NCBI GenBank assembly: GCA_016703005.1
Contig: JADJCX010000033.1
Location: 164,430 to 228,429 of the forward strand
Length of the DNA: 64,000 nucleotides
Direction of reading: 5' to 3'
Source: Flavobacteriales bacterium
GTDB taxonomy: Bacteria > Bacteroidota > Bacteroidia > Flavobacteriales_F > PHOS-HE28
The notes under the pieces were generated by a model, which saw only the letters and a list, made by a program, of their open reading frames with translations, was not told where the DNA came from and did not search any database. Made by a program: the position numbers and the translations under genes. Below are positions 1 through 64,000 of the stretch, in pieces; within the stretch, counting starts at the first letter, position 1, and the number at the start of each line of letters is the position of its first letter.

Positions 1-175
1 GCCTTCTCTGAATTGTCATCCCGAGACGTTATCGACGAGGAATCTCATGTCCCATTGGGTTCCGGTGCCCGAGAGATCCTTCCTCTCAGAGCCTCGTCAG
101 GATGACAGACTGGTAGGGGGACGCTCGTTGGGATGCCCGAGCCTGCTCTTCACTCACGACTCACGACTTCTCCTC
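1..175. repeat. Copy A of a ~150-190 bp structured intergenic repeat family (probably truncated by the window edge)
   Basis: Shares attgtcatcccgag...cgacgagg...cccgagagatccttcct...cctcgtc.ggatgacaga...gcctgctc..cactcacgactcacgact with copies at 39207-39395 and 39923-40050. Internal inverted repeats tgtcatcc/ggatgaca and cgacgagg/cctcgtcg. Confidence 0.55.
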
Positions 176-265
176 TTCGCCCAAGCCCCTTGACTTAAGG
201 GATGAACGCTATTTGAAACCCGACGGACCCCTTGTGCGTTTCGACGGGCCAAATAACCCTCCGCC

Positions 266-2707
266 ATGCGCCGAATGCGCCTCTTCCCCCTGACCGCCCT
301 CACTTTTACCCTGCTGCCAGCCGCGCTGCTCGCGCAGTTCGGTGCAGAGCAAACGATCGCCATCGAAGGTCCCGAAACCATGGAATTGGTTGACTTGGAC
401 CTCGACGGCGACCGCGATATGCTCGTGGGCAGTCGTATCGGTCTGCTGTACTTCGAGAACAGCGATGGCATGGGGAACTTCGCTGCACCCGTTACCATCG
501 GCGGCGGCGCCGAGAGCCGTGCGCATGTGGTGGACATGGATGGCAACGGTTGGCCGGACATCCTCGCTTCGCGTGAATTGAACGGCGGCATCGTGTGGTA
601 CCGCAACCTGGGCACCTTCGGTTGGAGCGCACCCTTGATGGTGCTGCCCGGCGCCACGGCCGTTGAACTGGGCCACGCCGACATCGACAACGATGGCGAT
701 CACGATCCCTACTTCGTATTGTCCATCAACACACTGGCGTGGTGCGAGAACACCGACGGCACCGGCACCATGAGCGCGGCCATGAGCATTACCCCGCTGT
801 ACAACAACGCCCGTGTGCAAGCCATCGACCTCGATGAGGACGCTGACCTTGACCTCGTATGGAGCGTGGGTCTGCCCGAGGAAATGGGTTGGTGCGCCAA
901 TCTCGGTGGAAGCTTCGCCGTTGCGCAGTCGATCAATACAAGCCGCAAAGGGAACATGAACGATCTCGATGGCGACGGTCGTTTCGATCTGATCAGCACG
1001 AGCAGCTTGGCCGGTGTGCTGGATTGGCAGCGCGGCCTCGATGCCCAACAGAATTTCGCAACGTTCAGCCCCGTTGCCATGGGCACATCCGCCGATGCGC
1101 TCTTGGTGCAGGACCTCGATGGCGACGGCGACAAGGACCTCGCGAGTTCCAACAGTTCCATCGACCAGATCATGTGGTACGAGAACATTGACGGACAGGG
1201 GAGCTTCGGTCCGGCGCAGATCATCGCCTACGGCGTTGACGATGCCCACAAGCTGGTCGCTGGCGATCTCGACGGCGATGGTGATCCCGAATTCTTCGCC
1301 GCCACCAGCGTGCAGAACCGCATCGCGCGTTTCGAGAACCTCGAAGTGGCCCAGCTCATGATCTGCGGTCGCGTGTTCAACGATATCAATAGCGACGGCC
1401 TGTTCAACGGCACAGATCACGGCATGTACAACGTGCGTGTGGACCTGAACGATGGTCGCAGCACCTTCACCAACCACAGCGGTATCTACTGGTTCCAAGC
1501 TTCACCCGGCAACTACACGGTGGAAGTCGCAGCACCCCACATGTGGCAACTGACGAGCACCGGCATCGCCAATGCGATGGTGGCCGCGCCGAACGGTTCG
1601 GCATTGGGTCGCGATTTCAGCCTTCACGCCGATCAAGTGCTGAACGACTACACGGCTGAACTCACCAGTGGCAGCCTCCGCTGCCCGGCCGAGGTGCCGT
1701 ACTTCCTCACCGCCACCAACACCGGCAACCAAGTGCACGACCTGCGCATGGTGCTGACACTGGACAACATCAACACCTTCAACAGCGCCGACCCGCTGCC
1801 CACGAGCATCAACGGCAACACGATCACATGGGATTTTGCCACCGTGCAACCGAGCCACTCGCGCAACGTGGAGGTGAAGGTGCAGATGGCCGACGCCAAC
1901 TTCATGGGCACTGTGATGAATGATCACCTTGTGGCTGAAGCGATGGACAACGGCCAAGTGGTGCACACTGTGACCGCCGACAACCAAGCGACCTTGGTAT
2001 GCGCCTTCGACCCGAACGACAAACAAGTGCTGCCAGTTGGCGATGGTGTGGACCACCTCACTGCCATGAACACCACGCTCGAATACACCGTGCGCTTCAT
2101 GAATACCGGTAACGCACCGGCCTTGGACGTGGTGATCATCGACCAGCTCGATGCCGACCTGGACCCCGCGACCTTCCAAGTGCTGGCCAGCAGCCACACC
2201 GTGCATACGATCATGGAAGCCGACGGCGTGGTGCGTTTCGAGCACTACGGCATCAACCTGCCCGATTCCGGCGCCGACTACATCGGTAGCCAAGGCTTCG
2301 TGCGCTTCAGCATCCGCACGCTGAACAACCTGCCCGAAGGGACCGTCGCCAGCAACACGGCCGACATCCACTTCGACTATAACGCACCTATCGTAACGAA
2401 CACGGTGTTCAACACCCTCACCTACGGTATCGTGGACGGCATCGCCGAAACGGTAGTAGGGAAGGAGGTGTTGACCATCGTACCGAACCCGGTGCAGGAT
2501 CAGACCACCATCACCGTCTCCGCCATTTTCCTCGGCGCTGCCGATCTCTACCTCACCGACGCAGCGGGCCGCATCGTACGCCGTTGGAAAGTGCGCAGCG
2601 ACGAGCAAGTGCAGGTGAACATGGCCGGTACGCCAAGCGGTGTGTACGCACTGCAATTGGCATTGCCCGGTGAGCAAGCGCAGGTTGCGCGTATGGTCAT
2701 CGAGTAA
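266..2707 (+). CDS. Secreted FG-GAP/VCBS-repeat protein with Por (T9SS) C-terminal sorting domain
   Basis: 813-aa ORF. N-terminal signal peptide MRRMRLFPLTALTFTLLPAALLAQ. Repeated DLDGDGDxD / DIDNDGDHD calcium-binding FG-GAP-like motifs. C-terminus LTIVPNPVQDQTTITV...YALQL is typical of a T9SS CTD. Confidence 0.8.
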   Translation: MRRMRLFPLTALTFTLLPAALLAQFGAEQTIAIEGPETMELVDLDLDGDRDMLVGSRIGLLYFENSDGMGNFAAPVTIGGGAESRAHVVDMDGNGWPDILASRELNGGIVWYRNLGTFGWSAPLMVLPGATAVELGHADIDNDGDHDPYFVLSINTLAWCENTDGTGTMSAAMSITPLYNNARVQAIDLDEDADLDLVWSVGLPEEMGWCANLGGSFAVAQSINTSRKGNMNDLDGDGRFDLISTSSLAGVLDWQRGLDAQQNFATFSPVAMGTSADALLVQDLDGDGDKDLASSNSSIDQIMWYENIDGQGSFGPAQIIAYGVDDAHKLVAGDLDGDGDPEFFAATSVQNRIARFENLEVAQLMICGRVFNDINSDGLFNGTDHGMYNVRVDLNDGRSTFTNHSGIYWFQASPGNYTVEVAAPHMWQLTSTGIANAMVAAPNGSALGRDFSLHADQVLNDYTAELTSGSLRCPAEVPYFLTATNTGNQVHDLRMVLTLDNINTFNSADPLPTSINGNTITWDFATVQPSHSRNVEVKVQMADANFMGTVMNDHLVAEAMDNGQVVHTVTADNQATLVCAFDPNDKQVLPVGDGVDHLTAMNTTLEYTVRFMNTGNAPALDVVIIDQLDADLDPATFQVLASSHTVHTIMEADGVVRFEHYGINLPDSGADYIGSQGFVRFSIRTLNNLPEGTVASNTADIHFDYNAPIVTNTVFNTLTYGIVDGIAETVVGKEVLTIVPNPVQDQTTITVSAIFLGAADLYLTDAAGRIVRRWKVRSDEQVQVNMAGTPSGVYALQLALPGEQAQVARMVIE

Positions 2708-3581
2708 CGCCGAGCCCGAACAGGGCGATATCGTATTTGATCGGATCAGACGGGTCGAGCTTGCGGAGTTGTTCCGTCAGCTCGACCACGCTTTTCCAGT
2801 CGTCCTGTTTGCGGGTGAGCAAGCCCAGCTCCCGCGCCACGCGGCCGGTGTGTACATCGAGCGGAACGTGAAGTGCCGAGGCCGGGATCCGTTTCCACCA
2901 GCCCATATCGATACCGCGATCGTTCGGGCGCACCATCCACCGCAAGTACATGTTGATGCGCTTCGCGTTGCTGCCCTTCGATGGATCGGCCACATGCTTT
3001 TGCGTGCGCGCCTGATGCCTGGGTTCGAAGAAGCGCTGCTTGAAGAGGCTGATGCCCTCGGCCGTTCGCCAAGTGTCAATGGCGGTCGCGCTTGCTCGCG
3101 TGCCAGTAGCTCGCGGCTCGCGGCTAAAGGCTCGAGGCCCTTCCCCCAGAAAGCCCTCTTCGATCCCACCATACTGCTTGTACAAATGCCGCATGCCCAC
3201 GATGAAGTGCTTCAGGTCGATCCCGTTGAAGGTGCGGTGCACGAAACGATCGAGCCTGCGCAGCTCGGCCGATGACGCGTTCATGACAACATCGTGCGGC
3301 GCATCATCGAGCAGGTGCACCAGCTTCCACGCATTGGCAATGATGGTTTTGCGTTGTCCCCAAGCGATGGTCGCGGTGAGAAAGCCGATCACCTCGGCAT
3401 CGCCGCGCTTGCTGAACGAACGTGGCACCTGAACGGGATCCAGTTCGATGAAGGCCGGGTTGGCCAGCCGGTCGTAGGCCTCGTCCAAGAGTGCTTTCAC
3501 ATCCACGGGGCGAAGCTGCGCAAGACACTTCTTGGATGGCACAGCATGATCAGGATTTTCCACAGATGGCGCAGATGACAC
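2697..3581 (-). CDS. TIGR02757 (DUF2400) family protein
   Basis: 294-aa ORF. LDPVQVPRSF...GFLTATIAWGQRKTII...FVHRTFNG matches the conserved DUF2400 core. The 5' end overlaps the tandem repeat, so the start is uncertain. Confidence 0.65.
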   Translation of the reverse strand: MSSAPSVENPDHAVPSKKCLAQLRPVDVKALLDEAYDRLANPAFIELDPVQVPRSFSKRGDAEVIGFLTATIAWGQRKTIIANAWKLVHLLDDAPHDVVMNASSAELRRLDRFVHRTFNGIDLKHFIVGMRHLYKQYGGIEEGFLGEGPRAFSREPRATGTRASATAIDTWRTAEGISLFKQRFFEPRHQARTQKHVADPSKGSNAKRINMYLRWMVRPNDRGIDMGWWKRIPASALHVPLDVHTGRVARELGLLTRKQDDWKSVVELTEQLRKLDPSDPIKYDIALFGLGVTR

Positions 3582-3790
3582 AGATATCGCCTACGGCGAT
3601 CGGCGCGCGTTGCGCCTGCGACAGCAGGCCATCTGTGCTATCTGCGTCATCTGCGGAAGACAATTCTTAGATGGCACGATGGTCAGGATTTTCCACAGAT
3701 GGCGCAGATGACACAGATGGCGCCTTCGGCGAATGGCGCACTCGAAGCCTGCGACAGCAGGCTATCTGTGCCATCTGCGTCATCTGCGGA
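3529..3790. repeat. Tandem duplication (2 x ~136 bp) of an element with 26-bp inverted arms built from 9-bp-spaced CAGATG iterons
   Basis: Unit 1 (~3529-3657) and unit 2 (~3665-3790) are ~85% identical. Each holds ccacagatggcgcagatgacacagat ... atctgtgc(t/c)atctgcgtcatctgcgg (3xCAGATG then 3xCATCTG). It lies in the divergent region between the DUF2400 gene and the 3866 gene. Confidence 0.7.
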
Positions 3791-3865
3791 TAATGACCCT
3801 TGCGGCCAAGGTCACCGGACAGGATATTGGGGATGCGTTAGATTCATCGGCCCGAACCCCTCCTC

Positions 3866-4663
3866 ATGAGAGCACCCGTACTCCTCCTGTCCTCAACAGT
3901 ATTGTTCAGCAACGTTGCGGCACAGACCATCTGCAATCCCTTGGGCAACGTTGCGATCTACAGCAACTACGATGGGGGCGACCTCCACATCGTGGTGGAC
4001 CAGAACGTACCCGACCTGCACATCGGCATTGTGAGTTACGAGTTCAGCCGCATCACCATCAGCGGTGCGTTCGCGGCCAACGTGGTTGCCGTGTGGTATG
4101 CCGGTTACAATGCGGACAACGACCATTGCAGCCTCGGTGGTGCCAACCTGAGCACCACGGTGACGGGCGTACCGGCAAATATCGTGGACATCCAATTGTA
4201 TCCTCCCGCCACGTGGCCCAATGCCAACGGCAACGGCAGCATCATCTGTGGGTACACCTGCGATGTCAACACGAGCCAAGGTGGTTGCAACACGGCCGAC
4301 CAGATCGCCCATTACTTCCTGAGCAACTGGGGCGGCGACCTGCGTTATCACTTCACGCAATACGGCTGTTGGAACAGTCCGTACACGTTGAGCGACGGCG
4401 GCAATTGCTGCGAGGATCCGTTGAGCACCGCTGTAGCGGCCAATAGCGCCGAACATGCACCAGCTGCCTTTCCGAACCCGGCCCACAACACAGTGGATCT
4501 CGGCGTGCCCGGACAAGTCGAAGTGATGGATGCGACCGGCCGTGCGGTGATCCTGACAACTGATCACCGGGGCGTGTTGGATGTGGTTGGCCTAACGCCC
4601 GGGGTGTACACCTACCGGATGATCGCTTCGGGTGGTGTTGGGCGCTTTGTGGTGGAGCGGTAG
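3866..4663 (+). CDS. Secreted hypothetical protein with T9SS C-terminal sorting domain
   Basis: 265-aa ORF. Signal peptide MRAPVLLLSSTVLFSNVAAQ. Cys-rich body. C-terminal FPNPAHNTVDLGVPGQVEVMDATGRAV...GVYTYRM matches the Por secretion CTD pattern. Confidence 0.7.
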   Translation: MRAPVLLLSSTVLFSNVAAQTICNPLGNVAIYSNYDGGDLHIVVDQNVPDLHIGIVSYEFSRITISGAFAANVVAVWYAGYNADNDHCSLGGANLSTTVTGVPANIVDIQLYPPATWPNANGNGSIICGYTCDVNTSQGGCNTADQIAHYFLSNWGGDLRYHFTQYGCWNSPYTLSDGGNCCEDPLSTAVAANSAEHAPAAFPNPAHNTVDLGVPGQVEVMDATGRAVILTTDHRGVLDVVGLTPGVYTYRMIASGGVGRFVVER

Positions 4664-5057
4664 AGCGGCGGGCTATGTTTGAGAAGGCGGTATGCAACCA
4701 GGGAACATGTTTGTGGCCACATGTCAACAACCGATTGACACCTACCTGCAGCAAGCAGGCTCTGAGAAACCGAGCATCAGCCCCGTGCGAGCACGCGAGG
4801 TGGTTCTGGGAAGCCGAGTGTCAGGCACTTGCGAGTACGCGAGATCGTGCCCGGGGAGGCTGAGTATGGCTGTGTTGACCAATAGCCCCGCAGCTACCCG
4901 GCTGTTGCCCTTGGTCGCCGTTCGGCTTTGCCGAGCGTCCTTCCTCGTTGCATTTCTCTGGCCGTCCCTCCTGCTTCAAGCCATTCCGGGATGGCCCGAA
5001 GCCCGGTGTTACTATACTCGCTGACGTTACCGTCGTCAAACTGAACACCACCCACCC

Positions 5058-5837
5058 ATGAAAAAGCGCTACGCCCTTCTTCTTCCCGTCCTCTTTGCTG
5101 CATTCGCGTCCACTGCCCAGTACTGTTCGCCCACCTTTCCCAACGGTTGTTTCTCCTGGTCCAACCTTTCCATCAGCTTGGGCACCCTCAACTGGAACAA
5201 CACCGACTGCACCATTTCGGACTACACGGGCCTCAGCACCACCGTGACCGCTGGCGTGCCCACGCCCATGACCGTGGTGAACGGTACATGGACCGGGTGC
5301 GCCGTATGGGTGGACCTCGATAATGATGGCACCTTCCAGGACAGTGAGAACCTGCACTATGAGTATGTGGGTGGTTCGCCCAGCTACACCTATAGTTTCA
5401 ACATCACCGTCCCCGCGAACACGCCGAGCGGCGCGTATCGCATGCGCGTGATCGCGCCGTGGGGTTCCGACGGCTTCCTCACCACCAACACCAACGGTTA
5501 TGGCCCTTGCGGCGCATACCAATACGGCAACTTCAACGACTTCACCCTGAACGTATCGGGCACTACTGCTGTTGCCGAGGCGAGCGCTGGTGCCACGGCC
5601 CCGGTGCTCTTGAGCGCAAACCCCACCAACGGACTTATTGCACTTCAGGCCAGCGCTGCTGCACCGCTCCAGCGCGTGATCGTGCGCAGCATGGATGGCC
5701 GCGAGGTGCAGGACCAGGCTTTCGCTGCGAACATGGACCGCGTGCAACTTGACCTGAGCGCCGTTGCCGAGGGTGCGTACGTGATAGAGTGTATTTCGGG
5801 CGCTGGTTCCAGCAGCCTCCGCGTGGTGAAGGAATAG
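5058..5837 (+). CDS. GEVED-domain secreted protein with T9SS C-terminal sorting domain
   Basis: 259 aa. Signal peptide MKKRYALLLPVLFAAFASTAQ. YCSPTFPNGC...NDFTLNV is the GEVED-type Cys pattern. C-terminal LLSANPTNGLIALQ...EGAYVIECISGAGSSSLRVVKE is CTD-like. Confidence 0.7.
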   Translation: MKKRYALLLPVLFAAFASTAQYCSPTFPNGCFSWSNLSISLGTLNWNNTDCTISDYTGLSTTVTAGVPTPMTVVNGTWTGCAVWVDLDNDGTFQDSENLHYEYVGGSPSYTYSFNITVPANTPSGAYRMRVIAPWGSDGFLTTNTNGYGPCGAYQYGNFNDFTLNVSGTTAVAEASAGATAPVLLSANPTNGLIALQASAAAPLQRVIVRSMDGREVQDQAFAANMDRVQLDLSAVAEGAYVIECISGAGSSSLRVVKE

Positions 5838-5854
5838 CACACCGGCGTTGGCTT

Positions 5855-5899
5855 GTTCAATGGGAACACTGCGCAGAACGCGCGGTGTTCCCATTGAAC
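5855..5899. terminator. Bidirectional hairpin terminator between convergent genes
   Basis: gttcaatgggaacac-N15-gtgttcccattgaac is a perfect 15-bp stem. It sits between the stop codons at 5837 (+) and 5902 (-). There is no strong T-run. Confidence 0.5.
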
Positions 5900-5901
5900 G
5901 G

Positions 5902-6111
5902 CTACAGTTTCACGATCAGCTGCACGCGTGCATTGCTCCCCCCGAGCTGCACTTCCACGTTGCATTCCATGCCCACCACTTTCGTGGGGTCACTACCGGT
6001 TTGCACCTTCACCGGCAGGCCGTCCACCAAGTGCAGGCGATCGCTGGCGGGGGTGCCATTGGCAATGCGGTAGTGAAGCACTTCAACAAGGTCCTTCAGT
6101 TGCTGTTCCAT
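5902..6111 (-). CDS. Small hypothetical protein (69 aa)
   Basis: The ORF ends immediately at the convergent terminator hairpin. No recognisable family. Confidence 0.3.
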   Translation of the reverse strand: MEQQLKDLVEVLHYRIANGTPASDRLHLVDGLPVKVQTGSDPTKVVGMECNVEVQLGGSNARVQLIVKL

Positions 6112-6207
6112 GTTTCTTGGCTGACGGAATTACCGTCGATCGGGGCGCGAAGAAGCTAGCACGACGATCGATCCACGCAACGGGTTGAGGGCATTTCCTC
6201 GGACATG

Positions 6208-6731
6208 TTAGTGTTCAGCGACACGCTTCAAACCGGCCAGACCGTTCTCGAAATCCTTCCCGATCAGCTTGTCCATGTTCATGAACATGCCCATCACCTT
6301 GCCCATGAACATGTTCGGGCCGTCCATGGTCCAGCGCACGTTGGTGGCGCTGCCTTGCGGTGTGAAGTGGAAATGCGTGATGCACTGGTTCTTGAACGGC
6401 CGCACGAAACGCAGGTCGATCTTTACGCCATTGGTGTTGGCTTCCAGGATCTCCATCGTGCCTTCACCGGCCTTACCATTGCCGCTCCAACCGTATTTGG
6501 CGCCTACGCCTTGCGGTGCAGCCATGTATTCGCGTTTCATGTTCGGGTCCAGTTTCTCCCACGGGCTCCAGGGCATCCACTTGTGGAAGTCCGTGATGTG
6601 GGGAGAATGCTTTCCGGTGAAGCGTTGATCATTGTGCTGCGCTCGTAGTGAACGGAGTTCGGCTTCATGGAAGCCGCAATGAGAATGCCGACGATGAAGA
6701 CGGCGAGGCCGAGGAGGATGTATGTGAGCAT
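6208..6731 (-). CDS. Membrane-anchored SRPBCC family protein (polyketide cyclase/dehydrase-like), disrupted by a frameshift
   Basis: N-terminal piece (ORF 6537-6731: MLTYILLGLAVFIVGILIAASMKPNSVHYERSTMINASPESI) and C-terminal piece (ORF 6208-6795 frame: HITDFHKWMPWSPWEKLDP...GLAGLKRVAEH) are in different frames. The junction is at the G4 run at 6600-6603. Confidence 0.6.
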
Positions 6732-6746
6732 GGTGGTAGGTGTGGA

Positions 6747-7136
6747 TCAGACAGGAGTGTACGTGCGCAGTGAAAGCCGCTTGTGGTGCAGCCAATAAGC
6801 AACGAGCAGCACAGCGATGAAGAGGAACATCGGCGCCCAGATGCTTACCGGATCACCAATGGCCCAGAAGGAGATCACGGCCGCCACCAGATCGATGAAC
6901 AGGCCGAAGTAGGCCCACTCCTTTACGCGGACCGGCAGCATAGGAAGCAGTATGGCAATGGCCCCAATGATCTTGGCCACCGAGATGATTTGTATGAAGT
7001 AGAGCGGGTAGCCCATCTTCACGTGTAGATAGTCCACGGCTTGCTCGTTCAGGGTGAGGCCGCCGATGCTGCTGAAGATCATGAAGGCGCTGAAGAGCGC
7101 GGTGATGATCCAGTAGGCGAGGTTGATACGTTTCAT
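6747..7136 (-). CDS. DoxX family membrane protein
   Basis: MKRINLAYWIITALFSAFMIFSSIGGLTLNEQAVDYL...AIGDPVSIWAPMFLFIAVLLVAYWL. Multi-TM DoxX-like profile. Confidence 0.7.
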   Translation of the reverse strand: MKRINLAYWIITALFSAFMIFSSIGGLTLNEQAVDYLHVKMGYPLYFIQIISVAKIIGAIAILLPMLPVRVKEWAYFGLFIDLVAAVISFWAIGDPVSIWAPMFLFIAVLLVAYWLHHKRLSLRTYTPV

Positions 7137-7222
7137 TCGATAGGGTACAAGTGTGAGAGGTTGAAATGGAAAGAGGGTAAGAGGGTGAAAGGGTGCGAGG
7201 GAACTGGGGATGAATGGCTCTG

Positions 7223-7687
7223 TCACTCTTTCACATTTTCATCGCGCAGGATGAGTTCAAGTTTGTCCAGGTTCTCTTCGTTCGCTTGCGCGATAAAGTT
7301 CTTGATCGGCGCCAGTTCTTCCGCCGTATTGAAGCGCATGATCCACACAATGCGCGTGCCACCGGCCTCTTCGGTGAAGGTCACCATGGCCTTGTAGAAG
7401 TGCATCTCCTTCAGGTGGTCGAACTCCAAATAGCTGTGCGGCTCGATACGGTTGAAGACGCAGGTGTTGACATAGTTCGCGCCATCAGGCCCGTGCATGG
7501 TGAACTCCCAGATGCCTTCGGGCTTCAGGTCGAAGCGATGGAAGGAGTTGGTAAAGCCGTTCGGGCCGTACCAACGCGCGAGCAGATCGGGATCGGTCCA
7601 CGCGGCGAAGACATTCTCGCGCGGAGCCTTGAGCAAGCGCGTGGTGCGCACTTCGCGACCCTCCATGTGATCTTCTGATCTTCTCAT
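7223..7687 (-). CDS. SRPBCC domain protein (Aha1/activator of Hsp90 ATPase-like)
   Basis: EVRTTRLLKAPRENVFAAWTDPDLLARWYGPNGFTN...TRIVWIMRF. Start is ambiguous (ATG at 7687 or 7666). Confidence 0.7.
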   Translation of the reverse strand: MRRSEDHMEGREVRTTRLLKAPRENVFAAWTDPDLLARWYGPNGFTNSFHRFDLKPEGIWEFTMHGPDGANYVNTCVFNRIEPHSYLEFDHLKEMHFYKAMVTFTEEAGGTRIVWIMRFNTAEELAPIKNFIAQANEENLDKLELILRDENVKE

Positions 7688-8064
7688 TTTCTGATCTTCA
7701 GATCCTTCTTCACCGGCCACCGCACCTCGATCTCCGCCACCTTCGCTTTCACGATGTCCTTCACCAATGCAGCGGGCAACGGTTTCTCCGGTGTGAACTG
7801 GATGGTGCCTTTGCTCACAGTGAAGTCCTTCAAGCGGTCCTTGAAACCGAGAGGCACTGAACCGTAGAGCGCCACGTGGTTCTTCGCCGCACCCATGTAC
7901 ACCAACGGATGGCCGTTGTACTTGAATGCGGGCAGCCCATAACCGAAGTGCTCCTCAGCGCCCGGTGCGGCAGCGAGGATCTGCTTGCGCAATTTCTCCA
8001 AGGCATTGCGCTGGTCCTTGGGCAAGGCTATGAGGTATTCGCCGGTGTTCGTTGCTGGTGACAT
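7684..8064 (-). CDS. DUF1801 (YdhG-like) domain protein
   Basis: EYLIALPKDQRNALEKLRKQILAAAPGAEEHFGYGLPAFKYNGHPLVYMGAAKNHVALY is the typical DUF1801 pattern. Confidence 0.7.
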   Translation of the reverse strand: MSPATNTGEYLIALPKDQRNALEKLRKQILAAAPGAEEHFGYGLPAFKYNGHPLVYMGAAKNHVALYGSVPLGFKDRLKDFTVSKGTIQFTPEKPLPAALVKDIVKAKVAEIEVRWPVKKDLKIRK

Positions 8065-8125
8065 GTTGTGATCAGGATCGGTGTCAGTGGGGGCTTTGGT
8101 CCCTCAGCTTCGCTTCCTTTGAAGC

Positions 8126-8764
8126 ATGCGTTACAAGATCGCGGGGTGGGCTGGGTTACTGGGTGTGTTGTTCTTCGTTGGTGAAGCGATCGTCGGTGGT
8201 TTGCAGATCGAAAACTACAGCCACGCCCGTCAGTTCATCAGTGAGACATATGCTTCCGGGACGCCATGGTCCGATATGCTACGGTTCAGTGGTGTGCTTC
8301 CTGCGGGTGTGCTGTTCACGGTATTCGCATTCTTGTCGGCCAGCAAGCTGAGTGTGCCACGTCGGGGCATGATCGGTTTCATCGCGTTCGGTGTATTCTA
8401 TGGCTTGGGCACTGTGGCTGCTGCGTTCTTCCCGTGCGACTTCGGTTGCGATCCCGGCCAAGCTGATCCTACGATCTCACACATCCTCCACTTCGCATCC
8501 GGCACGCTCACGTACCTCTTCACGCCGTTCTGCCTGGTGTTGATCGGTGTGGCGGCGGAAAAATGGCCGAACGCTTCAGCTCTTCCCAAGACATTGCTTG
8601 TCTGCGGTGCGATCATGTTCGCCGGTGTCTTGGTGCTGTTCCTCTTTCCGGTGGATGGCCTGCTGGGACTGAACCAACGGATCATCGAAGGCGCGGCGTT
8701 GGTAAGCATCGTTCGGTGCTCGCAGTATCTGCTCTCGCGCAAAGCGTCCATGGTCCCTGTTTAG
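8126..8764 (+). CDS. DUF998-like membrane protein
   Basis: 212-aa multi-TM ORF on the + strand, divergent from the island genes. The family assignment is from memory of DUF998 proteins. Confidence 0.55.
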   Translation: MRYKIAGWAGLLGVLFFVGEAIVGGLQIENYSHARQFISETYASGTPWSDMLRFSGVLPAGVLFTVFAFLSASKLSVPRRGMIGFIAFGVFYGLGTVAAAFFPCDFGCDPGQADPTISHILHFASGTLTYLFTPFCLVLIGVAAEKWPNASALPKTLLVCGAIMFAGVLVLFLFPVDGLLGLNQRIIEGAALVSIVRCSQYLLSRKASMVPV

Positions 8765-8765
8765 T

Positions 8766-9050
8766 TCACTTCTTCCGGAACGAAAGGCCTGCAGCTTTCA
8801 GCGCGCTTCGCAGCTTGGGCAGGGAACCGGGGCCCATGCCGTGCAACGCCAGTACTTCGCGCTCGCTGCGTCCGGCTAACGTCTTCACGGTGGTGATCCC
8901 TTCGCTCTCCAGCGCCCTGCGCGCGGGTGCACTCAGCTTCGCCATCCAGCCGTCCTTGGGCGCGCCCAGGGTCTCACACACTGGACAAGTCGGGCAATCG
9001 CTGCTCTTGACGTAGCTATGACCGTTGGGACAAGTGCGCCGGTTCTTCAT
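8766..9050 (-). CDS. Small zinc-ribbon + helix-hairpin-helix protein (RNA polymerase alpha CTD-like fold)
   Basis: MKNRRTCPNGHSYVKSSDCPTCPVCE (CxxH...CxxC ribbon) followed by LSAPARRALESEGITTVKTLAGRSEREVLALHGMGPGSLPKL (HhH). Confidence 0.45.
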   Translation of the reverse strand: MKNRRTCPNGHSYVKSSDCPTCPVCETLGAPKDGWMAKLSAPARRALESEGITTVKTLAGRSEREVLALHGMGPGSLPKLRSALKAAGLSFRKK

Positions 9051-9081
9051 TATCTGATCATCTCATTTTCCGATCCTCTGA

Positions 9082-9492
9082 TCAACCTTGCGCCTGCTTC
9101 TGATCCATCCAGAATACCTCCCAGATGTGGCCGTCCAGATCGTTGAAGCTGCGGGCGAACATGAAGCCGTGATCCTCGGCTGGACGGCATTCGGTGGCGC
9201 CACCCGCAAGGGCCTTGTTGTACAACACATCCACCGCTTCGCGACTTTCCACGGAAAAGGCAAGCAGCACTTCGGTGCTCTTGGTCGCGTCCCCAACGGT
9301 CTTGCCCTTCGGCAGGAAACGTTGGATGCTGGACGACGTGTGCAGCATGCAGTAGATGGTATTGCTGATCACCAAACAGGCCGCATCGTCATTGGTGAAC
9401 TGCATGTTGAAACTCCAGCCGAGCTTCTTGAAGAAGGTCATGCTGTTCGCAAGGTCATTGACCTGCATGTTGACGAAGATCTGGGTGGGCAT
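9082..9492 (-). CDS. VOC family protein (glyoxalase/bleomycin-resistance/dioxygenase fold)
   Basis: 136 aa. IFVNMQVNDLANSMTFFKKLGW...ECRPAEDHGFMFARSFNDLDGHIWEVFWMD is typical of small VOC proteins. Confidence 0.7.
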   Translation of the reverse strand: MPTQIFVNMQVNDLANSMTFFKKLGWSFNMQFTNDDAACLVISNTIYCMLHTSSSIQRFLPKGKTVGDATKSTEVLLAFSVESREAVDVLYNKALAGGATECRPAEDHGFMFARSFNDLDGHIWEVFWMDQKQAQG

Positions 9493-9495
9493 CGT

Positions 9496-9960
9496 TCAGG
9501 GTTGTGCGGTTTCGGTGAAGAGGATGAGCCTGCCGAGGCAGTCGTTCCAGCCGACGGCGTGTTCCTCGCAGTGTGCCACGGTGGCGAACGTGGTCTGGTT
9601 CAGGGTGAGCAGGGTGGTGGTGCCGCGTTGCTCGAGGGTGATCTCTACAACGGTATCGCACCAGATGTCGCCTTCGCTGTCCTCGCGCAGCCAGGTGAAG
9701 ACCAGTCGCGATGGCGCGTTGATGTGCGTGTACTCGCCCCGCACCCAGTGGTCGCTGCCGTCGGGTGCGCGCATGCAGAAGCGGTACTTGCCGCCCACGC
9801 GAAAGTCCTGTTCGCAATGGGGTAGCGTGAAGTCGTTCGGTCCCCACCAGCGGACGAGGTGCTTAGGGTTGGTCCATGCGTTGAAAACCAGCTCGCGCGG
9901 AGCATTCAGGATTCGTGATAGCACCAGCGTGCGCTCGTCGGTTGCCGTCAGGGAGTTCAT
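9496..9960 (-). CDS. SRPBCC domain protein (Aha1-like)
   Basis: LVLSRILNAPRELVFNAWTNPKHLVRWWGPNDFT...TTTLLTLNQTTFAT. Confidence 0.75.
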   Translation of the reverse strand: MNSLTATDERTLVLSRILNAPRELVFNAWTNPKHLVRWWGPNDFTLPHCEQDFRVGGKYRFCMRAPDGSDHWVRGEYTHINAPSRLVFTWLREDSEGDIWCDTVVEITLEQRGTTTLLTLNQTTFATVAHCEEHAVGWNDCLGRLILFTETAQP

Positions 9961-9963
9961 GGT

Positions 9964-10245
9964 CTACCGATGAAAGGTCAATGTGTTCAGTCCTTTTGCG
10001 CTGCGTGCTTCCATTAAGGCCAAGCCACCAACGAAGAGCACTTCCGCCAATAGATGCGCAACGCCCAGTGCGCTGAGTTCACTTGCTTTGTTGAAGAGCA
10101 AGCCAAGACAGAAGAGGGCATACAGCGCATTCGCGGTGATGAGCGTCCACACGGGATTGGGACGATAGGCTTTGAGCAGCGTGATCGTACCGGAGAATGC
10201 GCCGTAGCACATCCCGACGATGCCCAGCCGAGCGAACCACGCCAC
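9964..10245 (-). CDS. Small multi-TM membrane protein (possibly the 3' part of a frameshifted longer gene reaching 10355)
   Basis: 93-aa ORF with GTG start and hydrophobic helices. The overlapping ORF 10014-10355 in another frame has a TM-like N-terminus, suggesting one gene with an indel near 10250. Confidence 0.35.
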   Translation of the reverse strand: MAWFARLGIVGMCYGAFSGTITLLKAYRPNPVWTLITANALYALFCLGLLFNKASELSALGVAHLLAEVLFVGGLALMEARSAKGLNTLTFHR

Positions 10246-10351
10246 CGAAAGACCCGAAAGCGGCGACCATACCTCCCGACGAAGAACAGGACAAGTCCCG
10301 CCACGATACCTGCGATGGCGTCGGTACGGATGAGAGCAGGCAGCGACCAGG

Positions 10352-11107
10352 TCATGCGCGTTTTGCTTTGGTCTTTGTCCTGACAGCGGCTGCCGTGCGC
10401 TTCGTATCCCGCTTCTCCGCGCGCTTCGCGATCATCGGTCGGTTGATGTCGCTTAACACATCTTTTCCTACCCAGCGTTCGGTCTTGTCGGTGCTGGCGG
10501 CGAGGCGCTCAGCGACTTCCAGGGCGGCTTCGCGACAGACCACGCTTCGCGAACCCAAACTGCGCAAGGCCCAGCTCACGGCCTTCTTCACGAAGTTGCG
10601 CTCGTCGTTCGCGGCCTTCTCGCATAGGGGCAACAATTCGAGGTAGGGCTCATCGGGTCCTTTCTTGTCGTGCAAGGCGCAACCGGCCAACAACGCGAAC
10701 GCTGCCCGCTTTTCGAACTCCGGCTTACGCTTGGCCCACTGCTTCACCTTGCTGAACGCATGCGGGGTCTTGTCGAAGAGCAGGAAGCACGCCGTGTCGC
10801 AATCAGCCCAATTCTGGAAGTCAGCGCACCAGGCATCCATCATGGAGGGCGTCACCAGCCTGGGGTCAGCAAGGTGTGTGGCCAGCGCTTTGGCTTCATG
10901 CCAACCGGTGTCCCAGAGCAACAGCGCCAATTCGTGGTCCTTGCCGATGGTCTTGGCCAGCTTCTGCACGTCCGGCATCGAAGTACCGAATGCCTGATCC
11001 GTGTGGATCGCGAAGCGCGCTGACAATTGTTCACGGTAGCGCTTCGTGCCATGCGACTCCAACAACTTGAGTGCCGCCTTTACATCCGCTTCTCGCTTCC
11101 CGGCCAT
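10352..11107 (-). CDS. DNA alkylation repair enzyme (AlkD-like HEAT-repeat DNA glycosylase family)
   Basis: 251 aa. LKLLESHGTKRYREQLSARFAIHTDQAFGTSMPDVQKLAKTIGKDHELALLLWDTGWHEAKALATHLADP...DAWCADFQNWADCDTAC matches the PF08713 pattern. Lys-rich C-tail. Confidence 0.65.
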   Translation of the reverse strand: MAGKREADVKAALKLLESHGTKRYREQLSARFAIHTDQAFGTSMPDVQKLAKTIGKDHELALLLWDTGWHEAKALATHLADPRLVTPSMMDAWCADFQNWADCDTACFLLFDKTPHAFSKVKQWAKRKPEFEKRAAFALLAGCALHDKKGPDEPYLELLPLCEKAANDERNFVKKAVSWALRSLGSRSVVCREAALEVAERLAASTDKTERWVGKDVLSDINRPMIAKRAEKRDTKRTAAAVRTKTKAKRA

Positions 11108-11136
11108 TCGGTCATCTCATTGTCTGATCAACTGAT

Positions 11137-11604
11137 CTACGCCACGATCCAGTTCAACTCCGTCCGATACTCGCTCGGACTCTTAACCTCATTCGGGTTG
11201 TTCAGGTAGCTCTCCCAGAATTTCCCCGTTTCGCCGTGGCCGTTCTCGCGCACCCATTTCTGCAAGGCTGGCCATGCTTGCGCCAGTCCTTCGTATGGAC
11301 CTTGGTACACACTCCGCACGACTTTCGCCGCAGGCAGCGTGCTATTGATGACACGTCCCTGAGGCTTGATCGCCTTCGCTACTGGGAATCCGATCTCGAA
11401 GTCAAAGGTGTCTGCCGGTCGGCGATGGTGATAGGAGAACATCGGTCCGCCGTACGGCGGATGCATGCCTTGCTCGGCGAGCACCTGGATGATCTCTTGG
11501 ATCGCAGGGTCCATGTACTTCGGCATGTCGCGGCCGGGGATCACGAGCGGGATGGCAGCCGTGATGACTTCTTGAGTGGTGATGACTTCGGGTGGAGTGA
11601 TCAT
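11137..11604 (-). CDS. GyrI-like small-molecule-binding domain protein
   Basis: 155 aa. MPKYMDPAIQEI...PMFSYHHRRPADTFDFEIGFPV...VRSVYQGPYEGL...SYLNNPNEVKSPSEYRTEL is the GyrI/AraC effector-domain pattern. Confidence 0.6.
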   Translation of the reverse strand: MITPPEVITTQEVITAAIPLVIPGRDMPKYMDPAIQEIIQVLAEQGMHPPYGGPMFSYHHRRPADTFDFEIGFPVAKAIKPQGRVINSTLPAAKVVRSVYQGPYEGLAQAWPALQKWVRENGHGETGKFWESYLNNPNEVKSPSEYRTELNWIVA

Positions 11605-11641
11605 GTTGCTTGGGATTGTCGGGGCCGGGATCTTCCGGCCC

Positions 11642-12595
11642 TTACTTCATGTTCTTCACGAGTTCCTTGATGATCCTCTTGAGGTCCTTTTCCTTTTGCT
11701 TGAGGTCTTCTAGGCTGCGGATCACCAGCAACCGTCGGCCATCGGCGTAGGTGCCTTCCAGTATTCCGTTGGGATCCTTCACGTCGGCGCCGCGCAGGAA
11801 GATCGACCGCACACAGTCCTGCTTGAAGAAGTTGAAGCCGACGACGTAGCGCTTGTAGGTCTTCGGGTCGAAGAGCTTCATCGAACCCGTGTAATAGAAG
11901 GTTGGCGCGTTCCAGAAGATGCCTTCCCCGATGCTCTTGTCCGTGCCGAGGATGAGGGAGCGCAATTCCTTCGCTACATCGAGCAGTGGATGCTTCAGCG
12001 CCTTCATGTGCGCATCCACCGTTCCGGGTTCGGAAGTTCCCGTGAAGAGAGCGTTCTCTTTTTTGGCCTTCCCTCTGCCTTGTTTGGCGAGCAACTTATC
12101 AAGCTCCTGGTAGCTGAACTCCAATCCGCCCTCCATGGGTGAAGCGAGTATCTCGTCGCGGGTCTTCTTGGATCCGTAACGCGCGGTGATCGTCATCAGC
12201 GTGATGCCTTTCTTTTCCGTGAGCACCATGGTGCTGAGTGCTTCGCCCGCATACCACGCCGGCTCGAATTTCTCGGTGTTCACGATGCGCTCTGGGCGCT
12301 TCACCTCTTTGTACACACCGCTCATGCCCATGCCCTTGTCGGCCCCGGCGGAATTGCTCCAGACGTAGCGGTACTTCCCGCCCACGCGCGGATCGATCTC
12401 GCAAACGGAGAGGGTCCAACCAGGCGGACCGTGCAACCACTGCTTTACCATTTCCGGCTTGCTCATGGCATCGAAAACCAGCGCGCGTGGAGCGGCGAAG
12501 CTGCGCGTGATCACGAACTCGCGATCGCCCTTGGGAGTAACTACAGCCCTGTTGCTCGTGCCACGTGCAGGCGACGCGGGTTTGGTCTTGTTCAT
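11642..12595 (-). CDS. SRPBCC (Aha1-like) domain fused to C-terminal DUF1801 domain
   Basis: N-terminal REFVITRSFAAPRALVFDAMSKPEMVKQWLHGPPGWT; C-terminal VDAHMKALKHPLLDVAKELRSLILGTDKSIGEGIFWNAPTFYYTG. Start taken at MNKTKP. Confidence 0.65.
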   Translation of the reverse strand: MNKTKPASPARGTSNRAVVTPKGDREFVITRSFAAPRALVFDAMSKPEMVKQWLHGPPGWTLSVCEIDPRVGGKYRYVWSNSAGADKGMGMSGVYKEVKRPERIVNTEKFEPAWYAGEALSTMVLTEKKGITLMTITARYGSKKTRDEILASPMEGGLEFSYQELDKLLAKQGRGKAKKENALFTGTSEPGTVDAHMKALKHPLLDVAKELRSLILGTDKSIGEGIFWNAPTFYYTGSMKLFDPKTYKRYVVGFNFFKQDCVRSIFLRGADVKDPNGILEGTYADGRRLLVIRSLEDLKQKEKDLKRIIKELVKNMK

Positions 12596-12617
12596 GTCAG
12601 TGTAGTATCGGAGTGGA

Positions 12618-13034
12618 TCAGGCTTGAGCTTCCGTGTACGCTTTGAACCGGTCCAGGATCGCTTGCCAGCCGCCGCGTTGCATCTCCACAGGGTTCTCTG
12701 TCTCTGCATCAAAAGCTTCGGTCACCAGTGTACCTCCTTCCCTTTCGTTGAAATGGATTTCGCAGATGCGACCATCGGCCATGGTGTAGGCGATGCGCTT
12801 GTTCAGTTGAACATCGTCATACACTCCGGCGAAATCGAAGCTGAAGCTGCCATCGCGCGCGGCCATGGTGCTGCTGAATTTGCCGCCGGTGCGCAGGTCA
12901 TTGGTCGCCTTTGGGCAGTGCCAATCGTCGCTCGCCGCGTTCCATTGCGTGATGTGCGCAGGTTCTGTCCAGGTCCCCCAGACGTGGGCCACTGGTTTGT
13001 TCACGAGGGCGGAAACGGTGATGCGGGTACTCAT
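12618..13034 (-). CDS. SRPBCC family protein
   Basis: MSTRITVSALVNKPVAHVWGTWTEPAHITQWNAASDDWHCP...GTLVTEAFDAE. Confidence 0.7.
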   Translation of the reverse strand: MSTRITVSALVNKPVAHVWGTWTEPAHITQWNAASDDWHCPKATNDLRTGGKFSSTMAARDGSFSFDFAGVYDDVQLNKRIAYTMADGRICEIHFNEREGGTLVTEAFDAETENPVEMQRGGWQAILDRFKAYTEAQA

Positions 13035-13068
13035 GGTGTTGTGCGTTCGTAGTGTTGGTCTTGACTTG

Positions 13069-13462
13069 TCAATCCTCAAGGGCTTCGATGCCCTGTTCCT
13101 TCAAGCGTTGCAGGTTGTCCTTCATGGCTTGGAGTTGTTCCGGCGCGTGGCCTTTCCAATCCATCACTTCGCCGATCACGCGCAAGGCATCCTTCGTGCG
13201 GTACGATTTCGTTGGATTGCCCGGGAACTTCTTGTCCGTCAGATTAGGATCATCCTCATATGGCCCCGGGGCTTCCACGATGTAGATCCTTCCGCGTCCT
13301 TCACCGGCAGCGAGTTCAGCGCCCCAGGTAGCGGCATCCAGCGTGGCGGAGAAGTACATACTTCGCCTTGTTCCCTGGCCATAATTGGAATTGAACCGGG
13401 TTCGAGAGGTCGCCCTTCTTCAGATCGGCCTTGGTGCCGTGGTAGAACGTGGGTGATTCCAT
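13069..13462 (-). pseudogene. arr: Rifampin ADP-ribosyltransferase Arr, frameshifted
   Basis: C-terminal fragment (ORF 13069-13359) YFSATLDAATWGAELA...GRGRIYIVEAPGPYEDDPNLTDKKFPGNPTKSYRT...RVIGEV.DW.GH aligns with Arr-2/Arr-ms. N-terminus MESPTFYHGTKADLKKGDL (Arr FYHGTKA motif) is in another frame. The shift is at a C/G run near 13396-13400. Confidence 0.55.
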
Positions 13463-13474
13463 GTCGCATGCATT

Positions 13475-13975
13475 CATAGACCGGACGCGAGCAGTTCATC
13501 CAACTGATCAAGGCCCATGGTGAAGCCTTCCTTGAAGCCCATCGCCACGATCTGCTCCAGTTCTTCTGGTGAACCAAAGTGGAGGATGGCGCGCACCAAT
13601 GTGCGACCATCCGTTCTTGCTGAAGTGCGCTTCCCAACTCACCTTGGGCTTCGTGTCGTTCCCTACGCCGTGCTCATCGCAGAACGAATCGCTGCCCGAG
13701 AAGTGCGACTTCGGCCGGACGGTCTCGTAGTCGAAGAAGCACCAGTGCCGGTCGCCTTGCGGGCCTTGCATGTAGTAGAGCCAACGCCCACCTTCACGGA
13801 AGTCGAGTGCCTTGATCACGCACTCATAAGGCTTCGGAGCCCACCACTGGCAAAGGATGTCCGCATTGGTCCACGCGGCCCACACCGGATCCAGCGGGGC
13901 GTTGAAGGATCGCTCCACGGTGATCGACCGGGCGTCCTTTTGAACGATGAAGTTGAAGATCGCTGCTTTGCTCAT
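13475..13975 (-). CDS. SRPBCC domain protein (Aha1-like), C-terminus frameshifted
   Basis: ORF 13508-13975 gives ITVERSFNAPLDPVWAAWTNADILCQWWAP. The canonical C-terminus DGRTLVRAILHFGSPEELEQIVAMGFKEGFTMGLDQLDELLASGL is in another frame after EAHFS, with the shift near 13612-13622. Confidence 0.6.
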
Positions 13976-13987
13976 GGTTCAATGGGT

Positions 13988-14437
13988 TTATGGAGTGCTC
14001 AGGTAGTCGTCCAAGCGTGCGAGCGTTTGCTGGCCGCCTTCGATCGCGCCGATCTCTTTGACGGCGAAGTCCCGTGCTTCCTTGTTGGGGAAGAGGGTGC
14101 GAAGGGTCACGAGTGTTCCGCCTTCGGTTTCCTCGAAGGTGATGACGGCCTCGAATTGTTTGGGGTTCTGCCAGTCGCCGTGATCGTAGGCCAGACGGTC
14201 GATGGGGGACACCTCGGTATAGGTCACGAGATTCTCGAACACGCGGCCCTCTCCGGATGTCATCGTGAATTTCCATTGCCCACCGATGCGGACATCCATG
14301 GAAAGCGTCTTATTCGTAAAGCCGTTGGGCCCGAACCAATGATCCACATGCGCGGGATCCGTCCAAGCCTGCCACACGATCGATCGTGTGGCCTTAACGG
14401 TGCGGCTGATGATGATCTCGCGGTCACTCTTGTTCAT
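13988..14437 (-). CDS. SRPBCC domain protein (Aha1-like)
   Basis: MNKSDREIIISRTVKATRSIVWQAWTDPAHVDHWFGPNGFTN. ATGA overlap with the upstream arsR-family gene. Confidence 0.7.
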   Translation of the reverse strand: MNKSDREIIISRTVKATRSIVWQAWTDPAHVDHWFGPNGFTNKTLSMDVRIGGQWKFTMTSGEGRVFENLVTYTEVSPIDRLAYDHGDWQNPKQFEAVITFEETEGGTLVTLRTLFPNKEARDFAVKEIGAIEGGQQTLARLDDYLSTP

Positions 14438-14811
14438 GGCTTCTTCTTTTTGGCCTTCGCTGTCTTCGCGGAGGTGGCCTTGGCATCGGCCGACTTGGCT
14501 TGCAGTTCCATCAGGTAGGCATCGAGGCGATCGAAGCGCTCCTCCCACATCTGACGATACTGTTCGATCCAGGCGTCGGCTTCGCGCAGCGGTTCGGCCT
14601 TCATCTCGCAGGGGCGCCATTGGGCCTCGCGGCCGCGTGCGATGAGTTGTGCGCGTTCCAGCACCTTCAAGTGTTTGCTGATCGCCGGCAGGCTCATGCT
14701 GAACGGCGCTGCGATCTCGTTCACCGAGGCGGCACCCGTGCTCAAGCGCGCGAGAATGGCGCGTCTCGTAGGGTCGGCGAGGGCGGAGAAGGTGAGCGAG
14801 AGGCGGTCCAT
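14434..14811 (-). CDS. ArsR/SmtB family transcriptional regulator
   Basis: MDRLSLTFSALADPTRRAILARLSTGAASVNEIAAPFSMSLPAISKHLKVLERAQLI is the HTH of ArsR family. It is the first gene of the minus-strand array. Confidence 0.75.
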   Translation of the reverse strand: MDRLSLTFSALADPTRRAILARLSTGAASVNEIAAPFSMSLPAISKHLKVLERAQLIARGREAQWRPCEMKAEPLREADAWIEQYRQMWEERFDRLDAYLMELQAKSADAKATSAKTAKAKKKKP

Positions 14812-14831
14812 TGTTCCTTGAAGGGACAAAC

Positions 14832-14855
14832 GTATTAAACCAAATGGTTAAATAC
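14832..14855. promoter_or_regulatory. Putative ArsR operator (imperfect palindrome) overlapping the promoter of the ArsR-led operon
   Basis: gtattaaacc-aaa-tggttaaatac (11/12 inverted repeat) is ~20 bp upstream of the ArsR start. A Bacteroidota -7-like TAcgTTTG follows on the coding (minus) strand. Confidence 0.4.
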
Positions 14856-14934
14856 AAGAGGTCGCAGAAATTTTCATTCGGGATAGGGGTGATCAGCGGT
14901 CCATCTGTCTTAGGGACACACTTCAAAACCAACT

Positions 14935-15606
14935 ATGATGGATCTCCGTTTTCCCGCTGCTCTCATCGCAGCATCATTGCTTTCGCTCAATGGTCTCCAT
15001 GCTCAAGAGAAGGATGCTGAGCCCCGGACGCTATTCGGTTCAGAACATGAACGCAAGAATGGCGGTTGGGGCGGACCGTCCGTTGCACTTACCGAGATCA
15101 TGGGCACCGAAGCCTTGCTTGTGGGATTACATGCCGGCTGGCTCATCGATCATCGCTTCACACTCGGACTTGCTGGTTACGGACTTGTTACGGATGTCCC
15201 GAACAAGGCGTACGACGCGTACCTCTTGGATAGCGGTCGCCGACTGAACAAGGGCAGCCAATTCCGGATGGGCTATGGCGGTCTGCTCTTGGAGCCGATC
15301 ATCGCTTACCGGAGCCCGGTGCATGTGAGCCTGCCCATTATCATCGGGGCCGGGGGATGTGGCTACGAGACCTTCGGACCGCTGCCCGACGATTTCGACC
15401 CGGAGGAGTATGACTACCGCAATGATGGCCAGGCGTTCTTCGTGGTCGAGCCAGGTGTTGCACTCGAGTTCAACCTCGTACGAATGGTCCGGTTAGGCCT
15501 CGGCGCATCGTACCGGTACACGACCGACGTTGATCTGCCCGGCACGCCTGCGGATATCCTTCACGGGCTGAACACGGCGTTCACGATCAAGGTGGGGCGG
15601 TTCTGA
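14935..15606 (+). CDS. Secreted hypothetical protein (possible outer-membrane beta-barrel)
   Basis: 223 aa. Signal peptide MMDLRFPAALIAASLLSLNGLHAQ. Alternating hydrophobic/Gly-rich strands. C-terminal TAFTIKVGRF ends with aromatic F. Confidence 0.5.
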   Translation: MMDLRFPAALIAASLLSLNGLHAQEKDAEPRTLFGSEHERKNGGWGGPSVALTEIMGTEALLVGLHAGWLIDHRFTLGLAGYGLVTDVPNKAYDAYLLDSGRRLNKGSQFRMGYGGLLLEPIIAYRSPVHVSLPIIIGAGGCGYETFGPLPDDFDPEEYDYRNDGQAFFVVEPGVALEFNLVRMVRLGLGASYRYTTDVDLPGTPADILHGLNTAFTIKVGRF

Positions 15607-15649
15607 CATTCACCACGTAACTCTTGCAGCGCTGATCAACTTTGCCGAC

Positions 15650-16726
15650 ATGCGGCGCTTTTCTTCAGCGGTGGTCGGTGTGTGCTTTGCCGCCTTGGTC
15701 ACGGCGCAGTCACCGGCGCTGATCGCGTACTACGCCGGTGATGGTAGCAACCTTGATGAGCACCGTATCGAACAACTCACACACTTGATCTGGTGCTTCG
15801 GTCACGTGCGCAATGATTCGATGGAGATCGCTCCATCGCAGGAACCGATCATCGAACGGATGGTCGGGTTCAAGCTGCGCAACCCCGGGCTGAAAGTGTT
15901 GATCTCCCTTGGCGGGTGGGGAGGATGTCCGACCTGTAGTGAAGTGTTCGGCCGCGAAGAGGGCAGGAGAAAGTTCTCCGCGAGTGTGCTTCATCTGATG
16001 GATCGCTTGAACGTCGACGGCATTGATCTCGATTGGGAGTATCCCGCCGTGCAAGGTCCGCCGGGTCACCGGTTCGCGCCGGAGGACCAGCGGAACTTCA
16101 CGTTGCTGGTGCAGGAGTTGCGTCGGGTGCTCGGGCCGGGGCGCGAGATCAGTTTCGCCGTTGGCGGAACCGATGACTGCATCCTGAAGGGCTTCGAGTG
16201 GGACAGCATTATGCCGTTGATCGATCGCATGCACATCATGAGCTACGACTTGGTGCATGGCTATAGCTCCCGTACAGGGCATCACACGCCGCTGTATTCA
16301 TGTGGTCACCAGGCCTTGTCGGCTGATCATGCCGTACGCCTGCTCGATTCGTTGCAGGTGCCAAGACGGAAGGTCGTTATAGGTGCCGCGTTCTACGCCC
16401 GCCTCTGGAAGGACGTCCCGGCCGTTGACAATGGCCTTTTTCAGCCCGGAGCGTTCAGTCATACCATCCCATGGGGCGCCTCGGACACCACGCTGACCAA
16501 GGCCAAAGGTTGGTCCATGTTCCGGGACAAGGAAGCATGGGCAGCCTACGCGTACAATGCCGAACTGAAGCAGTTCGCAACTTTCGATGATGCCGCAAGC
16601 ATAGCAGCCAAAGCGAACGACGTCCGGCACGAGGGATTGGGTGGCATCATGTTCTGGCAATTGATCGATGACAAGGCCCGGAACGGACTGCTTGAGGTGA
16701 TGTACAAGGCGCTACGCGCACCTTGA
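15650..16726 (+). CDS. Glycoside hydrolase family 18 (chitinase-like)
   Basis: Signal peptide. The [10 protein letters not shown] catalytic motif (DxxDxDxE) is present. Confidence 0.75.
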
Positions 16727-16800
16727 CCGGCATCAACGGAAGTCGGGGTATGAGAACTGCCAGGGCTACTTTCGGCACCTCTCTCGGCTGGACACAAGAC

Positions 16801-17331
16801 ATGCGCATTTCCGTTTTCTGTGGAGCAGGGCTGGGTAATTCACCGGCTATTCAAGAAGCAGCACGCGCGACGGGTCAGGCAATAGCCCAGCTTGGATGGG
16901 GCGTGGTTTACGGGGGCGGCCACGTGGGCCTCATGGGGTTGGTCGCGGATGCGGCTCTCGAAGCAGGAGGGAGGTGATCGGTGTGATCCTGGTTCATGGT
17001 CGAGAAGGAATTGGCGCATTCCCGGTTAACGCAATTGCTCGAGGTGGAGAGCATGCACCAACGGAAGATGCGGATGCACGAGCTGAGCGATGCCGTGATC
17101 GCGCTACCCGGGGGCTTCGGCACCCTGGATGAGCTTTTCGAACTGCTCACATGGCGGCAGATCGGTCTGCATAACAAGCCCATCGCCCTGCTCAATGTCG
17201 ATGGGTTCTTTGATCCGCTGATCGCACAAGCAGATCGTATGGACGCCTTGGGTTTCCTTCATGCCCAGCGGGGGCTTTTGATGTCTGAGCAGCACATCGG
17301 CCCATTGCTCGACCGCTTCGCTCGGTCGTAG
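16801..17331 (+). CDS. LOG family protein (TIGR00730 Rossmann-fold nucleotide hydrolase), locally disrupted
   Basis: [16 protein letters not shown]...[26 protein letters not shown] then two in-frame stops, then VEKELAHS...[57 protein letters not shown] 27-nt garbled segment at 16972-16998 is restored by three 1-nt homopolymer insertions. Confidence 0.6.
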
Positions 17332-17479
17332 GCCGCCCCGTCGCCCGATCATCCCGTTTCCTCCGAATGGCGCGCAAAGTGCGTTAGCTGTGATGGACTT
17401 TCGCCGCCCCGTTTACCTAGGGGCATAGGAACCATTGGACGTCAGCGCCGTTCAAGGTCCGCTTTCCAAGCATCCCGTC

Positions 17480-18202
17480 ATGAAGCAACTGCTCGTTTTT
17501 GCTGCCCTCCTGATCGTTCCAGCCATGCACGGCCAATCGTTGGAGTACGCTTGGCTCAACCAGCCCTGCGCAACAGTGTTGAACTGTGATAGTGGCTGCA
17601 CCGCTTGCTTGATGCCGGAAGGCGCAGGCCTCGCCTTCACCGGTACGGCTGCCGTATGGCAAGGCATAGATGCTTGTCCTCATCCGGTTTCGTCCGGCGA
17701 TAATGCGGTGATCACATATGGTTGGCCTACCATTGCCGATATCGACCACTATGTTTCGATATCCGGTATCGCATTCAGTCCCATGCACATCGACAGTATC
17801 ATCATACGCCACAACGCCAGTGCGGACGGCCCCCAGCGATTGACCGTCCGCTATGGCGCGAACACCACTATGCCGACGACCGTCGTTTGCGATGTTCCAA
17901 CACCGGAGTTGCTCAACGAAACCGTAGTGACCGACCTTGGTTGCGTAGCAGCGGAGGATGGTATGATCTACGGCTTTTTCCAATTGCTCCTGCAGCCCTA
18001 TGATGGAGGCCTTGGTGCGTGGGCGATCGATGACCTGCGGATCGTGGCCAGCCCTTGCGCAACAACTGGCATTGGCGAACTCTCCGCGGCACAGCGTACT
18101 TCGGCTCCAACCATGTTGTTCGATGCCCTTGGCAGGCCGATCGGACAAGTCGCGGCCAGCGGTCTCTACCTCAATGGCAGCAGGGTAGTGGTACTCCGCT
18201 GA
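17480..18202 (+). CDS. Secreted hypothetical protein with T9SS-like C-terminal domain
   Basis: Signal peptide MKQLLVFAALLIVPAMHGQ. C-terminal PTMLFDALGRPIGQVAASGLYLNGSRVVVLR. Confidence 0.5.
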   Translation: MKQLLVFAALLIVPAMHGQSLEYAWLNQPCATVLNCDSGCTACLMPEGAGLAFTGTAAVWQGIDACPHPVSSGDNAVITYGWPTIADIDHYVSISGIAFSPMHIDSIIIRHNASADGPQRLTVRYGANTTMPTTVVCDVPTPELLNETVVTDLGCVAAEDGMIYGFFQLLLQPYDGGLGAWAIDDLRIVASPCATTGIGELSAAQRTSAPTMLFDALGRPIGQVAASGLYLNGSRVVVLR

Positions 18203-18258
18203 GCCCAACCACCAAGTGGCGCCGCGATCGACGGCATGCATTGCTTTGCACGATGCAC

Positions 18259-19127
18259 CACGCTGGAACTTTCTTCTTGTTTTCCCTTGCGCTCGCGATC
18301 ACCCCTGTGAATGCGGGTCATGGAACACCATTCGATCTATCCCACCCAACACGTCGTTACCCCTTGCCCGCAGAGTTGCTGGAGATCTCCGGCATCACCG
18401 ATGTGGATGCGAACACCATCGCCTGCCTGCACGATGAAGCGGCCACGCTCTACTTCATCGATCTCATTTCAGGAAGCATTGTCGATCGGTTGACCTTCGG
18501 TGTTCCCGGCGACTATGAAGGCCTTACCCGCGTCGGCGAACTCTACTTCGCTTTACGAAGCGATGGATTGATCAATCGACTTCGGTTACGCGATGGCGCG
18601 ATCGAACTGTTGGATACGTTCCGCCTGGCGATACCGAACCAGAACATCGAAGGTCTCGGATACGATGAGGCCCTGGACCGGGTACTCGTTTCACCGAAGG
18701 ACTTTGCCAAGGGTGACAAAGCAACCCGGGATGAGCGTGTGATCCATGCTTTCGATCCGGTCACAGGGAAGATGGCGACTGAGCCCGCTCTGCGGTTCTC
18801 AGTATCAGGATCATCGCGCAAGCCCAAGCCATCGGTGTTAAGTTGCCCATGCGGAAAACGGACAATGGCCGTGAGTTGCCGGCGTTGAAATTGCGGCTCA
18901 GTTCCGTTGCCGTGGATCCTGAGACGGACCATTACTACTTGCTCTCGGCGGTAGATCATGTGTTGCTGGTGCTGGACCGCAATGCACGTCTGGTCTCGCT
19001 GCATCTGTTGGATCCGCTGGCATTCCCGAAACCGGAGGGCATCACTTTCCTGCCGGGCGGCGATATGCTGATCAGCAACGAGGGCAAGGGTGGTCAACCG
19101 GATCTGTTGCGCTTCAATGGCCAATGA
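18259..19127 (+). CDS. SdiA-regulated/YjiK-like beta-propeller protein, frameshifted
   Basis: ELLEISGITDVDANTIACLHDEAATLYFIDLISGSIVDRLTFGVPGDYEGLT in ORF 18055-18888. Continuation ...IAQAQAIGVKLPMRKTDNGRELPALKLRLSSVAVDPETDHYYLLSAVDHVLLVLDRNARL...ITFLPGGDMLISNEGKGG in ORF 18843-19127 in another frame. Shift near 18800-18815. Confidence 0.5.
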
Positions 19128-20169
19128 ACACCTTTCCGGTATGGAATTGAACACCATCGGCCTCCGCAAACCGATCTACCCGATCAATGATCGGTTGGCC
19201 GGCTACCTGAAGGCCATCGATCGTTCCGATAAGTTGCCTGTTGTGTACTCGGATCTGTTGCGCCATGAGGGGCTCTTGGCACAGAAGGATGCTCAAGGAC
19301 GAGAGACGCTCTGGACAACGGTTCTGCTGAGACCTGCGGAGATGGACGACCTCCATCAGCGGTTGGTGCAACTCTACCAGATGCTTGTGGCCGATGGCCG
19401 GCATGTGGACCACCTGCGCGTGGCAAGCATCGATTTCTGCGCATACGGCAACAGCCAGCCTTTCCGTATTAAGATCCTCAACCAGATCAACGACAACCAC
19501 GATTACTACTATATCAAAAAGGCCGACGCCAGCCGCGTGTACGGACTTGAGCTGGAGCACCTTCTCAGCCCGAACCGCATCAACTATGCGGTGGATGGCA
19601 GCACACTGGTGGAAGAACACATCATCGGTGTACCCGGGGATGACTTCATCAAAGACCCCTTCCACTATGGAGGCAACATCAACGCGGTGCGCCTGAGCAA
19701 GGAGTTCGTCAAGTTCAACGAGCGCTGTTTCGCTCGGCTGCTGGGGGACATGCGCGCCTACAACTTCGTGGTGGACGTGATCCAGGACTTCGACAAGGTG
19801 CAGTACCGCTTGCGGAGCATCGATTTCGACCAGCAGTGCTACGAAGGACGGCACCGCATCTACCTGCCCCAGTTCTACAAGGAGAACCTGCCCTACGTAC
19901 AATTCGCCCAAGAGCATATCGGCAGCGAGAGCACTGAACAGTACGGCATTGAGGAACGCGCACTGTTGCGCAAGCGTTACCGCTTGTCGCAGGCCCAGCT
20001 CGAAGAATTGTTCAATGTGATGCACACCGATACCATCAGTACGCCCGAACATGTGGGCATGCTCGCGCAAGAGCTCAGCCAACTGCATGGCGATGCGCGC
20101 ATGGCCATGTGCGACAATATGGGAGCGATCTTGGAATTGCACCTGAAGCTGCGGTTGGGGTTGGAGTGA
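19090..20169 (+). CDS. Conserved hypothetical protein (function unknown)
   Basis: 359-aa ORF with no recognisable motif. Start ambiguous (19090/19117/19138). Confidence 0.45.
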   Translation: MVNRICCASMANEHLSGMELNTIGLRKPIYPINDRLAGYLKAIDRSDKLPVVYSDLLRHEGLLAQKDAQGRETLWTTVLLRPAEMDDLHQRLVQLYQMLVADGRHVDHLRVASIDFCAYGNSQPFRIKILNQINDNHDYYYIKKADASRVYGLELEHLLSPNRINYAVDGSTLVEEHIIGVPGDDFIKDPFHYGGNINAVRLSKEFVKFNERCFARLLGDMRAYNFVVDVIQDFDKVQYRLRSIDFDQQCYEGRHRIYLPQFYKENLPYVQFAQEHIGSESTEQYGIEERALLRKRYRLSQAQLEELFNVMHTDTISTPEHVGMLAQELSQLHGDARMAMCDNMGAILELHLKLRLGLE

Positions 20170-20237
20170 AACAGCCCAGCATTCTTCCGGCCCTGTTCAC
20201 AACGACCTGTTGATGGAAAATGGTCGATCGGGCTTGA

Positions 20238-20822
20238 ATGCTCTTGATCGATCCATCATGGGATCCTACGTTTGCCGTCCACCTGAAAAAAACTACTGAC
20301 CATGCGACGACTTACCGCGTTCGGCATGATCATCGAGCACTGCTGGCGGCGCCTTCGGCCCATGCAAGTTGCCTGAAGATCGAAGGGCTTGTGATGGATC
20401 ACGCAACAGGTGATCCGGTCGACGGAGCACTGGCGCGCCTCTACAAGAACGGTGTAAAGGTGGACGCGGAGATGACCACCGGTCGCGGCCGTTTCATCTT
20501 CCAACTCGACAACAACGCGCAGTACATCATTCGTGTGGGCATGGAAGGTCGTGTTACCAAATGCTTCCAGGTGCTTACGTACGGTCCGGAATGGGAAGGG
20601 GCCAACATGGTGTGTGAACTCGAAGTGGAAGTTTCGCTGGTGGAGCGCATTCCCGGCATGGACCTCAGTTTCTTCGATATGCCCTTGGGTCTGGCGAAGT
20701 TCGAACCGCTCACCGGCAGCATCGTATGGAACAGGGCCTATGAGCAAGGCATCGTGCCGAAGTGGACGAGCGTGATGCTGGAGTACGCGGCTCGCCGGGA
20801 TGAACTCGCGCTGAAGCCCTGA
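20238..20822 (+). CDS. Hypothetical protein with carboxypeptidase-regulatory-like beta-sandwich segment
   Basis: GLVMDHATGDPVDGALARLYKNGVKVDAEMTTGRGRFIFQLDNNAQYIIRVGMEGRV resembles CarbopepD_reg. Start uncertain. Confidence 0.4.
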   Translation: MLLIDPSWDPTFAVHLKKTTDHATTYRVRHDHRALLAAPSAHASCLKIEGLVMDHATGDPVDGALARLYKNGVKVDAEMTTGRGRFIFQLDNNAQYIIRVGMEGRVTKCFQVLTYGPEWEGANMVCELEVEVSLVERIPGMDLSFFDMPLGLAKFEPLTGSIVWNRAYEQGIVPKWTSVMLEYAARRDELALKP

Positions 20823-20842
20823 CAAGTCCGATCGAAAGAGGA

Positions 20843-20878
20843 AGCCCCGCCGGTATCACCAGCGGGGCTTTGTTCATC
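20843..20878. terminator. Bidirectional rho-independent terminator
   Basis: gaagccccgc-cggtatcaccag-gcggggcttt followed by a TTGTT run. Between convergent genes 20238-20822 (+) and 20893-21708 (-). Confidence 0.6.
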
Positions 20879-20892
20879 ATGGGAAATGGTGC

Positions 20893-21708
20893 TTACCTGA
20901 AAAAACGCACCGCGTGCGGGCGCCCGTTCAGCCATAACCGTCCGATGTACACGCCTTGCTCCGCCAAGGCGGGCATTACGATCACTTGCTCGCCTTGCGT
21001 GTTGCCCATTGCCGTGTTCGACAGCAAGAGCCGACCACGGGCATCAAGCACCTCTAGCCGAACATCGCCCGCTTCCAGCAGGCTGAAATGGAACGTGGTG
21101 TTCAACTCGGTGGCTGATGCGCTGAGCCCGGTAACCACGTCGATCTCAGGTATGCCAACCGCATCCACGATATCCGCTGTGTAGTCCTCCAGTTCGCCGT
21201 GGTAGCCGAAGGGGTCCGCGGGAAGGTCGCAAGGTGATGGAAGGGTATGTCCGCCATGGCTGCACATCTTGGCGGTAACGCGCATCCGTGTCGGACCGGT
21301 CATGGCTGTATTGGGAATGGTGATCTGTCCGGTGTACACCGGCCCGGCGAGGTGATCGACGGACAGCAATGTTTCCCCAACGTCGTCCAATTGTCCATCA
21401 TGGTTCATGTCGATCCATATGCGCAGGTTCATGTGCGGGCTGATGATGTTGTCGATCGTAAAGCCGATCGTCACCGCATAGGTGGCACCCTTTTCAAGTT
21501 CGGTGGTAAGCCCCGTGTTCACGTAGCTGTTGTTCGGATAGTTCTCGATGTCGGTACTTGTTCGGTCGATGGTGTTGCACGCGAAATGCGTGATACCCGG
21601 CATACTGGCCGCGTAAGGAATGGCGGTGGTGGGCACACACCATTGGGCGTTGATAGCCGCAGCGGTGAACACCCAGGCAACGGAGAGGAAAGTTCTTGTC
21701 ATGGCCAT
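20893..21708 (-). CDS. GEVED-domain secreted protein with T9SS C-terminal sorting domain
   Basis: Signal peptide MAMTRTFLSVAWVFTAAAINAQ. WCVPT... HGELEDYTADIV (GEVED). C-terminal TFHFSLLEAGDVRLEVLDARGRLL...GVYIGRLWLNGRPHAVRFFR. Confidence 0.65.
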   Translation of the reverse strand: MAMTRTFLSVAWVFTAAAINAQWCVPTTAIPYAASMPGITHFACNTIDRTSTDIENYPNNSYVNTGLTTELEKGATYAVTIGFTIDNIISPHMNLRIWIDMNHDGQLDDVGETLLSVDHLAGPVYTGQITIPNTAMTGPTRMRVTAKMCSHGGHTLPSPCDLPADPFGYHGELEDYTADIVDAVGIPEIDVVTGLSASATELNTTFHFSLLEAGDVRLEVLDARGRLLLSNTAMGNTQGEQVIVMPALAEQGVYIGRLWLNGRPHAVRFFR

Positions 21709-21842
21709 TGGTTTTGGTTCGGCCAATTGACCATGTGGAGTGGTATTCAGTTGCACCCACTGTGACCGACAGGGTCACTTGTCAGGCAACGGTCGATAGT
21801 GCCAACCATCGGCGTGACGAACTACTTGATGGACCGTTGGGC

Positions 21843-22745
21843 CTACTTCGCCCTCGGGTGGAACTGCATGATGTTGCTCCGCAGGTAGTCCCGGTCCAAG
21901 TGCGTGTAGATCTCGGTGGTGGTGATACTGGCGTGGCCCAACATCTCCTGCACTGCACGCAGATCGGCGCCACCTTCCACCAAATGTGTTGCGAACGAAT
22001 GCCGGAAGGTGTGCGGGCTGATGGTCTTGCGTATGCCCGCTTTCACGGCCAGTTTCTTCACGAAGTTGAACACCGATATGCGCGAAAGCCCACTTCCTCG
22101 GGTGTTCAAGAAAAGGAAGTCCTCGGCGGCTTTTTGCACGGGCAGGTGCACGCGCTCTTCGTTGCGGTACACATCGATCTGCTTCATGGCTTCCGGACTG
22201 ATCGGCACCAGTCGTTCTTTGTCGCCTTTGCCGATCACCCGAACGAAACCTTCATTGAAATGAAGGCGGCTCATGCGCAACGTGCACAGTTCACTCACAC
22301 GCAGCCCGCAGCCGTACAGGGTTTCCAACATGGCCCTGTCGCGATGGGCCATCGGGCGGCTCATATCGATGGCCGCCACCATGGCATCGATCTCCTGTAG
22401 GGTGAGGAAAGTCGGAAGCTTGCGGCCCAAGCGCGGCATGTCCACCAGTTCCGTCGGGTCTGTTTTCAGGATCCGTTCCACGCGCAAGCACTTGTAGAAG
22501 CATCGTACCGCGCTCAACAACCGCGCTTGGCTGCGCGCGCCCAATCCTCCTTTCGCGACCGTGGTGATGAAGGCTTGGATGTCTTCCAAGGAGAGGTGCA
22601 CAACATCGAGTGAAGGTGAGTGTGCTTCGCAGAACCGCAGTAGTTTGCCCAAGTCCCGCACGTAGGCTTCCACTGAGCGATCGCTCAATGAACGCTCGAG
22701 TTTCAGATAGGTGCGGAACAGATCCGTGGCTTCAGCGCTTCCCAC
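21843..22745 (-). CDS. xerD: Site-specific tyrosine recombinase XerD
   Basis: 300 aa. LKLERSLSDRSVEAYVRDL...RHSFATHLVEGGADLRAVQEMLGHASITTTEIYTHL, with catalytic R..H..R..Y. Confidence 0.8.
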   Translation of the reverse strand: MGSAEATDLFRTYLKLERSLSDRSVEAYVRDLGKLLRFCEAHSPSLDVVHLSLEDIQAFITTVAKGGLGARSQARLLSAVRCFYKCLRVERILKTDPTELVDMPRLGRKLPTFLTLQEIDAMVAAIDMSRPMAHRDRAMLETLYGCGLRVSELCTLRMSRLHFNEGFVRVIGKGDKERLVPISPEAMKQIDVYRNEERVHLPVQKAAEDFLFLNTRGSGLSRISVFNFVKKLAVKAGIRKTISPHTFRHSFATHLVEGGADLRAVQEMLGHASITTTEIYTHLDRDYLRSNIMQFHPRAK

Positions 22746-22825
22746 GCTACAAAGCGCGGTGTTATTGAGTGAAGTAGGTGAAGGATGTGAGGTGGGTATT
22801 GCACGATCACATGTGCATCAGCCGC

Positions 22826-23950
22826 TCAAACCGACCTCAGGAAAGTCATGGTATCCATCCCATCGGCGTAGTCGTCCACCGCTGGGTACTGCGATCGGCC
22901 GAAGGGAACATGGCCGTGACCAACGATGCACTGGATCTCTTCACGCCGCGCTTCCAGACCGACAAGCACCGCAGCACGGTCATCATATCGTTCGAAGTGG
23001 ATCGAGGCCACCGGACTTGCCAAGGCTTCCGCCTCACGCACGAGCAGGAATCCATTTTCCACGAGTTGCACACGTTCCAACAGCCACACGGCTTTGTTGT
23101 AGTCGTAGTTGTTGCCGTACTTGTTGTGGTTCACGATATCCTTCCACGGATAGATGGCGCCGAAGAAGCGGTCCAGGTCGAAATTCCTAGGCACATAGAG
23201 CTTGCTCACGTTGCGGCAGCCTAATCCGAAATACCGGAACACATCCTCGCCCAAAACGACCAGTTCCGCGTCGCTCTCCGATCCGTCCAGCACGGCAACA
23301 CTAATCCTGCCTTTGCGCAGCAGTCGGGGGAGGTGCCCGAAGTAATGTTCGAAGTACCGCGCTGTGTTGTTGCTGCCCGTGGCGATGATGGCATCCACAG
23401 CACCCAGTTTCCCTTCATCCGCCGACACCAGTTCCTTGACGCCCGGTGCGAACCGCTCGAGCACTTCCAAGGCCGCCGGTATCAACACATTGTCCTGGCT
23501 GCTCAGTTTCACTCGTGCCCGATGACCGGAAAGCACAACGCATAGCAGATCATGGAACCCCACCATCGGGACGTTGCCCGCCATAATGATCCCGATCGAT
23601 CGCTGGGTGGCAGGCGCAGGGGCCATCGGCAGCCACGATCGCAGCGCTTTCTCTTCAAGCATCATCGCAAGGGACCCGAGCATATGCCGCACGTTGGCCG
23701 GGGTGAACCAGCCGTTGACGATACCGGCACGGTCTATGGCGCGTTCGAACCCTGCGTACTCATCTTCGCTCAGGCCGCAGGAAAAGCCCGGCCATGTTGC
23801 AGATCGCGCGAACAGGTCGAATACGTTGCCGAGTTGAACGAAGGCGCCGAGCCGCTGCTCGAAGGGTAGTTGGGTCACGGGTATATTTGGCCCGCCTTCG
23901 CTGAAGATCTTGCGAGCGGGGCGCGAAAATAGAACGGACACAATGGCCAT
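22826..23950 (-). CDS. Acyl-CoA reductase (LuxC-like) family protein
   Basis: ...FEQRLGAFVQLGNVF...GIIMAGNVPMVGFHDLLCVVLSGH...NTARYFE...LGCRNVSKLYVP. Start uncertain: the ORF extends to 24007, but the homologous region begins near 23880. Confidence 0.55.
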   Translation of the reverse strand: MAIVSVLFSRPARKIFSEGGPNIPVTQLPFEQRLGAFVQLGNVFDLFARSATWPGFSCGLSEDEYAGFERAIDRAGIVNGWFTPANVRHMLGSLAMMLEEKALRSWLPMAPAPATQRSIGIIMAGNVPMVGFHDLLCVVLSGHRARVKLSSQDNVLIPAALEVLERFAPGVKELVSADEGKLGAVDAIIATGSNNTARYFEHYFGHLPRLLRKGRISVAVLDGSESDAELVVLGEDVFRYFGLGCRNVSKLYVPRNFDLDRFFGAIYPWKDIVNHNKYGNNYDYNKAVWLLERVQLVENGFLLVREAEALASPVASIHFERYDDRAAVLVGLEARREEIQCIVGHGHVPFGRSQYPAVDDYADGMDTMTFLRSV

Positions 23951-24290
23951 TACGATCACCGAGGAATGCATCAATTGCGGCGCGTGCGAACCCGAATGCC
24001 CCAACAATGCGATCTATGAAGGGGGCGCGGAGTGGCGCATGGGCGATGGCACCAGTTTGAAAGGTCAACTGACCACCCCTACGGGCAATACATACGAGGC
24101 CGGCACGGCCCAGACCCCAGTGGCCATGGATGTCTACTACATCGTTCCGGATAAGTGCACGGAGTGTACAGGCTTCCACGATGAACCGCAGTGCGCCGCC
24201 GTGTGTCCGGTGGATTGCTGTGTGGACGACCCGGACCACCGGGAAACAAAGGAGCAGTTGATGGCCAAGAAGGAATTCATGCACTTGTAG
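23943..24290 (+). CDS. 2x[4Fe-4S] ferredoxin
   Basis: MAITITEECINCGACEPECP and KCTECTGFHDEPQCAAVCPVDCC are two Cys clusters. Divergent from the acyl-CoA reductase. Confidence 0.7.
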   Translation: MAITITEECINCGACEPECPNNAIYEGGAEWRMGDGTSLKGQLTTPTGNTYEAGTAQTPVAMDVYYIVPDKCTECTGFHDEPQCAAVCPVDCCVDDPDHRETKEQLMAKKEFMHL

Positions 24291-24375
24291 CATGAGGCCT
24301 CGTGCTTCGATGCCCCGTCTCCGCTCGACATAACAAGACCATGGGCCTCGCTTGGTCGACTTGTCAACTGAAGCG

Positions 24376-25278
24376 ATGAGCACTATACGGCCCGGTGTTG
24401 GCGTTTGCAGTGCTGTGAGAGCTTTTGCCGCGATCATCTCCTGTTCCCTTGCGACGCTCGTCTGTGCACAAGGTTCTGCCGTTCCGGATTCCCTATTATC
24501 GGGGCATATGCACCGGTTGGCGGAAGCGAATGCTGATACAACGAAACGAATGGCGAGTGCTGCTTTGAAGACCGATCTTCTGCGTGCACTGAATTCCCCG
24601 GATGCCTTTTCGCGCGACTTCTCCACGGTGCCGTTGAGCCGCATCGATGCACCTGACGGCAAGTTCCGGTTGTTCACTTGGAATATCCCGATGGAAGATG
24701 GCTCCCATCTTTTCGAGGGCCTGCTTTTGGTGCGCAACGGAAAGAAGGTCGCTGTTGTAGAACTGCATGATCAGACCGCCACGCTTGGAGTGCCCGAGCG
24801 AACGGCGCTATCCGCCGATCGTTGGTACGGTGCGCTGTACTACGCGGTAATACCAGTAAAGAGCGGCGGCAAGGTGCTGTACACCCTGCTCGGATGGAAG
24901 GGCTACAGCAAAGTGGAGGTGCGCAAAGTGGTGGAGGTGTTGAGCTTCAAAGGCGGCACCCCGCGCTTCGGGGCAGAGGTTTTTGAAGTGTTCGATGCCA
25001 AGGGCAAGGTTGAGCGCATCCGCAAGTCTCGGCTCGTGTTCGGATTCAATTTTCAGGTGAGCATGAGCCTGAAGTGGGAGGAAGCTTCTGCGAGGATCAT
25101 ATACGATCACCTATCACCATCGCGCCAAGATCTTGATGGCCAGTGGCCGTTCTATGGTCCTGACATGAGCTACGATGCCTACGTGTGGGAAAGGAACCGC
25201 TGGACCTATCAACGGGACATTGACGCCCGCGATACCGGCCGCGATGGCAAGCCATGGAACAAGCCCCCAAGGGAATGA
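24376..25278 (+). CDS. Secreted hypothetical protein
   Basis: Signal-like MSTIRPGVGVCSAVRAFAAIISCSLATLVCAQ. No recognised domain. Confidence 0.5.
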   Translation: MSTIRPGVGVCSAVRAFAAIISCSLATLVCAQGSAVPDSLLSGHMHRLAEANADTTKRMASAALKTDLLRALNSPDAFSRDFSTVPLSRIDAPDGKFRLFTWNIPMEDGSHLFEGLLLVRNGKKVAVVELHDQTATLGVPERTALSADRWYGALYYAVIPVKSGGKVLYTLLGWKGYSKVEVRKVVEVLSFKGGTPRFGAEVFEVFDAKGKVERIRKSRLVFGFNFQVSMSLKWEEASARIIYDHLSPSRQDLDGQWPFYGPDMSYDAYVWERNRWTYQRDIDARDTGRDGKPWNKPPRE

Positions 25279-25298
25279 CCGGAACGCCCGACACAACA

Positions 25299-25336
25299 GA
25301 AAGCGAAAGCCCCGAATTGTCGGGGCTTTCGCTTTG
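25299..25336. terminator. Bidirectional hairpin terminator
   Basis: aagcgaaagccccga-attg-tcggggctttcgctt is a perfect 15-bp stem between convergent genes. Confidence 0.6.
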
Positions 25337-25353
25337 ATGAAGGAGGTATCGGA

Positions 25354-26925
25354 TCAGCGCTGCACAACGATGCGCTGCACGGAACGCGCACCACCTGAGA
25401 TCACCTCGAGGTTGTAGATGCCCTCGGCTGCAGCGCCCAGATCAAGCGCAACGCGTTGCGTTGCAGCACTGGAGCGTTGGTCGAGCACTACACGGCCCAT
25501 GGCGTCGGTAACGCGCAATTGGATGGTGCTGGTAAGGCTGCTCGGCAGTTCCACTGTGAAAATTCCCACGTTCGGATTGGGGTATACGCTAACACCGGCA
25601 AGCACTCCGAACTCCTCAATGCCCACGATATCGTTGATCCCATCAACAGTGTTGCCACAGTTGCCAAGCCATTGGTCAATGTTCGGATAGGAAACGCTGA
25701 ACTTGCCATAGAAGTCATTGAAGTTGAACGAGCAGCTCGCTTGTCCGCCGAAGAGTTGGCCTACAAAGCGACCGTTCTGGTCCCACAGGCCGCTGCCGCT
25801 GCTGCCAGGTTCGGTGGTGCCATCGTCCCAACCTTGCACATGCCAGCACTGGGCACCGCTCATTGTACCGGTGATCACCGGCTCTTCCTCAATGCTGAAT
25901 TTCTTGATGTCGCCGCTGGGGTGGTGGATAGCGCGCACCTCCGTGGCAGCCGTACCGCTCTTGTCCCAACCGCTGAAGAACACGTTGTACGCATCCGGCA
26001 AGTTGTCATCGAGAAGCAGCAGAGCGAAGTCGCTGCCAGCGCCACTGGCCAATTCGGTCGCGCCGCTAACGGTCTGGTTCATCCCGGGGTTCGTGGTAGG
26101 AGTGCAAGCCGGACTGTTCCAGTTGAAAGCGAAAACCCATGTGGCAGGATTGCTGATCATGCAGTGGTTCGCGGTCATGAAGTAGGGGACCTCGTCGTGT
26201 GCACAGTTGTCGAGCAACGAACCTGTGCAGTGGTCGCCACCACCGACCACGATGCGCGCAACACTGCGGATCTGATCTTCGTAGCCCACGCTGATCGGGC
26301 AGATCACATTGTTATTGCAGGATCCGCTTGCGCCAAAACCCTTAGCCATATCGAAGCTGTCGCGGTAGCCGTGGGTTACCTGACCAATGCGAAGCTGGCC
26401 TTGACCGGCTCTGCTTGCGGGTTCCACGTACTCGATCGTGATGCGATCGCCCTGCATGAGACCCACACCGAGAACAGTGTGCCCGGGGTGACTGGCTGCC
26501 GTGAAGGCACCCATCGTATGCCCGAGAGGGTTGTACACGAAAATTTGGCCACCCTCCGGAACCACGTAGGTGTTGAACTCGAAGTTGACGCTGAAGGCTC
26601 CCGGACATTCGATCCCCAGGCGCCACACGCGGTCGCCATTGGCGAGCGTGCTCCAAACACCGCTGTTATCGAGCGTGAAGTCGGTGGCGTGGTTGATCCC
26701 GAAGCGTTGGCGCTTGCTTCCAGCGGCAAGGCGCTCGGCGTCTTCCACCATCAGGGTCAGCGCATCCACCGCAGGCATCACGTGTACGGGTGCGGCGGGT
26801 AATGTGCTCTTGTACTCGCTCAAGCCGACCGGGCTTCCGCCGAAGGAAACCTGGGCGGAGGCGATGGGGCTGATGAGCATCGTGGCCGCAATGGCCAGTG
26901 AGGGTATCGGTTTCTTCATGATCAA
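25354..26925 (-). CDS. Trypsin-like (S1, lysyl/glutamyl-endopeptidase-like) serine protease with T9SS C-terminal domain
   Basis: Signal peptide. TGSLLDN...MTANHC (His), GSSGSGLWD (Ser). C-terminal GVSVYPNPNVGIFTVELP...GIYNLEVISGGARSVQRIVVQR. Confidence 0.6.
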   Translation of the reverse strand: MIMKKPIPSLAIAATMLISPIASAQVSFGGSPVGLSEYKSTLPAAPVHVMPAVDALTLMVEDAERLAAGSKRQRFGINHATDFTLDNSGVWSTLANGDRVWRLGIECPGAFSVNFEFNTYVVPEGGQIFVYNPLGHTMGAFTAASHPGHTVLGVGLMQGDRITIEYVEPASRAGQGQLRIGQVTHGYRDSFDMAKGFGASGSCNNNVICPISVGYEDQIRSVARIVVGGGDHCTGSLLDNCAHDEVPYFMTANHCMISNPATWVFAFNWNSPACTPTTNPGMNQTVSGATELASGAGSDFALLLLDDNLPDAYNVFFSGWDKSGTAATEVRAIHHPSGDIKKFSIEEEPVITGTMSGAQCWHVQGWDDGTTEPGSSGSGLWDQNGRFVGQLFGGQASCSFNFNDFYGKFSVSYPNIDQWLGNCGNTVDGINDIVGIEEFGVLAGVSVYPNPNVGIFTVELPSSLTSTIQLRVTDAMGRVVLDQRSSAATQRVALDLGAAAEGIYNLEVISGGARSVQRIVVQR

Positions 26926-27051
26926 GGTTTGCGCGACAAGGGTTGAAGAGTTCGTTCTGCCACAAAAGAACGCCCGAACGGGATGGACCGTTGCCCGGTT
27001 CGACGAATTGCCCGGTACATTTTTTCCACAAGACGTGGAATGTCAGGAGTG

Positions 27052-29103
27052 TTAACTCACCTTCTCGCTCTCCTTACCGATCCGTTCGGCAAGTAACAGC
27101 TTCATCGCTGTCCATTCATCGCGTAGCCCTGCCGCACTGATGTAATCCTGCTCCTTGCTTGCCCGCTTCATTTGGGCCTCAAGTATGTCGCAGTTCTTCT
27201 GCAACTGATCAATGGTCATGTGCTGGACGACCGGATCGGCGGCCACGCTGAAGCCCTCAGGCTCCACATAGGCCTTGCGCATGCCTTCGTTGTTCACATC
27301 GATCACGGAGGTCTGCTTCAACACATCCGAACGGTCGCGCTTGATCTGTGTTGGCGTGATGTTGTGCTCGATATTGTATGCGATCTGCTTCTGCCTGCGC
27401 CGGTCGGTCTCGTCCATCGTGCGCCGCATGCTGTCGGTGATCTTGTCGGCATAGAAGATCACTTTGCCGTTGATGTTCCGCGCTGCGCGCCCTGCCGTCT
27501 GGGTCAATGATCGGTTGCTGCGCAGGAAGCCCTCTTTGTCCGCATCGATGATGGCGACCAGCGATACTTCCGGAAGGTCGAGACCCTCGCGTAACAGGTT
27601 CACGCCCACCAAAACATCGAACAAGCCCAATCGCAATTGCCGGAGGATCTCGATACGCTCCAGCGTTTCCACGTCGCTGTGTATGTACTTGCACTTCACC
27701 CCGTTGCGGCACATGAACTCCGTGAGTTCCTCCGCCATGCGCTTGGTCAATGTGGTCACCAACACTCGTTCTTGTTTCACACTGCGCTGCCGGATCTCCT
27801 CCAGCAGGTCGTCGATCTGGTTCACGCTCGGACGGATCTCGATGGGCGGGTCCAGCAAGCCCGTTGGCCGCACCACCTGCTCCACGATGATGCCTTCGCT
27901 GCGCTCCAATTCGTAATCGGCCGGTGTGGCGCTCACGAAAATGGTTTGCCCGATCATGCTCTCGAATTCGTCCTGCTTCAAGGGCCTGTTGTCCATGGCG
28001 CTCGGCAGGCGGAAGCCGTATTCCACCAAGTTCTTCTTACGGCTGCGGTCGCCGCCGTACATGGCGCTCACTTGGCTCACGGTCACGTGGCTCTCGTCAA
28101 TGACCATCAGGAAGTCGTCGGGGAAGTAGTCCAGTAGACAGAAGGGGCGTTGACCGGTTTGCCGCCGATCGAAATAGCGGCTGTAGTTCTCGATGCCGCT
28201 GCAGTAGCCCAGTTCGCGCATCATCTCCAGATCATGCAAGGTGCGCTCCTCCAGCCGTTTGGCTTCGAGGTTCTTGCCGATCTCATGGAAGAACGCCACT
28301 TGGCGTTCCATGTCCTCCTTGATGGCTGCCAGTGCAGCGTTCATCGTCTCGCGACTTGTCACGAAGATGTTCGCGGGGTAGATGGTGGTTGCTTCCAGCT
28401 CCTCGTGCAGTTGGCGAGTAGCGGCATCGAACCGTTCGATGCGTTCCACTTCCTCGCCGAAGAAGTGCAGGCGAATACCGTCGTCGCTGTATGCCAGCAG
28501 GATCTCCACCACATCGCCGCGCACTCGGAAGTTGCCGCGGGCGGGATCGGCGTCATTGCGGCTGTACAGCGCTTCCACCAGTTGAAGCAGCAACTTGTTG
28601 CGGCTCACACGCTGGCCTTTCTTCACTTGCACGACGCTCTTATGGAATTCCGCCGGGTTACCAATGCCGTAGATGCAACTGACGCTCGCCACCACCAGCA
28701 CATCGCGACGACCGCTGAGCAATGCGCTCGATGCGCTGAGCCGCAACTTCTCGATCTCTTGGTTCACCGAGAGATCCTTCTCGATGTAGGTGTTGGTCGT
28801 GGGCAGATAGGCTTCGGGCTGGTAGTAATCGTAATAGCTCACGAAGTACTCCACGCGGTTCTTCGGGAAGAAGTGTTTGAACTCACCGAAGAGCTGCGCT
28901 GCGAGCGTCTTGTTGTGGCTCAGCACCAACGTGGGCCGATCAACCTTTTCCACCACGTTGGCCACGGTGAAGGTTTTACCGCTGCCTGTCACGCCCAACA
29001 GCGTCTGGAAGCGCACGCCATCGTTAAGCCCATCCACCAACTGCTTGATGGCTTCAGGTTGATCGCCTGTGGGCTGGAATTCGCTAGTGAGTTCGAAGGG
29101 CAT
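27052..29103 (-). CDS. uvrB: Excinuclease ABC subunit B (UvrB)
   Basis: 683 aa. FQPTGDQPEAIKQL...LLGVTGSGKTFT (Walker A). Helicase motifs, beta-hairpin, C-terminal UvrB/UvrC interaction region. Confidence 0.9.
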   Translation of the reverse strand: MPFELTSEFQPTGDQPEAIKQLVDGLNDGVRFQTLLGVTGSGKTFTVANVVEKVDRPTLVLSHNKTLAAQLFGEFKHFFPKNRVEYFVSYYDYYQPEAYLPTTNTYIEKDLSVNQEIEKLRLSASSALLSGRRDVLVVASVSCIYGIGNPAEFHKSVVQVKKGQRVSRNKLLLQLVEALYSRNDADPARGNFRVRGDVVEILLAYSDDGIRLHFFGEEVERIERFDAATRQLHEELEATTIYPANIFVTSRETMNAALAAIKEDMERQVAFFHEIGKNLEAKRLEERTLHDLEMMRELGYCSGIENYSRYFDRRQTGQRPFCLLDYFPDDFLMVIDESHVTVSQVSAMYGGDRSRKKNLVEYGFRLPSAMDNRPLKQDEFESMIGQTIFVSATPADYELERSEGIIVEQVVRPTGLLDPPIEIRPSVNQIDDLLEEIRQRSVKQERVLVTTLTKRMAEELTEFMCRNGVKCKYIHSDVETLERIEILRQLRLGLFDVLVGVNLLREGLDLPEVSLVAIIDADKEGFLRSNRSLTQTAGRAARNINGKVIFYADKITDSMRRTMDETDRRRQKQIAYNIEHNITPTQIKRDRSDVLKQTSVIDVNNEGMRKAYVEPEGFSVAADPVVQHMTIDQLQKNCDILEAQMKRASKEQDYISAAGLRDEWTAMKLLLAERIGKESEKVS

Positions 29104-29135
29104 GGAAGATTGCGCGAAGGTCGGGCTTCAGAGCC

Positions 29136-29783
29136 TCAATACTTCCACCAGTAGTAGAACAGCTTCACGAATTCGTTCTGCACGGTGAGCAAGCCGTCCT
29201 CGCTTTGCCACCACTTCTGTTCATCGAAGCGGTCCGTTCGCGCACCGAAACGACGCACCACGATGCCTTCTTCCGCAAAGCGGTCGGTGAAGACGAAGTT
29301 GACGCGCCGCATGTGGAATCGACTACTGAGCACGGCGATAGTGTCGAAGTGCGACAGCCGGGCGTGCGCGAGGATGGCTTCCGCTTCTTCCATGGTGCTG
29401 GTGCCGATGTGCAGGGTTGTGCACTGCTCTGCTGGCAGACCGTTGCGGACGGCAGCGTTCTTGGTCATCTCCGACTCGTCGAGGTGGATGCCGTACGGCA
29501 CAAGCTCTTCGTTGACGCTACTGCCCGTGGTGAAGAACACCGTGTTCGGGAAGTGACGATGGACCTCTGCAGCACGCAAACCGCGATCCAGTGGTGCACC
29601 ACCCAACACATACACCGCATCCACGGCCACCACTTCCTCATCCATCATCAAGTAGCCGATCGCGGCTTGTAGGATGACGGTGCGGAACAGCCATGCCAGC
29701 GCGATCAGTACCGCAACGACACCTAGAATGCGGAACCAACGCCTTTGGACAAGACGGCCAACACGTTCCCTGAAGCTTGCCAT
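29136..29783 (-). CDS. YdcF/ElyC (DUF218) family protein
   Basis: N-terminal TM helix, then AVDAVYVLGGAPLDRGLRAAEV... which resembles DUF218. Confidence 0.55.
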   Translation of the reverse strand: MASFRERVGRLVQRRWFRILGVVAVLIALAWLFRTVILQAAIGYLMMDEEVVAVDAVYVLGGAPLDRGLRAAEVHRHFPNTVFFTTGSSVNEELVPYGIHLDESEMTKNAAVRNGLPAEQCTTLHIGTSTMEEAEAILAHARLSHFDTIAVLSSRFHMRRVNFVFTDRFAEEGIVVRRFGARTDRFDEQKWWQSEDGLLTVQNEFVKLFYYWWKY

Positions 29784-29792
29784 GCTGCTTGC

Positions 29793-31916
29793 TCAATACG
29801 CTCCTGCCCAGCGGCGCATGCCCCATTCGGCAGTGAGCAGGCCGAGCAGAACGAAGAAGATCCACTTCAACCCGATGAGGTCGCTGAAACTGCTGTGCGC
29901 ATAACTGCGTGCCGCAAGGTCCTTGCGGTCTCCCATTGCAGCCGCGATCCGGTCCATGCCATCTTCATCGGCTGATACGAACAGACCTGAAGAACGTGCG
30001 GCGATATCGCGCCACAGGCCGTGGTCCGCGGTAGAGGTGAGTTGTTCAGCAACCAATTCCTGCACGTTGAAGCCCCCGCTCGATGTCAGGTTGTCACCAG
30101 CGAACGTGGTGCGCGCGGTGAACGTGTAACGACCGGGAGGAAGTTGTCCGGCTTCCAACCGATAGCTGCTGCCCACGCGACTGAAAACGAATGGGAAGTC
30201 TTTCCCACCCTCGTCGGTGATGATGACTTTGGCTTCCGGTTCGTTCACCAGTTCATAGCTCGCGTTGTACAGTTCCGCATTGATGACCACCGGCTCATTC
30301 TCCGCAAAGACCTGTGCGCATTCCGTGCGGAAGCGTTGCTTGTCAGCTTTCACGGCCAAGAATTGCACGAGCTTCCGCACCACCCCATCGAAGTGCGCGG
30401 TGCCTTGGTTCATCTGTTGATCGGCCAAGCGCCACCGCCAGAAACCTTCGCCACAGGTAACGGCCGTGCGGCGCTCTCCTTGCTGCACGGCGATCAAGGG
30501 TGCTGCGGTCTTCACCACGCCTACGCGTTGGGTGAACAACGATGAGGCGCCCTTGCCCAATTCGTATTCGCCGAAAGGAACCTGTAGCGGTGGGAAGCGC
30601 TCGATGGATCGCAGTTGTGCGGCATCCATGGTGAACAAGGGGAACGAAGGATCGCTGGACGCCTGCGCATCGGTGATGCGACCACGTTGTGCGGCCACGT
30701 TCAGGCCTGCGGCTTCCTGTTCGAACGCTGGGAAGTCCGTTTGCGTGCCGATGAAGTACCACACCGGAATGCCCTTGGCGCGGATCTGTTGCAGCACGTT
30801 CTTGCCTTGGCCCTTCGTCGATGGTAGTTGATGCAGTACCACCAGGTCGAAGTCTTCCACTTTGCCGTTGAAGCCGTCGGCCAGCGCGATCTCGGTCGCA
30901 AATCCATCGAGCCCACCGAGCGCGTTGCGGATGGCCGCCAGATCAGGATGCGGTGCCGCGGCGAGCAGCAGCACCTTCTTGCGATCGTCCAAGACTTCCA
31001 CCAGTAACGTGCGTGTGTTGTTCACTTCGGTGGTTTCGCCCTCCACGCTGCGCAGCGACACGCTGTAGCGCTGCAGTCCGGCAGAGGTCGCTTTCACCAG
31101 CAGCGGCACTTCCACGAACAACGGATCACCAGAAATGGAAATGTCCTTGCCTGCGACTTCCGCACCCGCCTGTATTACGCTCAAACGGGTCGACTTCCCG
31201 GTCAAATGCCGGGCCTCAATGCGTACGAGCAATGGGAACTCATTGCCGAGATAGGTAATGCGGTTGTGTTCAACGGCTTTCAACACCAGATCGGCGCGTA
31301 CCGTGGTATCGCCCATGGCTATGGTGTACACCGGCACGCCCAGACGCTGCGCCGTGAAGTGTGGATCGCTGCCACGGTTCCAGATACCATCGCCGTCAAC
31401 GATCACAGCGCCCAGGTCCGGACCGCTGAACCGGTCGTACACCTCCCGGAAGACTTGGTCGATATCGGTAAGCTGCTGTCGTTGGCCGAATGCAAGTCCC
31501 TCTTCCACGCCTTGCCCGTAGGTGAATGTGCGCACCTCGAATTTCGAACTGAGCTGGTCGCTGAGCGCTTCCAAACGCTGCTGGTATGCTTCGCGCAGTG
31601 CTGCGCTATCGCTGGTCGCTAGCAACGAACTCGAGCCATCGTGCGCGATCACGATCACCGGTTTGCGGATGTCTTCCACCTGCACCTTCACCATCGGTTG
31701 CAAAAGGAAGAAGGCGATGAGCGAAACAGCCGATGCACGGAACACCGCCACGAGCAAGGCAAGGCGACGATCCCAGCCGTGGCGATCGACGCTGCGCCGG
31801 TAGAGCAGCCATGCCAACCCACAACCGAGCAGCAAGCACACCGGCACAAGCCAGAGCGGGTAGTTGGTGGAGATGTTCAATGTGATCCGGGGATGAGATC
31901 GTGATGCGGCCCGCAA
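29793..31916 (-). CDS. Large membrane protein with N-terminal double-TM (BatA_N/TIGR02226-like) and possible vWA-like region
   Basis: 707 aa. Two N-terminal TM helices (LWLVPVCLLLGCGLAWLL; LALLVAVFRASAVSLIAFFLL) then VIVIAHDGSSSL (DxSxS-like). Confidence 0.45.
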   Translation of the reverse strand: MRAASRSHPRITLNISTNYPLWLVPVCLLLGCGLAWLLYRRSVDRHGWDRRLALLVAVFRASAVSLIAFFLLQPMVKVQVEDIRKPVIVIAHDGSSSLLATSDSAALREAYQQRLEALSDQLSSKFEVRTFTYGQGVEEGLAFGQRQQLTDIDQVFREVYDRFSGPDLGAVIVDGDGIWNRGSDPHFTAQRLGVPVYTIAMGDTTVRADLVLKAVEHNRITYLGNEFPLLVRIEARHLTGKSTRLSVIQAGAEVAGKDISISGDPLFVEVPLLVKATSAGLQRYSVSLRSVEGETTEVNNTRTLLVEVLDDRKKVLLLAAAPHPDLAAIRNALGGLDGFATEIALADGFNGKVEDFDLVVLHQLPSTKGQGKNVLQQIRAKGIPVWYFIGTQTDFPAFEQEAAGLNVAAQRGRITDAQASSDPSFPLFTMDAAQLRSIERFPPLQVPFGEYELGKGASSLFTQRVGVVKTAAPLIAVQQGERRTAVTCGEGFWRWRLADQQMNQGTAHFDGVVRKLVQFLAVKADKQRFRTECAQVFAENEPVVINAELYNASYELVNEPEAKVIITDEGGKDFPFVFSRVGSSYRLEAGQLPPGRYTFTARTTFAGDNLTSSGGFNVQELVAEQLTSTADHGLWRDIAARSSGLFVSADEDGMDRIAAAMGDRKDLAARSYAHSSFSDLIGLKWIFFVLLGLLTAEWGMRRWAGAY

Positions 31917-31950
31917 AGGAAGCCGGAAGGGAAGGACATGGAACGGAGTG

Positions 31951-33096
31951 TTATTCTTCGGAGGTTCCGATCCAGCACATGATCGGCCGATGGTCGCTCA
32001 GTTCATCGGGTAGCGTCTTGAACCCTGATGCTTCAAGGCTGGGTGAGTGCATGATGTGGTCGATGCGGAAGCTGGGGAAGGCACCGATGTATGTATGGCC
32101 TAGGCCACGACCGCTCTCCTCGAAGGCATCCACCAGATCGCCATCCAAGTGGTGGTAGGCGTAGCTCATCGGTGTGTCGTTCATATCGGAGCAGAACACC
32201 ACCGGGTGCGGACATGCGCGCATGTGATCGCGGATACGCTCCACTTGGTCGGCGCGGCGGATGAAGGCATCTTTCAGGCGTGAGATGATGCGCCCACCGC
32301 CGGTGCGCAGCGAGTCGGTCGCGACGCCGTCATCGAGGTCGTGTACGAACTGGTAGTCCGCCCGACCGAAGTGGATACTGGCCAAGTGCGCGCTGTAGAT
32401 GCGCACCGTGTCGTCCAGCATTTTGATATCGGCCCAGATGCACGAGTTGTTCTCATCGCCGGGAAAAGGAACAAGGCCTTTATCAACGATCGGCTTGGCG
32501 CTGAAGATGGCGATGCCGAAGTGCTGACCGTTCTTGGTGTGCTGCACGTAGTGGTCGTGCACGCCGGTCCAGTGGAAGTTCCTCAACAGCGTATCGCGCG
32601 TGTCGAAGAATTTCTTGTTGTCGCTCCGGTAGAATTCCTGTGCGCAGAAAATGTCGGGTGCTTCGGTGAGGAGCAGGTCGTACATCTCATCGCGGTTCGT
32701 TTTGTTGTGGCTCCAGTTGTACAGGTCGAACAGGCGCACGTTCCACGACATGATGCTCACTTGTTCGCCCTCGGTGCTCTTGGGTTTGCCAAGGATCTGA
32801 ATGAAGTCGGTAATGTGGTTCCAGCCGAGCAGAACGATCACACCGCTCAGCAGCATGCGCTTGCGCCGGAACAACAGCCACCACAACAGGAAGAAGACCT
32901 GCGTGGCCAGCACGTAGGGATACACCATCCCGAAAAAGGCCAAGGGCCAAAAGGTGCTGGGGTTGACGCGAATGGCCAAGTACGCCAAAAGCAACGCGAT
33001 CACCGATGCCCAGTTGAGCCACCATACGGGCAAGTGCCAGCGGCTCACACGCCGCCCGACATTCCCCGTGGGTGTCGCCGTTTCAGCGCTTGCCAT
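31951..33096 (-). CDS. Endonuclease/exonuclease/phosphatase (EEP) family membrane protein
   Basis: N-terminal TM helices. SIMSWNVRLFD...DIFCAQEF...SDHRPIMCWI are conserved EEP motifs. Confidence 0.7.
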   Translation of the reverse strand: MASAETATPTGNVGRRVSRWHLPVWWLNWASVIALLLAYLAIRVNPSTFWPLAFFGMVYPYVLATQVFFLLWWLLFRRKRMLLSGVIVLLGWNHITDFIQILGKPKSTEGEQVSIMSWNVRLFDLYNWSHNKTNRDEMYDLLLTEAPDIFCAQEFYRSDNKKFFDTRDTLLRNFHWTGVHDHYVQHTKNGQHFGIAIFSAKPIVDKGLVPFPGDENNSCIWADIKMLDDTVRIYSAHLASIHFGRADYQFVHDLDDGVATDSLRTGGGRIISRLKDAFIRRADQVERIRDHMRACPHPVVFCSDMNDTPMSYAYHHLDGDLVDAFEESGRGLGHTYIGAFPSFRIDHIMHSPSLEASGFKTLPDELSDHRPIMCWIGTSEE

Positions 33097-34006
33097 CGTT
33101 GCTGGCTTTGAAGAGTATGTCCTTCTCCGTTTTGCTCAAGCTCTCGTACCCGCTGCGGCTGATCTTGTCCAGGATCACATCGATGTTGGCCTGCTCGGCC
33201 TTGCGCGTTGCGTTGTAGTCGATATCGCTCATCCGCTTCCCGCGCGGGCTCTGGACAACCTTTAACCGCGGGCCCCGCTGGAAGGTGAGCGCTTTGCCGA
33301 TACGCTCCAGCCCATTGATGAAACCAAGGCTCCAGTCGTTGCCCTTCTTCAGTTGCGTGGCGGCGAGATAGCCGTACAGCGCGCCACCCAAGTGGGCGAT
33401 GTGCCCGCCGCTGTTATCACCATCGCGAATGCTGATGAGGTCGAGCAGCAGAAAGATCACTGCCAACCATTTCAACCGCACCGCACCGAACAGGAACAGG
33501 CGCACCACCATCTCCGGTTGGTACACCGCGATGCCGATGAACACAGCGGTAATGCTGGCCGATGCCCCGACAATACCACCCATGCTCGTGTACGCACGCA
33601 ACGGACCGACATGGGCGAACAACAAGAAGAGCGCAAAGCCGGCGAGGCCGCCGAGCAAGTAGTTCCCGAGCAGTCGACGGTCGCCCAGGAGATCGCCGAA
33701 CAGACGCCCGCTGAACCAGAGCATGAACATGTTGAAGACGAGGTGCATCACTCCTTCGTGCGTGAACATGTAGGTGATGGCCGTCCACGGCTTCAGCAGC
33801 AATGCGCCCAGATCGCTGGTCGAGGCCAACCACGGGTTGATGTAATGGCCCATCCACTGGTCGGCGAGCTGTGGGCTGCCTTCCACCATGATCATCACCA
33901 ATCCTGTAAGGAGCAGGAAGAGGAATACCGCCACGTTGATGATGATGAGCCTTAGCAGCACACCTCCGCTGCGCCACATGCCTTTGATATCGTTCCACAC
34001 GCTCAT
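33083..34006 (-). CDS. Rhomboid family intramembrane serine protease
   Basis: 6 TM helices. GGIVGASASI (GxSx Ser) and IAHLGGALYGYL (His). C-terminal soluble extension. Confidence 0.65.
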   Translation of the reverse strand: MSVWNDIKGMWRSGGVLLRLIIINVAVFLFLLLTGLVMIMVEGSPQLADQWMGHYINPWLASTSDLGALLLKPWTAITYMFTHEGVMHLVFNMFMLWFSGRLFGDLLGDRRLLGNYLLGGLAGFALFLLFAHVGPLRAYTSMGGIVGASASITAVFIGIAVYQPEMVVRLFLFGAVRLKWLAVIFLLLDLISIRDGDNSGGHIAHLGGALYGYLAATQLKKGNDWSLGFINGLERIGKALTFQRGPRLKVVQSPRGKRMSDIDYNATRKAEQANIDVILDKISRSGYESLSKTEKDILFKASNDGKR

Positions 34007-34198
34007 GCTCCGCTTTATGCCTCAAAAGAAGGAAGGAAGCCGCAACTCTGCCTCGTTCACGTTGACGTAACGCGAACAACCGCCGTTAACGTTCGTGAAC
34101 AGGACCCTTTGTTGCGCCACCGGTCGAGGCTGTGGCCTCGGGCATTGTGCCGCTGAGCTATCGGGTCAATGAGACTCACCTGCGCAGGCTTCCGCGCA

Positions 34199-34690
34199 CT
34201 ACCGCCTACCGGGACCGGGCTTATCGCCATCGCGGCGATCGCGCAGGCGCTTGAGCAGCTCGCGGTTGAAGTCGCGCTCGGCCCGTCCGAGCATCAGCGT
34301 TTTCCGGGCATTGAGGGCTTTCCTGAACTCCGCGCTGTACTTCTTTCGCAGATCCAGTTCTTTCTGCTGCGCAGCCAGGTCCTTATCGATCGCCGCGGCG
34401 GCCTCGGCCTCCGTCAATTCGCCCGCGCCGCGCACGGCTTTGTTCGCTTCGCGACGCTCTTTACGCAGGGCTTCCAGTTCCTTGTCGTACTGGTTGTACA
34501 CAGGCCAGAACACCTGCGCTTCCTCTGGCGTCAGTTCCATCTTGCTGGTGATGTACGCCGTCTTCTGCGCTTTGATCTCCTTCAGGCGCTCCTCGGGAAT
34601 GAGCGGCAATTCGTCGTCCTGCGCAACGCCCGAAAGGGCAGGGGCCATGAGCAAGGCGCCCAGCAGTATGCGGTGCAATAGGGTCTTCAT
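34199..34690 (-). CDS. Periplasmic Spy/CpxP-like (LTxxQ-type) protein
   Basis: Signal peptide, charged helical repeats. Third gene downstream of the ECF sigma/anti-sigma pair. Confidence 0.45.
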   Translation of the reverse strand: MKTLLHRILLGALLMAPALSGVAQDDELPLIPEERLKEIKAQKTAYITSKMELTPEEAQVFWPVYNQYDKELEALRKERREANKAVRGAGELTEAEAAAAIDKDLAAQQKELDLRKKYSAEFRKALNARKTLMLGRAERDFNRELLKRLRDRRDGDKPGPGRR

Positions 34691-35178
34691 AATTCGCTGA
34701 TGAGTTCGTTCAGGTCGGTGTGCTCTTGCTCCAGGTAGTCGAGCAGTTCGTCGTCGGTGAGGTCCACCCCAAGTGTATTCATGGTAACGGCTTCGTCGCT
34801 GGCCAAGGCTGCGAAGAGGTCCACTTCATCCACGTCGTCAAGGTCTTCGATGGTCGGCGATGTTTCCTCCACAACCGCAACGTTCTCCACGGTGCCGCTG
34901 TCGCGCAGGAACCACCACGCGCCCAGCAGCACCAGTAACACTGGCGTAGCAATGGCCAAGCGCCAGAGCCAAGTGAAAGCCGATGGCTTCTTCTCCTGTT
35001 CCACCACCATGGCTTGCACCTCATGGGGCAGCCGGTCGAAGAAATGCGCAGGCACTTTGAAGGGCTCTTCCGCCGGGATACCGAACAGGGTGGGGGCGAG
35101 GCGTTGTAGTTCCTCACGCTCCAACGCGTCGTCGCCGCTGCGGAAGTCGGGTGTGTTACGGAGGTTGCTGCGGTCCAT
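34687..35178 (-). CDS. Putative anti-sigma factor (single-TM)
   Basis: Cytoplasmic N-terminus, one TM (WRLAIATPVLLVLLGAWWFL), acidic C-terminus. Directly downstream of the ECF sigma gene. Confidence 0.45.
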   Translation of the reverse strand: MDRSNLRNTPDFRSGDDALEREELQRLAPTLFGIPAEEPFKVPAHFFDRLPHEVQAMVVEQEKKPSAFTWLWRLAIATPVLLVLLGAWWFLRDSGTVENVAVVEETSPTIEDLDDVDEVDLFAALASDEAVTMNTLGVDLTDDELLDYLEQEHTDLNELISEL

Positions 35179-35198
35179 GGCTCCTGAGTGCTGGGACG

Positions 35199-35765
35199 TC
35201 AATCCGGTGTTTTGGTTTGATCGGCCACTACCCACTCCTCGATCTTCTTCACGGCAATGTGGTAGGTGGCTTTCAAGGCGCCCACCGTGGTGCCGGTGAT
35301 CGCACTGATCTCGGTGTACTTCTTCGCTTCGAAATACTTCATGATGAAGACTGCCCGCTGCTTGTTAGGCAGCCGCATCACCGCGCGCTGCAACTTCTGC
35401 TGGATGGCGTCGCCGCTGAAGTGTTCGCTCTTGTCCAAGGTGCCGCACAACTGCTCGGTCACGGTGTCGTTGTTCACAAAGGGCATGCGCCGCTTTTTGT
35501 TCAAGTGGTTGATGCTTTCGTTGTGTGCGATGCGGTACAACCAACTGTACAGTTGGCTGTCCTCCCGGAAGGTCTCCAGCCCATGCCATGCTTTGATGAA
35601 GGTGTTCTGCAGCACATCCTTCGCGTCGTCGGGGTCGGTGACCATGCGCCGCACGAAACCATAGAGGCGTTGCTGGTGCTGGCGCATGAGCAGGTTGAAC
35701 CCATAGTTGCGCGACTGCTCATCGCGGAACAGGGCCAGGAGTTCTTTGTCGGTGTGCTCGGTCAT
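35199..35765 (-). CDS. RNA polymerase ECF-type sigma-70 family factor
   Basis: LYGFVRRMVTDPDDAKDVLQNTFIKAWHGL is region 2; TEISAITGTTVGALKATYHIAVKKI is the region 4 HTH. Confidence 0.75.
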   Translation of the reverse strand: MTEHTDKELLALFRDEQSRNYGFNLLMRQHQQRLYGFVRRMVTDPDDAKDVLQNTFIKAWHGLETFREDSQLYSWLYRIAHNESINHLNKKRRMPFVNNDTVTEQLCGTLDKSEHFSGDAIQQKLQRAVMRLPNKQRAVFIMKYFEAKKYTEISAITGTTVGALKATYHIAVKKIEEWVVADQTKTPD

Positions 35766-35796
35766 ATGGCTACCGCGCGTACCCGCTCCCAAACAA

Positions 35797-36756
35797 CTAC
35801 TTCCTCGCCATCACCTTCTTCGCGGCCGCTACTACGTCGGGTGTATCCAAGCCGTACTTCTTCAGTAATTGGTCCGGGGTGCCGCTCTCGCCGAAGCTGT
35901 CCTGCACGGCAACGAGCTCCAAGGGTTTGGGCAAGCGGCGCGTCAGCACCGAGGCGATGCTCTCGCCCAAGCCACCGATCATGTTGTGTTCCTCGCAGCT
36001 TACCGCACATCCCGTCTTGTAAACGCTCTTGAGGACCGCCTCTTCGTCCAAGGGTTTGATCGTGTGCACGTTGATCAGCTCGGCGCTGATGCCTTGGGTG
36101 GCCAGTTCCTCAACCGCCTTCACCGCTTTCCACACCAAGTGGCCACAAGCGAAAATGGTCACGTCGCTTCCTTCGCTCATCACATCGGCCTTGCCAATGG
36201 TAAAGGGACGGTCGGCAGCGGTGAACACCGGCCATTTTGGGCGACCGAATCGCAAGTACACAGGACCTTCATGCTCAGCGATGGCGATCGTCGCGGCCTT
36301 CGTTTGGTTGTAGTCGCACGGCACGATCACCGTCATGCCGGGCAGCATCTTCATCAAGCCGATGTCCTCCAGGATCTGGTGCGTTGCGCCGTCCTCGCCA
36401 AGGGTCAGTCCGGCGTGGCTCGCACAGATCTTCACGTTCTTGCCCGCATAGGCGATGCTCTGGCGGATCTGATCGTACACGCGCCCCGTGCTGAAGTTGG
36501 CGAAGGTGCCTGTGAAGGGGATCTTGCCACCGATGGTGAGGCCGGCCGCAATGCCCATCATGTTGGCTTCGGCCACGCCCACTTGCACGAAGCGCTCGGG
36601 GAACTGCTTCGCGAAGGCGTCCATCTTCAAACTGCCCGTGAGGTCGGCGCAGAGCGCCACCACTTGATCGTTCTTTTTTCCGGCCTCCAGCAAACCGGCG
36701 CCGAAGCCGCTGCGGGTGTCCTTGTTGTCGAGTACGGGGTAGGTGGTGGAAGTCAT
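35797..36756 (-). CDS. Transketolase, C-terminal (pyrimidine-binding/TK_C) subunit
   Basis: 319 aa. FGAGLLEAGKKNDQVVALCADLTGS...VGVAEANMMGIAAGL...ASHAGLTLGEDGATHQ. Confidence 0.8.
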   Translation of the reverse strand: MTSTTYPVLDNKDTRSGFGAGLLEAGKKNDQVVALCADLTGSLKMDAFAKQFPERFVQVGVAEANMMGIAAGLTIGGKIPFTGTFANFSTGRVYDQIRQSIAYAGKNVKICASHAGLTLGEDGATHQILEDIGLMKMLPGMTVIVPCDYNQTKAATIAIAEHEGPVYLRFGRPKWPVFTAADRPFTIGKADVMSEGSDVTIFACGHLVWKAVKAVEELATQGISAELINVHTIKPLDEEAVLKSVYKTGCAVSCEEHNMIGGLGESIASVLTRRLPKPLELVAVQDSFGESGTPDQLLKKYGLDTPDVVAAAKKVMARK

Positions 36757-36759
36757 GGG

Positions 36760-38163
36760 TCAGAAGTTGAGCGTTTCGGAACGGCCGGGGGCGATGGTGA
36801 GATCCTTGACGATGGAGAACTCGGTCTTGCGTGCGTTGGTGCTTCGGTAGATCACTTGGTAGCTGCCCGGCAGCAGGCGGAATTGCTGTTGCACGGAGCG
36901 CACGTCGAGATCGGTCACCCACACCAGATTGCTGCCGTCCTTCTGGAAAATGGCGCCATCGCCGGCGTTGGCCAGTTGCACGTTCAGCACACCTGGCTGC
37001 GGTATTTGCACGGGCGTAGTTACGCCTTGCTTGATCACCACATCGTTGATGCGCATGCGCGGCAGCGAGAGGATCTCCAGGTCGTAGGTGCCGGTGCGGT
37101 AGCGCTCGGTGGTGCCCATTTGTTGAACGTGCAGGATGGCTTCCGCGTCGTTGGGGTGAACAAGACACTGGATCGCCTTCGCGTCGTTCCAGCCGATCTC
37201 GTTCGGAATGCCCTGCACTTTCAGCTCCAGCCCGCCTTGTCCGGCGCTCACCGGTATTTTGTTGTGGATGCCGGGCATCAGTTTTACGTCGCTGCGTTCC
37301 ACCGGAGGGATCGAATGCACTACCAGCCTGTAGGTGAAGATGGGGTCGATGCTGAGCGTGTCGGGCACATTGCGATCGTTCATGGTGTGAACGATGTGGT
37401 ACTTCACCGAACCGGTCTTTTGGTCGTACAGCGTAACCGGCACATCGGTCTCGGTGGGTTTGCCGTCGTCTGTGAGCAGGTCGATCTCGGCGGTGGTGCT
37501 GTTGAGTGCTTGTGTTACCACCACTTGAAGCACCTGTTCGAAGAGCTCCGGTGTGCTGGCATCGTAGTAGGTGCCCACGCATTGCAGGCTGTACTTCTGG
37601 CCGTCTTCCAACCCCACGCCGATCACAAAGGGCTTCAGCACGATGCCCTTGGCTTGCAGCGCGCGGCTCACCGCACAGGGGTCTTCATCGCAGGCTTCGA
37701 TGCCGTCGGTAATGAGGATGATGATGTTCCTGACCTGTCGTCCGCCGCGCTCCAATGGCGGAAAGTCGCCGCCCGACTTCTCCAACGACCGCGCGATGGG
37801 CGTGGTACCCAAACAACGTACTTGCTCCAATGTGCGGCGGATGGAGGGAATGCTGTTCGCGCTGAAGGGTACCTCCAGTTTCGTGTCGTCGCAATCCTGC
37901 TTCCCGGCTTCAATGCGCGTTTGGTGACCATACAGCCGTAGAGCGATCTCCAGATCGGGTTGGCCTTCCAGTTCGGCGAGGCTCTTCAGCAAGAGCGTGC
38001 GCGCTGTATTGATCTTCGGCTGGTTGCCCCAGAACGCGTTCATGCTATTGCTCGCATCGAACACGAAGAGCATACGGGTGAGCGGGCGCTCCGGCTCCTG
38101 CGCCAGTGCAGCGAAGGGGAGGATGGCCGGAAGAAGCAGTACGGCTATGCGGCGGCGGAACAC
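36760..38163 (-). CDS. Secreted von Willebrand factor type A (vWA) domain protein
   Basis: Signal peptide. LFVFDASNSM (DxSxS MIDAS), IILITDG. Inserted between the two transketolase half-genes. Confidence 0.65.
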   Translation of the reverse strand: MFRRRIAVLLLPAILPFAALAQEPERPLTRMLFVFDASNSMNAFWGNQPKINTARTLLLKSLAELEGQPDLEIALRLYGHQTRIEAGKQDCDDTKLEVPFSANSIPSIRRTLEQVRCLGTTPIARSLEKSGGDFPPLERGGRQVRNIIILITDGIEACDEDPCAVSRALQAKGIVLKPFVIGVGLEDGQKYSLQCVGTYYDASTPELFEQVLQVVVTQALNSTTAEIDLLTDDGKPTETDVPVTLYDQKTGSVKYHIVHTMNDRNVPDTLSIDPIFTYRLVVHSIPPVERSDVKLMPGIHNKIPVSAGQGGLELKVQGIPNEIGWNDAKAIQCLVHPNDAEAILHVQQMGTTERYRTGTYDLEILSLPRMRINDVVIKQGVTTPVQIPQPGVLNVQLANAGDGAIFQKDGSNLVWVTDLDVRSVQQQFRLLPGSYQVIYRSTNARKTEFSIVKDLTIAPGRSETLNF

Positions 38164-38168
38164 GGTGC

Positions 38169-39047
38169 TCAGTAGTCTCCTAACGTTTCGGGAAGCTGTC
38201 CAAGTGCTTTGGCCAGCTGTTCGTCGTTAGGGGCAATACCGTGCCACTCGTGGCTGCCCACCATGAAGTCCACGCCCTGGCCCATTTCCGTGCGCATGAT
38301 GATCATCACGGGTTTGCCTTTGCCGGTGCGGCCCTTCGCATCGGCCAAGCCACGCAGCACATCGGTCATGTCGTTGCCGTTCATGTGCAATACATCCCAA
38401 CCGAACGCGCGCCACTTGGCGTCGAGGTCGCCCAAAGGCAACACCTTGTCCGTGTCGCCGTCGATCTGCCTTCCGTTGCTGTCAATGGTACTGATCAGGT
38501 TGTCCACCTTCTTGGCTGCGGCGAACATCGCCGCTTCCCAGATCTGCCCTTCCTGCAATTCGCCGTCGCCGTGCAGGGTGTACACCAGCTGCTTGTCGCC
38601 ATTCAGCTTCTTCGCCAAAGCAGCACCGATGCCCACGCTCAGCCCTTGGCCCAAGGAGCCGCTGGCCATACGCACACCGGGCAAGCCTTCGTGCGTGGTA
38701 GGGTGGCCTTGCAAGCGCGTGTTGAGTTTGCGGAAAGTTGCGAGTTCAGCCACCGGGAAGTAGCCGCTGCGCGCCAGCACGCTGTAGAACACCGGACTGA
38801 TATGCCCGTTGCTGAGGAAGAATATGTCCTGCCCACGTCCATCCATGTCAAAAACCTGCGCGTCATGCTTCAACACATTGAAGTAGAGCGCGGTGAAGAA
38901 CTCCGTGCAACCCAACGAGCCGCCCGGGTGACCGCTCTGCACCGCATGCACCATGCGCACGATGTCGCGGCGCACCTGGCTGCAGATCTTCTCCAATTGA
39001 GGGATGTCCGCTACGGATGCCGCACGGGTCATGGGTTCTTCGAGCAT
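38169..39047 (-). CDS. Transketolase, N-terminal (thiamine diphosphate-binding) subunit
   Basis: HAVQSGHPGGSLGCTEFFTALY...GHPTT...GSLGQGLSVGIGAALA...HGDGELQEGQIWEA. Confidence 0.8.
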   Translation of the reverse strand: MLEEPMTRAASVADIPQLEKICSQVRRDIVRMVHAVQSGHPGGSLGCTEFFTALYFNVLKHDAQVFDMDGRGQDIFFLSNGHISPVFYSVLARSGYFPVAELATFRKLNTRLQGHPTTHEGLPGVRMASGSLGQGLSVGIGAALAKKLNGDKQLVYTLHGDGELQEGQIWEAAMFAAAKKVDNLISTIDSNGRQIDGDTDKVLPLGDLDAKWRAFGWDVLHMNGNDMTDVLRGLADAKGRTGKGKPVMIIMRTEMGQGVDFMVGSHEWHGIAPNDEQLAKALGQLPETLGDY

Positions 39048-39206
39048 GTATGGGTGGGAAGGCCGCCGAAAGTACCCGGCCCCCCTGCGCGCCTCCGGTG
39101 ATCGTTGAAAAAGAACCGGGCGTGTGGATAATTCCCCGAGGAAATGCGGGCCTCAGACCACGGGCTTCTGGCTTCAGGCATTTCAGTGCACGCCTTTGGT
39201 CATATG

Positions 39207-39395
39207 CACGTTGCCCTTAGCCATTGGCCTCCCTCCGCATTGTCATCCCGAGAAGTCTGCGACGAGGATCTCTCTTCACACGGATGATCCTGTTCCCGAG
39301 AGATCCTTCCTCCTCGATGACTCGTCGTCTGGATGACAGAGCCTGCTCCCCGCTTACTACTCACTACTCACGACTCCCAACTCACGACTCCTACT
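39207..39395. repeat. Copy B of the structured intergenic repeat family
   Basis: cgttgccc...cctccgcattgtcatcccgagaagtctgcgacgagg...cccgagagatccttcctcctcgatgactcgtcgtctggatgacagagcctgctccccgct...cactactcacgactcc. The tail overlaps the stop codon of the 39391-39780 gene. Confidence 0.6.
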
Positions 39396-39780
39396 CCCCG
39401 CTATACAACTGCTTCACGTCCTCCTTGCTCAGTTCGATGAGCGTGAACACGCCGAGGGCGGTGCCGAGGGGGAAGCTGAGGCAATCGATACCGGCCACCA
39501 CCATGCTGAAGACGCGGCCCTTGCGCTTGCCGATGTTGCGCGCGCTGATGATGTTCAGCACGGCGAAGAACAGTACGAACAACGCGATCGCCCAGCCCAT
39601 TGCGCCCATTACGCTGCCGACAACGGCCGGTGCCGCTTCGCCGCTCTGCTGTGCAACGAAGTCGCTTTGCAGAAAGCCGCCCATTGTGTTGAAAACGATG
39701 AAGATCACCAGTGCTCCGAGGGCTTCGAACGCACCATAGACATAGTGCAGGATCTCCAATGTGCGTAGGTTGTTTTTCAT
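39391..39780 (-). CDS. Small multi-TM membrane protein (hypothetical)
   Basis: 129 aa with three hydrophobic helices, flanked on both sides by repeat copies B and C. Confidence 0.5.
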   Translation of the reverse strand: MKNNLRTLEILHYVYGAFEALGALVIFIVFNTMGGFLQSDFVAQQSGEAAPAVVGSVMGAMGWAIALFVLFFAVLNIISARNIGKRKGRVFSMVVAGIDCLSFPLGTALGVFTLIELSKEDVKQLYSGE

Positions 39781-39922
39781 GATGGGGGTTGGTTCTTGGG
39801 TGTGAAATTGATCGCCGCAACAACGCGTTCAGCGCGGGCTACATGAACGGCTGCGGGTGACGAGCAGCGGAACGCAGAGGGCTTCGAGCCATGAGCCATG
39901 AGCCGCGAACTTCTCGGCGCAC

Positions 39923-40050
39923 AGCGTTGCCCCCCTCCGCATTGTCATCCCGGTCCCGTTCCCGAGAGTTCCTTCCTCCTCGATGACTCGTCGTCCGGAT
40001 GACAGAGCTGCTCCCCGCTCACGACTCACTACTCACGACTCCTTTCATTC
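39923..40050. repeat. Copy C (shorter variant) of the structured intergenic repeat family
   Basis: cgttgcccccctccgcattgtcatcccg[deletion]ttcccgagagttccttcctcctcgatgactcgtcgtccggatgacagagctgctccccgctcacgactcactactcacgactcc. Confidence 0.6.
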
Positions 40051-40101
40051 CGCTCTGGCACAGCCCTTGCCAACCCCCGGCCGCGGACAAAACCGCAACG
40101 C

Positions 40102-40713
40102 ATGAAAAAGCTATTCCTGTCCTTCGCTGTTGTAGCACTGGCCGGTACGGCCAACGCCCAGGTCCAATTCAACCCACAAGTGGGCCTCAACTACCAAACG
40201 CTCACCAACCCGCCCGCTGGCGCCACCTACGGTGCGCGCGCCGGATTCCTGCTCGGTACCGACTTCCGCTTCGGCAACCGGGCCTATTTCCAACCCGGTG
40301 TGTTCATCGGTCGCAACAACACGTTCTTCAGCTACAACGACAGCACGTTGGCGCAAGGCAACATCGTACGCACCAACTTGAAAATGAAGGCCCTCGTCGG
40401 CTACCGCATCATCGATACCTACCAGTTCGATATGCGCTTCGGTATCGGCCCCACATACGATGTGCTGCTGAGCACCGACGTGAAGAACAGTGAGAACATC
40501 GCATGGAACGGCGGCGACTTCAACAAGGGCAGCTGGAACATCGACGCGGCCCTCGGCTTCGACATGGGCCACTTCACGCTGGAGCCCGGCGTAAGCTTCG
40601 GCCTCAGTCGTGCCTTCAACGACAACCTCAATGTGCAGGACATCGACAGCCGGTACATCAGCTACGGCCTCACCATCGGCTTCAACTTCGGCGACGACGA
40701 CAAGAACGATTGA
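40102..40713 (+). CDS. Outer-membrane beta-barrel protein (OmpW/porin-like)
   Basis: Signal peptide MKKLFLSFAVVALAGTANAQ. Alternating beta strands. C-terminal ISYGLTIGFNF. Confidence 0.65.
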   Translation: MKKLFLSFAVVALAGTANAQVQFNPQVGLNYQTLTNPPAGATYGARAGFLLGTDFRFGNRAYFQPGVFIGRNNTFFSYNDSTLAQGNIVRTNLKMKALVGYRIIDTYQFDMRFGIGPTYDVLLSTDVKNSENIAWNGGDFNKGSWNIDAALGFDMGHFTLEPGVSFGLSRAFNDNLNVQDIDSRYISYGLTIGFNFGDDDKND

Positions 40714-40752
40714 ACCCATTAGCGCGAGCGCCAGCCGCCAGCATTGCAACGT

Positions 40753-40787
40753 AAAGAGCCGCCTCACCCGAGGCGGCTCTTTTGCTT
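40753..40787. terminator. Rho-independent terminator
   Basis: aaagagccgcctc-accc-gaggcggctcttt followed by TTTGCTT. Confidence 0.6.
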
Positions 40788-40810
40788 GGGCGCGGGCATC
40801 GAGCTTCCAC

Positions 40811-40993
40811 CTAAGCGCCCAACGTTCGCAAGGCTTCGTACACCAGGAAAGCAGGCCACACTAACGCTTTGAGTAAGCCCACGACGCCCACCCAGAACCC
40901 GGTGGCGTGCGAGATATAATAGATGAGCGCCCCGATGAACCCGAGCCCATACACGGCGCTGCTGGGTGCATGCTGTTGGATCTCTTTTTTCAT
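40811..40993 (-). CDS. Small membrane protein (hypothetical, ~60 aa)
   Basis: MKKEIQQHAPSSAVYGLGFIGALIYYISHATGFWVGVVGLLKALVWPAFLVYEALRTLGA is two TM helices. The upstream part of the ORF looks like non-coding read-through. Confidence 0.35.
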   Translation of the reverse strand: MKKEIQQHAPSSAVYGLGFIGALIYYISHATGFWVGVVGLLKALVWPAFLVYEALRTLGA

Positions 40994-41135
40994 GTGCGTG
41001 GGTTGTTGCGCCGAACTTCGGCAGCGGTCGCGGCCGGCGTGCTGACTTCCGTCAATTGCTGGGCTGGGCAAGGCCGAACAGGATGGCGGGGGAGGCCCGA
41101 GGGGACAGTGAACCATCCGATCCCACTCCTCTATC

Positions 41136-42914
41136 TTGCCCGCTGTGCGCAACGCCAGTATGACCGTGCTCATCACCGCCGTCACCCTGTTGGTCATCGC
41201 CCTCGGCGCCGGGTTGCTGTCGCGCGCGTCCTTCACATCAGTGCGCGGCTACTTGGATACGGTGGCGCCCGATGGCGAAGTAGAGCACTACACGCCGGCC
41301 ATGCACGAAGGTGCGACCCGCAACGCCGGATGGGCCGCGTGGATCGCCGGGACGCTGGGTGTTCTGTTGCTTTCGGGGCGCCGAATGGTTTCGCGTCGTG
41401 TTCGGTCACAAGGACCGGCGTGGGCCACCTTCAAAGCCGATGCATGGACGGCCACCGGGAGATCGCGACGGGGGAAGGACGATGACCAGCGCATGTGGGT
41501 CTTCCTGCTGATCGGCATCGGAGCGGTGTTGCGCATTTGGCAGTTGGGTGCGCCGGTGATCTACGACGAAGCCTTCACCTATACCTACTACGCGTCTCGG
41601 CCCATCAGCGTCATCCTCAGCGACTACTCGTATCCCAACAACCACATCCTGCACACATTGCTGGTGAAGCTGAGCACTGCGGTCTTCGGCGTGGGCCTCT
41701 GGCAGATCAGGCTGCCCGCCTTGCTGGCGGGTATTGCGATGATGCCGCTGTGCTACCTCTTCGTGCGCGCCATGTTCAACCGGTATATCGCGCTGATGAC
41801 CTTGGCACTGGTGGCCGCCAGCGGTTGCCTCATCGAGTACAGCGCATTGGGTCGTGGATACAGCCTCACGTGGTTCTTCTTCATGGCGGCGCTGGTGGCA
41901 GGCCGGCACTTCGTGAAGACCAACAACGCGGTGAGCGCCGTGGCCGTCGGCATCTGCTGCGCGCTGGGCATGTGGACGGTGCCCACGATGATCTACCCCG
42001 CGCTGACGGTTTACCTCTGGTTGATGTTCTACCTGAGCGGCAAATACGAAAGCAGTTTGCGTCAACGTGTCCTGAAACTCGTGCTCTCGTTCGTGGTCTT
42101 CGTTCTGCTCACCGGGCTGTTCTATTCGCCTGTGCTGGTGGTGTATGGTTTGCCGCAGCTCACCAGCCATCCCGAACTCGGTGTGGTCACTTGGGAAATG
42201 TTCGCCTACACGCACCAGGACAAGAGCTTCGACTTCTGGGTGCACGTGGTGGATACCAGCAGCACCTGGGTTGCCTTCGCCGGATTCGCCGGTATCATCT
42301 ACGCGGCGTTCATCACCAGCAAATTCAGGAAACTGTTCATCGCCATGGCCTTGGGTACGGTGCCCTTGGTGATCTTACAGATGAACGTGGCCCCGCCGCG
42401 CACGTGGTATTGGACATTGATCGTGTTCCACATCTCCAGTGCGGTGGCGTTGTTTTACCTGTTGAAGTTCATCCAGGAGAAACTCGCACCACGTTTCCAG
42501 AAGAACATGCGCACGGTGATCGCCTCCATGTTCTTGGTCGTATTCACGGGCATTCTCAGTATGACATCGCTTCCGCGCGGGAACGATCTGCCGCGTTATC
42601 CAGAAGCGGCGCTCGCGGCCGAATACTTGGCCACGGTGGTGCAACCCGGCGACTTGGTACTGATGCAATTCCCATGGGAAGCTCCCATTGAGTTCAGCTG
42701 TTTGGCCGAGGGGATCGACCGCGACCGGCTGCATGTGCCCGGCAACGCGCGACCGGTCCCGGGAACTCGCTTGTTCGTGCTGTTGAGCCCTGCCAGCAGC
42801 CAGACGCCCGCAACGGTGCTACAGCACTATGTGATAGCGCCGGAGACGGTGGCCTTCGGCACGAAGCTGAAAGACTGGATGCGGTTGGAGATCCACGGAG
42901 CGGTGGTGCGATAG
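41136..42914 (+). CDS. Glycosyltransferase family 39-like (ArnT/PMT-type) integral membrane protein
   Basis: Multi-TM. IRLPALLAGIAMMPLCYLFVRAMFNRYIALMTLALVAASG resembles the GT39 (PMT_2) loop/helix pattern. Start uncertain. Confidence 0.55.
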   Translation: MPAVRNASMTVLITAVTLLVIALGAGLLSRASFTSVRGYLDTVAPDGEVEHYTPAMHEGATRNAGWAAWIAGTLGVLLLSGRRMVSRRVRSQGPAWATFKADAWTATGRSRRGKDDDQRMWVFLLIGIGAVLRIWQLGAPVIYDEAFTYTYYASRPISVILSDYSYPNNHILHTLLVKLSTAVFGVGLWQIRLPALLAGIAMMPLCYLFVRAMFNRYIALMTLALVAASGCLIEYSALGRGYSLTWFFFMAALVAGRHFVKTNNAVSAVAVGICCALGMWTVPTMIYPALTVYLWLMFYLSGKYESSLRQRVLKLVLSFVVFVLLTGLFYSPVLVVYGLPQLTSHPELGVVTWEMFAYTHQDKSFDFWVHVVDTSSTWVAFAGFAGIIYAAFITSKFRKLFIAMALGTVPLVILQMNVAPPRTWYWTLIVFHISSAVALFYLLKFIQEKLAPRFQKNMRTVIASMFLVVFTGILSMTSLPRGNDLPRYPEAALAAEYLATVVQPGDLVLMQFPWEAPIEFSCLAEGIDRDRLHVPGNARPVPGTRLFVLLSPASSQTPATVLQHYVIAPETVAFGTKLKDWMRLEIHGAVVR

Positions 42915-42970
42915 CGCACAACTTTCCGCGTTTACCGCGACATTCGCGGCCCGAAACAACGCAGCATACA

Positions 42971-44665
<1,695 letters not shown>

Positions 44666-44757
44666 GAACTACGTACCACTACAAAGCAGAAGCCCCTCTT
44701 TCGAGGGGCTTCGCTATTTCCGTGCAGTGTCTCTACCAAAGCACGGGAATGGGTTGA

Positions 44758-45711
44758 TCAAGGCATCTGCGCTGTCCGGATGTTCGTGGGTACCGAGCCG
44801 CCCACGTTCTGGAGGATGGGATCGCGATCGTTGTCGGCCCCCACGTACTTCACCACGCCATCCATGTTCACGTCCGCGGGATGGTAGCCGTTCACCGTGT
44901 TGGTGGGAACCACCCCACCGATCGCCACAAGGATGGGATCGCGGTCGTTGTTGGCGCCCACGTATTTCAGCAGGCCATCGAAGTCCGTGTTGCCCGACCA
45001 CATCACGTGGGTACCAGCGATGAGCTGTTGCGCATCCGTTCCATAGGTGGGCGTGCTGCCGTTGGTGAGGTTGATGGTTGCGCTTGTGCTCGTGAGCGCG
45101 ACCGTATTCAGGGTCATTACCGCCAGATGATTCCGATGGCGAAGGGCGATGAAGTAGGCGTCTGCCGACAACGGGAAGCGCACCGGTGAGAAGCCGTCCA
45201 TCTCCACCACATCGCCATCGGCCTGCAGCAATGCGCTGCGACTGTGCAGCACGTTGGCATTGTCATTCTTGTCGCGCAATTCCAGCACCACCCAATCGAT
45301 GATGGCATTGCTTCCGGGGAGATCGATGATGGGCTGCGTGGTGCTTTCGCCGCCACCGCCCACGAAGGTGTAGCCCAGAGCGGTGTAAGGTTCGTTCAGC
45401 GGCAACAGCCCGCTGACGCGCAGGCCATCGCTCATCGCTCCGCTTGTGTAAGGGCCTTGCAAGAAGGCCTTCACGTTCACGAGCACGCGCACGGCGCTGG
45501 ACTGCTGGTAGCCTTGCGTTACCTGTCCGCCGGGAACAGTGCCTGTCCCAATGATCGGTTCACCTATCGACCAACTGATGGTGTTGTTCGGCAGCACGGT
45601 GGTGCCGCCATCGGTGCCGATGAGGACTTGCGCGCGCAGCCCGTTGACCAGCGCGAGCAGTGCGATCGCGATCACGCTGCGCAAAGCGCTTCGATGTGTT
45701 CGTGTGTTCAT
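44758..45711 (-). CDS. Secreted hypothetical protein
   Basis: Signal peptide MNTRTHRSALRSVIAIALLALVNGLRAQ. No recognised domain. Confidence 0.45.
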   Translation of the reverse strand: MNTRTHRSALRSVIAIALLALVNGLRAQVLIGTDGGTTVLPNNTISWSIGEPIIGTGTVPGGQVTQGYQQSSAVRVLVNVKAFLQGPYTSGAMSDGLRVSGLLPLNEPYTALGYTFVGGGGESTTQPIIDLPGSNAIIDWVVLELRDKNDNANVLHSRSALLQADGDVVEMDGFSPVRFPLSADAYFIALRHRNHLAVMTLNTVALTSTSATINLTNGSTPTYGTDAQQLIAGTHVMWSGNTDFDGLLKYVGANNDRDPILVAIGGVVPTNTVNGYHPADVNMDGVVKYVGADNDRDPILQNVGGSVPTNIRTAQMP

Positions 45712-45860
45712 GGTCCCGTGTGTTGTGGGGATGATCACGATCACTTGTGGCTCTGTGCTTCCAACACGCTGCGCAACTGCTGCATCAGCGCGGTGTTCGC
45801 GTCCAGTTGCGCGCGGATGGCGTTGAGGGCCTCGTCCTTTGCCGCGTTCCCCGCGCGCAA

Positions 45861-46655
45861 TCATACGATCTCGGCCTGTTGCGCCCCGATCATCGCGTTC
45901 AGCTCCTTCACCGCATTCACGAGCATGTAGGTCATGGCGCTGTTGTCCACTTCCAGGTATTCCGTGCCATCGATCACCAGTGTGTCGATCATGTAAGGTG
46001 CCACCTCGCGGAGTTGTTGCGCGATCACGCCCACGTACTCAATGGTCGTATCGGTCTTGGCCAGGCTGTTGTACCGGAAGTGCACGGGCTCAATGGCCAG
46101 TACGGCGCCCAGGCCATCGCCGTACGGCCGCACATCGCGCTTCAAGCGTTGATCGGAGAACACGGCCCATGAGCCGCCGCCGGTCTTGTTCGCCGAGCCG
46201 TTCACGCTAAGCAGGGCCGTGGGCCCCAGGGTACCGATGCCCACGTTGCCGCTGGCCGTTAGGGTCATCACAGATAAGGTGTTGGTGATGAAGGTCAGGT
46301 CATGCGCGCTCCTCGTACCGAACCATGCTGAAGCATTGCCAGGGAAATAGGAACCCAAGATGATATTGCCATCCGTATGGCTAAATCCACCGCCGACGCC
46401 TGGTGTACGTACAGTGAGTTTATCGGTGGATGTTGTTGTGCCGATCCCCACGTTGCCGTTGGTCAACAAGGTGATCTGGGGGCTGCTATTGTTGGTGAAG
46501 AAGCTCAGGCTGTGGTTGCTCTTCGTGCCCAACCATCCTCCACTGGTGCTCCCCCACATAGGACCCCACGGTGATCGTACCATCGGTATGGGTGAACCCG
46601 AAGTTGCTGGTGGCCGTTCGCACGGTGAGCTTATCGGTGGGTGCGTTCGTACCAA
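45861..46655 (-). CDS. C-terminal fragment of the giant protein with tail-fibre intramolecular-chaperone (peptidase S74-like) domain
   Basis: GGSWAVFSDQRLKRDVRPYGDGLGAVLAIEPVHFRYN...EYVGVIAQQLREVAPYMI resembles the auto-cleaving C-terminal chaperone of phage tail fibres/endosialidases. Confidence 0.55.
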   Translation of the reverse strand: MVRTHPPISSPCERPPATSGSPIPMVRSPWGPMWGSTSGGWLGTKSNHSLSFFTNNSSPQITLLTNGNVGIGTTTSTDKLTVRTPGVGGGFSHTDGNIILGSYFPGNASAWFGTRSAHDLTFITNTLSVMTLTASGNVGIGTLGPTALLSVNGSANKTGGGSWAVFSDQRLKRDVRPYGDGLGAVLAIEPVHFRYNSLAKTDTTIEYVGVIAQQLREVAPYMIDTLVIDGTEYLEVDNSAMTYMLVNAVKELNAMIGAQQAEIV

Positions 46656-48054
46656 TACCCACGTTGCCTTCGACGATCGCTCCGTTCGTGGGTGCGGCTG
46701 TTGTACCGGAGAAGTTGGCGCCTACGGCCATGCCGCCTTCCACATCCAATTTGCTGGCAGGCGTGGTGGTGCCGATGCCCACGTTCGTTCCATCGTCGGT
46801 CATCACGCCATCGGTGAGTGTGGTGCCGTTCCACTTGGGCACCTGGTTCGTTGTGGCGCTGCTCACCTGCGGGTCCGTTTCAGCCGCCACGTTCTGCCAA
46901 GTGGCCGCACCGTTCGCATCCGAAGTGAGTACGCGGCCAGCGGCTTGTGTGCCATCGGCGATGCGCACGTTGCCCGCTACATGCAACTTGGCTGCGGGCG
47001 CGGTGGTGCCGATGCCGACGTTGCCTTCGATGATGGCTCCGTTCGCCGGTGCGGCTGTTGTACCGGAGTAGGTGGCGCCTACGGCCATGCCTCCTTCCAC
47101 ATCCAATTTGCTGGCGGGCGTGGTGGTGCCGATGCCCACGTTGCCCGTCGCATCTTCCACCATGGCGGCATCACCGAGAATGGTTCCCGTATTGCCGAAT
47201 TTGGCCAGGTGGTTCAAGGTGCCGTTGGCGTTCACCGCCGGGCCTACGGCACCTTGTGGGCCGACGGGGCCTTGCGGACCAACGGCCTTGCCGGCATTGA
47301 TCACGCTGGCATCGCTCAGCGTTACGTAGAGCGAATCGTTGGTGATCGCTGCGGTCGTTACCGATACCCCTTGCGGGCCGGTGGGGCCCGTGGATCCCGT
47401 GGGACCTTGCACACCCGTTGGGCCTTGGTCGCCTACCTCGCCAGCGATGCTCGCCGCCCATGAGCTGTATGTGCCGGAACCCATGGTCCTGTCCACCAGC
47501 ACCGTGATGTTAGCCACTCCGCCGCTGGTGATGTTCCCTTCCATCCATAGAGCCGTAGTGGGGTAAACGCTGATGCGTACACGGGAACCTATGTTATAGG
47601 CGGTGTTCCGGTCCAACGCGAACGACTTTGAACCGGTGCCGATGGTCTGCGAGGTGAAGGAAAAGGCGTAGTAGCCAGGACCCGATGCTCCAGTTGCTCC
47701 ATTGGACCCGTTCATACCGGTTATGGCGATGGTCCATGGGCTATACGTACCTGAGCCGAGCGCTCCTTGTAGCGATACTGACATGGATGTCCCGCTGGGG
47801 GTGTATGCAGTGACAGTACCGAACATGTAGTGTGTCGTGGGGTTGCCGGTCCTGCTGATCCTTACGTTATCGCCCACTTGATAAGCCAGGCCCGTTTGCG
47901 TGGCGAACGTGATAGTGCCACTTGGGGCAATGGTCATTGCCGTTGTGGACGTTGCGTAGTACCCCGGCCCAGTGGCTCCTTGCGGTCCTGTTGCTCCTGT
48001 TGCACCCGTTGCTCCTGTTGCGCCTACCGCTCCTTGCGGCCCTGTAGCGCCCAC
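46486..48054 (-). CDS. Central/C-proximal fragment of the giant protein (collagen-like Gly-X-Y tracts and beta-helix repeats)
   Basis: GATGATGATGATGPQGATGP, GPTGVQGPTGSTGPTGPQG, GPQGPVGPQGAVGP. GNVGIGTTTPASKLDVEGGMAVGA appears twice. Confidence 0.6.
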   Translation of the reverse strand: MGATGPQGAVGATGATGATGATGPQGATGPGYYATSTTAMTIAPSGTITFATQTGLAYQVGDNVRISRTGNPTTHYMFGTVTAYTPSGTSMSVSLQGALGSGTYSPWTIAITGMNGSNGATGASGPGYYAFSFTSQTIGTGSKSFALDRNTAYNIGSRVRISVYPTTALWMEGNITSGGVANITVLVDRTMGSGTYSSWAASIAGEVGDQGPTGVQGPTGSTGPTGPQGVSVTTAAITNDSLYVTLSDASVINAGKAVGPQGPVGPQGAVGPAVNANGTLNHLAKFGNTGTILGDAAMVEDATGNVGIGTTTPASKLDVEGGMAVGATYSGTTAAPANGAIIEGNVGIGTTAPAAKLHVAGNVRIADGTQAAGRVLTSDANGAATWQNVAAETDPQVSSATTNQVPKWNGTTLTDGVMTDDGTNVGIGTTTPASKLDVEGGMAVGANFSGTTAAPTNGAIVEGNVGIGTNAPTDKLTVRTATSNFGFTHTDGTITVGSYVGEHQWRMVGHEEQPQPELLHQQ

Positions 48055-49942
48055 CGGCCCTTGCGGCCCCGTGGCACCAGTAGCTCCTTGCGCACCAACA
48101 GCACCCGCGAGCGGCTGCGAGGTGATACCACCGTCACCGGATCCATCGTGATCATGTTCGGGCAGAAGAGCTTATACACTTGCATGGTGTAGCCGGACTG
48201 GTTCACCACGTAGGCGTAGTTGTCAGCCACGGTCACGGCAAATGATCCTGTACCGGTGGCGATGGTTGCACTGAGACTGGGTGCGGCCGGGTTGCTGATG
48301 TTCCACGCTGTCAGGGTGTTGTTGGCGTTCACCACAAAAGCGTAATTGCTCGCTATGGTCATCGCAAAAGCACCACTACCTAGGCGATGTTGGCAATGAG
48401 GCTGGGCGCAGCCGGGTTCACGTTGAACACCAACATGTTACCAGCCGTATTCGCCAGGCATAGGTGCCCGATACGGCGACGGTATAGGCGCTGGAGACCG
48501 TTGAGATAAGTGGCGCTGAGGCTGGGTGCTGCCGGGTTGCTGACGTTGAACACCATCATGTTGGTGCTGTTGAAGTGTACCACATAAACATAGTTGCCCC
48601 CTGCGGCCACGTCCCGGGGTGGGTACCGGTGGCTATGGTGCTGCTATGAGGCTGGGCGTTACCGGGTTGCTGATATCGAAAACCATGAGGTTGTTACTCG
48701 CGGAGTTCACCAAGTACATGTAGTTGCCCATCACGGCCGCGGAACGAGGGCTCGTACCGGTTGCGACGGTGGCAACCAGGCTGGGTGCAGCCGGGTTGCT
48801 GATGTTGAACACCGACATATTGCTACTTCCGAAGTTCAACACATAAGCGTAATTGCCCGCCACGGTCAAAGCACGCGGACTGGTTCCGGTGGCGATGGTG
48901 GCGCTGAGGCTGGGCGCGGCCGGGTTGCTGATGTTGAACACCATCATGTTGTTGCTGAAGGCGTTCACCACGTAAGCGTAGCTACCGGCCACGGCCCACG
49001 TCAGTGGGGTCTGGAGTCGATACCGGTGGTGATGGTGGCCGTGGTGCTCAAGCAGGCGAGGTTACCTCCTGGCACGTTCCCGCTCCCGAAAATGCTCTCC
49101 GCGCTCAGGTTCTGCCAGCTGGCATTTCCGTTGGCATCGCTGGTGAGGATGTTGCCGCCCTGTGACCGTCGGCCAGTAGTGTTGTGCCAGCCATGCAACT
49201 TGGCCGCTGGGGTGGTGGGTGCCAATGCCACATTGGCTTCGATGGCTCCACTCGCCGGTGCGGCTGTTTGTGCCGGAGTAGGTGGCGCCGCCGCCCTCCT
49301 TCCACATCAATCTGCTGGCGGGCGTGGTGGTGCCGATCCCCACGTTGCCACCGTTCGTGTTTGCGATGTGTTCGCCGTAGTTGACCCATGGTGCGGTCTG
49401 CGAGGTGATCGTACCTGTACTCGCATCCATGGTGATCATGTTCGGGCAGTAGAGATCATACACCGTCATGTTGTTGCTGTTGATGTTCACCACGTAGGCG
49501 GTGCCGCCCTCCACCGCTACGAATTGCGGGCCGGTGCCGGTGGCGATGGTGGCCCTGAGGGTGGGTGCTTCCGGGTTGCTGATGTCGAACAGCAACATGT
49601 TGTTGCTGGTGCCATAAGCGTGGTTTCCTGCCCGGCCACGGATTCGGAGCCTGTCAGCCGCGATCGTGGCCACCAGGGCCGGAGCGGACGGAGTGCTGAT
49701 GTCGAACACATGCAAGTTGTGGGACCCGGAACTCACCACGTAGGCGTGGCTGCCAGCAATGGCCACGGATTGGGGTGTGGGTCCCGTAACGACGATGGCG
49801 ATCAATGTGGGCGCGGCCGGGTTGCTGATGTTGAACACCTGCATCGTGTTGCTGCCCCGGTTCACGGCGTAGAGGTAACTACCAGCCACCTGGAGCGAGG
49901 TCGGTTCTGGCCCGGTATAGGTGGTGGAGACCAGGCTGGGCG

Positions 49943-51088
49943 CTAAAGGGGCAATGATGTCGTACGTGAGGATGCGCTCCGGCGAGTTGTGAGCGACACG
50001 TACAGGAAGTTCCCGGATATGGCCACCGACCGAGGGTACAACCCTATGTTAACGCTGCCTTCAAGTACCGGCGCCGATGGAACGCTGATATCATAGATGC
50101 GCATCGAACTGCCGCCGGATGTGATGACGTAGGCGTAGCCACCGCCGATGGCCATGGAGATCGGCAGCATGTCGATGCCGCTTACGGTGCTTGCAAGAAC
50201 AGGTGCAGCCGGCGTGCTGATATTGAACACGTTCATGGATCCGTCATCCTGGTTCAGGACATAGGCATGATCTCCGTTGATCGTCACGAAACGGGGTTTC
50301 AACCCTGTTCCTATAGCGGCCGTTTGACTCGCACAGCCTAAGGTGCCCCCCGGCACGTTCCCGCTGCCGAAAACGCTCTCCGCGCTCAGGTTCTGCCAAC
50401 TCGCGTTGCCGTTCGCATCGCTGGTGAGCACCTTGGCTGCGCCTTGTGAGCCGTCCTGGTATTTGATGCCGCCCACCACATGCAATGTGGTGTCCGGCGC
50501 GCTGGTGCCGATGCCCACGCGCCTGCCATTGTTGTGCAGGGTATCGCCGCTCAACACCCAACCGGGCGTACCGGCCAGGCTGGAGAGGTCCACGCCGTTG
50601 CCGCCGGTGATGTAGAGCGTGTCGTTGCTCAGCGTGAGCGTTTGCGGTACGCTGGTGGTATTGCTATCGCTGGTGAGGGCGTGCATGGCGAAGGGCACTG
50701 CCTTGAAGGGCCCGCCGCTGAGGAAGGTGTAGTTGGTGCCGCCGGTCACATCCACCGCCACGCTGTAGGTGATGGGTTGTCCGCTGGCCCACTGCACATC
50801 AGCGAACGTGGGAATGGCCGAGCCGCCCACCGGCGTGCCCTGCCCGATGGTGAGGGCGATGAGCCCGTAGGCGTCGGTGCTGGCGCCGTGCGTCTCCACG
50901 TAGGTGTCCGAGGGGCCCACCTGAATGGTCACTTGCACGCCCACGGGCTGGCTGGGCACGGGGTCGCCAACGTTGTCGCGTACCACGGCCTGGTAGCTGA
51001 AGCCACTGAAGTTCTGCGCGATGCCTTGCACCCCGATGAGGAGGGTGAAGGCGAGCAGCAACGAACGGAACGAATGCGTAGAGAGCAT
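49943..51088 (-). CDS. N-terminal fragment of the giant protein (signal peptide, beta-helix, first LVIVD-like repeats)
   Basis: MLSTHSFRSLLLAFTLLIGVQGIAQ. VLTSDANGNASWQNLSAESVFGSGNVPGG. YAYVLNQDDGSMNVFNISTPAAPVL and YAYVITSGGSSMRIYDISVPSAPVL are LVIVD-like. Confidence 0.6.
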   Translation of the reverse strand: MLSTHSFRSLLLAFTLLIGVQGIAQNFSGFSYQAVVRDNVGDPVPSQPVGVQVTIQVGPSDTYVETHGASTDAYGLIALTIGQGTPVGGSAIPTFADVQWASGQPITYSVAVDVTGGTNYTFLSGGPFKAVPFAMHALTSDSNTTSVPQTLTLSNDTLYITGGNGVDLSSLAGTPGWVLSGDTLHNNGRRVGIGTSAPDTTLHVVGGIKYQDGSQGAAKVLTSDANGNASWQNLSAESVFGSGNVPGGTLGCASQTAAIGTGLKPRFVTINGDHAYVLNQDDGSMNVFNISTPAAPVLASTVSGIDMLPISMAIGGGYAYVITSGGSSMRIYDISVPSAPVLEGSVNIGLYPRSVAISGNFLYVSLTTRRSASSRTTSLPL

Positions 51089-51231
51089 GGTGTTGGTTTT
51101 CGGTGAGGCAAAGCAGCCGTGTTACCGCGCACGCATCAATCGGGTATCCCTATGATGTTGCTGCTACCTTGTCATAGGATCCTATGATGCATGCACAGTG
51201 GTTCCGCGCAAGCTGCGTAACGTTGGCGCGG

Positions 51232-54200
51232 ATGCGCCGGTCATCGCCATTCACACACGCCAGAGCTGCCGTGCATTGCATGGCCGGTCTTCTCCTTGCA
51301 GGCGCATGGCTGTGCACAGGCACGGCCTACGCCCAGTTGGACACCGTGGATGTCCAACTCGACGCCATCACCGTGGAGGACGGCCTGCCCATGGGCTATG
51401 TGCTGGCCATGGCGCAGGACAGCACGGGCTACCTCTGGCTAGGCACCAACGATGGCCTCGCGCGATACGATGGATACGACTTCACCGTGTTCCGCCAAGA
51501 TGCGCAGGACAGCAGCAGCATCGGCGCGAACCGCATCAGCAGTTTGCTGGTGGATCGTGAAGGCTACCTGTGGGTGGGCTTTGCGCCTTTCGGTCTGGAC
51601 CGCTACGATCCACGTACAGGGCGCTTCGCGCATGTGCGGGTGGATGGCTTGGGTGCTGATGTGCGATCTACCCTGCTGGCGGATCTCTGCCTTGATGCAC
51701 GAGGGCGGGTATGGATGACCGCTACGATACCGAACGACGTCGTGGCCTACGTCGTGGATCCTGCATTACCAGGCCCACTGGTTGTGATGGAGCCGCGCGA
51801 ACTGCGTCCGCCCATCGCACCGTTGCGGAATGCTTTCGCCTTCATCGGTCCCGGCGGCGATCCGTGGTTCACCAGCCCGGATACCATTCGCTGCGCACAC
51901 TATGGAAGCGACGGCTCTGTTCAACTGACCGATCGGGCGCACAGCATCCCTTGGTGGATGGACGATGGCATCCGGCAGTCACCGATCCTGATGACCGACC
52001 CTGTGAGCAGCACCATGCTGGTGACCGAGCCTGGTTACCTCACCCGCATGAACGCTGGCAAGGCAGCTCCCTTGGATACGATCCACCTGCCTTTGGCCGA
52101 TCACAGGAAATGCAAGGTGCTTGACTCCCACGGTCGGCTTTGGGCGGACCGTTACGAGGAACTCGATTCGCGGGTGGACGTGGTGTCTGGCAGAACGGAG
52201 GTCGTGAAGACCTTCGTCGAGGGCGCCGCCGGTGGGCGCTCGCCGATCAATGGGTTGACCCCGATCTTGGAGGACCGGGCCGGTAACATCTGGCATCAAT
52301 CAGGCGGCTACGGCCTGTTCTGGTCGAACACGCGCAACGAACGTTTCAAGCGGGTGGGTGCTGGAGATCTGATCGGCCTCAATGCGGGTAATGTGGACGG
52401 GACCGTGCTGATCAGCAACGTCGGTAGGGGACCGGTCGCGCGGTACCTGATCTCCAAGGAGGTCTGGAAAGGCCATCCCCAGCGTATCCCCGCATCGCGA
52501 CTACTTGATGTTCGGTGCCGTGGACGATCAAGGCAGGTTGTGGGCGGCCGAAGTGGTTCCGGGCTCACGCGCTATCCGGGTCGTGCTCTTCGAGAACGAT
52601 CGCCGCATCGATGTCCCGTCCCTCGCGAACGATCGCAGCCGTGCGATCCTGCCGGGTAGGAACAACACGCTATGGGTGGTCTCTTGCGATACGGTCGATG
52701 TCTTGACAAGCCTGGTGCATGTTGATGCTCGCACGGGTGACATCATTCGCCGCTACACGCCACCCCCGGTTTTCGGTTCTGGTGCCAACGAGCAGATCAA
52801 ATCGATCACTCACCATCCCGATGGCACCATCTGGATGGGTACGGAACGCGGCCTGCACCACTTGGACCCCAAGACGGGTGTTTGGAAGGTCTACCGGCAT
52901 GATGAACGCGATCCGCATTCGCTGCCGAGCGACCTGGTCCTCACCACCTGCCTGGACCCGGCCGATCCGGAGCACGTGCTCTGGGTGGGCACGAACGGCG
53001 GTGGCCTCGCGCGCTTCGACCTGCGCACACGAAAATTCAAGCGATACACAACCAAGGACGGCTTGCCGAACAATGTGATCTACGGCATCCTGAGCGATGC
53101 GCGCAAGAACCTGTGGATCGGCACCAACCAGGGCTTATGCCAATTCGATCCGCATTCGGGTGCGATGACGACGTACACCACGGAGGACGGCTTACCCAGC
53201 AACGAATTCAACACCTACAGCTACGCGAAGGCCGATAACGGCGAACTCTGGTTCGAGGGCATGGGCGGTGCCTTCCACTTCAACCCCGAGGACTTCTACG
53301 AGACGATCCCCGCGTCGCCTACGGTGATCACCAGCCTGAAGCTCGTGGGCAAGGCTGTGACAGTGGCCGGTCTCGGCAACGCCACCGGTGAAGGCTACGA
53401 ACTCCCTGCGCCCATCGAGTACGTGCGCAGCATCACCCTGCCGTACAGCGAGCGCATGATCACCTTCTCCTTCGCGTGCATGGACCACACCGCACCGCTG
53501 AAGAACACGTTCCGCTACAGGCTCGAGAACTTCAGCAAGGACTGGGTGGAAGTGGGCACCGTGCACGAGGCCACCTTCACCAACCTCGATCCCGGCACCT
53601 ACACCTTCCGCGTGCAAGGGCGCAACAGCGCGGGCGTTTTGGATGAACGCGGCGCGGCGATGCAACTCATCATCACGCCGCCGTGGTGGGGCACCTGGTG
53701 GTTCAGGATCATTGCGGCGCTATCCATAACAGCCGGAGTGGTCGCCTTCTACCGCTACCGCCTGGCGCAAGCGGTGAAAGTGGTGCGCGTGCGAGCGCAT
53801 CGCGCGCGACCTTCACGATGAGATCGGTTCCACCTTGAGCAGTGTGCAGTTGTACAGTGCCGTGGCCGAGAGCAAGACCAAAGGCACCCAACCCGAAACG
53901 CACGAACTGTTGGGCCGGATCACCGAAGGCACCACCTCTGTGCTGGAGGCCATGAACGATATCGTGTGGGCCGTGAACGCCGAGAACGATGACCTGGCCC
54001 ATGTGGTGCAACGCATGAACAGCTATGCCGAGCGCATGGCGGACGCGCGTGATTGTGCGCTCCGTTTCGAGGTGCAGGAGGGCATCGCCTCACAGCCCCT
54101 GGGCATGACACAGCGCAAGAACCTCTACCTCATCTTCAAGGAGGCGCTCAACAATGCGATGAAGTATTCGGCGTGCAAGAACCTGCTCATCGAACTGCGC

Positions 54201-54449
54201 AAAGAAGGTTCCGGCCACCTCTTGCGGGTCCGGGACGATGGCATCGGATTCGAGGTGGATGCGCAACGGCCGGATAACCTCGGTGGCAACGGACTTGGCA
54301 ACATGCGTCGCCGCGCCGACGAGATGGGCGGCACCTTGCACGTGCGTTCGGCCCCGGGGCAAGGCACCACCGTGGAACTGCGCTTCTCCGCCGTGCCGGG
54401 CGAAATATCAGTGGATCATATGAGCAGCCCCGTCGATACGCCCCGGTAA
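51232..54449 (+). CDS. Hybrid sensor histidine kinase of the two-component-regulator-propeller/Y_Y_Y family, split by two frameshifts
   Basis: Reg_prop repeats (GYLWLGTNDGLARYDGYDF, GTIWMGTERGLHHLDP, LWVGTNGGGLARFD, LWIGTNQGLCQFDP). Y_Y_Y (GTYTFRVQGRNSAG). TM. H-box RIARDLHDEIGSTLSSV. HATPase_c (GNGLGNMRRRADEMGGTL). Frame changes near 52470-52505 and 53780-53800. Confidence 0.6.
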
Positions 54450-54459
54450 TTTCGCCCAC

Positions 54460-55098
54460 ATGAAAGTGCGTGTTGCCGTGTTCGACGACCATGCCAAACG
54501 GCGTGATGGCCTGCGCATGCTCATCGATTCCACGGACAACCTGGAATGCGTCGGCCTCTTCGCCGATTGCCGCGACGTGGTGCGCCATGTGCTGGAGTGC
54601 AAACCGGACGTGGTGCTCATGGACATCGACATGCCGCATGTGGACGGGGTGCAGGGGGTGATCCTCCTGCGCAAGCAGTTCAAGGACCTGAAGATCCTGA
54701 TGCAAACGGTCTTCGAGGACAACGAGAAAATATTCGCCGCGATCCTCGCCGGTGCCGATGGCTACCTGCTGAAGCAGACCTCACCCACCAAGTTGTTGGA
54801 AGCGATCGTGGAGGTCACGCAAGGCGGTGCACCCATGACACCCGCCATCGCCAAGAAGGTCTTGCAACTCTTCGCGCAGCGCAGCGGCGCAGCCAAGCCG
54901 AACGATTTCCAACTCACCGAGCGCGAGACGGAGATCCTGAAATTGCTGGTGGACGGCTTCAGCTACAAGTCCATCGCGGCCAAGTGCTACATCAGCTCCG
55001 GCACGGTGAACACGCACATCAGCCACATCTACGAAAAGCTGCAGGTGAATTCCATGGCCAGCGCGGTGAGCGTGGCACTGCGGGAGGGTTTGGTGTGA
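54460..55098 (+). CDS. Response regulator, NarL/LuxR family (REC + HTH)
   Basis: MKVRVAVFDDH...VVLMDIDMPHVDG (REC). TERETEILKLLVDGFSYKSIAAKCYISSGTVNTHISHIYEKL (LuxR HTH). Confidence 0.85.
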   Translation: MKVRVAVFDDHAKRRDGLRMLIDSTDNLECVGLFADCRDVVRHVLECKPDVVLMDIDMPHVDGVQGVILLRKQFKDLKILMQTVFEDNEKIFAAILAGADGYLLKQTSPTKLLEAIVEVTQGGAPMTPAIAKKVLQLFAQRSGAAKPNDFQLTERETEILKLLVDGFSYKSIAAKCYISSGTVNTHISHIYEKLQVNSMASAVSVALREGLV

Positions 55099-55106
55099 GT
55101 GCGGAT

Positions 55107-55238
55107 CGGTCCGAATGTTCCACAGCAGGCGTACTGGTTCGAGGGCAAGACCAGGACTACGAGGAGAACCGCAAGAAGCGTTTAGGTGGGGATCTCGTGC
55201 CGCACCGGATGAAGTACCGGAAGCTGGTGCGGGGTTGA
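55107..55238 (+). pseudogene. Relic duplicate of the ettA 3' end (gene fragment)
   Basis: ~130 bp that is ~85% identical to 44536-44665. Encodes ...YWFEGK/QDYEENRKKRLGGDLVPHRMKYRKLVRG* with an internal 1-nt deletion. Confidence 0.45.
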
Positions 55239-55273
55239 TCAGAAGATCAGACAATAGGACGATCAGAAAACGA

Positions 55274-55300
55274 GAAGCCCCGACACGTCGGGGCTTCTGC
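55274..55300. terminator. Bidirectional hairpin terminator
   Basis: gaagccccgac-ac-gtcggggcttc is a perfect 11-bp stem between convergent genes. Confidence 0.55.
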
Positions 55301-55317
55301 TTACAGGATCCTTATCG

Positions 55318-56256
55318 CTATTCGAACGTGCAGCGTACGTTCTTGACCATCTGACCGCGACGGCGGAGAACGATGGTGTACGCGCCGCTGGGCAGATTCC
55401 CATGATCAATGGTGATGCGCTCCGTGCCGCTGATCCCTTCGGAGCGATGCGATCGCCCCAGCACATCCATCAGTTCCCAGCTGTCCGTTCCGGTCCGGCT
55501 TACGTCCAATACTGCCACATCGATGATGGGGTTGGGGAATAGCGTGGGTGCATCGTGTGTCGACGCAGCGACATCGCCCAAGCCTTCCGCTCCCTGCTCT
55601 TGGAGTATGACGTTGTCGACGTAGTAGTAGTTCTCCGTTCCGGGGCACGATCCAGAGAGGATCAACACATTACAATCGGGCGGTGCGATGAAGGTGAGGC
55701 TATGCGTTCCCCACTGCGTATTACTGATCGTGTTGTAGGGTACGGTGGCCAGCAGCTGAACGGACGGTGAACCCGTGGGACAGAGGGGGAAGATGGTATC
55801 GATGTTGGAGAACAGGTGGAAGTCGTCAGTCCCCGTGCTGAACATGCCGGTTTGGCAAGTGAACAGGTCCACGCTCAGGGTGTACGCCAGGCCTTCGACC
55901 AAGGGCGTGCTCAGCTTTTGGTAGATCGCCTCGTTGTAAGGAGGGTTGAAGATCCTGGTGTGGAATCCCACGTAGCGGGTTCCATCGGAGCCGATCAATG
56001 CTGGCCCGGGCAGGCAGAGGTCGTAGTTGTTCTGACCGCAGTAAATATCAACGCTGCAGATCCCGTGGTTCGGGTCCGGACCGGCTGCGTACCAGCTCAC
56101 CACATTATTGTGGAATGCGCCATTGGGTGCGAACGAATTGCATGGCCCCGTATGTACCTCGAAACTTCCGTTCTCAATGAGGTTCTGCGCGTAGCCGGGT
56201 GTACACGGCAGCGCACCACAGAGGATGCCTGGTAAAGTCCAGTAGTTACGGTTCAT
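55318..56256 (-). CDS. Secreted hypothetical protein with T9SS C-terminal sorting domain
   Basis: Signal MNRNYWTLPGILCGALPCTPGYAQ. C-terminal TLFPNPIIDVAVLDVS...GAYTIVLRRRGQMVKNV. Confidence 0.55.
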   Translation of the reverse strand: MNRNYWTLPGILCGALPCTPGYAQNLIENGSFEVHTGPCNSFAPNGAFHNNVVSWYAAGPDPNHGICSVDIYCGQNNYDLCLPGPALIGSDGTRYVGFHTRIFNPPYNEAIYQKLSTPLVEGLAYTLSVDLFTCQTGMFSTGTDDFHLFSNIDTIFPLCPTGSPSVQLLATVPYNTISNTQWGTHSLTFIAPPDCNVLILSGSCPGTENYYYVDNVILQEQGAEGLGDVAASTHDAPTLFPNPIIDVAVLDVSRTGTDSWELMDVLGRSHRSEGISGTERITIDHGNLPSGAYTIVLRRRGQMVKNVRCTFE

Positions 56257-56389
56257 GGGTGGGTCGATAAACGTGATCGCGGAGTATGCGCGGCACCAAT
56301 AGTAACCCGACCCGCGCTCGGGTGTCACGTGAAGTCAAGGGCGGAGCATCGCCGGAAGCGCGCGGATCCGGAGCGTGCCTTCACGCCGA

Positions 56390-58147
56390 TCACAACGGCC
56401 ATTGGCGCTGCACCAGAAAGAAGATAACCACCAGCAGTATCGCGGTGAGCGGTCCGCCCACGCGGAGGAAGTCCGTGAAGCGGTACCGGCCCGGGGTGTA
56501 TACGAGCACGCACGACGGTTCGAACGGCGTGATGAGCGAGATGGAAGCGGAGAGCATCACCGCCATGCCGAAGGTGACCGGCGATGCGCCCAGCGCGGTC
56601 GCTGCGCTGATGGCGATGGGCAGCACCACCAAGGCCGCGGCCGCATTGCTCATGGGTTGGGTGAGCAGCACGGTGAGCACCATGAAACCGGCCAGCGTGC
56701 CTTGCACGCCCATCGGTGCGCAGAGCTTCACCACCCACGAGCTGAGGAACTGGTCCGCGCCGCTGTTCACCATGGCCGTGCCCATGGCCGTCATACCACC
56801 GATCAAGATGATCAATCGCCAGTCGATGGCGGTATAGGCTTGCATGCTATCGGTAATGCGCAGCAGCACCGTGGCGAGCGCCGCGCAGAGGAAGGCGATG
56901 GCCAACGGCACCAGTCCGGTGGTGCTCAGCACAATGGCCACCAGGAAGAGGCCGATGGAGATGTAGCCCTTGCGTACGCGCTTCGGGTCGGTGGTGAACT
57001 TCTCCAGCGAGATCAGGTTGTGTTGGTCGTTGAGTTCGTGCAGGGCTTCGGGTGGACCTTGCACCAAGAGCACATCGCCCACGCGCAAACGCACTTTGCC
57101 GATGTGGCTGGACAAGCGCTCTCCCGCGCGGTGCACCGCTGCCACGGCCAAGCCGTACCGGTCAAGGAACCGGGCCTGCGCAATGGTGCTGCCAACGAGG
57201 CGTGAGCTCGATGGGATCAGCACTTCCGTCAACATCACCTCTTCGCTCTTACCGTTCCCGGCCATCAGTTCATCGGCCAGGATCTCGATGCCGGCTTTGT
57301 CTTTCACTGACAATAGGGTGTCCACATCACCCTGCACCAGCACCACGTCGCCTTCCTTGTAGAGCATGCCCCGTGTACCGAACAACTGGTGGTCGTTGCG
57401 CTTCACGGAAAGCACCTCGAAGCCGCTGGCCGTGAGTTCCGATGCGCCCACGCGGGTGCCGATCAAGCTGCTGCCAGCCAACACGCGGATCTCGCTGGTG
57501 TACAGTCGGCCCGCAGTGGCGGTGCCTTCATCGGGCGCTTCGCGCACAGGAGTGAGCCACCGGCCCAACGTCATCATGTATACCAGCGTAACGGCGACGA
57601 GCACCAGGCCGATCCCGAAGAAATCGAACATGCCGATGGTGGCGATGCCGTGCTGCTGGAGGTAAGCCGATACCACGATGTTGGTGCTGGTGCCGATGAC
57701 GGTGCACGTGCCGCCCACGATGCTGGAGAAGGCCAACGCCATGAGCAATTTGCTCGCGGGCAGCTTCGACTTCTTCGCCAGCGCCAGCACCGGTGGGATC
57801 AGCAACGCGGTGAGGGTGGTGTTGTTCATGAACGCGCTCATCAACGCGGTGAAGGGTAGGAGCCAGAGCATGAGCCCCACCACTTTCGCCGGCTTCGAAC
57901 GGCTCAAGCGGTTGGCCACTTCATCCAATACCCCGGAAGTTTCCACGGCATTGGTGATCACGTAGATGGAAGCGAGCATGACGATGAAGTCCGTGCCGAA
58001 GGCCGCGAAGGCTTCGCCGGTCGTGAGGATGCCGGTGAGCACCAGCACCACCAGCAGCAGGCCGGTAACCAGATCCACACCGATGCGTTCGGTGCTGAAG
58101 AGGATGATGGCGGCCACGAGCAGGCCAAGGACCAGGGCGATCTCCAT
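56390..58147 (-). CDS. SLC13/DASS family anion:Na+ symporter with two internal TrkA-C domains
   Basis: 585 aa. N- and C-terminal permease halves flank two TrkA_C-like segments (LRVGDVLLVQGPPEALHEL; KEGDVVLVQGDVDTLLSV). Confidence 0.8.
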   Translation of the reverse strand: MEIALVLGLLVAAIILFSTERIGVDLVTGLLLVVLVLTGILTTGEAFAAFGTDFIVMLASIYVITNAVETSGVLDEVANRLSRSKPAKVVGLMLWLLPFTALMSAFMNNTTLTALLIPPVLALAKKSKLPASKLLMALAFSSIVGGTCTVIGTSTNIVVSAYLQQHGIATIGMFDFFGIGLVLVAVTLVYMMTLGRWLTPVREAPDEGTATAGRLYTSEIRVLAGSSLIGTRVGASELTASGFEVLSVKRNDHQLFGTRGMLYKEGDVVLVQGDVDTLLSVKDKAGIEILADELMAGNGKSEEVMLTEVLIPSSSRLVGSTIAQARFLDRYGLAVAAVHRAGERLSSHIGKVRLRVGDVLLVQGPPEALHELNDQHNLISLEKFTTDPKRVRKGYISIGLFLVAIVLSTTGLVPLAIAFLCAALATVLLRITDSMQAYTAIDWRLIILIGGMTAMGTAMVNSGADQFLSSWVVKLCAPMGVQGTLAGFMVLTVLLTQPMSNAAAALVVLPIAISAATALGASPVTFGMAVMLSASISLITPFEPSCVLVYTPGRYRFTDFLRVGGPLTAILLVVIFFLVQRQWPL

Positions 58148-58151
58148 ACGG

Positions 58152-58508
58152 TCAGATGGGCGTTTCCACCTTTGGTAGTGGGATGCCGGCCTTGTAGAAC
58201 CGGTCCAATTGGCGCCGTAGCGTGTGGTAGCGGTAGAGCCCGATCACCACAAAGACCACGCAGAGCACCAAGGAGAAGTTGCCCGCCCAGCGCAGATCAC
58301 CATACCCTTCCAGTTGGAGCAGGGCGATGCCGCCGATCAGCAGGTACAGGGCCGAACGGATGTAGCTGAGCAAGGTGCGCTCATTCGCCAGCCGGGTGCG
58401 CACCAGCGCCAGGTGATCCCGTAGGATCAGCTCATCGGTATTGGTGAAATCGCGATCCCCCAACAGGAGACCTTGCAGTGCGGTGGCGGTGAAAAGGGTG
58501 GATCGCAT
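58152..58508 (-). CDS. DUF202 (YidH-like) membrane protein
   Basis: RDHLALVRTRLANERTLLSYIRSALYLLIGGIALLQL is the DUF202 signature. Confidence 0.6.
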   Translation of the reverse strand: MRSTLFTATALQGLLLGDRDFTNTDELILRDHLALVRTRLANERTLLSYIRSALYLLIGGIALLQLEGYGDLRWAGNFSLVLCVVFVVIGLYRYHTLRRQLDRFYKAGIPLPKVETPI

Positions 58509-58639
58509 GGGTGCCGGATCCGTTGCCGCTGCTTAGTGGCTGATCGTTACGCGGGTTCCAAGGTACCTGCATTCATCGCCGTTCGTGCAGAAGAGCGATC
58601 GAATGGTCCAGCGAGGACATCGCGCAACCGCACGACGCA

Positions 58640-60031
58640 CTATTCCTTCACCACCATCCGGGTGGTCGACCCATGAGACGTGCGCAACGTAACGTGGTAC
58701 AGCCCGGCCGGTTGCGCGGATAGATCCGCAGTGCATGTCGCGCCGGTGACCGTGGAGCGGAGCACCGCTTGCCCCAGCGCATTGCGCACGAGAATGCTCT
58801 CCGGTTGCTGCGCCCGATCGAGCTGGATCGTGACGGCGCCGTTCGTCGGGTTCGGGTGGATCATCAACACCATGTCTGTTTCCACCGCGTTGATGCTTTG
58901 GGCCGGTGCGCACGCCGCCACCACCTGCACCGGTACATCGGTGTTCACGTTCGTTCCATCGCCCAATGTGCCCGATGCGTTGTTGCCCCACGTCCACAGC
59001 GCGCCGCTATTGAGCAACGCCATGCTATGGAAGTCGCCGCCGGCAATGGTGTGTACATCCGACAGACCGGCTACCTGCACCGGCAGCAATTGGTCGGTGC
59101 TGCCGCCAATGCCCAACTGCCCTTGGGCGTTGCGACCCCACACGTGCAGGGTGCCGTCGCTCTTGATGGCCAACGAATGGTACTGGCCACCGGCAATGGC
59201 CGCCACATCGGTGAGCCCGCTCACTTGCACCGGCACGTTGCTGTACACGATGGTGCCGTCGCCCAACTGGCCGAACTGGTTGTAACCCCAGGTCCACACG
59301 GTGCCATCGTTCTTCAGCGCCATGCAGTGGTAGCGACCGCTGGCAATGGCGGACACACCGCTGAGACCGTTCACCTGCACCGGTGTATTCGCATCGTTGT
59401 TCGTGCCATTGCCCACTTGTCCATACGTGTTGTTGCCCCAACCCCAAACGGTGCCATCGGTACGCAGGGCCACCGAGTGATCGAAGCCCGCACTCACGGC
59501 GTACACACCGGTCAGGTTGGCCACCTGCACCGGAACGCTGCTATCGGTGTTCGTGCCATTACCCAACTGGCCCTCGGTATTGCTGCCCATTGTCCACACG
59601 GTGCCATCGCTCTTGGCGGCTACTGTGTGGTAGTTGCCGCGCGCCGCATCGATCACAGCGCTCAGGGCCGTGATCTGTACGGGCGCATTGCGATCGATCG
59701 TGGTCCCGTCGCCCACCTGGCCGTAGGGGTTCGAACCCCACGCCCAGAGCTCGCCACTGGTGGTGATGGCCAAGGAATGCGCGCCGCAACCGTGGGGCAG
59801 CGCAAAAACGCCGGTGAGCCCGACCACCGCTACCGGTGCATTGAAGGAGATGAAGTTGCCCGTGCCCAGTTCGCCGCTGCCGTTGTTGCCCCAGGATTGA
59901 ACGTTACTGTTCGCGCAGATCAACAGCGAATGGCCACCACCACCGGCAATGACCTGGGCATTGGTGGTGCAAGCGAGTGACGGGATGATCGTTGCGAAGA
60001 GCAACGAAAGGAGTTGGGGAGCGTTGCTCAT
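58640..60031 (-). CDS. RCC1-repeat beta-propeller protein with T9SS C-terminal sorting domain
   Basis: Signal MSNAPQLLSLLFATIIPSLACTTNAQ. At least 6 RCC1 repeats (WGNNGSGELGTGN / WGSNPYGQVGDGT ...). C-terminal MIHPNPTNGAVTIQ...GLYHVTLRTSHGSTTRMVVKE. Confidence 0.65.
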   Translation of the reverse strand: MSNAPQLLSLLFATIIPSLACTTNAQVIAGGGGHSLLICANSNVQSWGNNGSGELGTGNFISFNAPVAVVGLTGVFALPHGCGAHSLAITTSGELWAWGSNPYGQVGDGTTIDRNAPVQITALSAVIDAARGNYHTVAAKSDGTVWTMGSNTEGQLGNGTNTDSSVPVQVANLTGVYAVSAGFDHSVALRTDGTVWGWGNNTYGQVGNGTNNDANTPVQVNGLSGVSAIASGRYHCMALKNDGTVWTWGYNQFGQLGDGTIVYSNVPVQVSGLTDVAAIAGGQYHSLAIKSDGTLHVWGRNAQGQLGIGGSTDQLLPVQVAGLSDVHTIAGGDFHSMALLNSGALWTWGNNASGTLGDGTNVNTDVPVQVVAACAPAQSINAVETDMVLMIHPNPTNGAVTIQLDRAQQPESILVRNALGQAVLRSTVTGATCTADLSAQPAGLYHVTLRTSHGSTTRMVVKE

Positions 60032-60139
60032 CGGGTGCAAGCCGCTGCGGCCTTGTGGACGATCGCGGTGCACGTGAAAGTATCGTTCCGGGCAACATGC
60101 TGCCGGGTATCCCGGCCTGCCCCTATCGGAGCAGGGCCC

Positions 60140-60583
60140 TCACTCCGTCACCTTGGCGCTGCTCGCCTTGCGGTGCGGGTACGTGCCGATGATGTGGCGC
60201 TTCACGAAGCGCACGGTGCCGTCCGTGGTAATGAACTTGTTGTACAGCTTGTGCGGCACGCCGAAGAACTCGTACTCGCTGCCGTCGCCGAAGTAGAGGG
60301 TGAGCACCTGGGCCTTGAACTGCCAGTTGCTGATCATGGTGGCGGTGGTCTTCGCGAAGTCTTCGCCGTTCTTCTCGTGCGTTTCCGGGTGTATGCTCTC
60401 CAGGAATTTGTACGCCTCAATGACCTTCTGGCTAGTTTCCTCCGCTTGCTTCTTCTCGGCCTCGTCCAGGAAACGGTCGGGATGGTGCTTCTTCATCCAC
60501 GACTTGTACAGCGTGTTCAGCTCCTTCAGCGTGGCGGTGGCCGGGGCTTCCAGCAGCTTGCGGTATTCGGCTATGCGTTTCAT
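60140..60583 (-). CDS. J-domain (DnaJ-like) protein with C-terminal KTSC domain
   Basis: LKELNTLYKSWMKKHHPDRF has the HPD motif. C-terminal LYFGDGSEYEFFGVPHKLYNKFITTDGTVRFVKRHIIGTYPHRK is the KTSC-like pattern. Confidence 0.6.
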   Translation of the reverse strand: MKRIAEYRKLLEAPATATLKELNTLYKSWMKKHHPDRFLDEAEKKQAEETSQKVIEAYKFLESIHPETHEKNGEDFAKTTATMISNWQFKAQVLTLYFGDGSEYEFFGVPHKLYNKFITTDGTVRFVKRHIIGTYPHRKASSAKVTE

Positions 60584-60671
60584 ATCGAACGGGTTCCGGT
60601 GCCCCTATGGAGCGGGCATGCGGAGAAGCCACCAAGGATCGGCGGCAGTCGGCATACGACGTTGCGGTGGA

Positions 60672-60893
60672 CTACGAATTCAGATGTGCCAGCTCGTTCT
60701 TCAGGTACCTGATCGTATCATCGGTATCCTCAATGCTGGTCCTGGACTTCTTCTGCGCTTCGCGCTGCACTTCCATGCGCGTGAGGTACTTCTCACAAGC
60801 GCGCTTCCGCTCGGCCTTGTTGGTGATCGGCTTCAACTTCAACTTGATGAATCCGGAAGAGAGGAAACTAATGGGCTTGTCGCTTGCTGCCAT
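60672..60893 (-). CDS. Small hypothetical protein (~73 aa)
   Basis: MAASDKPISFLSSGFIKLKLKPITNKAERKRACEKYLTRMEVQREAQKKSRTSIEDTDDTIRYLKNELAHLNS. Basic helical. The upstream part of the ORF looks non-coding. Confidence 0.3.
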   Translation of the reverse strand: MAASDKPISFLSSGFIKLKLKPITNKAERKRACEKYLTRMEVQREAQKKSRTSIEDTDDTIRYLKNELAHLNS

Positions 60894-61116
60894 GCTATTG
60901 TCGGGAGAGGTAACTACTTCAGGGGGGCAAGGTATGTCCATCCAGCGGCATTTCCGGAGATCAAGGCCCACAGCGCCAACGGGATGGTTTCCACGGGGAG
61001 GACCGGTCGAGGGGGGGTGGGCCATGAGCTGCGAGCTTTTTCCGTGTACGCCGTCGGCAATTGGCTTTTGGCTGTTCAGAGCCTGGCGTTGGGCATTGGA
61101 TATTGGTTATTGAACA

Positions 61117-61494
61117 TTGGATATTGCTTTCCGGCTTCAGCCTTTGCAGTGGGTGCCTTCCGCATTTGCTCTATTCGCCAAGTACACCGCCGGGCGCGTG
61201 GGCATACCGATAACGGTGGTGCACCCCGTCACGGTGTTCGTGGTGCACTCTGTCACCTCCAACGGCGATAGCTGGCGCGGCGCATCTTTCGGGCTCACGG
61301 CGGACTACGTGGTGATGACGCCTACCGGCATGAACGACGACACCACCTTGACGCACGAGCTGGGCCACGCGTGCACCCTGATGCACCGCAAGAAGAAGGT
61401 GAATCTGATGAACCACTCACACACGCGCGGCACCAGCATCACGAGCTGGCAGAAATGGTGGTTCCGGCTGTCGCGGCACGTGAACTTCTGGTGA
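61117..61494 (+). CDS. Mini zinc-metallopeptidase-like ORF with metzincin-spaced HExxHxxxxxH
   Basis: TADYVVMTPTGMNDDTTLTHELGHACTLMH (H-E-x-x-H-x5-H). Only ~125 aa. Start uncertain. Could be a fragment. Confidence 0.35.
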   Translation: MDIAFRLQPLQWVPSAFALFAKYTAGRVGIPITVVHPVTVFVVHSVTSNGDSWRGASFGLTADYVVMTPTGMNDDTTLTHELGHACTLMHRKKKVNLMNHSHTRGTSITSWQKWWFRLSRHVNFW

Positions 61495-61563
61495 GGCGGG
61501 AATCGCATTCACAGGGCACTCGTCCACACCCCCGGTACTTTCGCGCCCTACCTGCACCAAACC

Positions 61564-62985
61564 ATGTCGAGCGCCTCTTTGCACCACGCCTTCACCAACA
61601 CCTTGCACGTGCCCGTGATCGTTGCGGTGTTATTGCTGCACACTGTGGCCGCAGGCCAATGCTGGGACCACGTGTCGATCGGTATGCGGCACAGTGTCGG
61701 CGTGCAAGTGGATGGCACCTTGTGGACCTGGGGTTGGAACGATGTAGGGCAACTGGGCAACGGCACCAACACGCCGGTGAACATTCCGCAGCAAGTGGGC
61801 TTCGATAGCGATTGGGTGTTGGCGGTTGCGGCCGGCAGTTTCGACGTGGTGTTGAACACAAACGGCAAGCATACCGCCGCCATCAAGGCCAACGGAACGC
61901 TCTGGACCTGGGGCGGCAACGATCATGGGCAACTGGGCGATGGCACCTTGGTGGACCGCAACAGTCCCGCGCAAGTGGGCACCGATACATGGGTGGCCGT
62001 GCAATGCGGTGCGTTGCACACGGTGGCCTTGCGCTCGGATAGCACACTATGGGCCTGGGGCTATAACACCTACGGGCAGTTGGGTCTGGGCAATTTGGTG
62101 GAAGGGCATACGCCCACGCAGGTGGGTACCGACACCGATTGGTGGCAGATTGTTTCAACGGACATGCACTGCCTGGCCCTGAAAAGCGACAGCAGCTTGT
62201 GGAGCTGGGGTCTGAACAATTATTACCAGTTGGGCTTCTTCAACGACAACCAGAACAAAGTGGTGCCTACGCACGTGGGCTCGGCCACCAACTGGCGCAG
62301 CATCGCCACGGGCCGCTACTTCTCATTTGCGGTCAAGGGGAACAATACACTTTGGGGCTGGGGCAGCAACGACAGCGGGCAACTGGGTTTGGGCGTGGTG
62401 GCGGGCTACCACCCGGTGCCGCAGCAGATCGGCACGGGCACTATGTGGGAGGCAGTAGCTTGTGGCGATGCGCACACCCTTGCACAACGCACCGACGGAA
62501 GTCTGTGGGGCTGGGGCTTCAATTACTTCGGTCAGCTGGGCCTGAACAACAACACGTGGAACTACCTGAGCCCGCAAAGCCTGCCCAACGGTGTGGGTAG
62601 CTCGGCGGTAAGCGCCGGCTACTACAGCAGCGGCAGCCTGCGCGCCGATAGCAGTTTGTGGACCTGGGGCGGCAACGATCATGGTAACCTGGGTGTAGGC
62701 GACATGTTGCAGCGCGAGGTGCCCACAGCTGTTGTCTGCACCTTCACCACGGCCGTACCCGAGGGATCGCTGCCCATGCTCAAGGCTTACCCAATGCCCA
62801 CCGAAGCGCTATTGTTCTTGAACCGTACGGTGGATGCCCTATGGCTGTACGACCTGCATGGCCGCTCGCTCTTGACCCTGCAATCCACCGACCGCCTCGA
62901 CTTGACGGGCGTACAAGCCGGCACCTACCTACTGCATGCACGCGTGAACGGACAGGTGGTCCATGTGCGCGTGATGAAACGCTGA
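61564..62985 (+). CDS. RCC1-repeat beta-propeller protein with T9SS C-terminal sorting domain
   Basis: At least 7 RCC1 repeats (WTWGWNDVGQLGNGT, WTWGGNDHGQLGDGT, WAWGYNTYGQLGLG ...). C-terminal LKAYPMPTEALLFLNRTV...GTYLLHARVNGQVVHVRVMKR. Confidence 0.65.
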   Translation: MSSASLHHAFTNTLHVPVIVAVLLLHTVAAGQCWDHVSIGMRHSVGVQVDGTLWTWGWNDVGQLGNGTNTPVNIPQQVGFDSDWVLAVAAGSFDVVLNTNGKHTAAIKANGTLWTWGGNDHGQLGDGTLVDRNSPAQVGTDTWVAVQCGALHTVALRSDSTLWAWGYNTYGQLGLGNLVEGHTPTQVGTDTDWWQIVSTDMHCLALKSDSSLWSWGLNNYYQLGFFNDNQNKVVPTHVGSATNWRSIATGRYFSFAVKGNNTLWGWGSNDSGQLGLGVVAGYHPVPQQIGTGTMWEAVACGDAHTLAQRTDGSLWGWGFNYFGQLGLNNNTWNYLSPQSLPNGVGSSAVSAGYYSSGSLRADSSLWTWGGNDHGNLGVGDMLQREVPTAVVCTFTTAVPEGSLPMLKAYPMPTEALLFLNRTVDALWLYDLHGRSLLTLQSTDRLDLTGVQAGTYLLHARVNGQVVHVRVMKR

Positions 62986-63102
62986 TCGCGATCAGCTGTC
63001 CTCGTTCCTTCAGTTCCATCGTCGGCTACATTCACCACGTCACGACAAGACGGAACAACGTGCATGTTGCTGTTGATGCCGATTACCCTTACCCCAGACC
63101 CG

Positions 63103-64000
63103 ATGAACAGTTTGTTTCCACAACAGGATGGTATCACGATCGGATCACCACTTCGCCGCACCTCGTTGTTCGTCGTTGTCACGTTGCTGGTCGGTGCATA
63201 CACGAACCTCCATGCCCAAGGCACCGCCAAGCGTGTAATGACACCGCAGGACGTGTGGGCCGTGAAGCGCCTGAGCAATGTGGAGCTATCGCCTGACGGC
63301 CGCAGCGCGGCCGTGGTGGTGCAGGAGTGGAACATCGATAAGAACAAGAGCACGAGCAACATCTGGCTGGTGCCTGTGGCCGGTGGTGAACCCCGAAGGT
63401 TGACCACGGCGCAAGCGGCCGACGGCTCGCCGGTGTGGAGCCCTGACGGCACGCGCATCGCGTTCGTTTCCAAACGCGGCGAGGACAAAGTCGCAGGGCT
63501 GTATGTGATCCGCACCGATGGTGGCGAGGCGGAGAAGATCCTCGAACTGCCCTTCGCGCTTTCGAACCCGAAATGGATGCCCGATGGCAAGAGCGTGATA
63601 ATGGCCACTACCTGCATTCCGCTGCTGGTGGGCAACTGGACCAAGGAGAACATCGCCGCCATGGAGAAGGAGATCAAGCGACGCACCGATGCGAAGATGA
63701 CGGCGAAAGTCACGGAGGACCGCCACTACCGCTTCTTCGATCACTGGCTTACGGACACTGTGGCGAGCCGGCTCGTGCGGGTGTATCTCACCACCAAAGA
63801 GTGTATGGACCTCACTCCGAAGTGGGATCGCCTGTTCCAGAGCAGCGGCACAGTGGACTTCGACCTGTCACCGGACGGTTCGCAAGTGGCGTTGGTCGCG
63901 AACACGACCCCACCGCCGTACAGCGGTTTTCCCAACAACGATGTGTATCTGGTACCCACCGATGGCTCCGGCACCATGCGCAACGTGACCGCGGACAACC
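63103..64000 (+). CDS. S9 family peptidase (WD40-like beta-propeller N-terminal region), partial - runs off the window end
   Basis: Absent from the ORF track because it has no stop. Frame from ATG 63103: signal-like RRTSLFVVVTLLVGAYTNLHAQ then VWAVKRLSNVELSPDGRSAAVVVQEW...GSPVWSPDGTRIAFVSKRGEDKVAGLYVIRTDGGEAEKI (TolB/DPP-like propeller blades). Confidence 0.55.
   Translation, partial: MNSLFPQQDGITIGSPLRRTSLFVVVTLLVGAYTNLHAQGTAKRVMTPQDVWAVKRLSNVELSPDGRSAAVVVQEWNIDKNKSTSNIWLVPVAGGEPRRLTTAQAADGSPVWSPDGTRIAFVSKRGEDKVAGLYVIRTDGGEAEKILELPFALSNPKWMPDGKSVIMATTCIPLLVGNWTKENIAAMEKEIKRRTDAKMTAKVTEDRHYRFFDHWLTDTVASRLVRVYLTTKECMDLTPKWDRLFQSSGTVDFDLSPDGSQVALVANTTPPPYSGFPNNDVYLVPTDGSGTMRNVTADN

Follow-up and report, generated by a model that had tools for sequence, protein, structure and literature searches.

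Introduction

Pseudogene-rich reductive genomes are represented by Mycobacterium leprae and by the recently host-restricted Shigella and Sodalis. Simple-repeat, phase-variable contingency loci of Neisseria, Haemophilus and Campylobacter have tracts of 7 or more bases. The stretch of DNA analysed here, 64,000 nucleotides in length and referred to hereafter as the window, resembles each of these in part. As in reductive genomes, about 14% of its genes are interrupted by frameshifts, mostly in accessory functions. Unlike those genomes, however, the window has a normal coding density, truncated gene remnants or large deletions were not seen in it, it holds one stop as against about 30 indels, and its lesions, with one exception, are unshared by conspecifics and occur in non-coding DNA as well. 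As in contingency loci, the frame changes fall in mononucleotide or dinucleotide repeats, but here the tracts are 2-5 bases long, there are multiple shifts per gene and none is conserved in relatives.

A further likeness is to the errors of Nanopore R9-era and hybrid-polished MAGs, which are deletion-biased indels of 1-2 nt that fragment gene calls (PMC9262707, PMC8012365). Such errors persist where short-read polishing had no effect, and MAGs of one species break at different positions. In assemblies from R9-era Nanopore data, the recognised form of residual error is the homopolymer indel, with gene calls fragmented as a result (PMC9262707). The window differs from isolated long-homopolymer miscounts in that its runs are often of 2-4 bases, and the lesions are clustered and sometimes accompanied by an adjacent substitution. 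From the comparisons reported below we conclude that almost all of the frameshifts are very probably consensus errors of a long-read metagenome assembly and not mutations of the organism.

Source of the window and comparison set

The window is part of, or identical with, a contig of an NCBI MAG with IPG74 locus tags. Two of its proteins (19141-20169 and 49946-51088) are 100% identical to the NCBI proteins IPG74_16470 and IPG74_16625, respectively, both of which sit on one contig (510,943 nt) in a Flavobacteriales MAG. The conspecific DNA, about 98% identical at the nucleotide level, comprised 17 short-read contigs, one clean contig of 540 kb (loci L133 and L148 in the comparisons) and two sister MAGs (accessions JADJJQ and JADKDH). 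The prefixes of the sister accessions match records named like 'Aved_18-Q3-R54-62_MAXAC.228 tig...'. This naming style and the Canu 'tig' labels fit an activated-sludge MAG pipeline in which Nanopore reads passed through Canu 1.8, Racon and Medaka (two rounds) and then through a single Racon round with Illumina reads, run with --include-unpolished (PMC8012365, citing BioProject PRJNA629478). From these accession and name patterns, the IPG74 MAG is probably of the same Nanopore/Canu series. Frame breaks were called by frameshift-aware alignment to intact orthologues and by nucleotide alignment to the conspecific assemblies.

Interrupted genes and other lesions

A preliminary description of the window had counted at least ten frameshifted genes. 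The excess over chance is clear, and alignments to orthologues and conspecifics revealed a frame break at or near each site that it listed, but the number of frame-disrupted genes is nine. Lesions at 20335, at the 19794/19797 pair and at the intergenic positions 20175 and 39266 were found beyond that list. The affected features are as follows.

6211..6746, minus strand, SRPBCC/Polyketide_cyc2 gene with an N-terminal membrane helix (the membrane-anchored SRPBCC); one base lost from a C run at 6600-6605 (plus-strand G4)
9964..10355, minus strand, small membrane protein gene; private loss of 1 nt at about 10280, where L133 has GACCGA and the window GACGA
13072..13477, minus strand, arr (rifampin ADP-ribosyltransferase); four lesions in 51 nt
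13483..13978, minus strand, AHSA1/SRPBCC gene (the second SRPBCC); extra G at 13615, with the last 40-50 codons out of frame
16801..17331, plus strand, predicted LOG-family gene; three bases lost within 23 nt, from translation in three frames, orthologue protein and DNA
18250..19127, plus strand, YjiK/SdiA-regulated-like gene (start approximate); one base lost at 18807 (CGGGGATC to CAGGATC)
19794..19797, plus strand, -1/+1 pair in an otherwise intact 342/350-aa gene; GATCAAG to GACAAGG, three short-read contigs differing from the window
20175, no strand, loss of 1 nt from an intergenic C run (CCCC to CCC); extra C in three short-read contigs and L133
20238..20822, plus strand, 194-aa gene with the signal-peptide-like start MRRLTAFGMIIG; one base lost at 20335 (GG to G)
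39266, no strand, intergenic 1-nt loss private to the window (GAGGGATC to GAGGATC); extra G in three short-read contigs and both sister MAGs
45744..51088, minus strand, giant secreted protein with LVIVD repeats and a C-terminal Peptidase_S74; at least ten frame switches
51280..54449, plus strand, hybrid sensor histidine kinase (Reg_prop, Y_Y_Y, HisKA_3, HATPase_c); three frames, with Pfam matches on three pieces

In eight gene families the window was essentially the sole frame-split member, with possible two-frame matches in L018 (SRPBCC) and L065 (kinase). In the control families the window was intact in all eight, except for a second, paralogous SRPBCC match in C7.

Three other approaches were set aside. 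An ab initio codon-usage Viterbi parser with a frameshift state gave 11 shifts in the window against about 3.4 per 64 kb in controls; because shifts arise in the controls, mostly at overlapping gene junctions, the parser was not used as evidence of an excess. Pairs of frame-switching HSPs from all-against-all tblastn were confounded by junction-spanning stop-to-stop ORFs and by antisense ORFs, and were replaced by family-by-family checks. Apparent shifts at about 8078, 14459/14812/14931, 11151/11176, 9494/9576 and 12567 were rejected as lying upstream of real starts or in antisense or intergenic translation.

In the membrane-anchored SRPBCC gene, the base suspected to be missing from the G4 run at 6600-6603 is indeed absent. 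Orthologues L019 and L017 align in two frames, an intact 174-aa protein (P0143) that is 98% identical bridges the junction at PESILPHITDF, and the C-terminal piece matches positions 20-142 of 142 in PF10604; conspecific evidence at 6602 is at the protein level only. The membrane gene near 10250 had been listed as a possible case, and the deletion at about 10280 confirms a frame break in it. Its N-terminus is in a different frame from the remainder, the deletion is absent from L132 and L134, and the gene is an intact 130-aa ORF in L132, L133 and L134.

A break in arr had been placed at 13396-13400. One lies there (13398, CCCGGG to CCGGG), but it is one of four events rather than a single site, the others being a 2-nt loss at 13356 (ACAC to AC), C4 to C3 at 13373 and, at 13406, loss of the T of GATC with a substitution. 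The reading frame along the gene runs in the order 1, 0, 2, 1, 2. All four lesions are private to the window, and L133 carries arr as an intact 137-aa ORF with PF12120; the pieces in the window match positions 1-34 and 32-99 of the 99 in this profile, which is covered over its full length. The break described at 13612-13622 in the second SRPBCC gene is the extra G at 13615, which switches the frame relative to about ten orthologues. This base is absent from L132 and L134. Since it is common to the window and the clean conspecific contig L133, the frameshift is probably a genuine allele.

Relative to the conspecific loci L129 and L133, the LOG gene reads GGG for GGGG at 16969 and CCTGG for CCCCGGG at 16988-16991, and the shifted stretch holds two stop codons. 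That three bases are missing was seen correctly in the preliminary description, but their identity (a, c and t) was not: the losses are G and 'CG', with one substitution in addition, and the segment restored there as ...KVIGVIPGSLVEKE is in truth EAGGEVIGVIPGFMVEKE. The gene is an intact 177-aa ORF in L129, L132, L133 and L134. Its C-terminal piece matches positions 24-114 of 131 in PF03641 (E = 1e-31), its N-terminal piece matches PF18306, and the PGGxGTxxE motif of the LOG family was found in the translation. As far as identity is concerned, the gene is thus predicted to be of the LOG family (cytokinin riboside 5'-monophosphate phosphoribohydrolase, or 'lysine decarboxylase-like').

The interruption of the YjiK-like gene, expected at 18800-18815, was placed at 18807, where L001 aligns in two frames and three short-read contigs and L133 have an extra G; the gene is an intact 291-aa ORF in conspecifics. 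At 19794-19797 the window has a lysine in place of the glutamine found in nearly all of the listed relatives with enough mismatches shown. The loss at 20335 was called from orthologues L013 and L001 and from the conspecifics. In the same 194-aa gene, a run of seven A at 20286, where the short-read contigs have A6, restores the frame upstream; this A6/A7 tract is the sole longer run and lies 5' of the probable start codon.

Threading against intact 1682-aa orthologues (L049, L051 and L052) put the switches in the giant gene mostly at 48100-50000 and also at 46554. At least six sites had been claimed, and at least ten were found, an approximate count that comes from tiled local alignments and manual three-frame threading, with the interior covered by orthologues and not by conspecific DNA alignment. 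Global alignment to a 1682-aa orthologue was unreliable, as repeat number and domain order differ. The gene is a single ORF of 1285 aa in the clean conspecific L148, and in the sister MAGs it is broken at other positions. A private in-frame TGA at 45861-45863, which is GGA in both sister MAGs, may be an error or may be real; apart from it, no in-frame stop was seen in the true coding parts of the alignments.

The kinase has gained a G at 52458 and lost 2 nt at 53791, within GCGCGTGCGCG; L135, L146 and L148 carry the intact sequence, with ORFs of 1072 and 1056 aa. Of the two sites described for this gene, that at 53780-53800 holds the 2-nt loss, but the other, at 52470-52505, begins 12 nt beyond the actual lesion. 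Orthologues alone narrow the first shift to 52447-52507, and the conspecifics place it at 52458.

Lesions compared with conspecific DNA

At every covered lesion except 13615 the conspecific DNA has the intact sequence, and none of the short-read contigs carries any lesion of the window. Three short-read contigs and L133 agree with one another and differ from the window at 16969, 16988-91, 18807, 19794/97, 20175 and 20335. Of these, only L133 extends over 10280 and the four arr sites; at 52458 and 53791 cover was provided by L135, L146 and L148.

Compared with L133 over about 21 kb, the window has 28 indel events, sister MAG1 has 71, sister MAG2 has 14 and each short-read contig has 1. Substitution divergence in the same comparison is about 1-2% and alike across assemblies (all at 98-99% identity), and at this equal divergence the window has about five times as many indels per substitution as the short-read contigs. 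A four-way alignment of clean regions contained six gaps private to the window, all six of them deletions. As a control, short-read contigs were compared in pairs. Their indels are confined to hypervariable stretches, which correspond to intergenic gaps in the window at about 39.2, 40.0, 40.7-41.1 and 60.1 kb, and no gene holds one.

The sister MAGs are broken elsewhere. Sister MAG1 splits a DNA-alkylation-repair gene and a T9SS protease, both of which are intact in the window. Sister MAG2 splits a GyrI-like gene, cuts the giant gene at other points and has an ABC-F gene without a gene call; the window has the GyrI-like and ABC-F genes intact. In the kinase neither sister MAG has a break.

One sister MAG and one short-read contig have their CitMHS gene split at an identical position. 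Because this split is common to two assemblies, real frame-breaking variants circulate in the population.

Character of the lesions

Most lesions remove 1 nt from a run of 2-5 bases or 2 nt from a dinucleotide repeat (G4 to G3, C4 to C3, C3 to C2, GG to G, ACAC to AC and contraction of a GC repeat). They are biased towards deletion, the insertions being two (52458 and 13615). Tight clusters are formed in LOG (3 nt in 23 nt), in arr (four events in 51 nt) and in the giant gene (at least ten in about 2 kb). The distribution is patchy, with no ORF disrupted at 20.4-45.7 kb or at 54.5-64 kb, regions that include uvrB and transketolase subunits, and it is blind to coding, as lesions occur at intergenic 20175 and 39266 and, in compensated form, as a pair within a gene that is intact. 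Once repaired, the genes are 70-98% identical to intact relatives from end to end.

Origin of the lesions

The preliminary description had weighed homopolymer-type indel errors of long reads against gene decay. Errors are favoured by the intact conspecific DNA, by the indel load, by the breaks at other places in the sister MAGs and by the probable source in a Nanopore/Canu series with a lone short-read Racon round; the comparison with relatives that it had proposed yielded intact single-frame versions in the closest orthologues and conspecifics examined. Nanopore base-calling and consensus would drop, and sometimes add, bases in short homopolymers and dinucleotide repeats, and adjacent runs would be garbled too, as where CCCCGGG was apparently read as CCTGG. 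A lone round of short-read polishing would leave some stretches unrepaired; candidate causes are dense error clusters that block short-read alignment, repeats or paralogues, strain mixtures and low local coverage. With polishing failing in some stretches, patchy indels of 1-2 nt would remain, and gene callers would then cut the genes into pieces.

Genuine pseudogenes offer another, though improbable, account, in which the strain loses accessory genes (a defence or xenobiotic island, the giant surface protein and the sensor kinase) by real slippage while selection keeps the housekeeping genes. All of the broken genes are accessory, 25 kb of housekeeping genes have no ORF disruption, and selection against real mutations would yield the same patchiness. 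Gene loss would also agree with the presence of the 13615 insertion in an independent and otherwise clean assembly, with the private nonsense codon at 45861 and with the CitMHS break in a sister MAG and a short-read contig. However, the covered lesions other than 13615 are private to one assembly, so inheritance is not seen for them, and multi-hit clusters imply old pseudogenes, yet the remainder of each gene is without decay. Under uniform scatter the clustering in LOG and in arr has a probability of about 0.007 each by a hand estimate. Indels in non-coding DNA and the compensated pair in an intact gene also argue against gene loss, as do the roughly fivefold indel/substitution ratio relative to short-read contigs and the like damage to other genes, including the conserved ABC-F gene, in sister MAGs of the same pipeline.

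The lesions might also be real and private to the strain, the product of localised indel mutagenesis at short runs beside GATC, for example by aberrant nicking or repair, in an accessory part of the genome; we hold this to be quite unlikely. GATC enrichment near lesions gave P = 0.11-0.17 in a window-based permutation, and CCWGG and TCGA gave nominal P = 0.01-0.05 among ten motifs without correction. When GATC sites destroyed by the lesions are counted, six of ten clusters are associated with the motif, in a post hoc count. A link of the lesions to GATC or methylation motifs is a lead only. If mutagenesis of this kind were true, the window would show a Flavobacteriales strain from wastewater during an unusual burst of gene inactivation.

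Mixed strain reads could have dropped bases at variable positions, giving the consensus of a population (a chimeric bin). There are at least four conspecific haplotypes about 2% apart, the lesion-rich parts are the most strain-variable (the match at 13.9-15 kb; the centre of the giant gene, with no match of at least 93% in the sister MAGs), and a deletion adjoins a substitution at 16988, 18807 and 13406. But 16969, 20175 and 20335 are flanked by many bases identical in all other haplotypes, and a chimeric consensus is in any case a variant of the consensus-error explanation, in which an error-prone consensus step is still needed. We consider it very unlikely as the cause.

Functional recoding, by programmed ribosomal frameshifting or phase-variable contingency loci, is hardly credible: several lesions do lie in short homopolymers and giant surface proteins may be phase-variable in some bacteria, but the runs of 2-5 bases are far below known contingency tracts, 3-10 shifts in succession over tens of bases, with stops between them, would be required in several genes, and the closest orthologues and conspecifics examined read through the sites in a single frame (distant two-frame matches being L018 and L065), so that there is no conserved shift site and recoding appears effectively refuted.

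Implications

Annotations from this contig need frame repair before use; naive gene calling would list arr, LOG, the kinase and the giant adhesin-like protein as absent or truncated. Pieces of the broken genes have already been deposited as separate 'hypothetical proteins', for example the 381-aa IPG74_16625, and genes that look intact may hold false residues, an example being the lysine at 19794-19797 that is private to the window. In this MAG series, bias is to be expected in pseudogene counts, in pangenome presence/absence and in resistance-gene surveys. Short conspecific contigs from public metagenomes suffice to separate such errors from real decay without the reads. Since nearly all of the breaks are absent from other assemblies, the finding is a warning about data quality and not about biology: in the organism itself LOG, arr, the YjiK-like gene, the kinase, the giant-protein gene and others are most likely intact.

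Broken reading frames in the window

The preliminary description, made by a first model from the sequence alone, reported at least ten frameshifted genes and proposed homopolymer indel errors as the cause. Alignment with orthologues and conspecific sequences confirmed the excess of frameshifts, although the affected genes number nine and carry more lesions than had been listed. The principal genes concerned are:

6211-6746 (-), SRPBCC gene
13072-13477 (-), arr
13483-13978 (-), SRPBCC gene
16801-17331 (+), LOG gene
18250-19127 (+), YjiK-like gene
45744-51088 (-), giant gene with LVIVD repeats and Peptidase_S74
51280-54449 (+), hybrid sensor histidine kinase gene

Every stop-to-stop ORF in the relatives obtained was translated and aligned to the window by tblastn, and frame breaks were then placed with a custom protein-to-DNA aligner that permits frameshifts. 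In this orthologue comparison, which had been suggested as a check, single proteins of relatives cross the frame breaks of the window: one orthologous protein is spread over two or three frames near 6602, in arr, at 13615 and in LOG, and further multi-frame matches lie at 18807, at 20335, all along the giant gene and at two places in the kinase gene. Pfam matches of the separate gene pieces run on from one another. The arr pieces match profile positions 1-34 and 32-99 of 99, the LOG pieces match PF18306 and then PF03641, and the kinase pieces match Reg_prop, then Reg_prop/Y_Y_Y, then HATPase_c.

Family by family, the window was essentially the sole frame-split member in 8 of 8 broken-gene families; two-frame matches also came from relatives L018 and L065. 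It was unsplit in 8 of 8 control families, bar a second, paralogous SRPBCC match in family C7. The window gene at 19.1-20.2 kb is intact; its orthologue in L012, a long-read soil MAG (contig_39721), is split at about 14451-14624, and this split in a control family indicates that similar residual errors occur in other long-read MAG sets too. In the relative L002, at 66-950 (-), an SRPBCC gene and arr share one unbroken 295-codon reading frame, possibly a gene fusion or merely an absent stop codon.

Comparison with conspecific assemblies

The adjoining intact gene, used as the query of a homology search, hit a protein of 99% identity. From this and other identical proteins we obtained 17 short-read contigs (MEGAHIT, SPAdes, JGI and Logan assemblies), two sister MAGs and a clean 540-kb contig of GCA_963851765.1 (L133/L148), each with about 98% nucleotide identity to the window. 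Over 21 kb relative to L133, the window had 28 indel events, sister MAG1 71 and sister MAG2 14, and three short-read contigs had 1 each, the identical A6/A7 run. With conspecific assemblies intact at every lesion that their DNA covers except 13615, and 28 indels in the window versus 1 in each short-read contig, the attribution to homopolymer-type long-read errors is supported.

Events private to the window were exactly the frame breaks plus those at 10280, 20175 and 19794/19797. The first of these bears out a membrane gene at 10250 that had been listed as a possible case. At 20175 an intergenic C4 run is C3. The -1/+1 pair at 19794/19797 changes GATCAAG to GACAAGG within an otherwise intact gene and yields lysine; among the listed relatives with enough mismatches shown, almost all carry glutamine there. 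In the clean contig arr (137 aa), LOG (177 aa), the YjiK-like gene (291 aa) and the kinase gene (1056 aa) are intact ORFs, and the giant gene is one 1285-aa ORF. Both kinase lesions, 52458 (+G) and 53791 (-2, in GCGCGTGCGCG), are contradicted by three other assemblies with intact ORFs of 1056-1072 aa. Evidence at 6602 is purely protein-level: an intact 174-aa JGI metagenome protein, 98% identical, crosses the junction.

Many indels separate the short-read contigs from one another, all confined to a handful of stretches whose counterparts in the window are intergenic gaps (39.2 kb, near 40.0 kb, 40.7-41.1 kb and 60.1 kb); no indel within any gene was found in their pairwise comparison, which indicates that in-gene, frame-shifting indels are specific to the long-read MAGs. 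At 40007-40031 (intergenic) the copy number of a 7-nt tandem repeat, CTCACGA, differs among short-read conspecific contigs.

Character and distribution of the lesions

Three-frame translation places the middle of LOG, EVIGVI, in a different frame from the flanking frame-0 peptide. Orthologue DNA reads GGN GGG GAG GTG ATC GGT GTG ATC CCN GGN TTC ATG. The patch is GGAGGGGAGGTGATCGGTGTGATCCCCGGGTTCATG in L133 and in L129, a conspecific short-read contig, and GGAGGGAGGTGATCGGTGTGATCCTGGTTCATG in the window, a loss of 3 bases in 23 nt (one G from a G4 run, plus CCCCGGG to CCTGG); the repaired peptide is EAGGEVIGVIPGFMVEKE. The earlier restoration by three single-base additions was right that three bases are missing, but by the DNA of L129 and L133 the proposed bases and two residues were wrong.

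A typical lesion is the loss of one base from a run of 2-5, or of one AC or GC repeat unit, with an adjacent substitution at 16988, 18807 and 13406; two lesions (52458 and 13615) are insertions. Exactly such residual errors, with an effect on gene calls, are found in R9-era Nanopore assemblies (PMC9262707). The lesions are strongly clustered: four events fall within 51 nt of arr, and at least 10 frame switches of the giant gene lie within 48.1-50.0 kb. Under uniform scatter within each gene, the clustering in LOG and arr has P of about 0.007 each (hand estimate). Their patchy spread along the window fits the error reading less well: about 12 lesions lie in 6.6-20.4 kb and at least 14 in 45.7-53.8 kb; no ORF-disrupting lesion was found in 20.4-45.7 kb or 54.5-64 kb. 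If about 30 events were spread uniformly over 64 kb, a lesion-free 19 kb would have P of about 1e-4, by hand estimate.

The window has a G+C content of about 59% and Bacteroidota-typical genes (T9SS-tailed secreted proteins, UvrB, a split transketolase, an ABC-F protein and an XerD-like recombinase). In a scan of GTDB species representatives, the GH18 gene adjoining LOG matched Flavobacteriales MAGs only (top amino-acid identity 81%). The region at about 6200-15000 is a dense island of small stress/xenobiotic-type genes: at least six AHSA1/SRPBCC paralogues, an ArsR-type regulator, arr, a DNA-alkylation-repair protein, a GyrI-like protein, a DUF1801 fusion and a glyoxalase/bleomycin-resistance-like protein.

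At NCBI, IPG74_16470 is 100% identical to the 342-aa protein at 19141-20169, and IPG74_16625 to the 381-aa N-terminal piece of the giant gene; both entries come from one 510,943-nt contig of a record named 'MAG: Flavobacteriales bacterium'. The sister MAGs are JADJJQ01 and JADKDH01, prefixes also found on records named like 'Aved_18-Q3-R54-62_MAXAC.228 tig01608606'; this naming and the Canu 'tig' contigs agree with Singleton et al. 2021 (PMC8012365), and we infer that the IPG74 MAG is itself a product of that project. Its pipeline used Nanopore reads, Canu 1.8, Racon and two Medaka rounds, and ended with a single Illumina Racon round with --include-unpolished (PMC8012365).

Taken as a whole, the lesions very probably are long-read consensus indels that were left uncorrected when the MAG was hybrid-polished. 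We think that their patchiness most likely stems from local failure of the sole short-read polishing round, for which paralogous SRPBCC genes, LVIVD repeats, strain-variable segments and error clusters unalignable for short reads are candidate causes. Sister MAG1, too, has dense indels in its counterpart of 9-13 kb, at other positions. GATC is about 2.3-fold over-represented in the window (546 sites versus about 234 expected from base composition by our own estimate) and in a post hoc count coincides, in the reference sequence, with lesions at 13406, 16988, 18807, 19794, 20335 and 39266. The association was not significant in a window-based permutation test (P = 0.11-0.17); as a lead only, GATC could be a modified-base context for Nanopore miscalls.

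Gene decay as a rival explanation, and probable real variants

Genes hit several times over would have to be old pseudogenes, but the broken genes are conserved end to end outside the patches, with no stop codons seen in their true coding parts. The sibling MAGs, moreover, are broken in other places. In sister MAG1 the DNA-alkylation-repair gene and a T9SS protease are split and arr has no gene call; in sister MAG2 the GyrI-like gene is truncated, the conserved ABC-F gene has no call and the giant gene is in pieces of 558, 142, 288, 456 and 45 aa. The kinase and LOG genes are unbroken in both. Non-overlapping damage among same-pipeline sibling assemblies is what platform error predicts and is hard to reconcile with lineage decay. 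Genuine pseudogenisation is unlikely, despite one break that the window has in common with the independent clean contig: the +G at 13615, in gene 13483-13978 (-) (about 4489 in L133), lies on a shared haplotype and is absent from L132 and L134 of the sister MAGs. It probably is a genuine allele, in which one SRPBCC paralogue has a truncated C-terminus. A strain-mixture consensus artefact as a separate cause is highly improbable, and recoding or phase variation even more so.

A private G to T at 45861-45863 gives an in-frame TGA (GGA in both sister MAGs) with 39 codons left to the conserved end of the giant protein. It may be genuine or a substitution error. The middle of this gene, with the LVIVD repeats (46251-50352), had no match of at least 93% in the sister MAGs, and gene length is about 1780 codons in the window, 1285 in L148 and 1682 in remoter relatives; the explanation is a hypervariable surface protein or else a repeat that was misassembled. 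In the ABC-F gene at 42971-44665, both sister MAGs agree against the window at four paired +1/-1 differences, each within 3-6 nt, at 43153-43895; the window ORF stays intact, and the error may lie on either side. A CitMHS/TrkA_C transporter, an intact 585-aa ORF in the window (56390-58147), is split after 101 aa in both L147 12435-14192 (a sister MAG) and L152 3289-4788 (a short-read contig), which points to a genuine frame-breaking variant in circulation within this population.

Broken fragments of the giant gene have been deposited as separate 'hypothetical proteins', IPG74_16625 (381 aa) and IPO17_14375 (558 aa), and assembly errors have thus already spread into protein databases. The frameshifts are of little biological interest, and the finding is useful as a warning for annotation.

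Follow-up and report, generated by a model that had tools for sequence, protein, structure and literature searches.

TGTC-headed repeat dimers in an uncultured activated-sludge Flavobacteriales species: probable relatives of the repeats recognised by Ssn nucleases

The repeats and the question they raise

A 64,000-nucleotide stretch of contig JADJCX010000033.1 (assembly GCA_016703005.1, positions 164,430 to 228,429), here called the window, carries three copies of a hairpin-forming repeat, two of which enclose a small membrane-protein gene. The initial annotation, made from the letters alone, took them for a novel MITE- or REP-like family that may end transcripts, stabilise RNA or promote recombination. 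The locus thus raises the question of what kind of element these repeats are and which enzyme, if any, recognises them.

Architecture of the three copies

Copies A (1–175), B (39207–39395) and C (39923–40050), all read on the + strand, are present and homologous as first described: their three-way alignment has a mean column identity of 66% and contains long invariant blocks. They are intergenic and able to form hairpins, again as proposed. A lies 39 kb from B and C, which are in direct orientation, 700 nt apart, with one gene between them. In each full copy two inverted modules are joined as a dimer, their TGTCATCC heads facing outwards, and a CTCACKA tail that varies between strains comes after them; the complete order is leader, 5' module, variable spacer of ∼22 nt, 3' module and tail. 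The family pattern of the 5' module is TGTCATCC-CGAG-N10-CGAG-GGATCTC, that of the 3' module, read on the opposite strand, is TGTCATCC-(A/T)GA-CGA-...-GAG-GAAGGATCTC, and the tail consists of GAGC(C)TGCTC and then heptamers. In every module an oriented TGTC head directly precedes an AT...AT segment, with C directly after it (TGTC-ATCC...GGAT-C-TC). Though related, the two modules are not identical, and their mutual pairing gives a long hairpin; as the two heads point outwards on opposite strands, the dimer can also fold as one such structure. The head is invariant on both arms in all 10 aligned copies.

Copy A is a full dimer upstream of a gene (266–2707, + strand) for an 813-aa T9SS-sorted FG-GAP protein, of which a database look-up returned no exact record. 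Its 5' module (14–46, + strand) reads TGTCATCC-CGAG-N10-CGAG-GAATCTC with the head on the + strand, its 3' module (71–107) reads TGTCATCCTGACGAGGCTCTGAGAGGAAGGATCTCTC on the − strand, and its tail (141–168, + strand) comprises GCCTGCTC and 2.4 copies of an ACTCACG heptamer. The insertion attributed to this copy is real, amounting to an extra ∼25–30 nt between the 3' head and the tail. A 5' arm opening with a leader, cgttgccc...cctccgcat, had been ascribed to all three copies; the leader is found in B and C, and in A it is cut off by the window start, the missing flank being supplied by an orthologous metagenome locus (L068).

Copy B is a complete dimer that has both leader and tail; the 3' end of the membrane-protein gene lies on one side of it, and on the other a gene for the N-terminal subunit of transketolase (38169–39047, − strand) starts. 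The 5' module (39241–39274, + strand; TGTCATCCCGAGAAGTCTGCGACGAGGATCTCTC) is separated by a spacer (39275–39297), which forms the loop of the long hairpin and varies among family members, from a 3' module (39298–39338) that reads TGTCATCCAGACGACGAGTCATCGAGGAGGAAGGATCTCTC on the − strand and belongs to the type found directly upstream of ssn-like genes. The tail (39339–39395, + strand) starts with GAGCCTGCTCCCCGCT and continues as a degenerate CTCACKA array that covers, as had been noticed, the stop codon (39391–39393), together with the last codons, of the gene at 39391–39780 (− strand). This gene, flanked by B and C, encodes a small membrane protein of 129 aa with no Pfam match.

Copy C lies where the membrane-protein gene and a gene for an OMP_b-brl_2 barrel protein (40102–40713, + strand) diverge, in the DNA between them. 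Its internal deletion, previously put at ∼45 bp, removes ∼39 alignment columns of the inner 5' arm, so that the 5' module is reduced to its head, TGTCATCC, at 39943–39950 (+ strand). The 3' module (39964–40004, − strand) differs from that of B at two positions and is followed by a tail of CTCACGA heptamers (40005–40041, + strand). Just 5' of the copy stand 2.7 copies of a different heptamer, GAGCCAT (39886–39904, + strand).

Two diagnostic motifs of the copies are over-represented relative to dinucleotide shuffles: ATTGTCATCCCGAG has 3 matches with at most 2 mismatches (0.48 expected) and CCCGAGAGATCCTTCCT has 4 with at most 3 mismatches (0.14 expected), three of these four being copies A, B and C. 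The head TGTCATCC occurs six times in the window, each time inside a copy and always as one of an outward-facing pair on opposite strands (14–21 + and 100–107 − in A; 39241–39248 + and 39331–39338 − in B; 39943–39950 + and 39997–40004 − in C). The count of this 8-mer is marginal when taken by itself, given a shuffle mean of 2.68 and 4 of 100 shuffles that reach 6. The short direct repeats of the tail are also borne out: within the window CTCACKA heptamers lie beside A, B and C only, and they are absent from all other fetched loci.

Variation between strains

Public wastewater assemblies include 18 contigs that encode the 129-aa membrane protein in identical form. Two of these come from metagenome-assembled genomes (MAGs), GCA_016706435.1 and GCA_016718415.1, and each matches the window with 98% identity along 16.9 kb. 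Copy C is present in every strain compared, its tail being longer by two heptamer units (+14 nt) in three of them (L032, L034 and L035). Copy B is more variable. On one contig (L033, positions 1409–1677, the allele of 39207–39395) 25 nt, GATCAGTGATGACAAAGCCTCAGAA, replace the ∼115-nt hairpin core; the B tail and identical flanks are kept, and the 25 nt retain a head-like GATGACA. Polymorphism of the kind that the initial annotation suggested looking for is seen as presence or absence of the B core, by gain or loss, and as variable tail length. Comparison of the B-present and B-absent alleles discloses no target-site duplication.

Distribution beyond the locus

Searches with nhmmer and copy B as query found members of the same family in L018, L058, L068 (the orthologue of A), L135 and L097. 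A scan of a genome collection likewise identified a near-identical copy in another Bacteroidetes MAG (L018), along with related two-module palindromes in Patescibacteria, Acidobacteriota, Gemmatimonadota, Planctomycetota and Proteobacteria. In metagenomes the 3' module pattern matched at least 120 stretches of DNA, and most of the matches listed have TCCTTCCTC-(short hairpin)-TCGTCAGGATGACAG in common. As to density, the window holds 3 dimers in 64 kb, and 3 dimers and 1 solo module fall within 20 kb in L158/L159, a locus of a conspecific genome described below; all are intergenic.

That B and C share leader and tail and flank a single gene in direct orientation, at a distance of only 700 nt, would suit a purely local segmental duplication with no family behind it, the circumstance under which the initial annotation would have given up its proposal. 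A is 39 kb away, and the further copies predicted at the outset are found on another contig of the conspecific MAG, on other Bacteroidota contigs and in metagenomes, which refutes this explanation.

A separate observation concerns peat and soil metagenome loci (L041, L044, L052, L060, L083 and others), which contain a longer conserved element, AACCGGTACCGGCTTCGC-N4-GCGAAGCTGTCCGAGATCCTTCCTC-hairpin-TCGTCAGGATGACAG, after which one or two more ...TCGTCAGGATGACA units often come. The element is very abundant and matches no Rfam family.

A GIY-YIG gene wrapped by the repeats

On one contig (L058) three copies of the repeat are packed within 1.5 kb around a small GIY-YIG ORF. Among loci fetched by DNA motif alone, 0.96 Mb in total, tblastn and an iterated HMM revealed GIY-YIG ORFs or fragments in 5, each within ∼100 nt of a module, and nowhere else in the 0.96 Mb. 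In these loci a TGTCATCC...GGATCTC module lies on the coding strand 15–90 nt upstream of the start codon, and the stop codon is followed by a ...GGATGACA module or by a whole dimer. Two of the loci, L039 and L097, have truncated GIY-YIG fragments between modules.

The protein from L058 is identical to P0001, a 115-aa product with PF01541 as its only domain, which NCBI names 'GIY-YIG nuclease family protein' of a Flavobacteriales bacterium. Its gene is located on contig JADKDH010000025.1 (L159) of GCA_016718415.1, the very MAG that also holds a B/C locus (L029) 98% identical to the window over 16.9 kb. An Ssn homologue in a conspecific genome is thus wrapped by the repeat family of the window, the link to the same organism being made through MAG binning; the 64-kb window itself contains no ssn gene. 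Around the 115-aa gene the order is dimer (9805–9906), solo module (9933–9970), gene, dimer (10368–10463) and dimer (10489–10584), which places repeats on both sides.

Assignment to the Ssn group is based on direct comparison with Neisseria. P0001 matches an ORF of N. gonorrhoeae with a tblastn E value of 1e-11 in PLSDB (7.3 Gb), and the pairwise alignment shows 39% identity (E 7e-21). This gonococcal ORF, an orthologue of SsnA, encodes 94 aa and has 7 canonical NTS repeats within 1.6 kb. The threshold for SsnA homology used in the original description is a tblastn E below 1e-10 (PMC11893778), and P0001 therefore counts as an SsnA homologue. The nearest chain in the PDB is the UPF0213 protein 1ZG2 (E 0.0017), and NCBIfam yields no match for P0001. 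A homology search with a second protein, that of L106, returned only close relatives from Acidobacteria.

The association also holds in the reciprocal direction. GIY-YIG homologues chosen by protein alone, from the conspecific L158/L159, Draconibacterium, Bernardetia, a Chitinophagales MAG and an Anaerolineaceae genome, all have TGTCAT-headed modules beside the gene. These modules stand on both sides, clear only downstream in the Chitinophagales locus, and their stems differ by lineage (ATCC/GGAT, ATTC/GAAT or ATTTC/GAAAT). The gene–repeat association observed in the conspecific genome accordingly extends across phyla, Bacteroidota and Chloroflexota, and stands next to the dimeric architecture and the strain polymorphism as a direct observation.

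Two observations on database records arise from these loci. The Anaerolineaceae protein P0102 (L167/L170) is called as a 132-aa product that starts inside a repeat module (ATGTTGCGAAGGATCTTAGCA...), and the extended N terminus probably reflects a gene call misled by the repeats. NZ_CP119140.1 (L171), a 2.17-Mb N. gonorrhoeae record, is labelled a plasmid in PLSDB and is evidently a chromosome.

Folding of the modules

Copy B folds strongly whichever strand is taken, at −46 and −50 kcal/mol (z −3.5 and −3.6), and A and C do so less convincingly (z −1.2 to −2.0). Single window modules folded as single-stranded DNA give z +0.9 to +1.4 against shuffles, as compared with −3.3 and −3.9 for the Neisseria NTS. 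Across the wider set of repeats, the inner segment of the 3' module can form a stem of at least 2 bp in 60% of 65 distinct metagenome variants, among the matches listed, against 8% of shuffles; in the same variants, again among the matches listed, 27 have C-G and 23 have G-C as the outer pair of this stem. DNA is known to form sheared G.A pairs and mini-hairpins of the GCGAAGC type. These folds and the covariation in the superfamily are the grounds for proposing that a module might fold on itself into a G.A-containing hairpin, a possibility that standard DNA energy parameters do not support.

Within the family of the window the picture is different, as 0 of 23 pairs show compensatory base changes, the kind of evidence by which the initial annotation had wished to judge an RNA structure. 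A hammerhead-like reading of CTGACGAG...GAGGAAGG was considered and rejected by eye, the GAAA core being missing; Rfam agrees.

Comparison with known repeat systems

The first description of the Ssn system, published in 2025, concerns Neisseria (Chenal et al., Nat Commun, PMC11893778). Its repeat, the NTS, is an oriented subset of dRS3 (CGTCATTCCCGCGMAVGCGGGAATCYRG), and NTS and related SRM repeats flank ssnA, the product of which is a single-domain GIY-YIG protein of 94 aa (PMC11893778). SsnA binds one strand of the repeat, only when the DNA is single-stranded, and cleaves it a few nucleotides upstream; the bases that matter most are the three (GTC) before the palindrome and the C after it (PMC11893778). 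The family is assigned to cd10448 (GIY-YIG_unchar_3) in CDD (PMC11893778). The system modulates natural transformation in Neisseria, and 71% of SsnA homologues are flanked by SRMs (PMC11893778). In Neisseria and Wolbachia these flanking repeats are the cleavage targets of the enzyme itself, each homologue favouring its own repeat (PMC11893778).

The window family shares with NTS and SRM repeats the oriented (C/T)GTC head before AT...AT and then C, with GTC and C both in place in the full copies. The two groups are also alike in being intergenic and in flanking a small single-domain GIY-YIG gene on both sides; both occur in several copies, for the window family in the stretches of 64 kb and 20 kb considered here. 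B and C enclose a gene for a membrane protein, an arrangement also known from NTS clusters in Neisseria. Other traits set the Flavobacteriales repeats apart. Instead of a clean 8-bp palindrome their modules have 4–5 Watson–Crick pairs, CGAG...CGAG, possibly a tandem G.A arrangement, and a 4–10 nt loop; the units are dimers of two unlike modules, with heptamer microsatellites at the flanks. Nuclease activity has been assayed in Neisseria, and the Flavobacteriales form is known here from its sequence. The published SRM motif, HGTCWYN(0-2)YYVSBRHN(0-5)WNVSBRGN(0-2)RNCYNB (PMC11893778), has 0 matches in the window, L158, L159, L162, L165–L167, L006, L106, L018, L135 and L068, and as a positive control finds 7 sites in the gonococcal ssnA locus. 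The head and trailing C are those of the NTS, but the SRM motif misses the repeats and hairpins of single modules are not predicted, and the family is therefore best described as a divergent member, not a canonical SRM.

A second body of work concerns CGTC-tagged REPs (Di Nocera et al., BMC Genomics 2013, PMC3733652), which are mostly head-to-head dimers, occur in five phyla including Bacteroidetes, and comprise Neisseria dRS3 and Rickettsia RPE-4/6. Their tag is often TGTC and their stems begin with AT; they 'apparently lack a dedicated transposase' and are reported not to flank RAYT genes (PMC3733652). The TGTC tag and AT stem start are present in every module of the window family, and all its full copies are inverted dimers. 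Differences lie in the stem: the CGTC REPs have 8–9 bp stems, 4–5 nt loops and a CCA-like tail, whereas the window modules have ATCC(C)/(G)GGAT with 4–5 Watson–Crick pairs, a non-complementary CGAG...CGAG, a loop of 4–10 nt and a CTC tail. As inverted hairpin dimers with the CGTC/TGTC signature, the copies are rightly called REP-like. They are not novel in kind, since the modules carry that signature and flank an Ssn homologue as NTS and SRM repeats do. The wrapping of this homologue by the same family, together with the TGTCAT modules at other homologues, places the repeats with the CGTC/TGTC REPs and the NTS/SRM-Ssn pairs.

Cyanobacterial STRR sequences are intergenic heptanucleotide tandem repeats with a copy number that varies between strains. 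The heptamers of the window differ in occurring only as flanks of a hairpin subfamily.

Interpretation and rival explanations

The most probable reading, with a probability of about 0.7, is that A, B and C are the form taken in Flavobacteriales, here in an uncultured activated-sludge species, by the CGTC/TGTC repeats recognised by Ssn proteins, cleavage being extrapolated from Neisseria. According to the mechanism this suggests, an Ssn homologue would bind the TGTCAT... strand of a module whenever the DNA becomes single-stranded, as in replication, repair or incoming transforming or conjugative DNA, and would nick it a few nucleotides outside the head, which for a dimer means just outside either end. 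Nicking could then influence the recombination or uptake of inter-repeat DNA, such as the membrane-protein gene between B and C, and would probably also drive the turnover and spread of the repeats. The copies in the window would be gene-less relatives of the repeat-ssn-repeat unit.

Other origins have to be weighed against this reading. The causal direction may be reversed, the small GIY-YIG gene being a selfish cassette that settles in pre-existing REP dimers, in which case the window copies would not be nuclease substrates and would have spread by other means. The gene sits exactly at the spacer position of a dimer or beside complete dimers, truncated GIY-YIG fragments remain between modules in L039 and L097, and single modules make poor hairpins, all of which would fit such a cassette. 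Still, the flanking repeats of Neisseria and Wolbachia are the targets of their own enzymes, each with a preference for its own repeat (PMC11893778), and the window family shows no variation at the head and tail bases that are critical for SsnA, so that the cassette appears unlikely, though it deserves to be taken more seriously than the explanations below. A transposase provides another conceivable motor: the copies could be REPINs moved by a Y1 transposase of the RAYT type, or else MITEs of the classic kind that depend on a DDE insertion sequence, and their inverted-repeat ends agree with such an origin. REPIN-RAYT systems (Bertels and Rainey 2011, PMC3116915) resemble the window family in having two inverted units that make one long hairpin, apparently numerous copies without a gene, and one nuclease gene that goes with the repeats and has them on its flanks. 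They differ in the nature of the nuclease and of the head, an HUH Y1 transposase with a GTAG-type head as opposed to GIY-YIG with TGTC. The gene that is wrapped is of the PF01541 family and neither Y1 nor DDE, and CGTC-type REPs are reported not to flank RAYT genes (PMC3733652). Because no target-site duplication is seen at the polymorphic B site and no transposase partner is seen, a MITE in the transposase sense, one of the labels first given to the copies, is not supported, and mobilisation by such an enzyme is highly improbable.

The proposal that the copies serve mainly as cis-acting RNA elements, whether terminators, stabilisers of mRNA 3' ends or small RNAs, fares only slightly better and is quite improbable. 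In its favour B follows a stop codon and folds to −46/−50 kcal/mol with z near −3.5, and REPs in other systems can stabilise mRNA 3' ends. Yet nothing resembling an intrinsic terminator is present in the region 39000–40200, the hairpin is not followed by a T-run, the genes on either side of C diverge and A is upstream of a gene, and both strands fold equally well. Rfam gives no match at gathering score across the window, nothing relevant at E up to 10 in 39100–40150, and on 20 related loci no match apart from an unrelated L10 leader. With the 0 of 23 compensatory pairs, these results tell against the terminator or RNA-stability role offered by the initial annotation; SsnA, moreover, does not bind RNA in Neisseria (PMC11893778).

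If the repeats are Ssn targets, an apparently orphan repeat can now be filed under a mechanism worked out only in 2025; no new kind of system is revealed. The published SRM motif misses the Bacteroidota and Chloroflexota forms, and surveys based on that motif therefore underestimate the spread of Ssn-repeat pairs. A broader generalisation is more tentative, falling somewhat short of an even chance: Ssn homologues of Bacteroidota and Chloroflexota, and probably many from soil and peat, may use divergent, interrupted, G.A-containing and usually dimeric repeats undetectable by the SRM motif. Were this so, Ssn-repeat systems would be much commoner than reported, considering that at least 120 stretches matched the 3' module pattern alone, and new specificities of single-stranded DNA nucleases would be on offer. 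Under this generalisation, repeated nicking and repair at the sites might also have left behind the heptamer arrays, variable between strains, at the ends of the dimers. In biotechnology, any further Ssn-repeat pair is a candidate for a nuclease that cuts single-stranded DNA at specific sites. For annotation, the repeats explain recurrent spurious small ORFs and assembly breaks in the intergenic DNA of wastewater Flavobacteriales.

Other repeats in the window

Several further repeats are present in the window. Two tandem intergenic copies, 87% alike and with a unit of ∼133 nt, occupy 3516–3790, each unit being a long palindrome of 9-mers, CAGATGGCG / CAGATGACA; judging by the inverted GCGTCATCTGCGG / CGCAGATGAC ends, this may be a second hairpin repeat headed by CGTC. 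A TCTGATC-rich intergenic motif of ∼60 nt, for example TCTGATCATCTCATTGTCTGATCNTCTGATCAACC, is found in three copies, at 9030–9125, 11095–11160 and, on the reverse strand, 55195–55290. Mutually similar GC-rich hairpins, GAAGCCCC...GGGGCTTC, at 25301–25328, 44684–44720 and 55266–55302 look like shared stem-loops of the terminator type. Internal repeats within coding sequence are located at 46200–50500, 58950–59900 and 61700–62700; one, with a period of ∼129 nt, belongs to large − strand genes, and the two with periods of 150–153 nt encode WGxNxxGQLG, an RCC1-like motif.

Follow-up and report, generated by a model that had tools for sequence, protein, structure and literature searches.

A fragmented gene for a predicted secreted, phage-tail-fibre-like protein with two LVIVD propellers in a Flavobacteriales bacterium

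Cellular fibres with an S74 domain are a published superfamily, the mosaic adhesive trimer (MAT) fibres of Bdellovibrio bacteriovorus, which have an S74 subgroup including Bd3182 (Caulton et al. 2024, PMC10769870; PDB 8ojn/8onb/8onc, 8ond). Table S3 of that paper already includes members from the FCB group, one of them collagen-like. The domain PF13884 is also common to phage S74 fibres and spikes (K1F endosialidase, T5 pb1; PDB 3GW6, 4UW8) and the MYRF ICA (7dc3), in which a C-terminal chaperone with a Ser-Lys dyad folds the trimeric beta-helix that precedes it before being released. Two further groups of surface proteins are relevant here: archaeal and bacterial LVIVD/YVTN proteins (Adindla et al. 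2004, PMC2447325), including the Methanosarcina S-layer protein (PDB 1l0q), with seven-bladed, four-stranded propellers built of repeats of about 43 aa, and collagen-like proteins with a trimeric Gly-X-Y stalk (Streptococcus Scl1/Scl2, Legionella Lcl, and Bacillus BclA).

The locus described here lies in a 64-kb window, the whole stretch of DNA that was analysed. On its minus strand, eight collinear ORFs of 381, 275, 76, 119, 76, 112, 522, and 264 aa lie between 51088 and 45861. Judged from their sequence, these fragments are one 5.3-kb gene (51088 to 45744) for a secreted, phage-tail-fibre-like protein with two propellers. We reconstructed the gene by manually joining the fragments on a three-frame map, with the frame path taken from homolog-guided phmmer and DP. 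The resulting protein of about 1,780 aa covers the same parts as its nearest ortholog, an intact protein of 1,679 aa (L004), and runs from a signal peptide and an N-terminal beta-sandwich through two LVIVD propeller cassettes and a collagen and beta-helix shaft to the S74 domain and a coiled coil. The preliminary description had treated the collinear ORF series as a single gene encoding a large, modular, secreted product in which a signal peptide precedes LVIVD repeats, collagen tracts, and S74; this is borne out, with every Pfam match exceeding its threshold. The end it assigned to the gene (45861) was wrong: beyond the in-frame TGA at that position, the frame stays open to 45744. The features of the locus are:

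45744..51088, minus: whole fibre gene, about 1,782 codons once frame-corrected, interrupted by about 18 frame shifts and by an in-frame TGA
51014..51088, minus: Sec-type signal peptide MLSTHSFRSLLLAFTLLIGVQGIAQ (sequence reading; equivalent N-termini in homologs P0001-P0004)
50669..51013, minus: N-terminal beta-rich domain of about 115 aa, FSYQAVVRD...VPFAMHA (AlphaFold model, homolog search)
50336..50668, minus: head segment with 'SNDTLYITGGNGVDLSSL', the first RRVGIGT capping-loop module, and LTSDANGNASWQNLSAESVFGSGNVPGG leading into propeller 1 (alignment, motifs)
49446..50335, minus: propeller cassette 1, Cys252-Cys548, seven LVIVD blades (Pfam LVIVD and Lactonase matches, alignment A3)
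49055..49445, minus: inter-propeller connector with CPNMITMD, two GNVGIGT beta-helix modules, and a second LTSDANGNASWQNLSAESIFGSGNVPGG (three-frame view)
48162..49054, minus: propeller cassette 2, Cys679-Cys975, seven LVIVD blades (Pfam, three-frame view, frameshift-aware alignment)
47236..48161, minus: collagen-like shaft (Pfam Collagen, run positions, PHROG tail-fibre matches)
48105-47962, 47718-47674, 47442-47362, and 47280-47239, minus: G-X-Y runs of 16, 5, 9, and 5 triplets (motif count)
47961-47719 and 47673-47443, minus: two beta-rich domains of about 80 aa each, between G-X-Y runs
46173..47235, minus: distal beta-helix with six xNVGIGTxxPxxKL capping-loop modules (motif list, phmmer, PHROG tail-fibre families)
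45864..46172, minus: Peptidase_S74 intramolecular chaperone/autoproteolysis domain (Pfam PF13884)
45861..45863, minus: in-frame TGA within a conserved C-terminal helix (window EIV-stop-LRAGNAAKDEAL, homolog EIEDLRTANAAKDEAL)
45744..45860, minus: C-terminal coiled-coil tail LRAGNAAKDEALNAIRAQLDANTALMQQLRSVLEAQSHK, then the true stop (conserved in P0002-P0005 and L004)
44758..45711, minus: downstream gene for a 317-aa secreted protein with two KYVGA(N/D)NDRDPIL repeats (homologs directly after the fibre gene at about 20 loci)
51089..51270, no strand: divergent control region (alignment of seven orthologous upstream regions)
51271..55098, plus: divergent two-component system, a sensor kinase (Reg_prop/Y_Y_Y/HisKA_3) followed by a LuxR-type response regulator

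The predicted signal peptide at the start of the series (51088-51014), already proposed from the ORFs, has no lipobox Cys in its sequence. It is directly followed by a beta-rich domain, which by position and size (about 115–130 aa) is a candidate counterpart of the N-terminal domain of MAT fibres; phage fibres have a virion-attachment domain in that place. This domain seems to be specific to Bacteroidota: it has more than 2,300 homologs, the named ones among the best 120 all come from this phylum, and searches found no Pfam family and no specific PDB relative. In the AlphaFold model, residues 28–130 form 6–7 strands (pLDDT 64–87). The adjoining head segment has 82 invariant columns across five orthologs (alignment A1). 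As the preliminary description had stated, the protein carries no T9SS C-terminal sorting domain, Por_Secre_tail/TIGR04183 being absent from the reconstruction in the profile search, and so it does not qualify as T9SS cargo. Within the window, this sorting domain is matched by three other proteins. Neither a known outer-membrane export signal nor LPXTG or another known anchor was found in the fibre protein.

The more than ten LVIVD repeats initially noticed amount to 14 blades in two cassettes of seven. Pfam LVIVD scores above its cut-off in five fragments and reaches 2e-42 with seven stretches on the frame-corrected protein. Both cassettes align in register with seven intact ones (alignment A3), and their lengths (344/345 aa, compared with 343–348 in homologs) and Cys-Cys spacing (296 in both) are canonical. 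The bracketing cysteines are invariant in this alignment, and the whole reconstructed protein has only these four. The repeats of about 43 aa are predicted to close into seven-bladed propellers, since the model of a homologous cassette (51% identical) shows 28 strands (7x4; pLDDT 89, pTM 0.83) and has the YVTN propeller 1l0q as its best PDB fold match (E 1e-14, 23% identity). Whereas the propeller of LVIVD/YVTN proteins is a module of a monomeric S-layer/PKD protein, here it is a Cys-bracketed cassette in a predicted trimeric fibre.

Downstream of the propellers, the Gly-X-Y runs noted previously are confirmed by Pfam Collagen, both in the ORF 46486-48054 (29.4 bits, cut-off 27.2) and on the reconstruction (36 bits vs. 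27.2, 5.9e-9). For the two beta-rich domains between them, the PDB search found no sequence relative. Against the NCBIfam models SclB and Lcl, the protein reaches 40 and 37 bits, far under their cut-offs of 325 and 500, and together with the missing LPXTG this led us to reject membership of the Scl/Lcl/BclA families; those proteins also differ in that trimerization here is probably driven by S74 and not by a globular V or C1q-like domain. The distal beta-helix aligns with the tip of the MAT fibre Bd3182 (8ojn, phmmer E 2e-3), including its loop, and phmmer also matches Bd2133 at E 0.13 (8ond). The "triplicated module" of the preliminary description was too loose, as LTSDANG occurs three times, CPNMITMD twice, and xNVGIGT (as the module xNVGIGTxxPxxKL) nine times in the whole protein.

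PF13884 matches the ORF 45861-46655 with 43.5 bits (cut-off 22; profile positions 1–54 of 58) and the reconstruction with 40.2 bits. The protein contains a single SD...K, the putative catalytic motif SDQRLK (46157-46140); it agrees with the SDxxxK definition of the S74 Ser-Lys dyad (PMC10769870) and aligns onto (S->A)DLRAK of MYRF 7dc3. Thus, the tail-fibre-type chaperone suggested for the C-terminus stands up to comparison with Pfam, the PHROGs, and the alignments to MYRF and Bd3182. The C-terminus matches 21 tail-fibre PHROGs (best 9e-22), at the C-terminal ends of their profiles, and phage tail fibres, T5-like L-shaped fibres included, are 27–35% identical to the C-terminal part.

Such matches to many phage tail-fibre families and proteins over the C-terminal 300 aa would also be expected if the gene were a prophage remnant rather than a cellular gene. 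This reading is highly improbable, because the protein has a predicted Sec signal peptide, its N-terminal part has a relative in only one of 2.9 million viral contigs, and the flanks are free of phage genes, carrying EttA, the two-component system, and the conserved secreted protein. Without a cluster of phage structural genes around the locus, we also rejected its assignment as a prophage tail-fibre gene. Moreover, the four-gene neighbourhood is repeated in about 20 Flavobacteriales genomes. It comprises the fibre gene, the divergent sensor kinase and response regulator, and the downstream secreted protein. The architecture had been called unusual for a cellular protein, a view that is not supported: about 25 of the best 120 database matches carry LVIVD and S74, intact proteins of this kind (1,200–1,700 aa) are common in Flavobacteriales MAGs, and orthologs occupy about 20 syntenic loci.

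The closest characterized kind is the Bdellovibrio MAT fibre superfamily together with the phage S74 tail fibres. Like MAT fibres, the window protein is encoded by a chromosomal, non-phage gene and combines a signal peptide with a mosaic domain content, a long, presumably trimeric beta-helix shaft in which V-G-x-G/N-x-x-x-P-x-x-x-L capping loops recur, and a C-terminal S74 domain with SDxxxK. It differs in having two complete LVIVD propellers in line in the shaft (the word "propeller" does not occur in the text and supplements of PMC10769870), long collagen tracts, a length about 1.7 times greater, an adjoining dedicated two-component system, and a Flavobacteriales host without a known predatory lifestyle. 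Unlike the phage S74 fibres, it is encoded outside a phage genome and has a signal peptide, collagen, and propellers; from its sequence, folding and release by the S74 domain may proceed as in these fibres and MYRF.

The reading frame is broken far more often than the preliminary description's count of at least six suggested; we count about 18 breaks, of which about 16 fall within 49995-48140. Frameshift-aware alignment places 11 shifts in 50147-48070, where the by-eye count is about 16, plus one near 46555 in the distal beta-helix. Cassette 1 is unbroken to about 49995 and then has at least three shifts (about 49998, 49660, and 49630), the connector holds the densest cluster (about seven in 180 nt), cassette 2 has about six (about 49011, 48646, 48620, 48508, 48458, and 48381), and a single one (about 48130) lies at the propeller/collagen junction. 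The divergent sensor kinase is interrupted by two 1-nt shifts (about 52450 and 53792), sites on which tblastn and frameshift-aware DP, guided by three proteins, agree, while the response regulator (54460-55098) is unbroken. The kinase domain names rest on the Pfam content of its orthologs.

Indel errors had been offered as one cause of the breaks, and they are the best explanation: most likely, the assembly consensus is locally wrong at the shifts and the TGA, with indels of the long-read type introduced at a locus that is repetitive and varies between strains, and real mutations are probably not involved. Nanopore consensus indels are a documented source of fragmented genes (PMC9262707). A sister MAG (L007) shows almost no substitutions relative to the intact L004 within the gene, yet about 25 small indels. 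Repeats alone do not explain where the breaks fall, since the most similar repeat pair (88%) is free of them. At the TGA (45863-45861), P0004 and L006 read through. The searches turned up no other assembly of this species. Overall, we assign a probability of roughly 0.7 to a secreted homotrimeric fibre gene whose frame breaks are local consensus errors.

Alternatively, the gene could be a genuine pseudogene, with the fibre and its cognate sensor kinase inactivated in this lineage by real indels and a real TGA. Among the structures typically lost under pressure from phages or predators are surface fibres, and the damage is confined to 45.86–53.8 kb: over their whole length, UvrB, EttA, the T9SS cargo genes, and several other genes of 500–800 aa in the window are unbroken, so the assembly is not poor in general. 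That the functionally linked sensor kinase is also broken fits the co-decay of a dispensable module too. The nonsense codon and some indels of 2–5 nt outside homopolymers in the DNA alignment to the paralog likewise favour a pseudogene. Natural decay of bacterial pseudogenes, however, accumulates several-fold more substitutions than indels, whereas the broken connector module differs from its intact paralog (47165-46900) by about eight of each in 170 nt; intact paralogous modules differ from one another by substitutions only. Conserved residues are lost at no excess, with the frame-corrected propellers retaining 77–79% of family-conserved sites compared with 70–95% in intact homologs, and the frame-corrected 1.9-kb shattered zone is free of in-frame stops. 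The GC3 of the fragments is still 0.70–0.79, about 16 events have left the net cassette length within 1–3 aa, contrary to the usual deletion bias, and seven shifts in 180 nt are implausible for a young pseudogene. We thus consider real inactivation unlikely.

Collapsed or mis-assembled repeats had also been proposed at the outset; in this reading, collapsed or shuffled repeats or joined separate loci would have created a chimeric gene. The tandem 129-nt blade repeats (in cassette 2, 48510-48996, 70% matches) coincide exactly with the damaged zone, and the order here is propeller-propeller-collagen, while L004 and P0001 have propeller-collagen-propeller. The repeats were, however, not perfect as described, their DNA copies being only 60–88% identical. 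Each cassette has exactly seven blades, canonical length, and equal Cys-Cys spacing, the N-terminal and S74 domains are single, and synteny is kept on both flanks. In addition, intact homologs offer a counterpart for each domain junction (propeller-modules-propeller in P0002, and the '...E-DPQV...VPKWNG' junction in P0003 and P0004). Mis-assembly of this kind is accordingly very unlikely, and consensus errors in an otherwise correctly ordered gene are preferred.

The downstream 317-aa gene, which has no Pfam or NCBIfam family in profile searches, is co-oriented with the fibre gene and probably in one operon with it; a terminator-like hairpin follows at 44712-44689. On the other side, the control region contains a palindrome, TCATAGGATCCTATGA (51172-51187), a third half-site (51149-51156), and a conserved GCTGCTTTGCC box (51107-51117, plus-strand coordinates, read as complement), and relatives hold TCATTGGAACCAATGA and GTCATTGG at corresponding upstream positions. 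The Y_Y_Y sensor kinase and the LuxR-type regulator would control expression of the fibre through this palindromic putative operator.

A self-trimerizing fibre or adhesin, as first suggested, is the sensible reading of this protein. The Sec signal peptide would export the chain, and the family-specific N-terminal beta-sandwich would lie at the cell-proximal end of a shaft that combines a collagen triple helix with intertwined beta-helix modules and their capping loops. At the other end, S74 would nucleate folding of the trimer as an intramolecular chaperone and then cut itself off at the Ser of SDQRLK. Each chain would carry its two seven-bladed LVIVD/YVTN propellers inserted in line, with each bracketing Cys pair forming a disulfide clasp that joins the N- and C-termini of the propeller, so that the shaft would be able to continue past it. 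The trimer would thereby present six lateral propellers, the likely ligand-binding units of the fibre.

The eight collinear ORFs on the minus strand between 51088 and 45861 (381, 275, 76, 119, 76, 112, 522, and 264 aa) are fragments of a real single gene that belongs to a recurrent, uncharacterised Flavobacteriales fibre family, and their fragmentation most likely has a technical cause. A typical Sec signal peptide opens the first ORF. In the raw fragments, a Pfam scan detected LVIVD, a repeat of seven-bladed propellers, in five ORFs, Collagen in ORF 46486-48054, and Peptidase_S74, a self-cleaving intramolecular chaperone, in ORF 45861-46655 (43.5 bits vs. a curated cut-off of 22). The fragmented gene for a modular surface protein reported in the preliminary description is thus real, including the signal peptide and the lack of a C-terminal sorting domain (CTD) of the type 9 secretion system (T9SS). 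The gene does not end at 45861, as had been assumed, since the TGA at 45863-45861 is in frame and the frame runs on for 39 codons to 45744. These codons encode LRAGNAAKDEALNAIRAQLDANTALMQQLRSVLEAQSHK, and a coiled-coil tail after the S74 domain is also present in intact homologs.

The same description counted at least six frame breaks. Multiple breaks are indeed present, but their number is far higher: in a three-frame view, following the homologous reading through 49995-48140 takes ~16 changes of frame, and a further one falls near 46555. With the intact homolog P0002 as its guide, a frameshift-aware alignment called 11 events in 50147-48070 even under a stiff frameshift penalty; this dynamic programming was used in place of phmmer envelopes, which are too coarse for frame mapping and miss short excursions. 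The repeats are not perfect, their DNA copies being only 60%-88% identical (70% matches in the 129-nt tandem array at 48510-48996). As for the module described as triplicated, LTSDANG does occur three times, but CPNMITMD is found twice and xNVGIGT nine times.

The frame-corrected product has ~1,782 aa and is laid out as follows, from the N- to the C-terminus:

Signal peptide, at the N-terminus
Beta-rich N-terminal domain, ~115 aa
Head module, ending in LTSDANGNASWQNLSAESVFGSGNVPGG
Propeller cassette 1, Cys252...Cys548
Connector of two beta-helix modules
Propeller cassette 2, Cys679...Cys975
Four Gly-X-Y tracts of 16, 5, 9, and 5 triplets, interleaved with two ~80-aa beta-rich domains
Six further xNVGIGTxxPxxKL modules
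S74 domain, with the motif SDQRLK
Coiled-coil tail, at the C-terminus

Only four cysteines occur in the whole protein; they bracket both propellers with a spacing of 296 residues each, and both positions are invariant across nine aligned cassettes from six proteins. The closest intact cassette, residues 222-568 of the database homolog P0001, is 51% identical to window cassette 1, and its model (pLDDT 89, pTM 0.83) contains 28 strands forming seven four-stranded blades, with the two cysteines in the first and last strands. Among solved structures, this model is best matched by 1l0q, a YVTN propeller from a Methanosarcina S-layer protein (E 1e-14). The N-terminal domain is modelled as a beta-sandwich (pLDDT 64-87), for which Foldseek returned generic beta-sandwiches and no specific PDB relative, while a profile search returned nothing. 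Designed armadillo repeats, the sole PDB matches to the beta domains between the collagen tracts, are spurious.

As the preliminary description anticipated, the C-terminal 130 aa match S74 in Pfam, PHROG, phage fibres, MYRF, and Bd3182, and by these matches the S74 domain is judged genuine. Tail-fibre profiles of 21 PHROG families match the C-terminal 308 aa (best 9e-22), each time through their own C-terminal end, and phage tail fibres, T5-like L-shaped fibres included, are 27%-35% identical (tblastn). Searching PDB sequences with phmmer retrieved the ICA domain of MYRF (7dc3), whose catalytic (S->A)DLRAK lies opposite SDQRLK, and, from Bdellovibrio, the tip of fibre Bd3182 (8ojn).

Among the 5.8 billion proteins searched, 331 match at E<=1e-10. 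LVIVD and Peptidase_S74 are combined in ~25 of the best 120 of these 331; these ~25 come from Flavobacteriales MAGs and are named 'tail fiber domain-containing' or 'beta-propeller fold lactonase family' protein. The nearest genomic relative, the contig L004 (JADKHI010000003.1), encodes an uninterrupted 1,679-aa ortholog, with an N-terminal part that is 87% identical. The family of the N-terminal domain comprises >2,300 members, all named ones from Bacteroidota, and has no Pfam model. A relative of this domain is encoded by only 1 of 2.9 million viral contigs, and given also the cellular neighbourhood, a prophage gene was rejected. The gene is cellular and, contrary to what had been suggested, not unusual for this clade, considering the ~20 syntenic loci and the homologs with LVIVD and S74.

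At these ~20 Flavobacteriales loci, a Reg_prop/Y_Y_Y/HisKA_3 sensor kinase and a LuxR-type response regulator are encoded upstream and divergently, and a homolog of a 317-aa secreted protein directly downstream of the fibre gene. In the window, this downstream protein (45711-44758, minus strand) contains two 'KYVGA(N/D)NDRDPIL' (DxNxDG-like) repeats and matches no Pfam or NCBIfam family; a terminator-like hairpin (44712-44689) follows its gene. Its first 80 aa also begin larger T9SS proteins in L004 and in L001, another related contig. A small DnaJ-plus-KTSC protein is likewise encoded near the fibre locus (window 60143-60604, minus strand; L001 16956-17396, P0002 locus). Farther away in the window, a cluster at 7310-14850 contains at least six AHSA1/SRPBCC-domain paralogs:

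~7310-7810, 9499-9963, 12191-12541, 12621-13100, 13670-13954, 13991-14530: AHSA1/SRPBCC paralogs
9085-9495: glyoxalase-like gene
14437-14847: ArsR-type HTH gene

The order of the modules varies within the fibre family. L004 and P0001 have propeller-collagen-propeller, P0002 has propeller-modules-propeller without collagen, P0003 has two back-to-back propellers, and the window has propeller-modules-propeller-collagen. Since each window junction is matched by a counterpart in some intact protein, the comparison points to cassette shuffling at conserved junction motifs and makes a mis-assembly of the locus highly improbable.

The damage in the fibre gene amounts to ~18 shifts and one TGA. The sensor kinase (51271-54449, plus strand) contains exactly two 1-nt shifts, at ~52450 and ~53792, which three guide proteins place identically and which split it into three ORFs; the response regulator (54460-55098) is intact. 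An assembly that is error-prone as a whole is ruled out by the clean, gene-sized frame blocks throughout the window except at 48.0-50.0 kb (GC-phase HMM), by UvrB (683 aa) and EttA (564 aa, encoded just 100 nt away from the locus), which fit their profiles end to end, and by the suspected split genes elsewhere in the window, which are separate complete genes.

We consider the breaks to be a consensus artefact with a probability of roughly 0.75, a reading favoured on comparative sequence evidence by the ratio of indels to substitutions, the retention of conserved sites, the preserved length, and a sister case. The most broken stretch (49365-49100) is ~92% identical to an intact paralogous module (47165-46900), with ~8 indel events and ~8 substitutions in 170 nt, while an intact paralog pair (46630-46785 and 46987-47142) differs at 12% of the sites with zero gaps. 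Natural gene decay normally leaves several substitutions per indel, so that the near parity argues against a true pseudogene. The same holds for the conserved sites, as 77% and 79% of the family-conserved positions survive in the two frame-corrected propellers, within the range of seven intact cassettes (70%-95%), and for the shattered 1.9-kb zone, which has no in-frame stop after frame correction. Furthermore, the cassettes measure 344 and 345 aa despite ~16 events (343-348 aa in homologs), with identical Cys spacing. The shifts run 11 times to -1 and 7 times to +1; insertions and deletions balance, and nothing is collapsed. A pseudogene would nevertheless fit the strong clustering of the breaks, the several indels of 2-5 nt outside homopolymers, and the damage to the functionally linked kinase, which may reflect co-decay of a dispensable module; weighing both sides, we regard it as unlikely. 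It is more doubtful still that the breaks are real and record a rapid, locus-specific inactivation, in this population, of the surface-fibre module, kinase included, in an undescribed family of trimeric S74 fibres with in-line propeller cassettes, driven for instance by phage or predator pressure or by an unusual indel-prone process.

The sister case in support of a consensus artefact is L007 (JADKCV010000010.1), another MAG from the same species as L004, whose ortholog is broken into eight or more ORFs like that of the window. L004 and L007 are >98% identical over a 6.3-kb aligned stretch including the fibre gene; within the gene they are separated by ~25 small indels and about the same number of substitutions. 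In the kinase region, substitutions between them reach ~8%, and thus the fibre locus is also a hot spot of between-strain variation. Judging from the isolate names, both presumably belong to a long-read activated-sludge MAG series. In the full alignment of the two, many indels lie in short homopolymers or right at GAT-C. A GATC (Dam-type) association was suspected because many L007 indels sit there, as do the TGA and one shift each in the kinase and in a propeller, but it was rejected, with 3 of 19 events within 8 nt vs. 2.4 expected (P 0.44). GATC occurs 8.5 times per kb in the whole window, >2-fold the ~3.6 expected from base composition.

Fragmented gene calls are known to result from indels in Nanopore consensus sequences (PMC9262707). 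The shattered zone contains the tandem blade repeats and is the most interspecies-divergent part of the gene (~70% DNA identity vs. 80%-84% for the N-terminal and collagen parts), and from this clustering we suspect that, at a strain-variable locus, the long-read consensus is poor or its polishing failed. Arguing against the repeats as the sole cause, the gene's closest-matching pair of repeats is free of breaks. No second assembly of the same species was found: the exact look-up of EttA was empty, and the best matches in genome_contigs and metagenome_contigs were at 87%-88% and 74% aa, respectively.

The fibre chain would be exported by Sec, and its C-terminal S74 domain would register three chains, chaperone the folding of the upstream beta-helix, and then cut at the Ser of SDQRLK, with endosialidase, T5 pb1, MYRF, and Bd3182 as precedents for chaperoning followed by cleavage (PMC10769870). 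The collagen tracts would both require and reinforce the trimer. In the cassette model, the first and last strands of the propeller share a blade and carry the conserved Cys pair, suggesting that the chain may leave and re-enter the shaft at the same point and that each propeller may be a self-contained insertion. A trimer would carry six lateral propellers as probable ligand-binding surfaces, with the N-terminal sandwich at the cell-proximal end, as proposed for mosaic adhesive trimer (MAT) fibres. Three other, intact window proteins carry a T9SS CTD (58643-60139, minus strand; 266-2707, plus strand; 25354-26925, minus strand), one of them an RCC1-repeat propeller, so the organism has a T9SS. 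This sorting domain is absent from the fibre protein, which was rejected as T9SS cargo and apparently does not use the system.

Between the fibre gene and the kinase, the following elements are found:

51089-51270: divergent control region of fibre gene and kinase, ~180 nt
51107-51117: conserved GCTGCTTTGCC box
51149-51156: third half-site, 16 nt from the palindrome
51172-51187: perfect palindrome TCATAGGATCCTATGA

At the corresponding positions, orthologous loci carry TCATTGGAACCAATGA and GTCATTGG, and all three window half-sites show the same T->A change. The adjacent LuxR-type regulator probably uses the palindrome as its operator, and the fibre is probably regulated via the neighbouring two-component system.

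Of the characterised fibres, the MAT superfamily of Bdellovibrio comes closest, comprising chromosomally encoded, phage-tail-fibre-like fibres with a signal peptide, a conserved N-terminal beta domain, a capping-loop beta-helix, and an S74 terminus or variable adhesive tip (PMC10769870). FCB-group members, one of them collagen-like, are already included in Table S3 of that paper (PMC10769870). The window protein would function in the manner of an S74-type MAT fibre and has both the shaft motif and the S74 domain of that type, making its membership probable. Its in-line propeller cassettes are absent from the text and supplements of PMC10769870. Our literature searches found no description of fibres combining LVIVD and S74. 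A collagen adhesin of the Scl/Lcl type was rejected, with scores far below the cut-offs and no anchor, and the Bdellovibrio protein P0077, considered as a fibre, is a plain LVIVD protein.

The locus exemplifies the local shattering of a surface-protein gene within an otherwise clean assembly, for which automatic annotation would report eight hypothetical proteins, plus a kinase in two or three pieces. Intact members of the family are widespread in Flavobacteriales of wastewater and other habitats and extend the newly defined cellular 'tail-fibre-like' adhesins (MAT fibres) beyond Bdellovibrio, with a new layout in which a collagen/beta-helix shaft, probably folded by a self-cleaving S74 chaperone, has seven-bladed, Cys-clasped propellers threaded into it. 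This does not overturn current understanding, as the swapping of binding domains is expected of mosaic fibres. Two leads stand out as the most attractive, namely the insertion of Cys-clasped propellers and the co-varying palindromic operator, which together with the conserved, dedicated two-component system forms a testable regulatory circuit.
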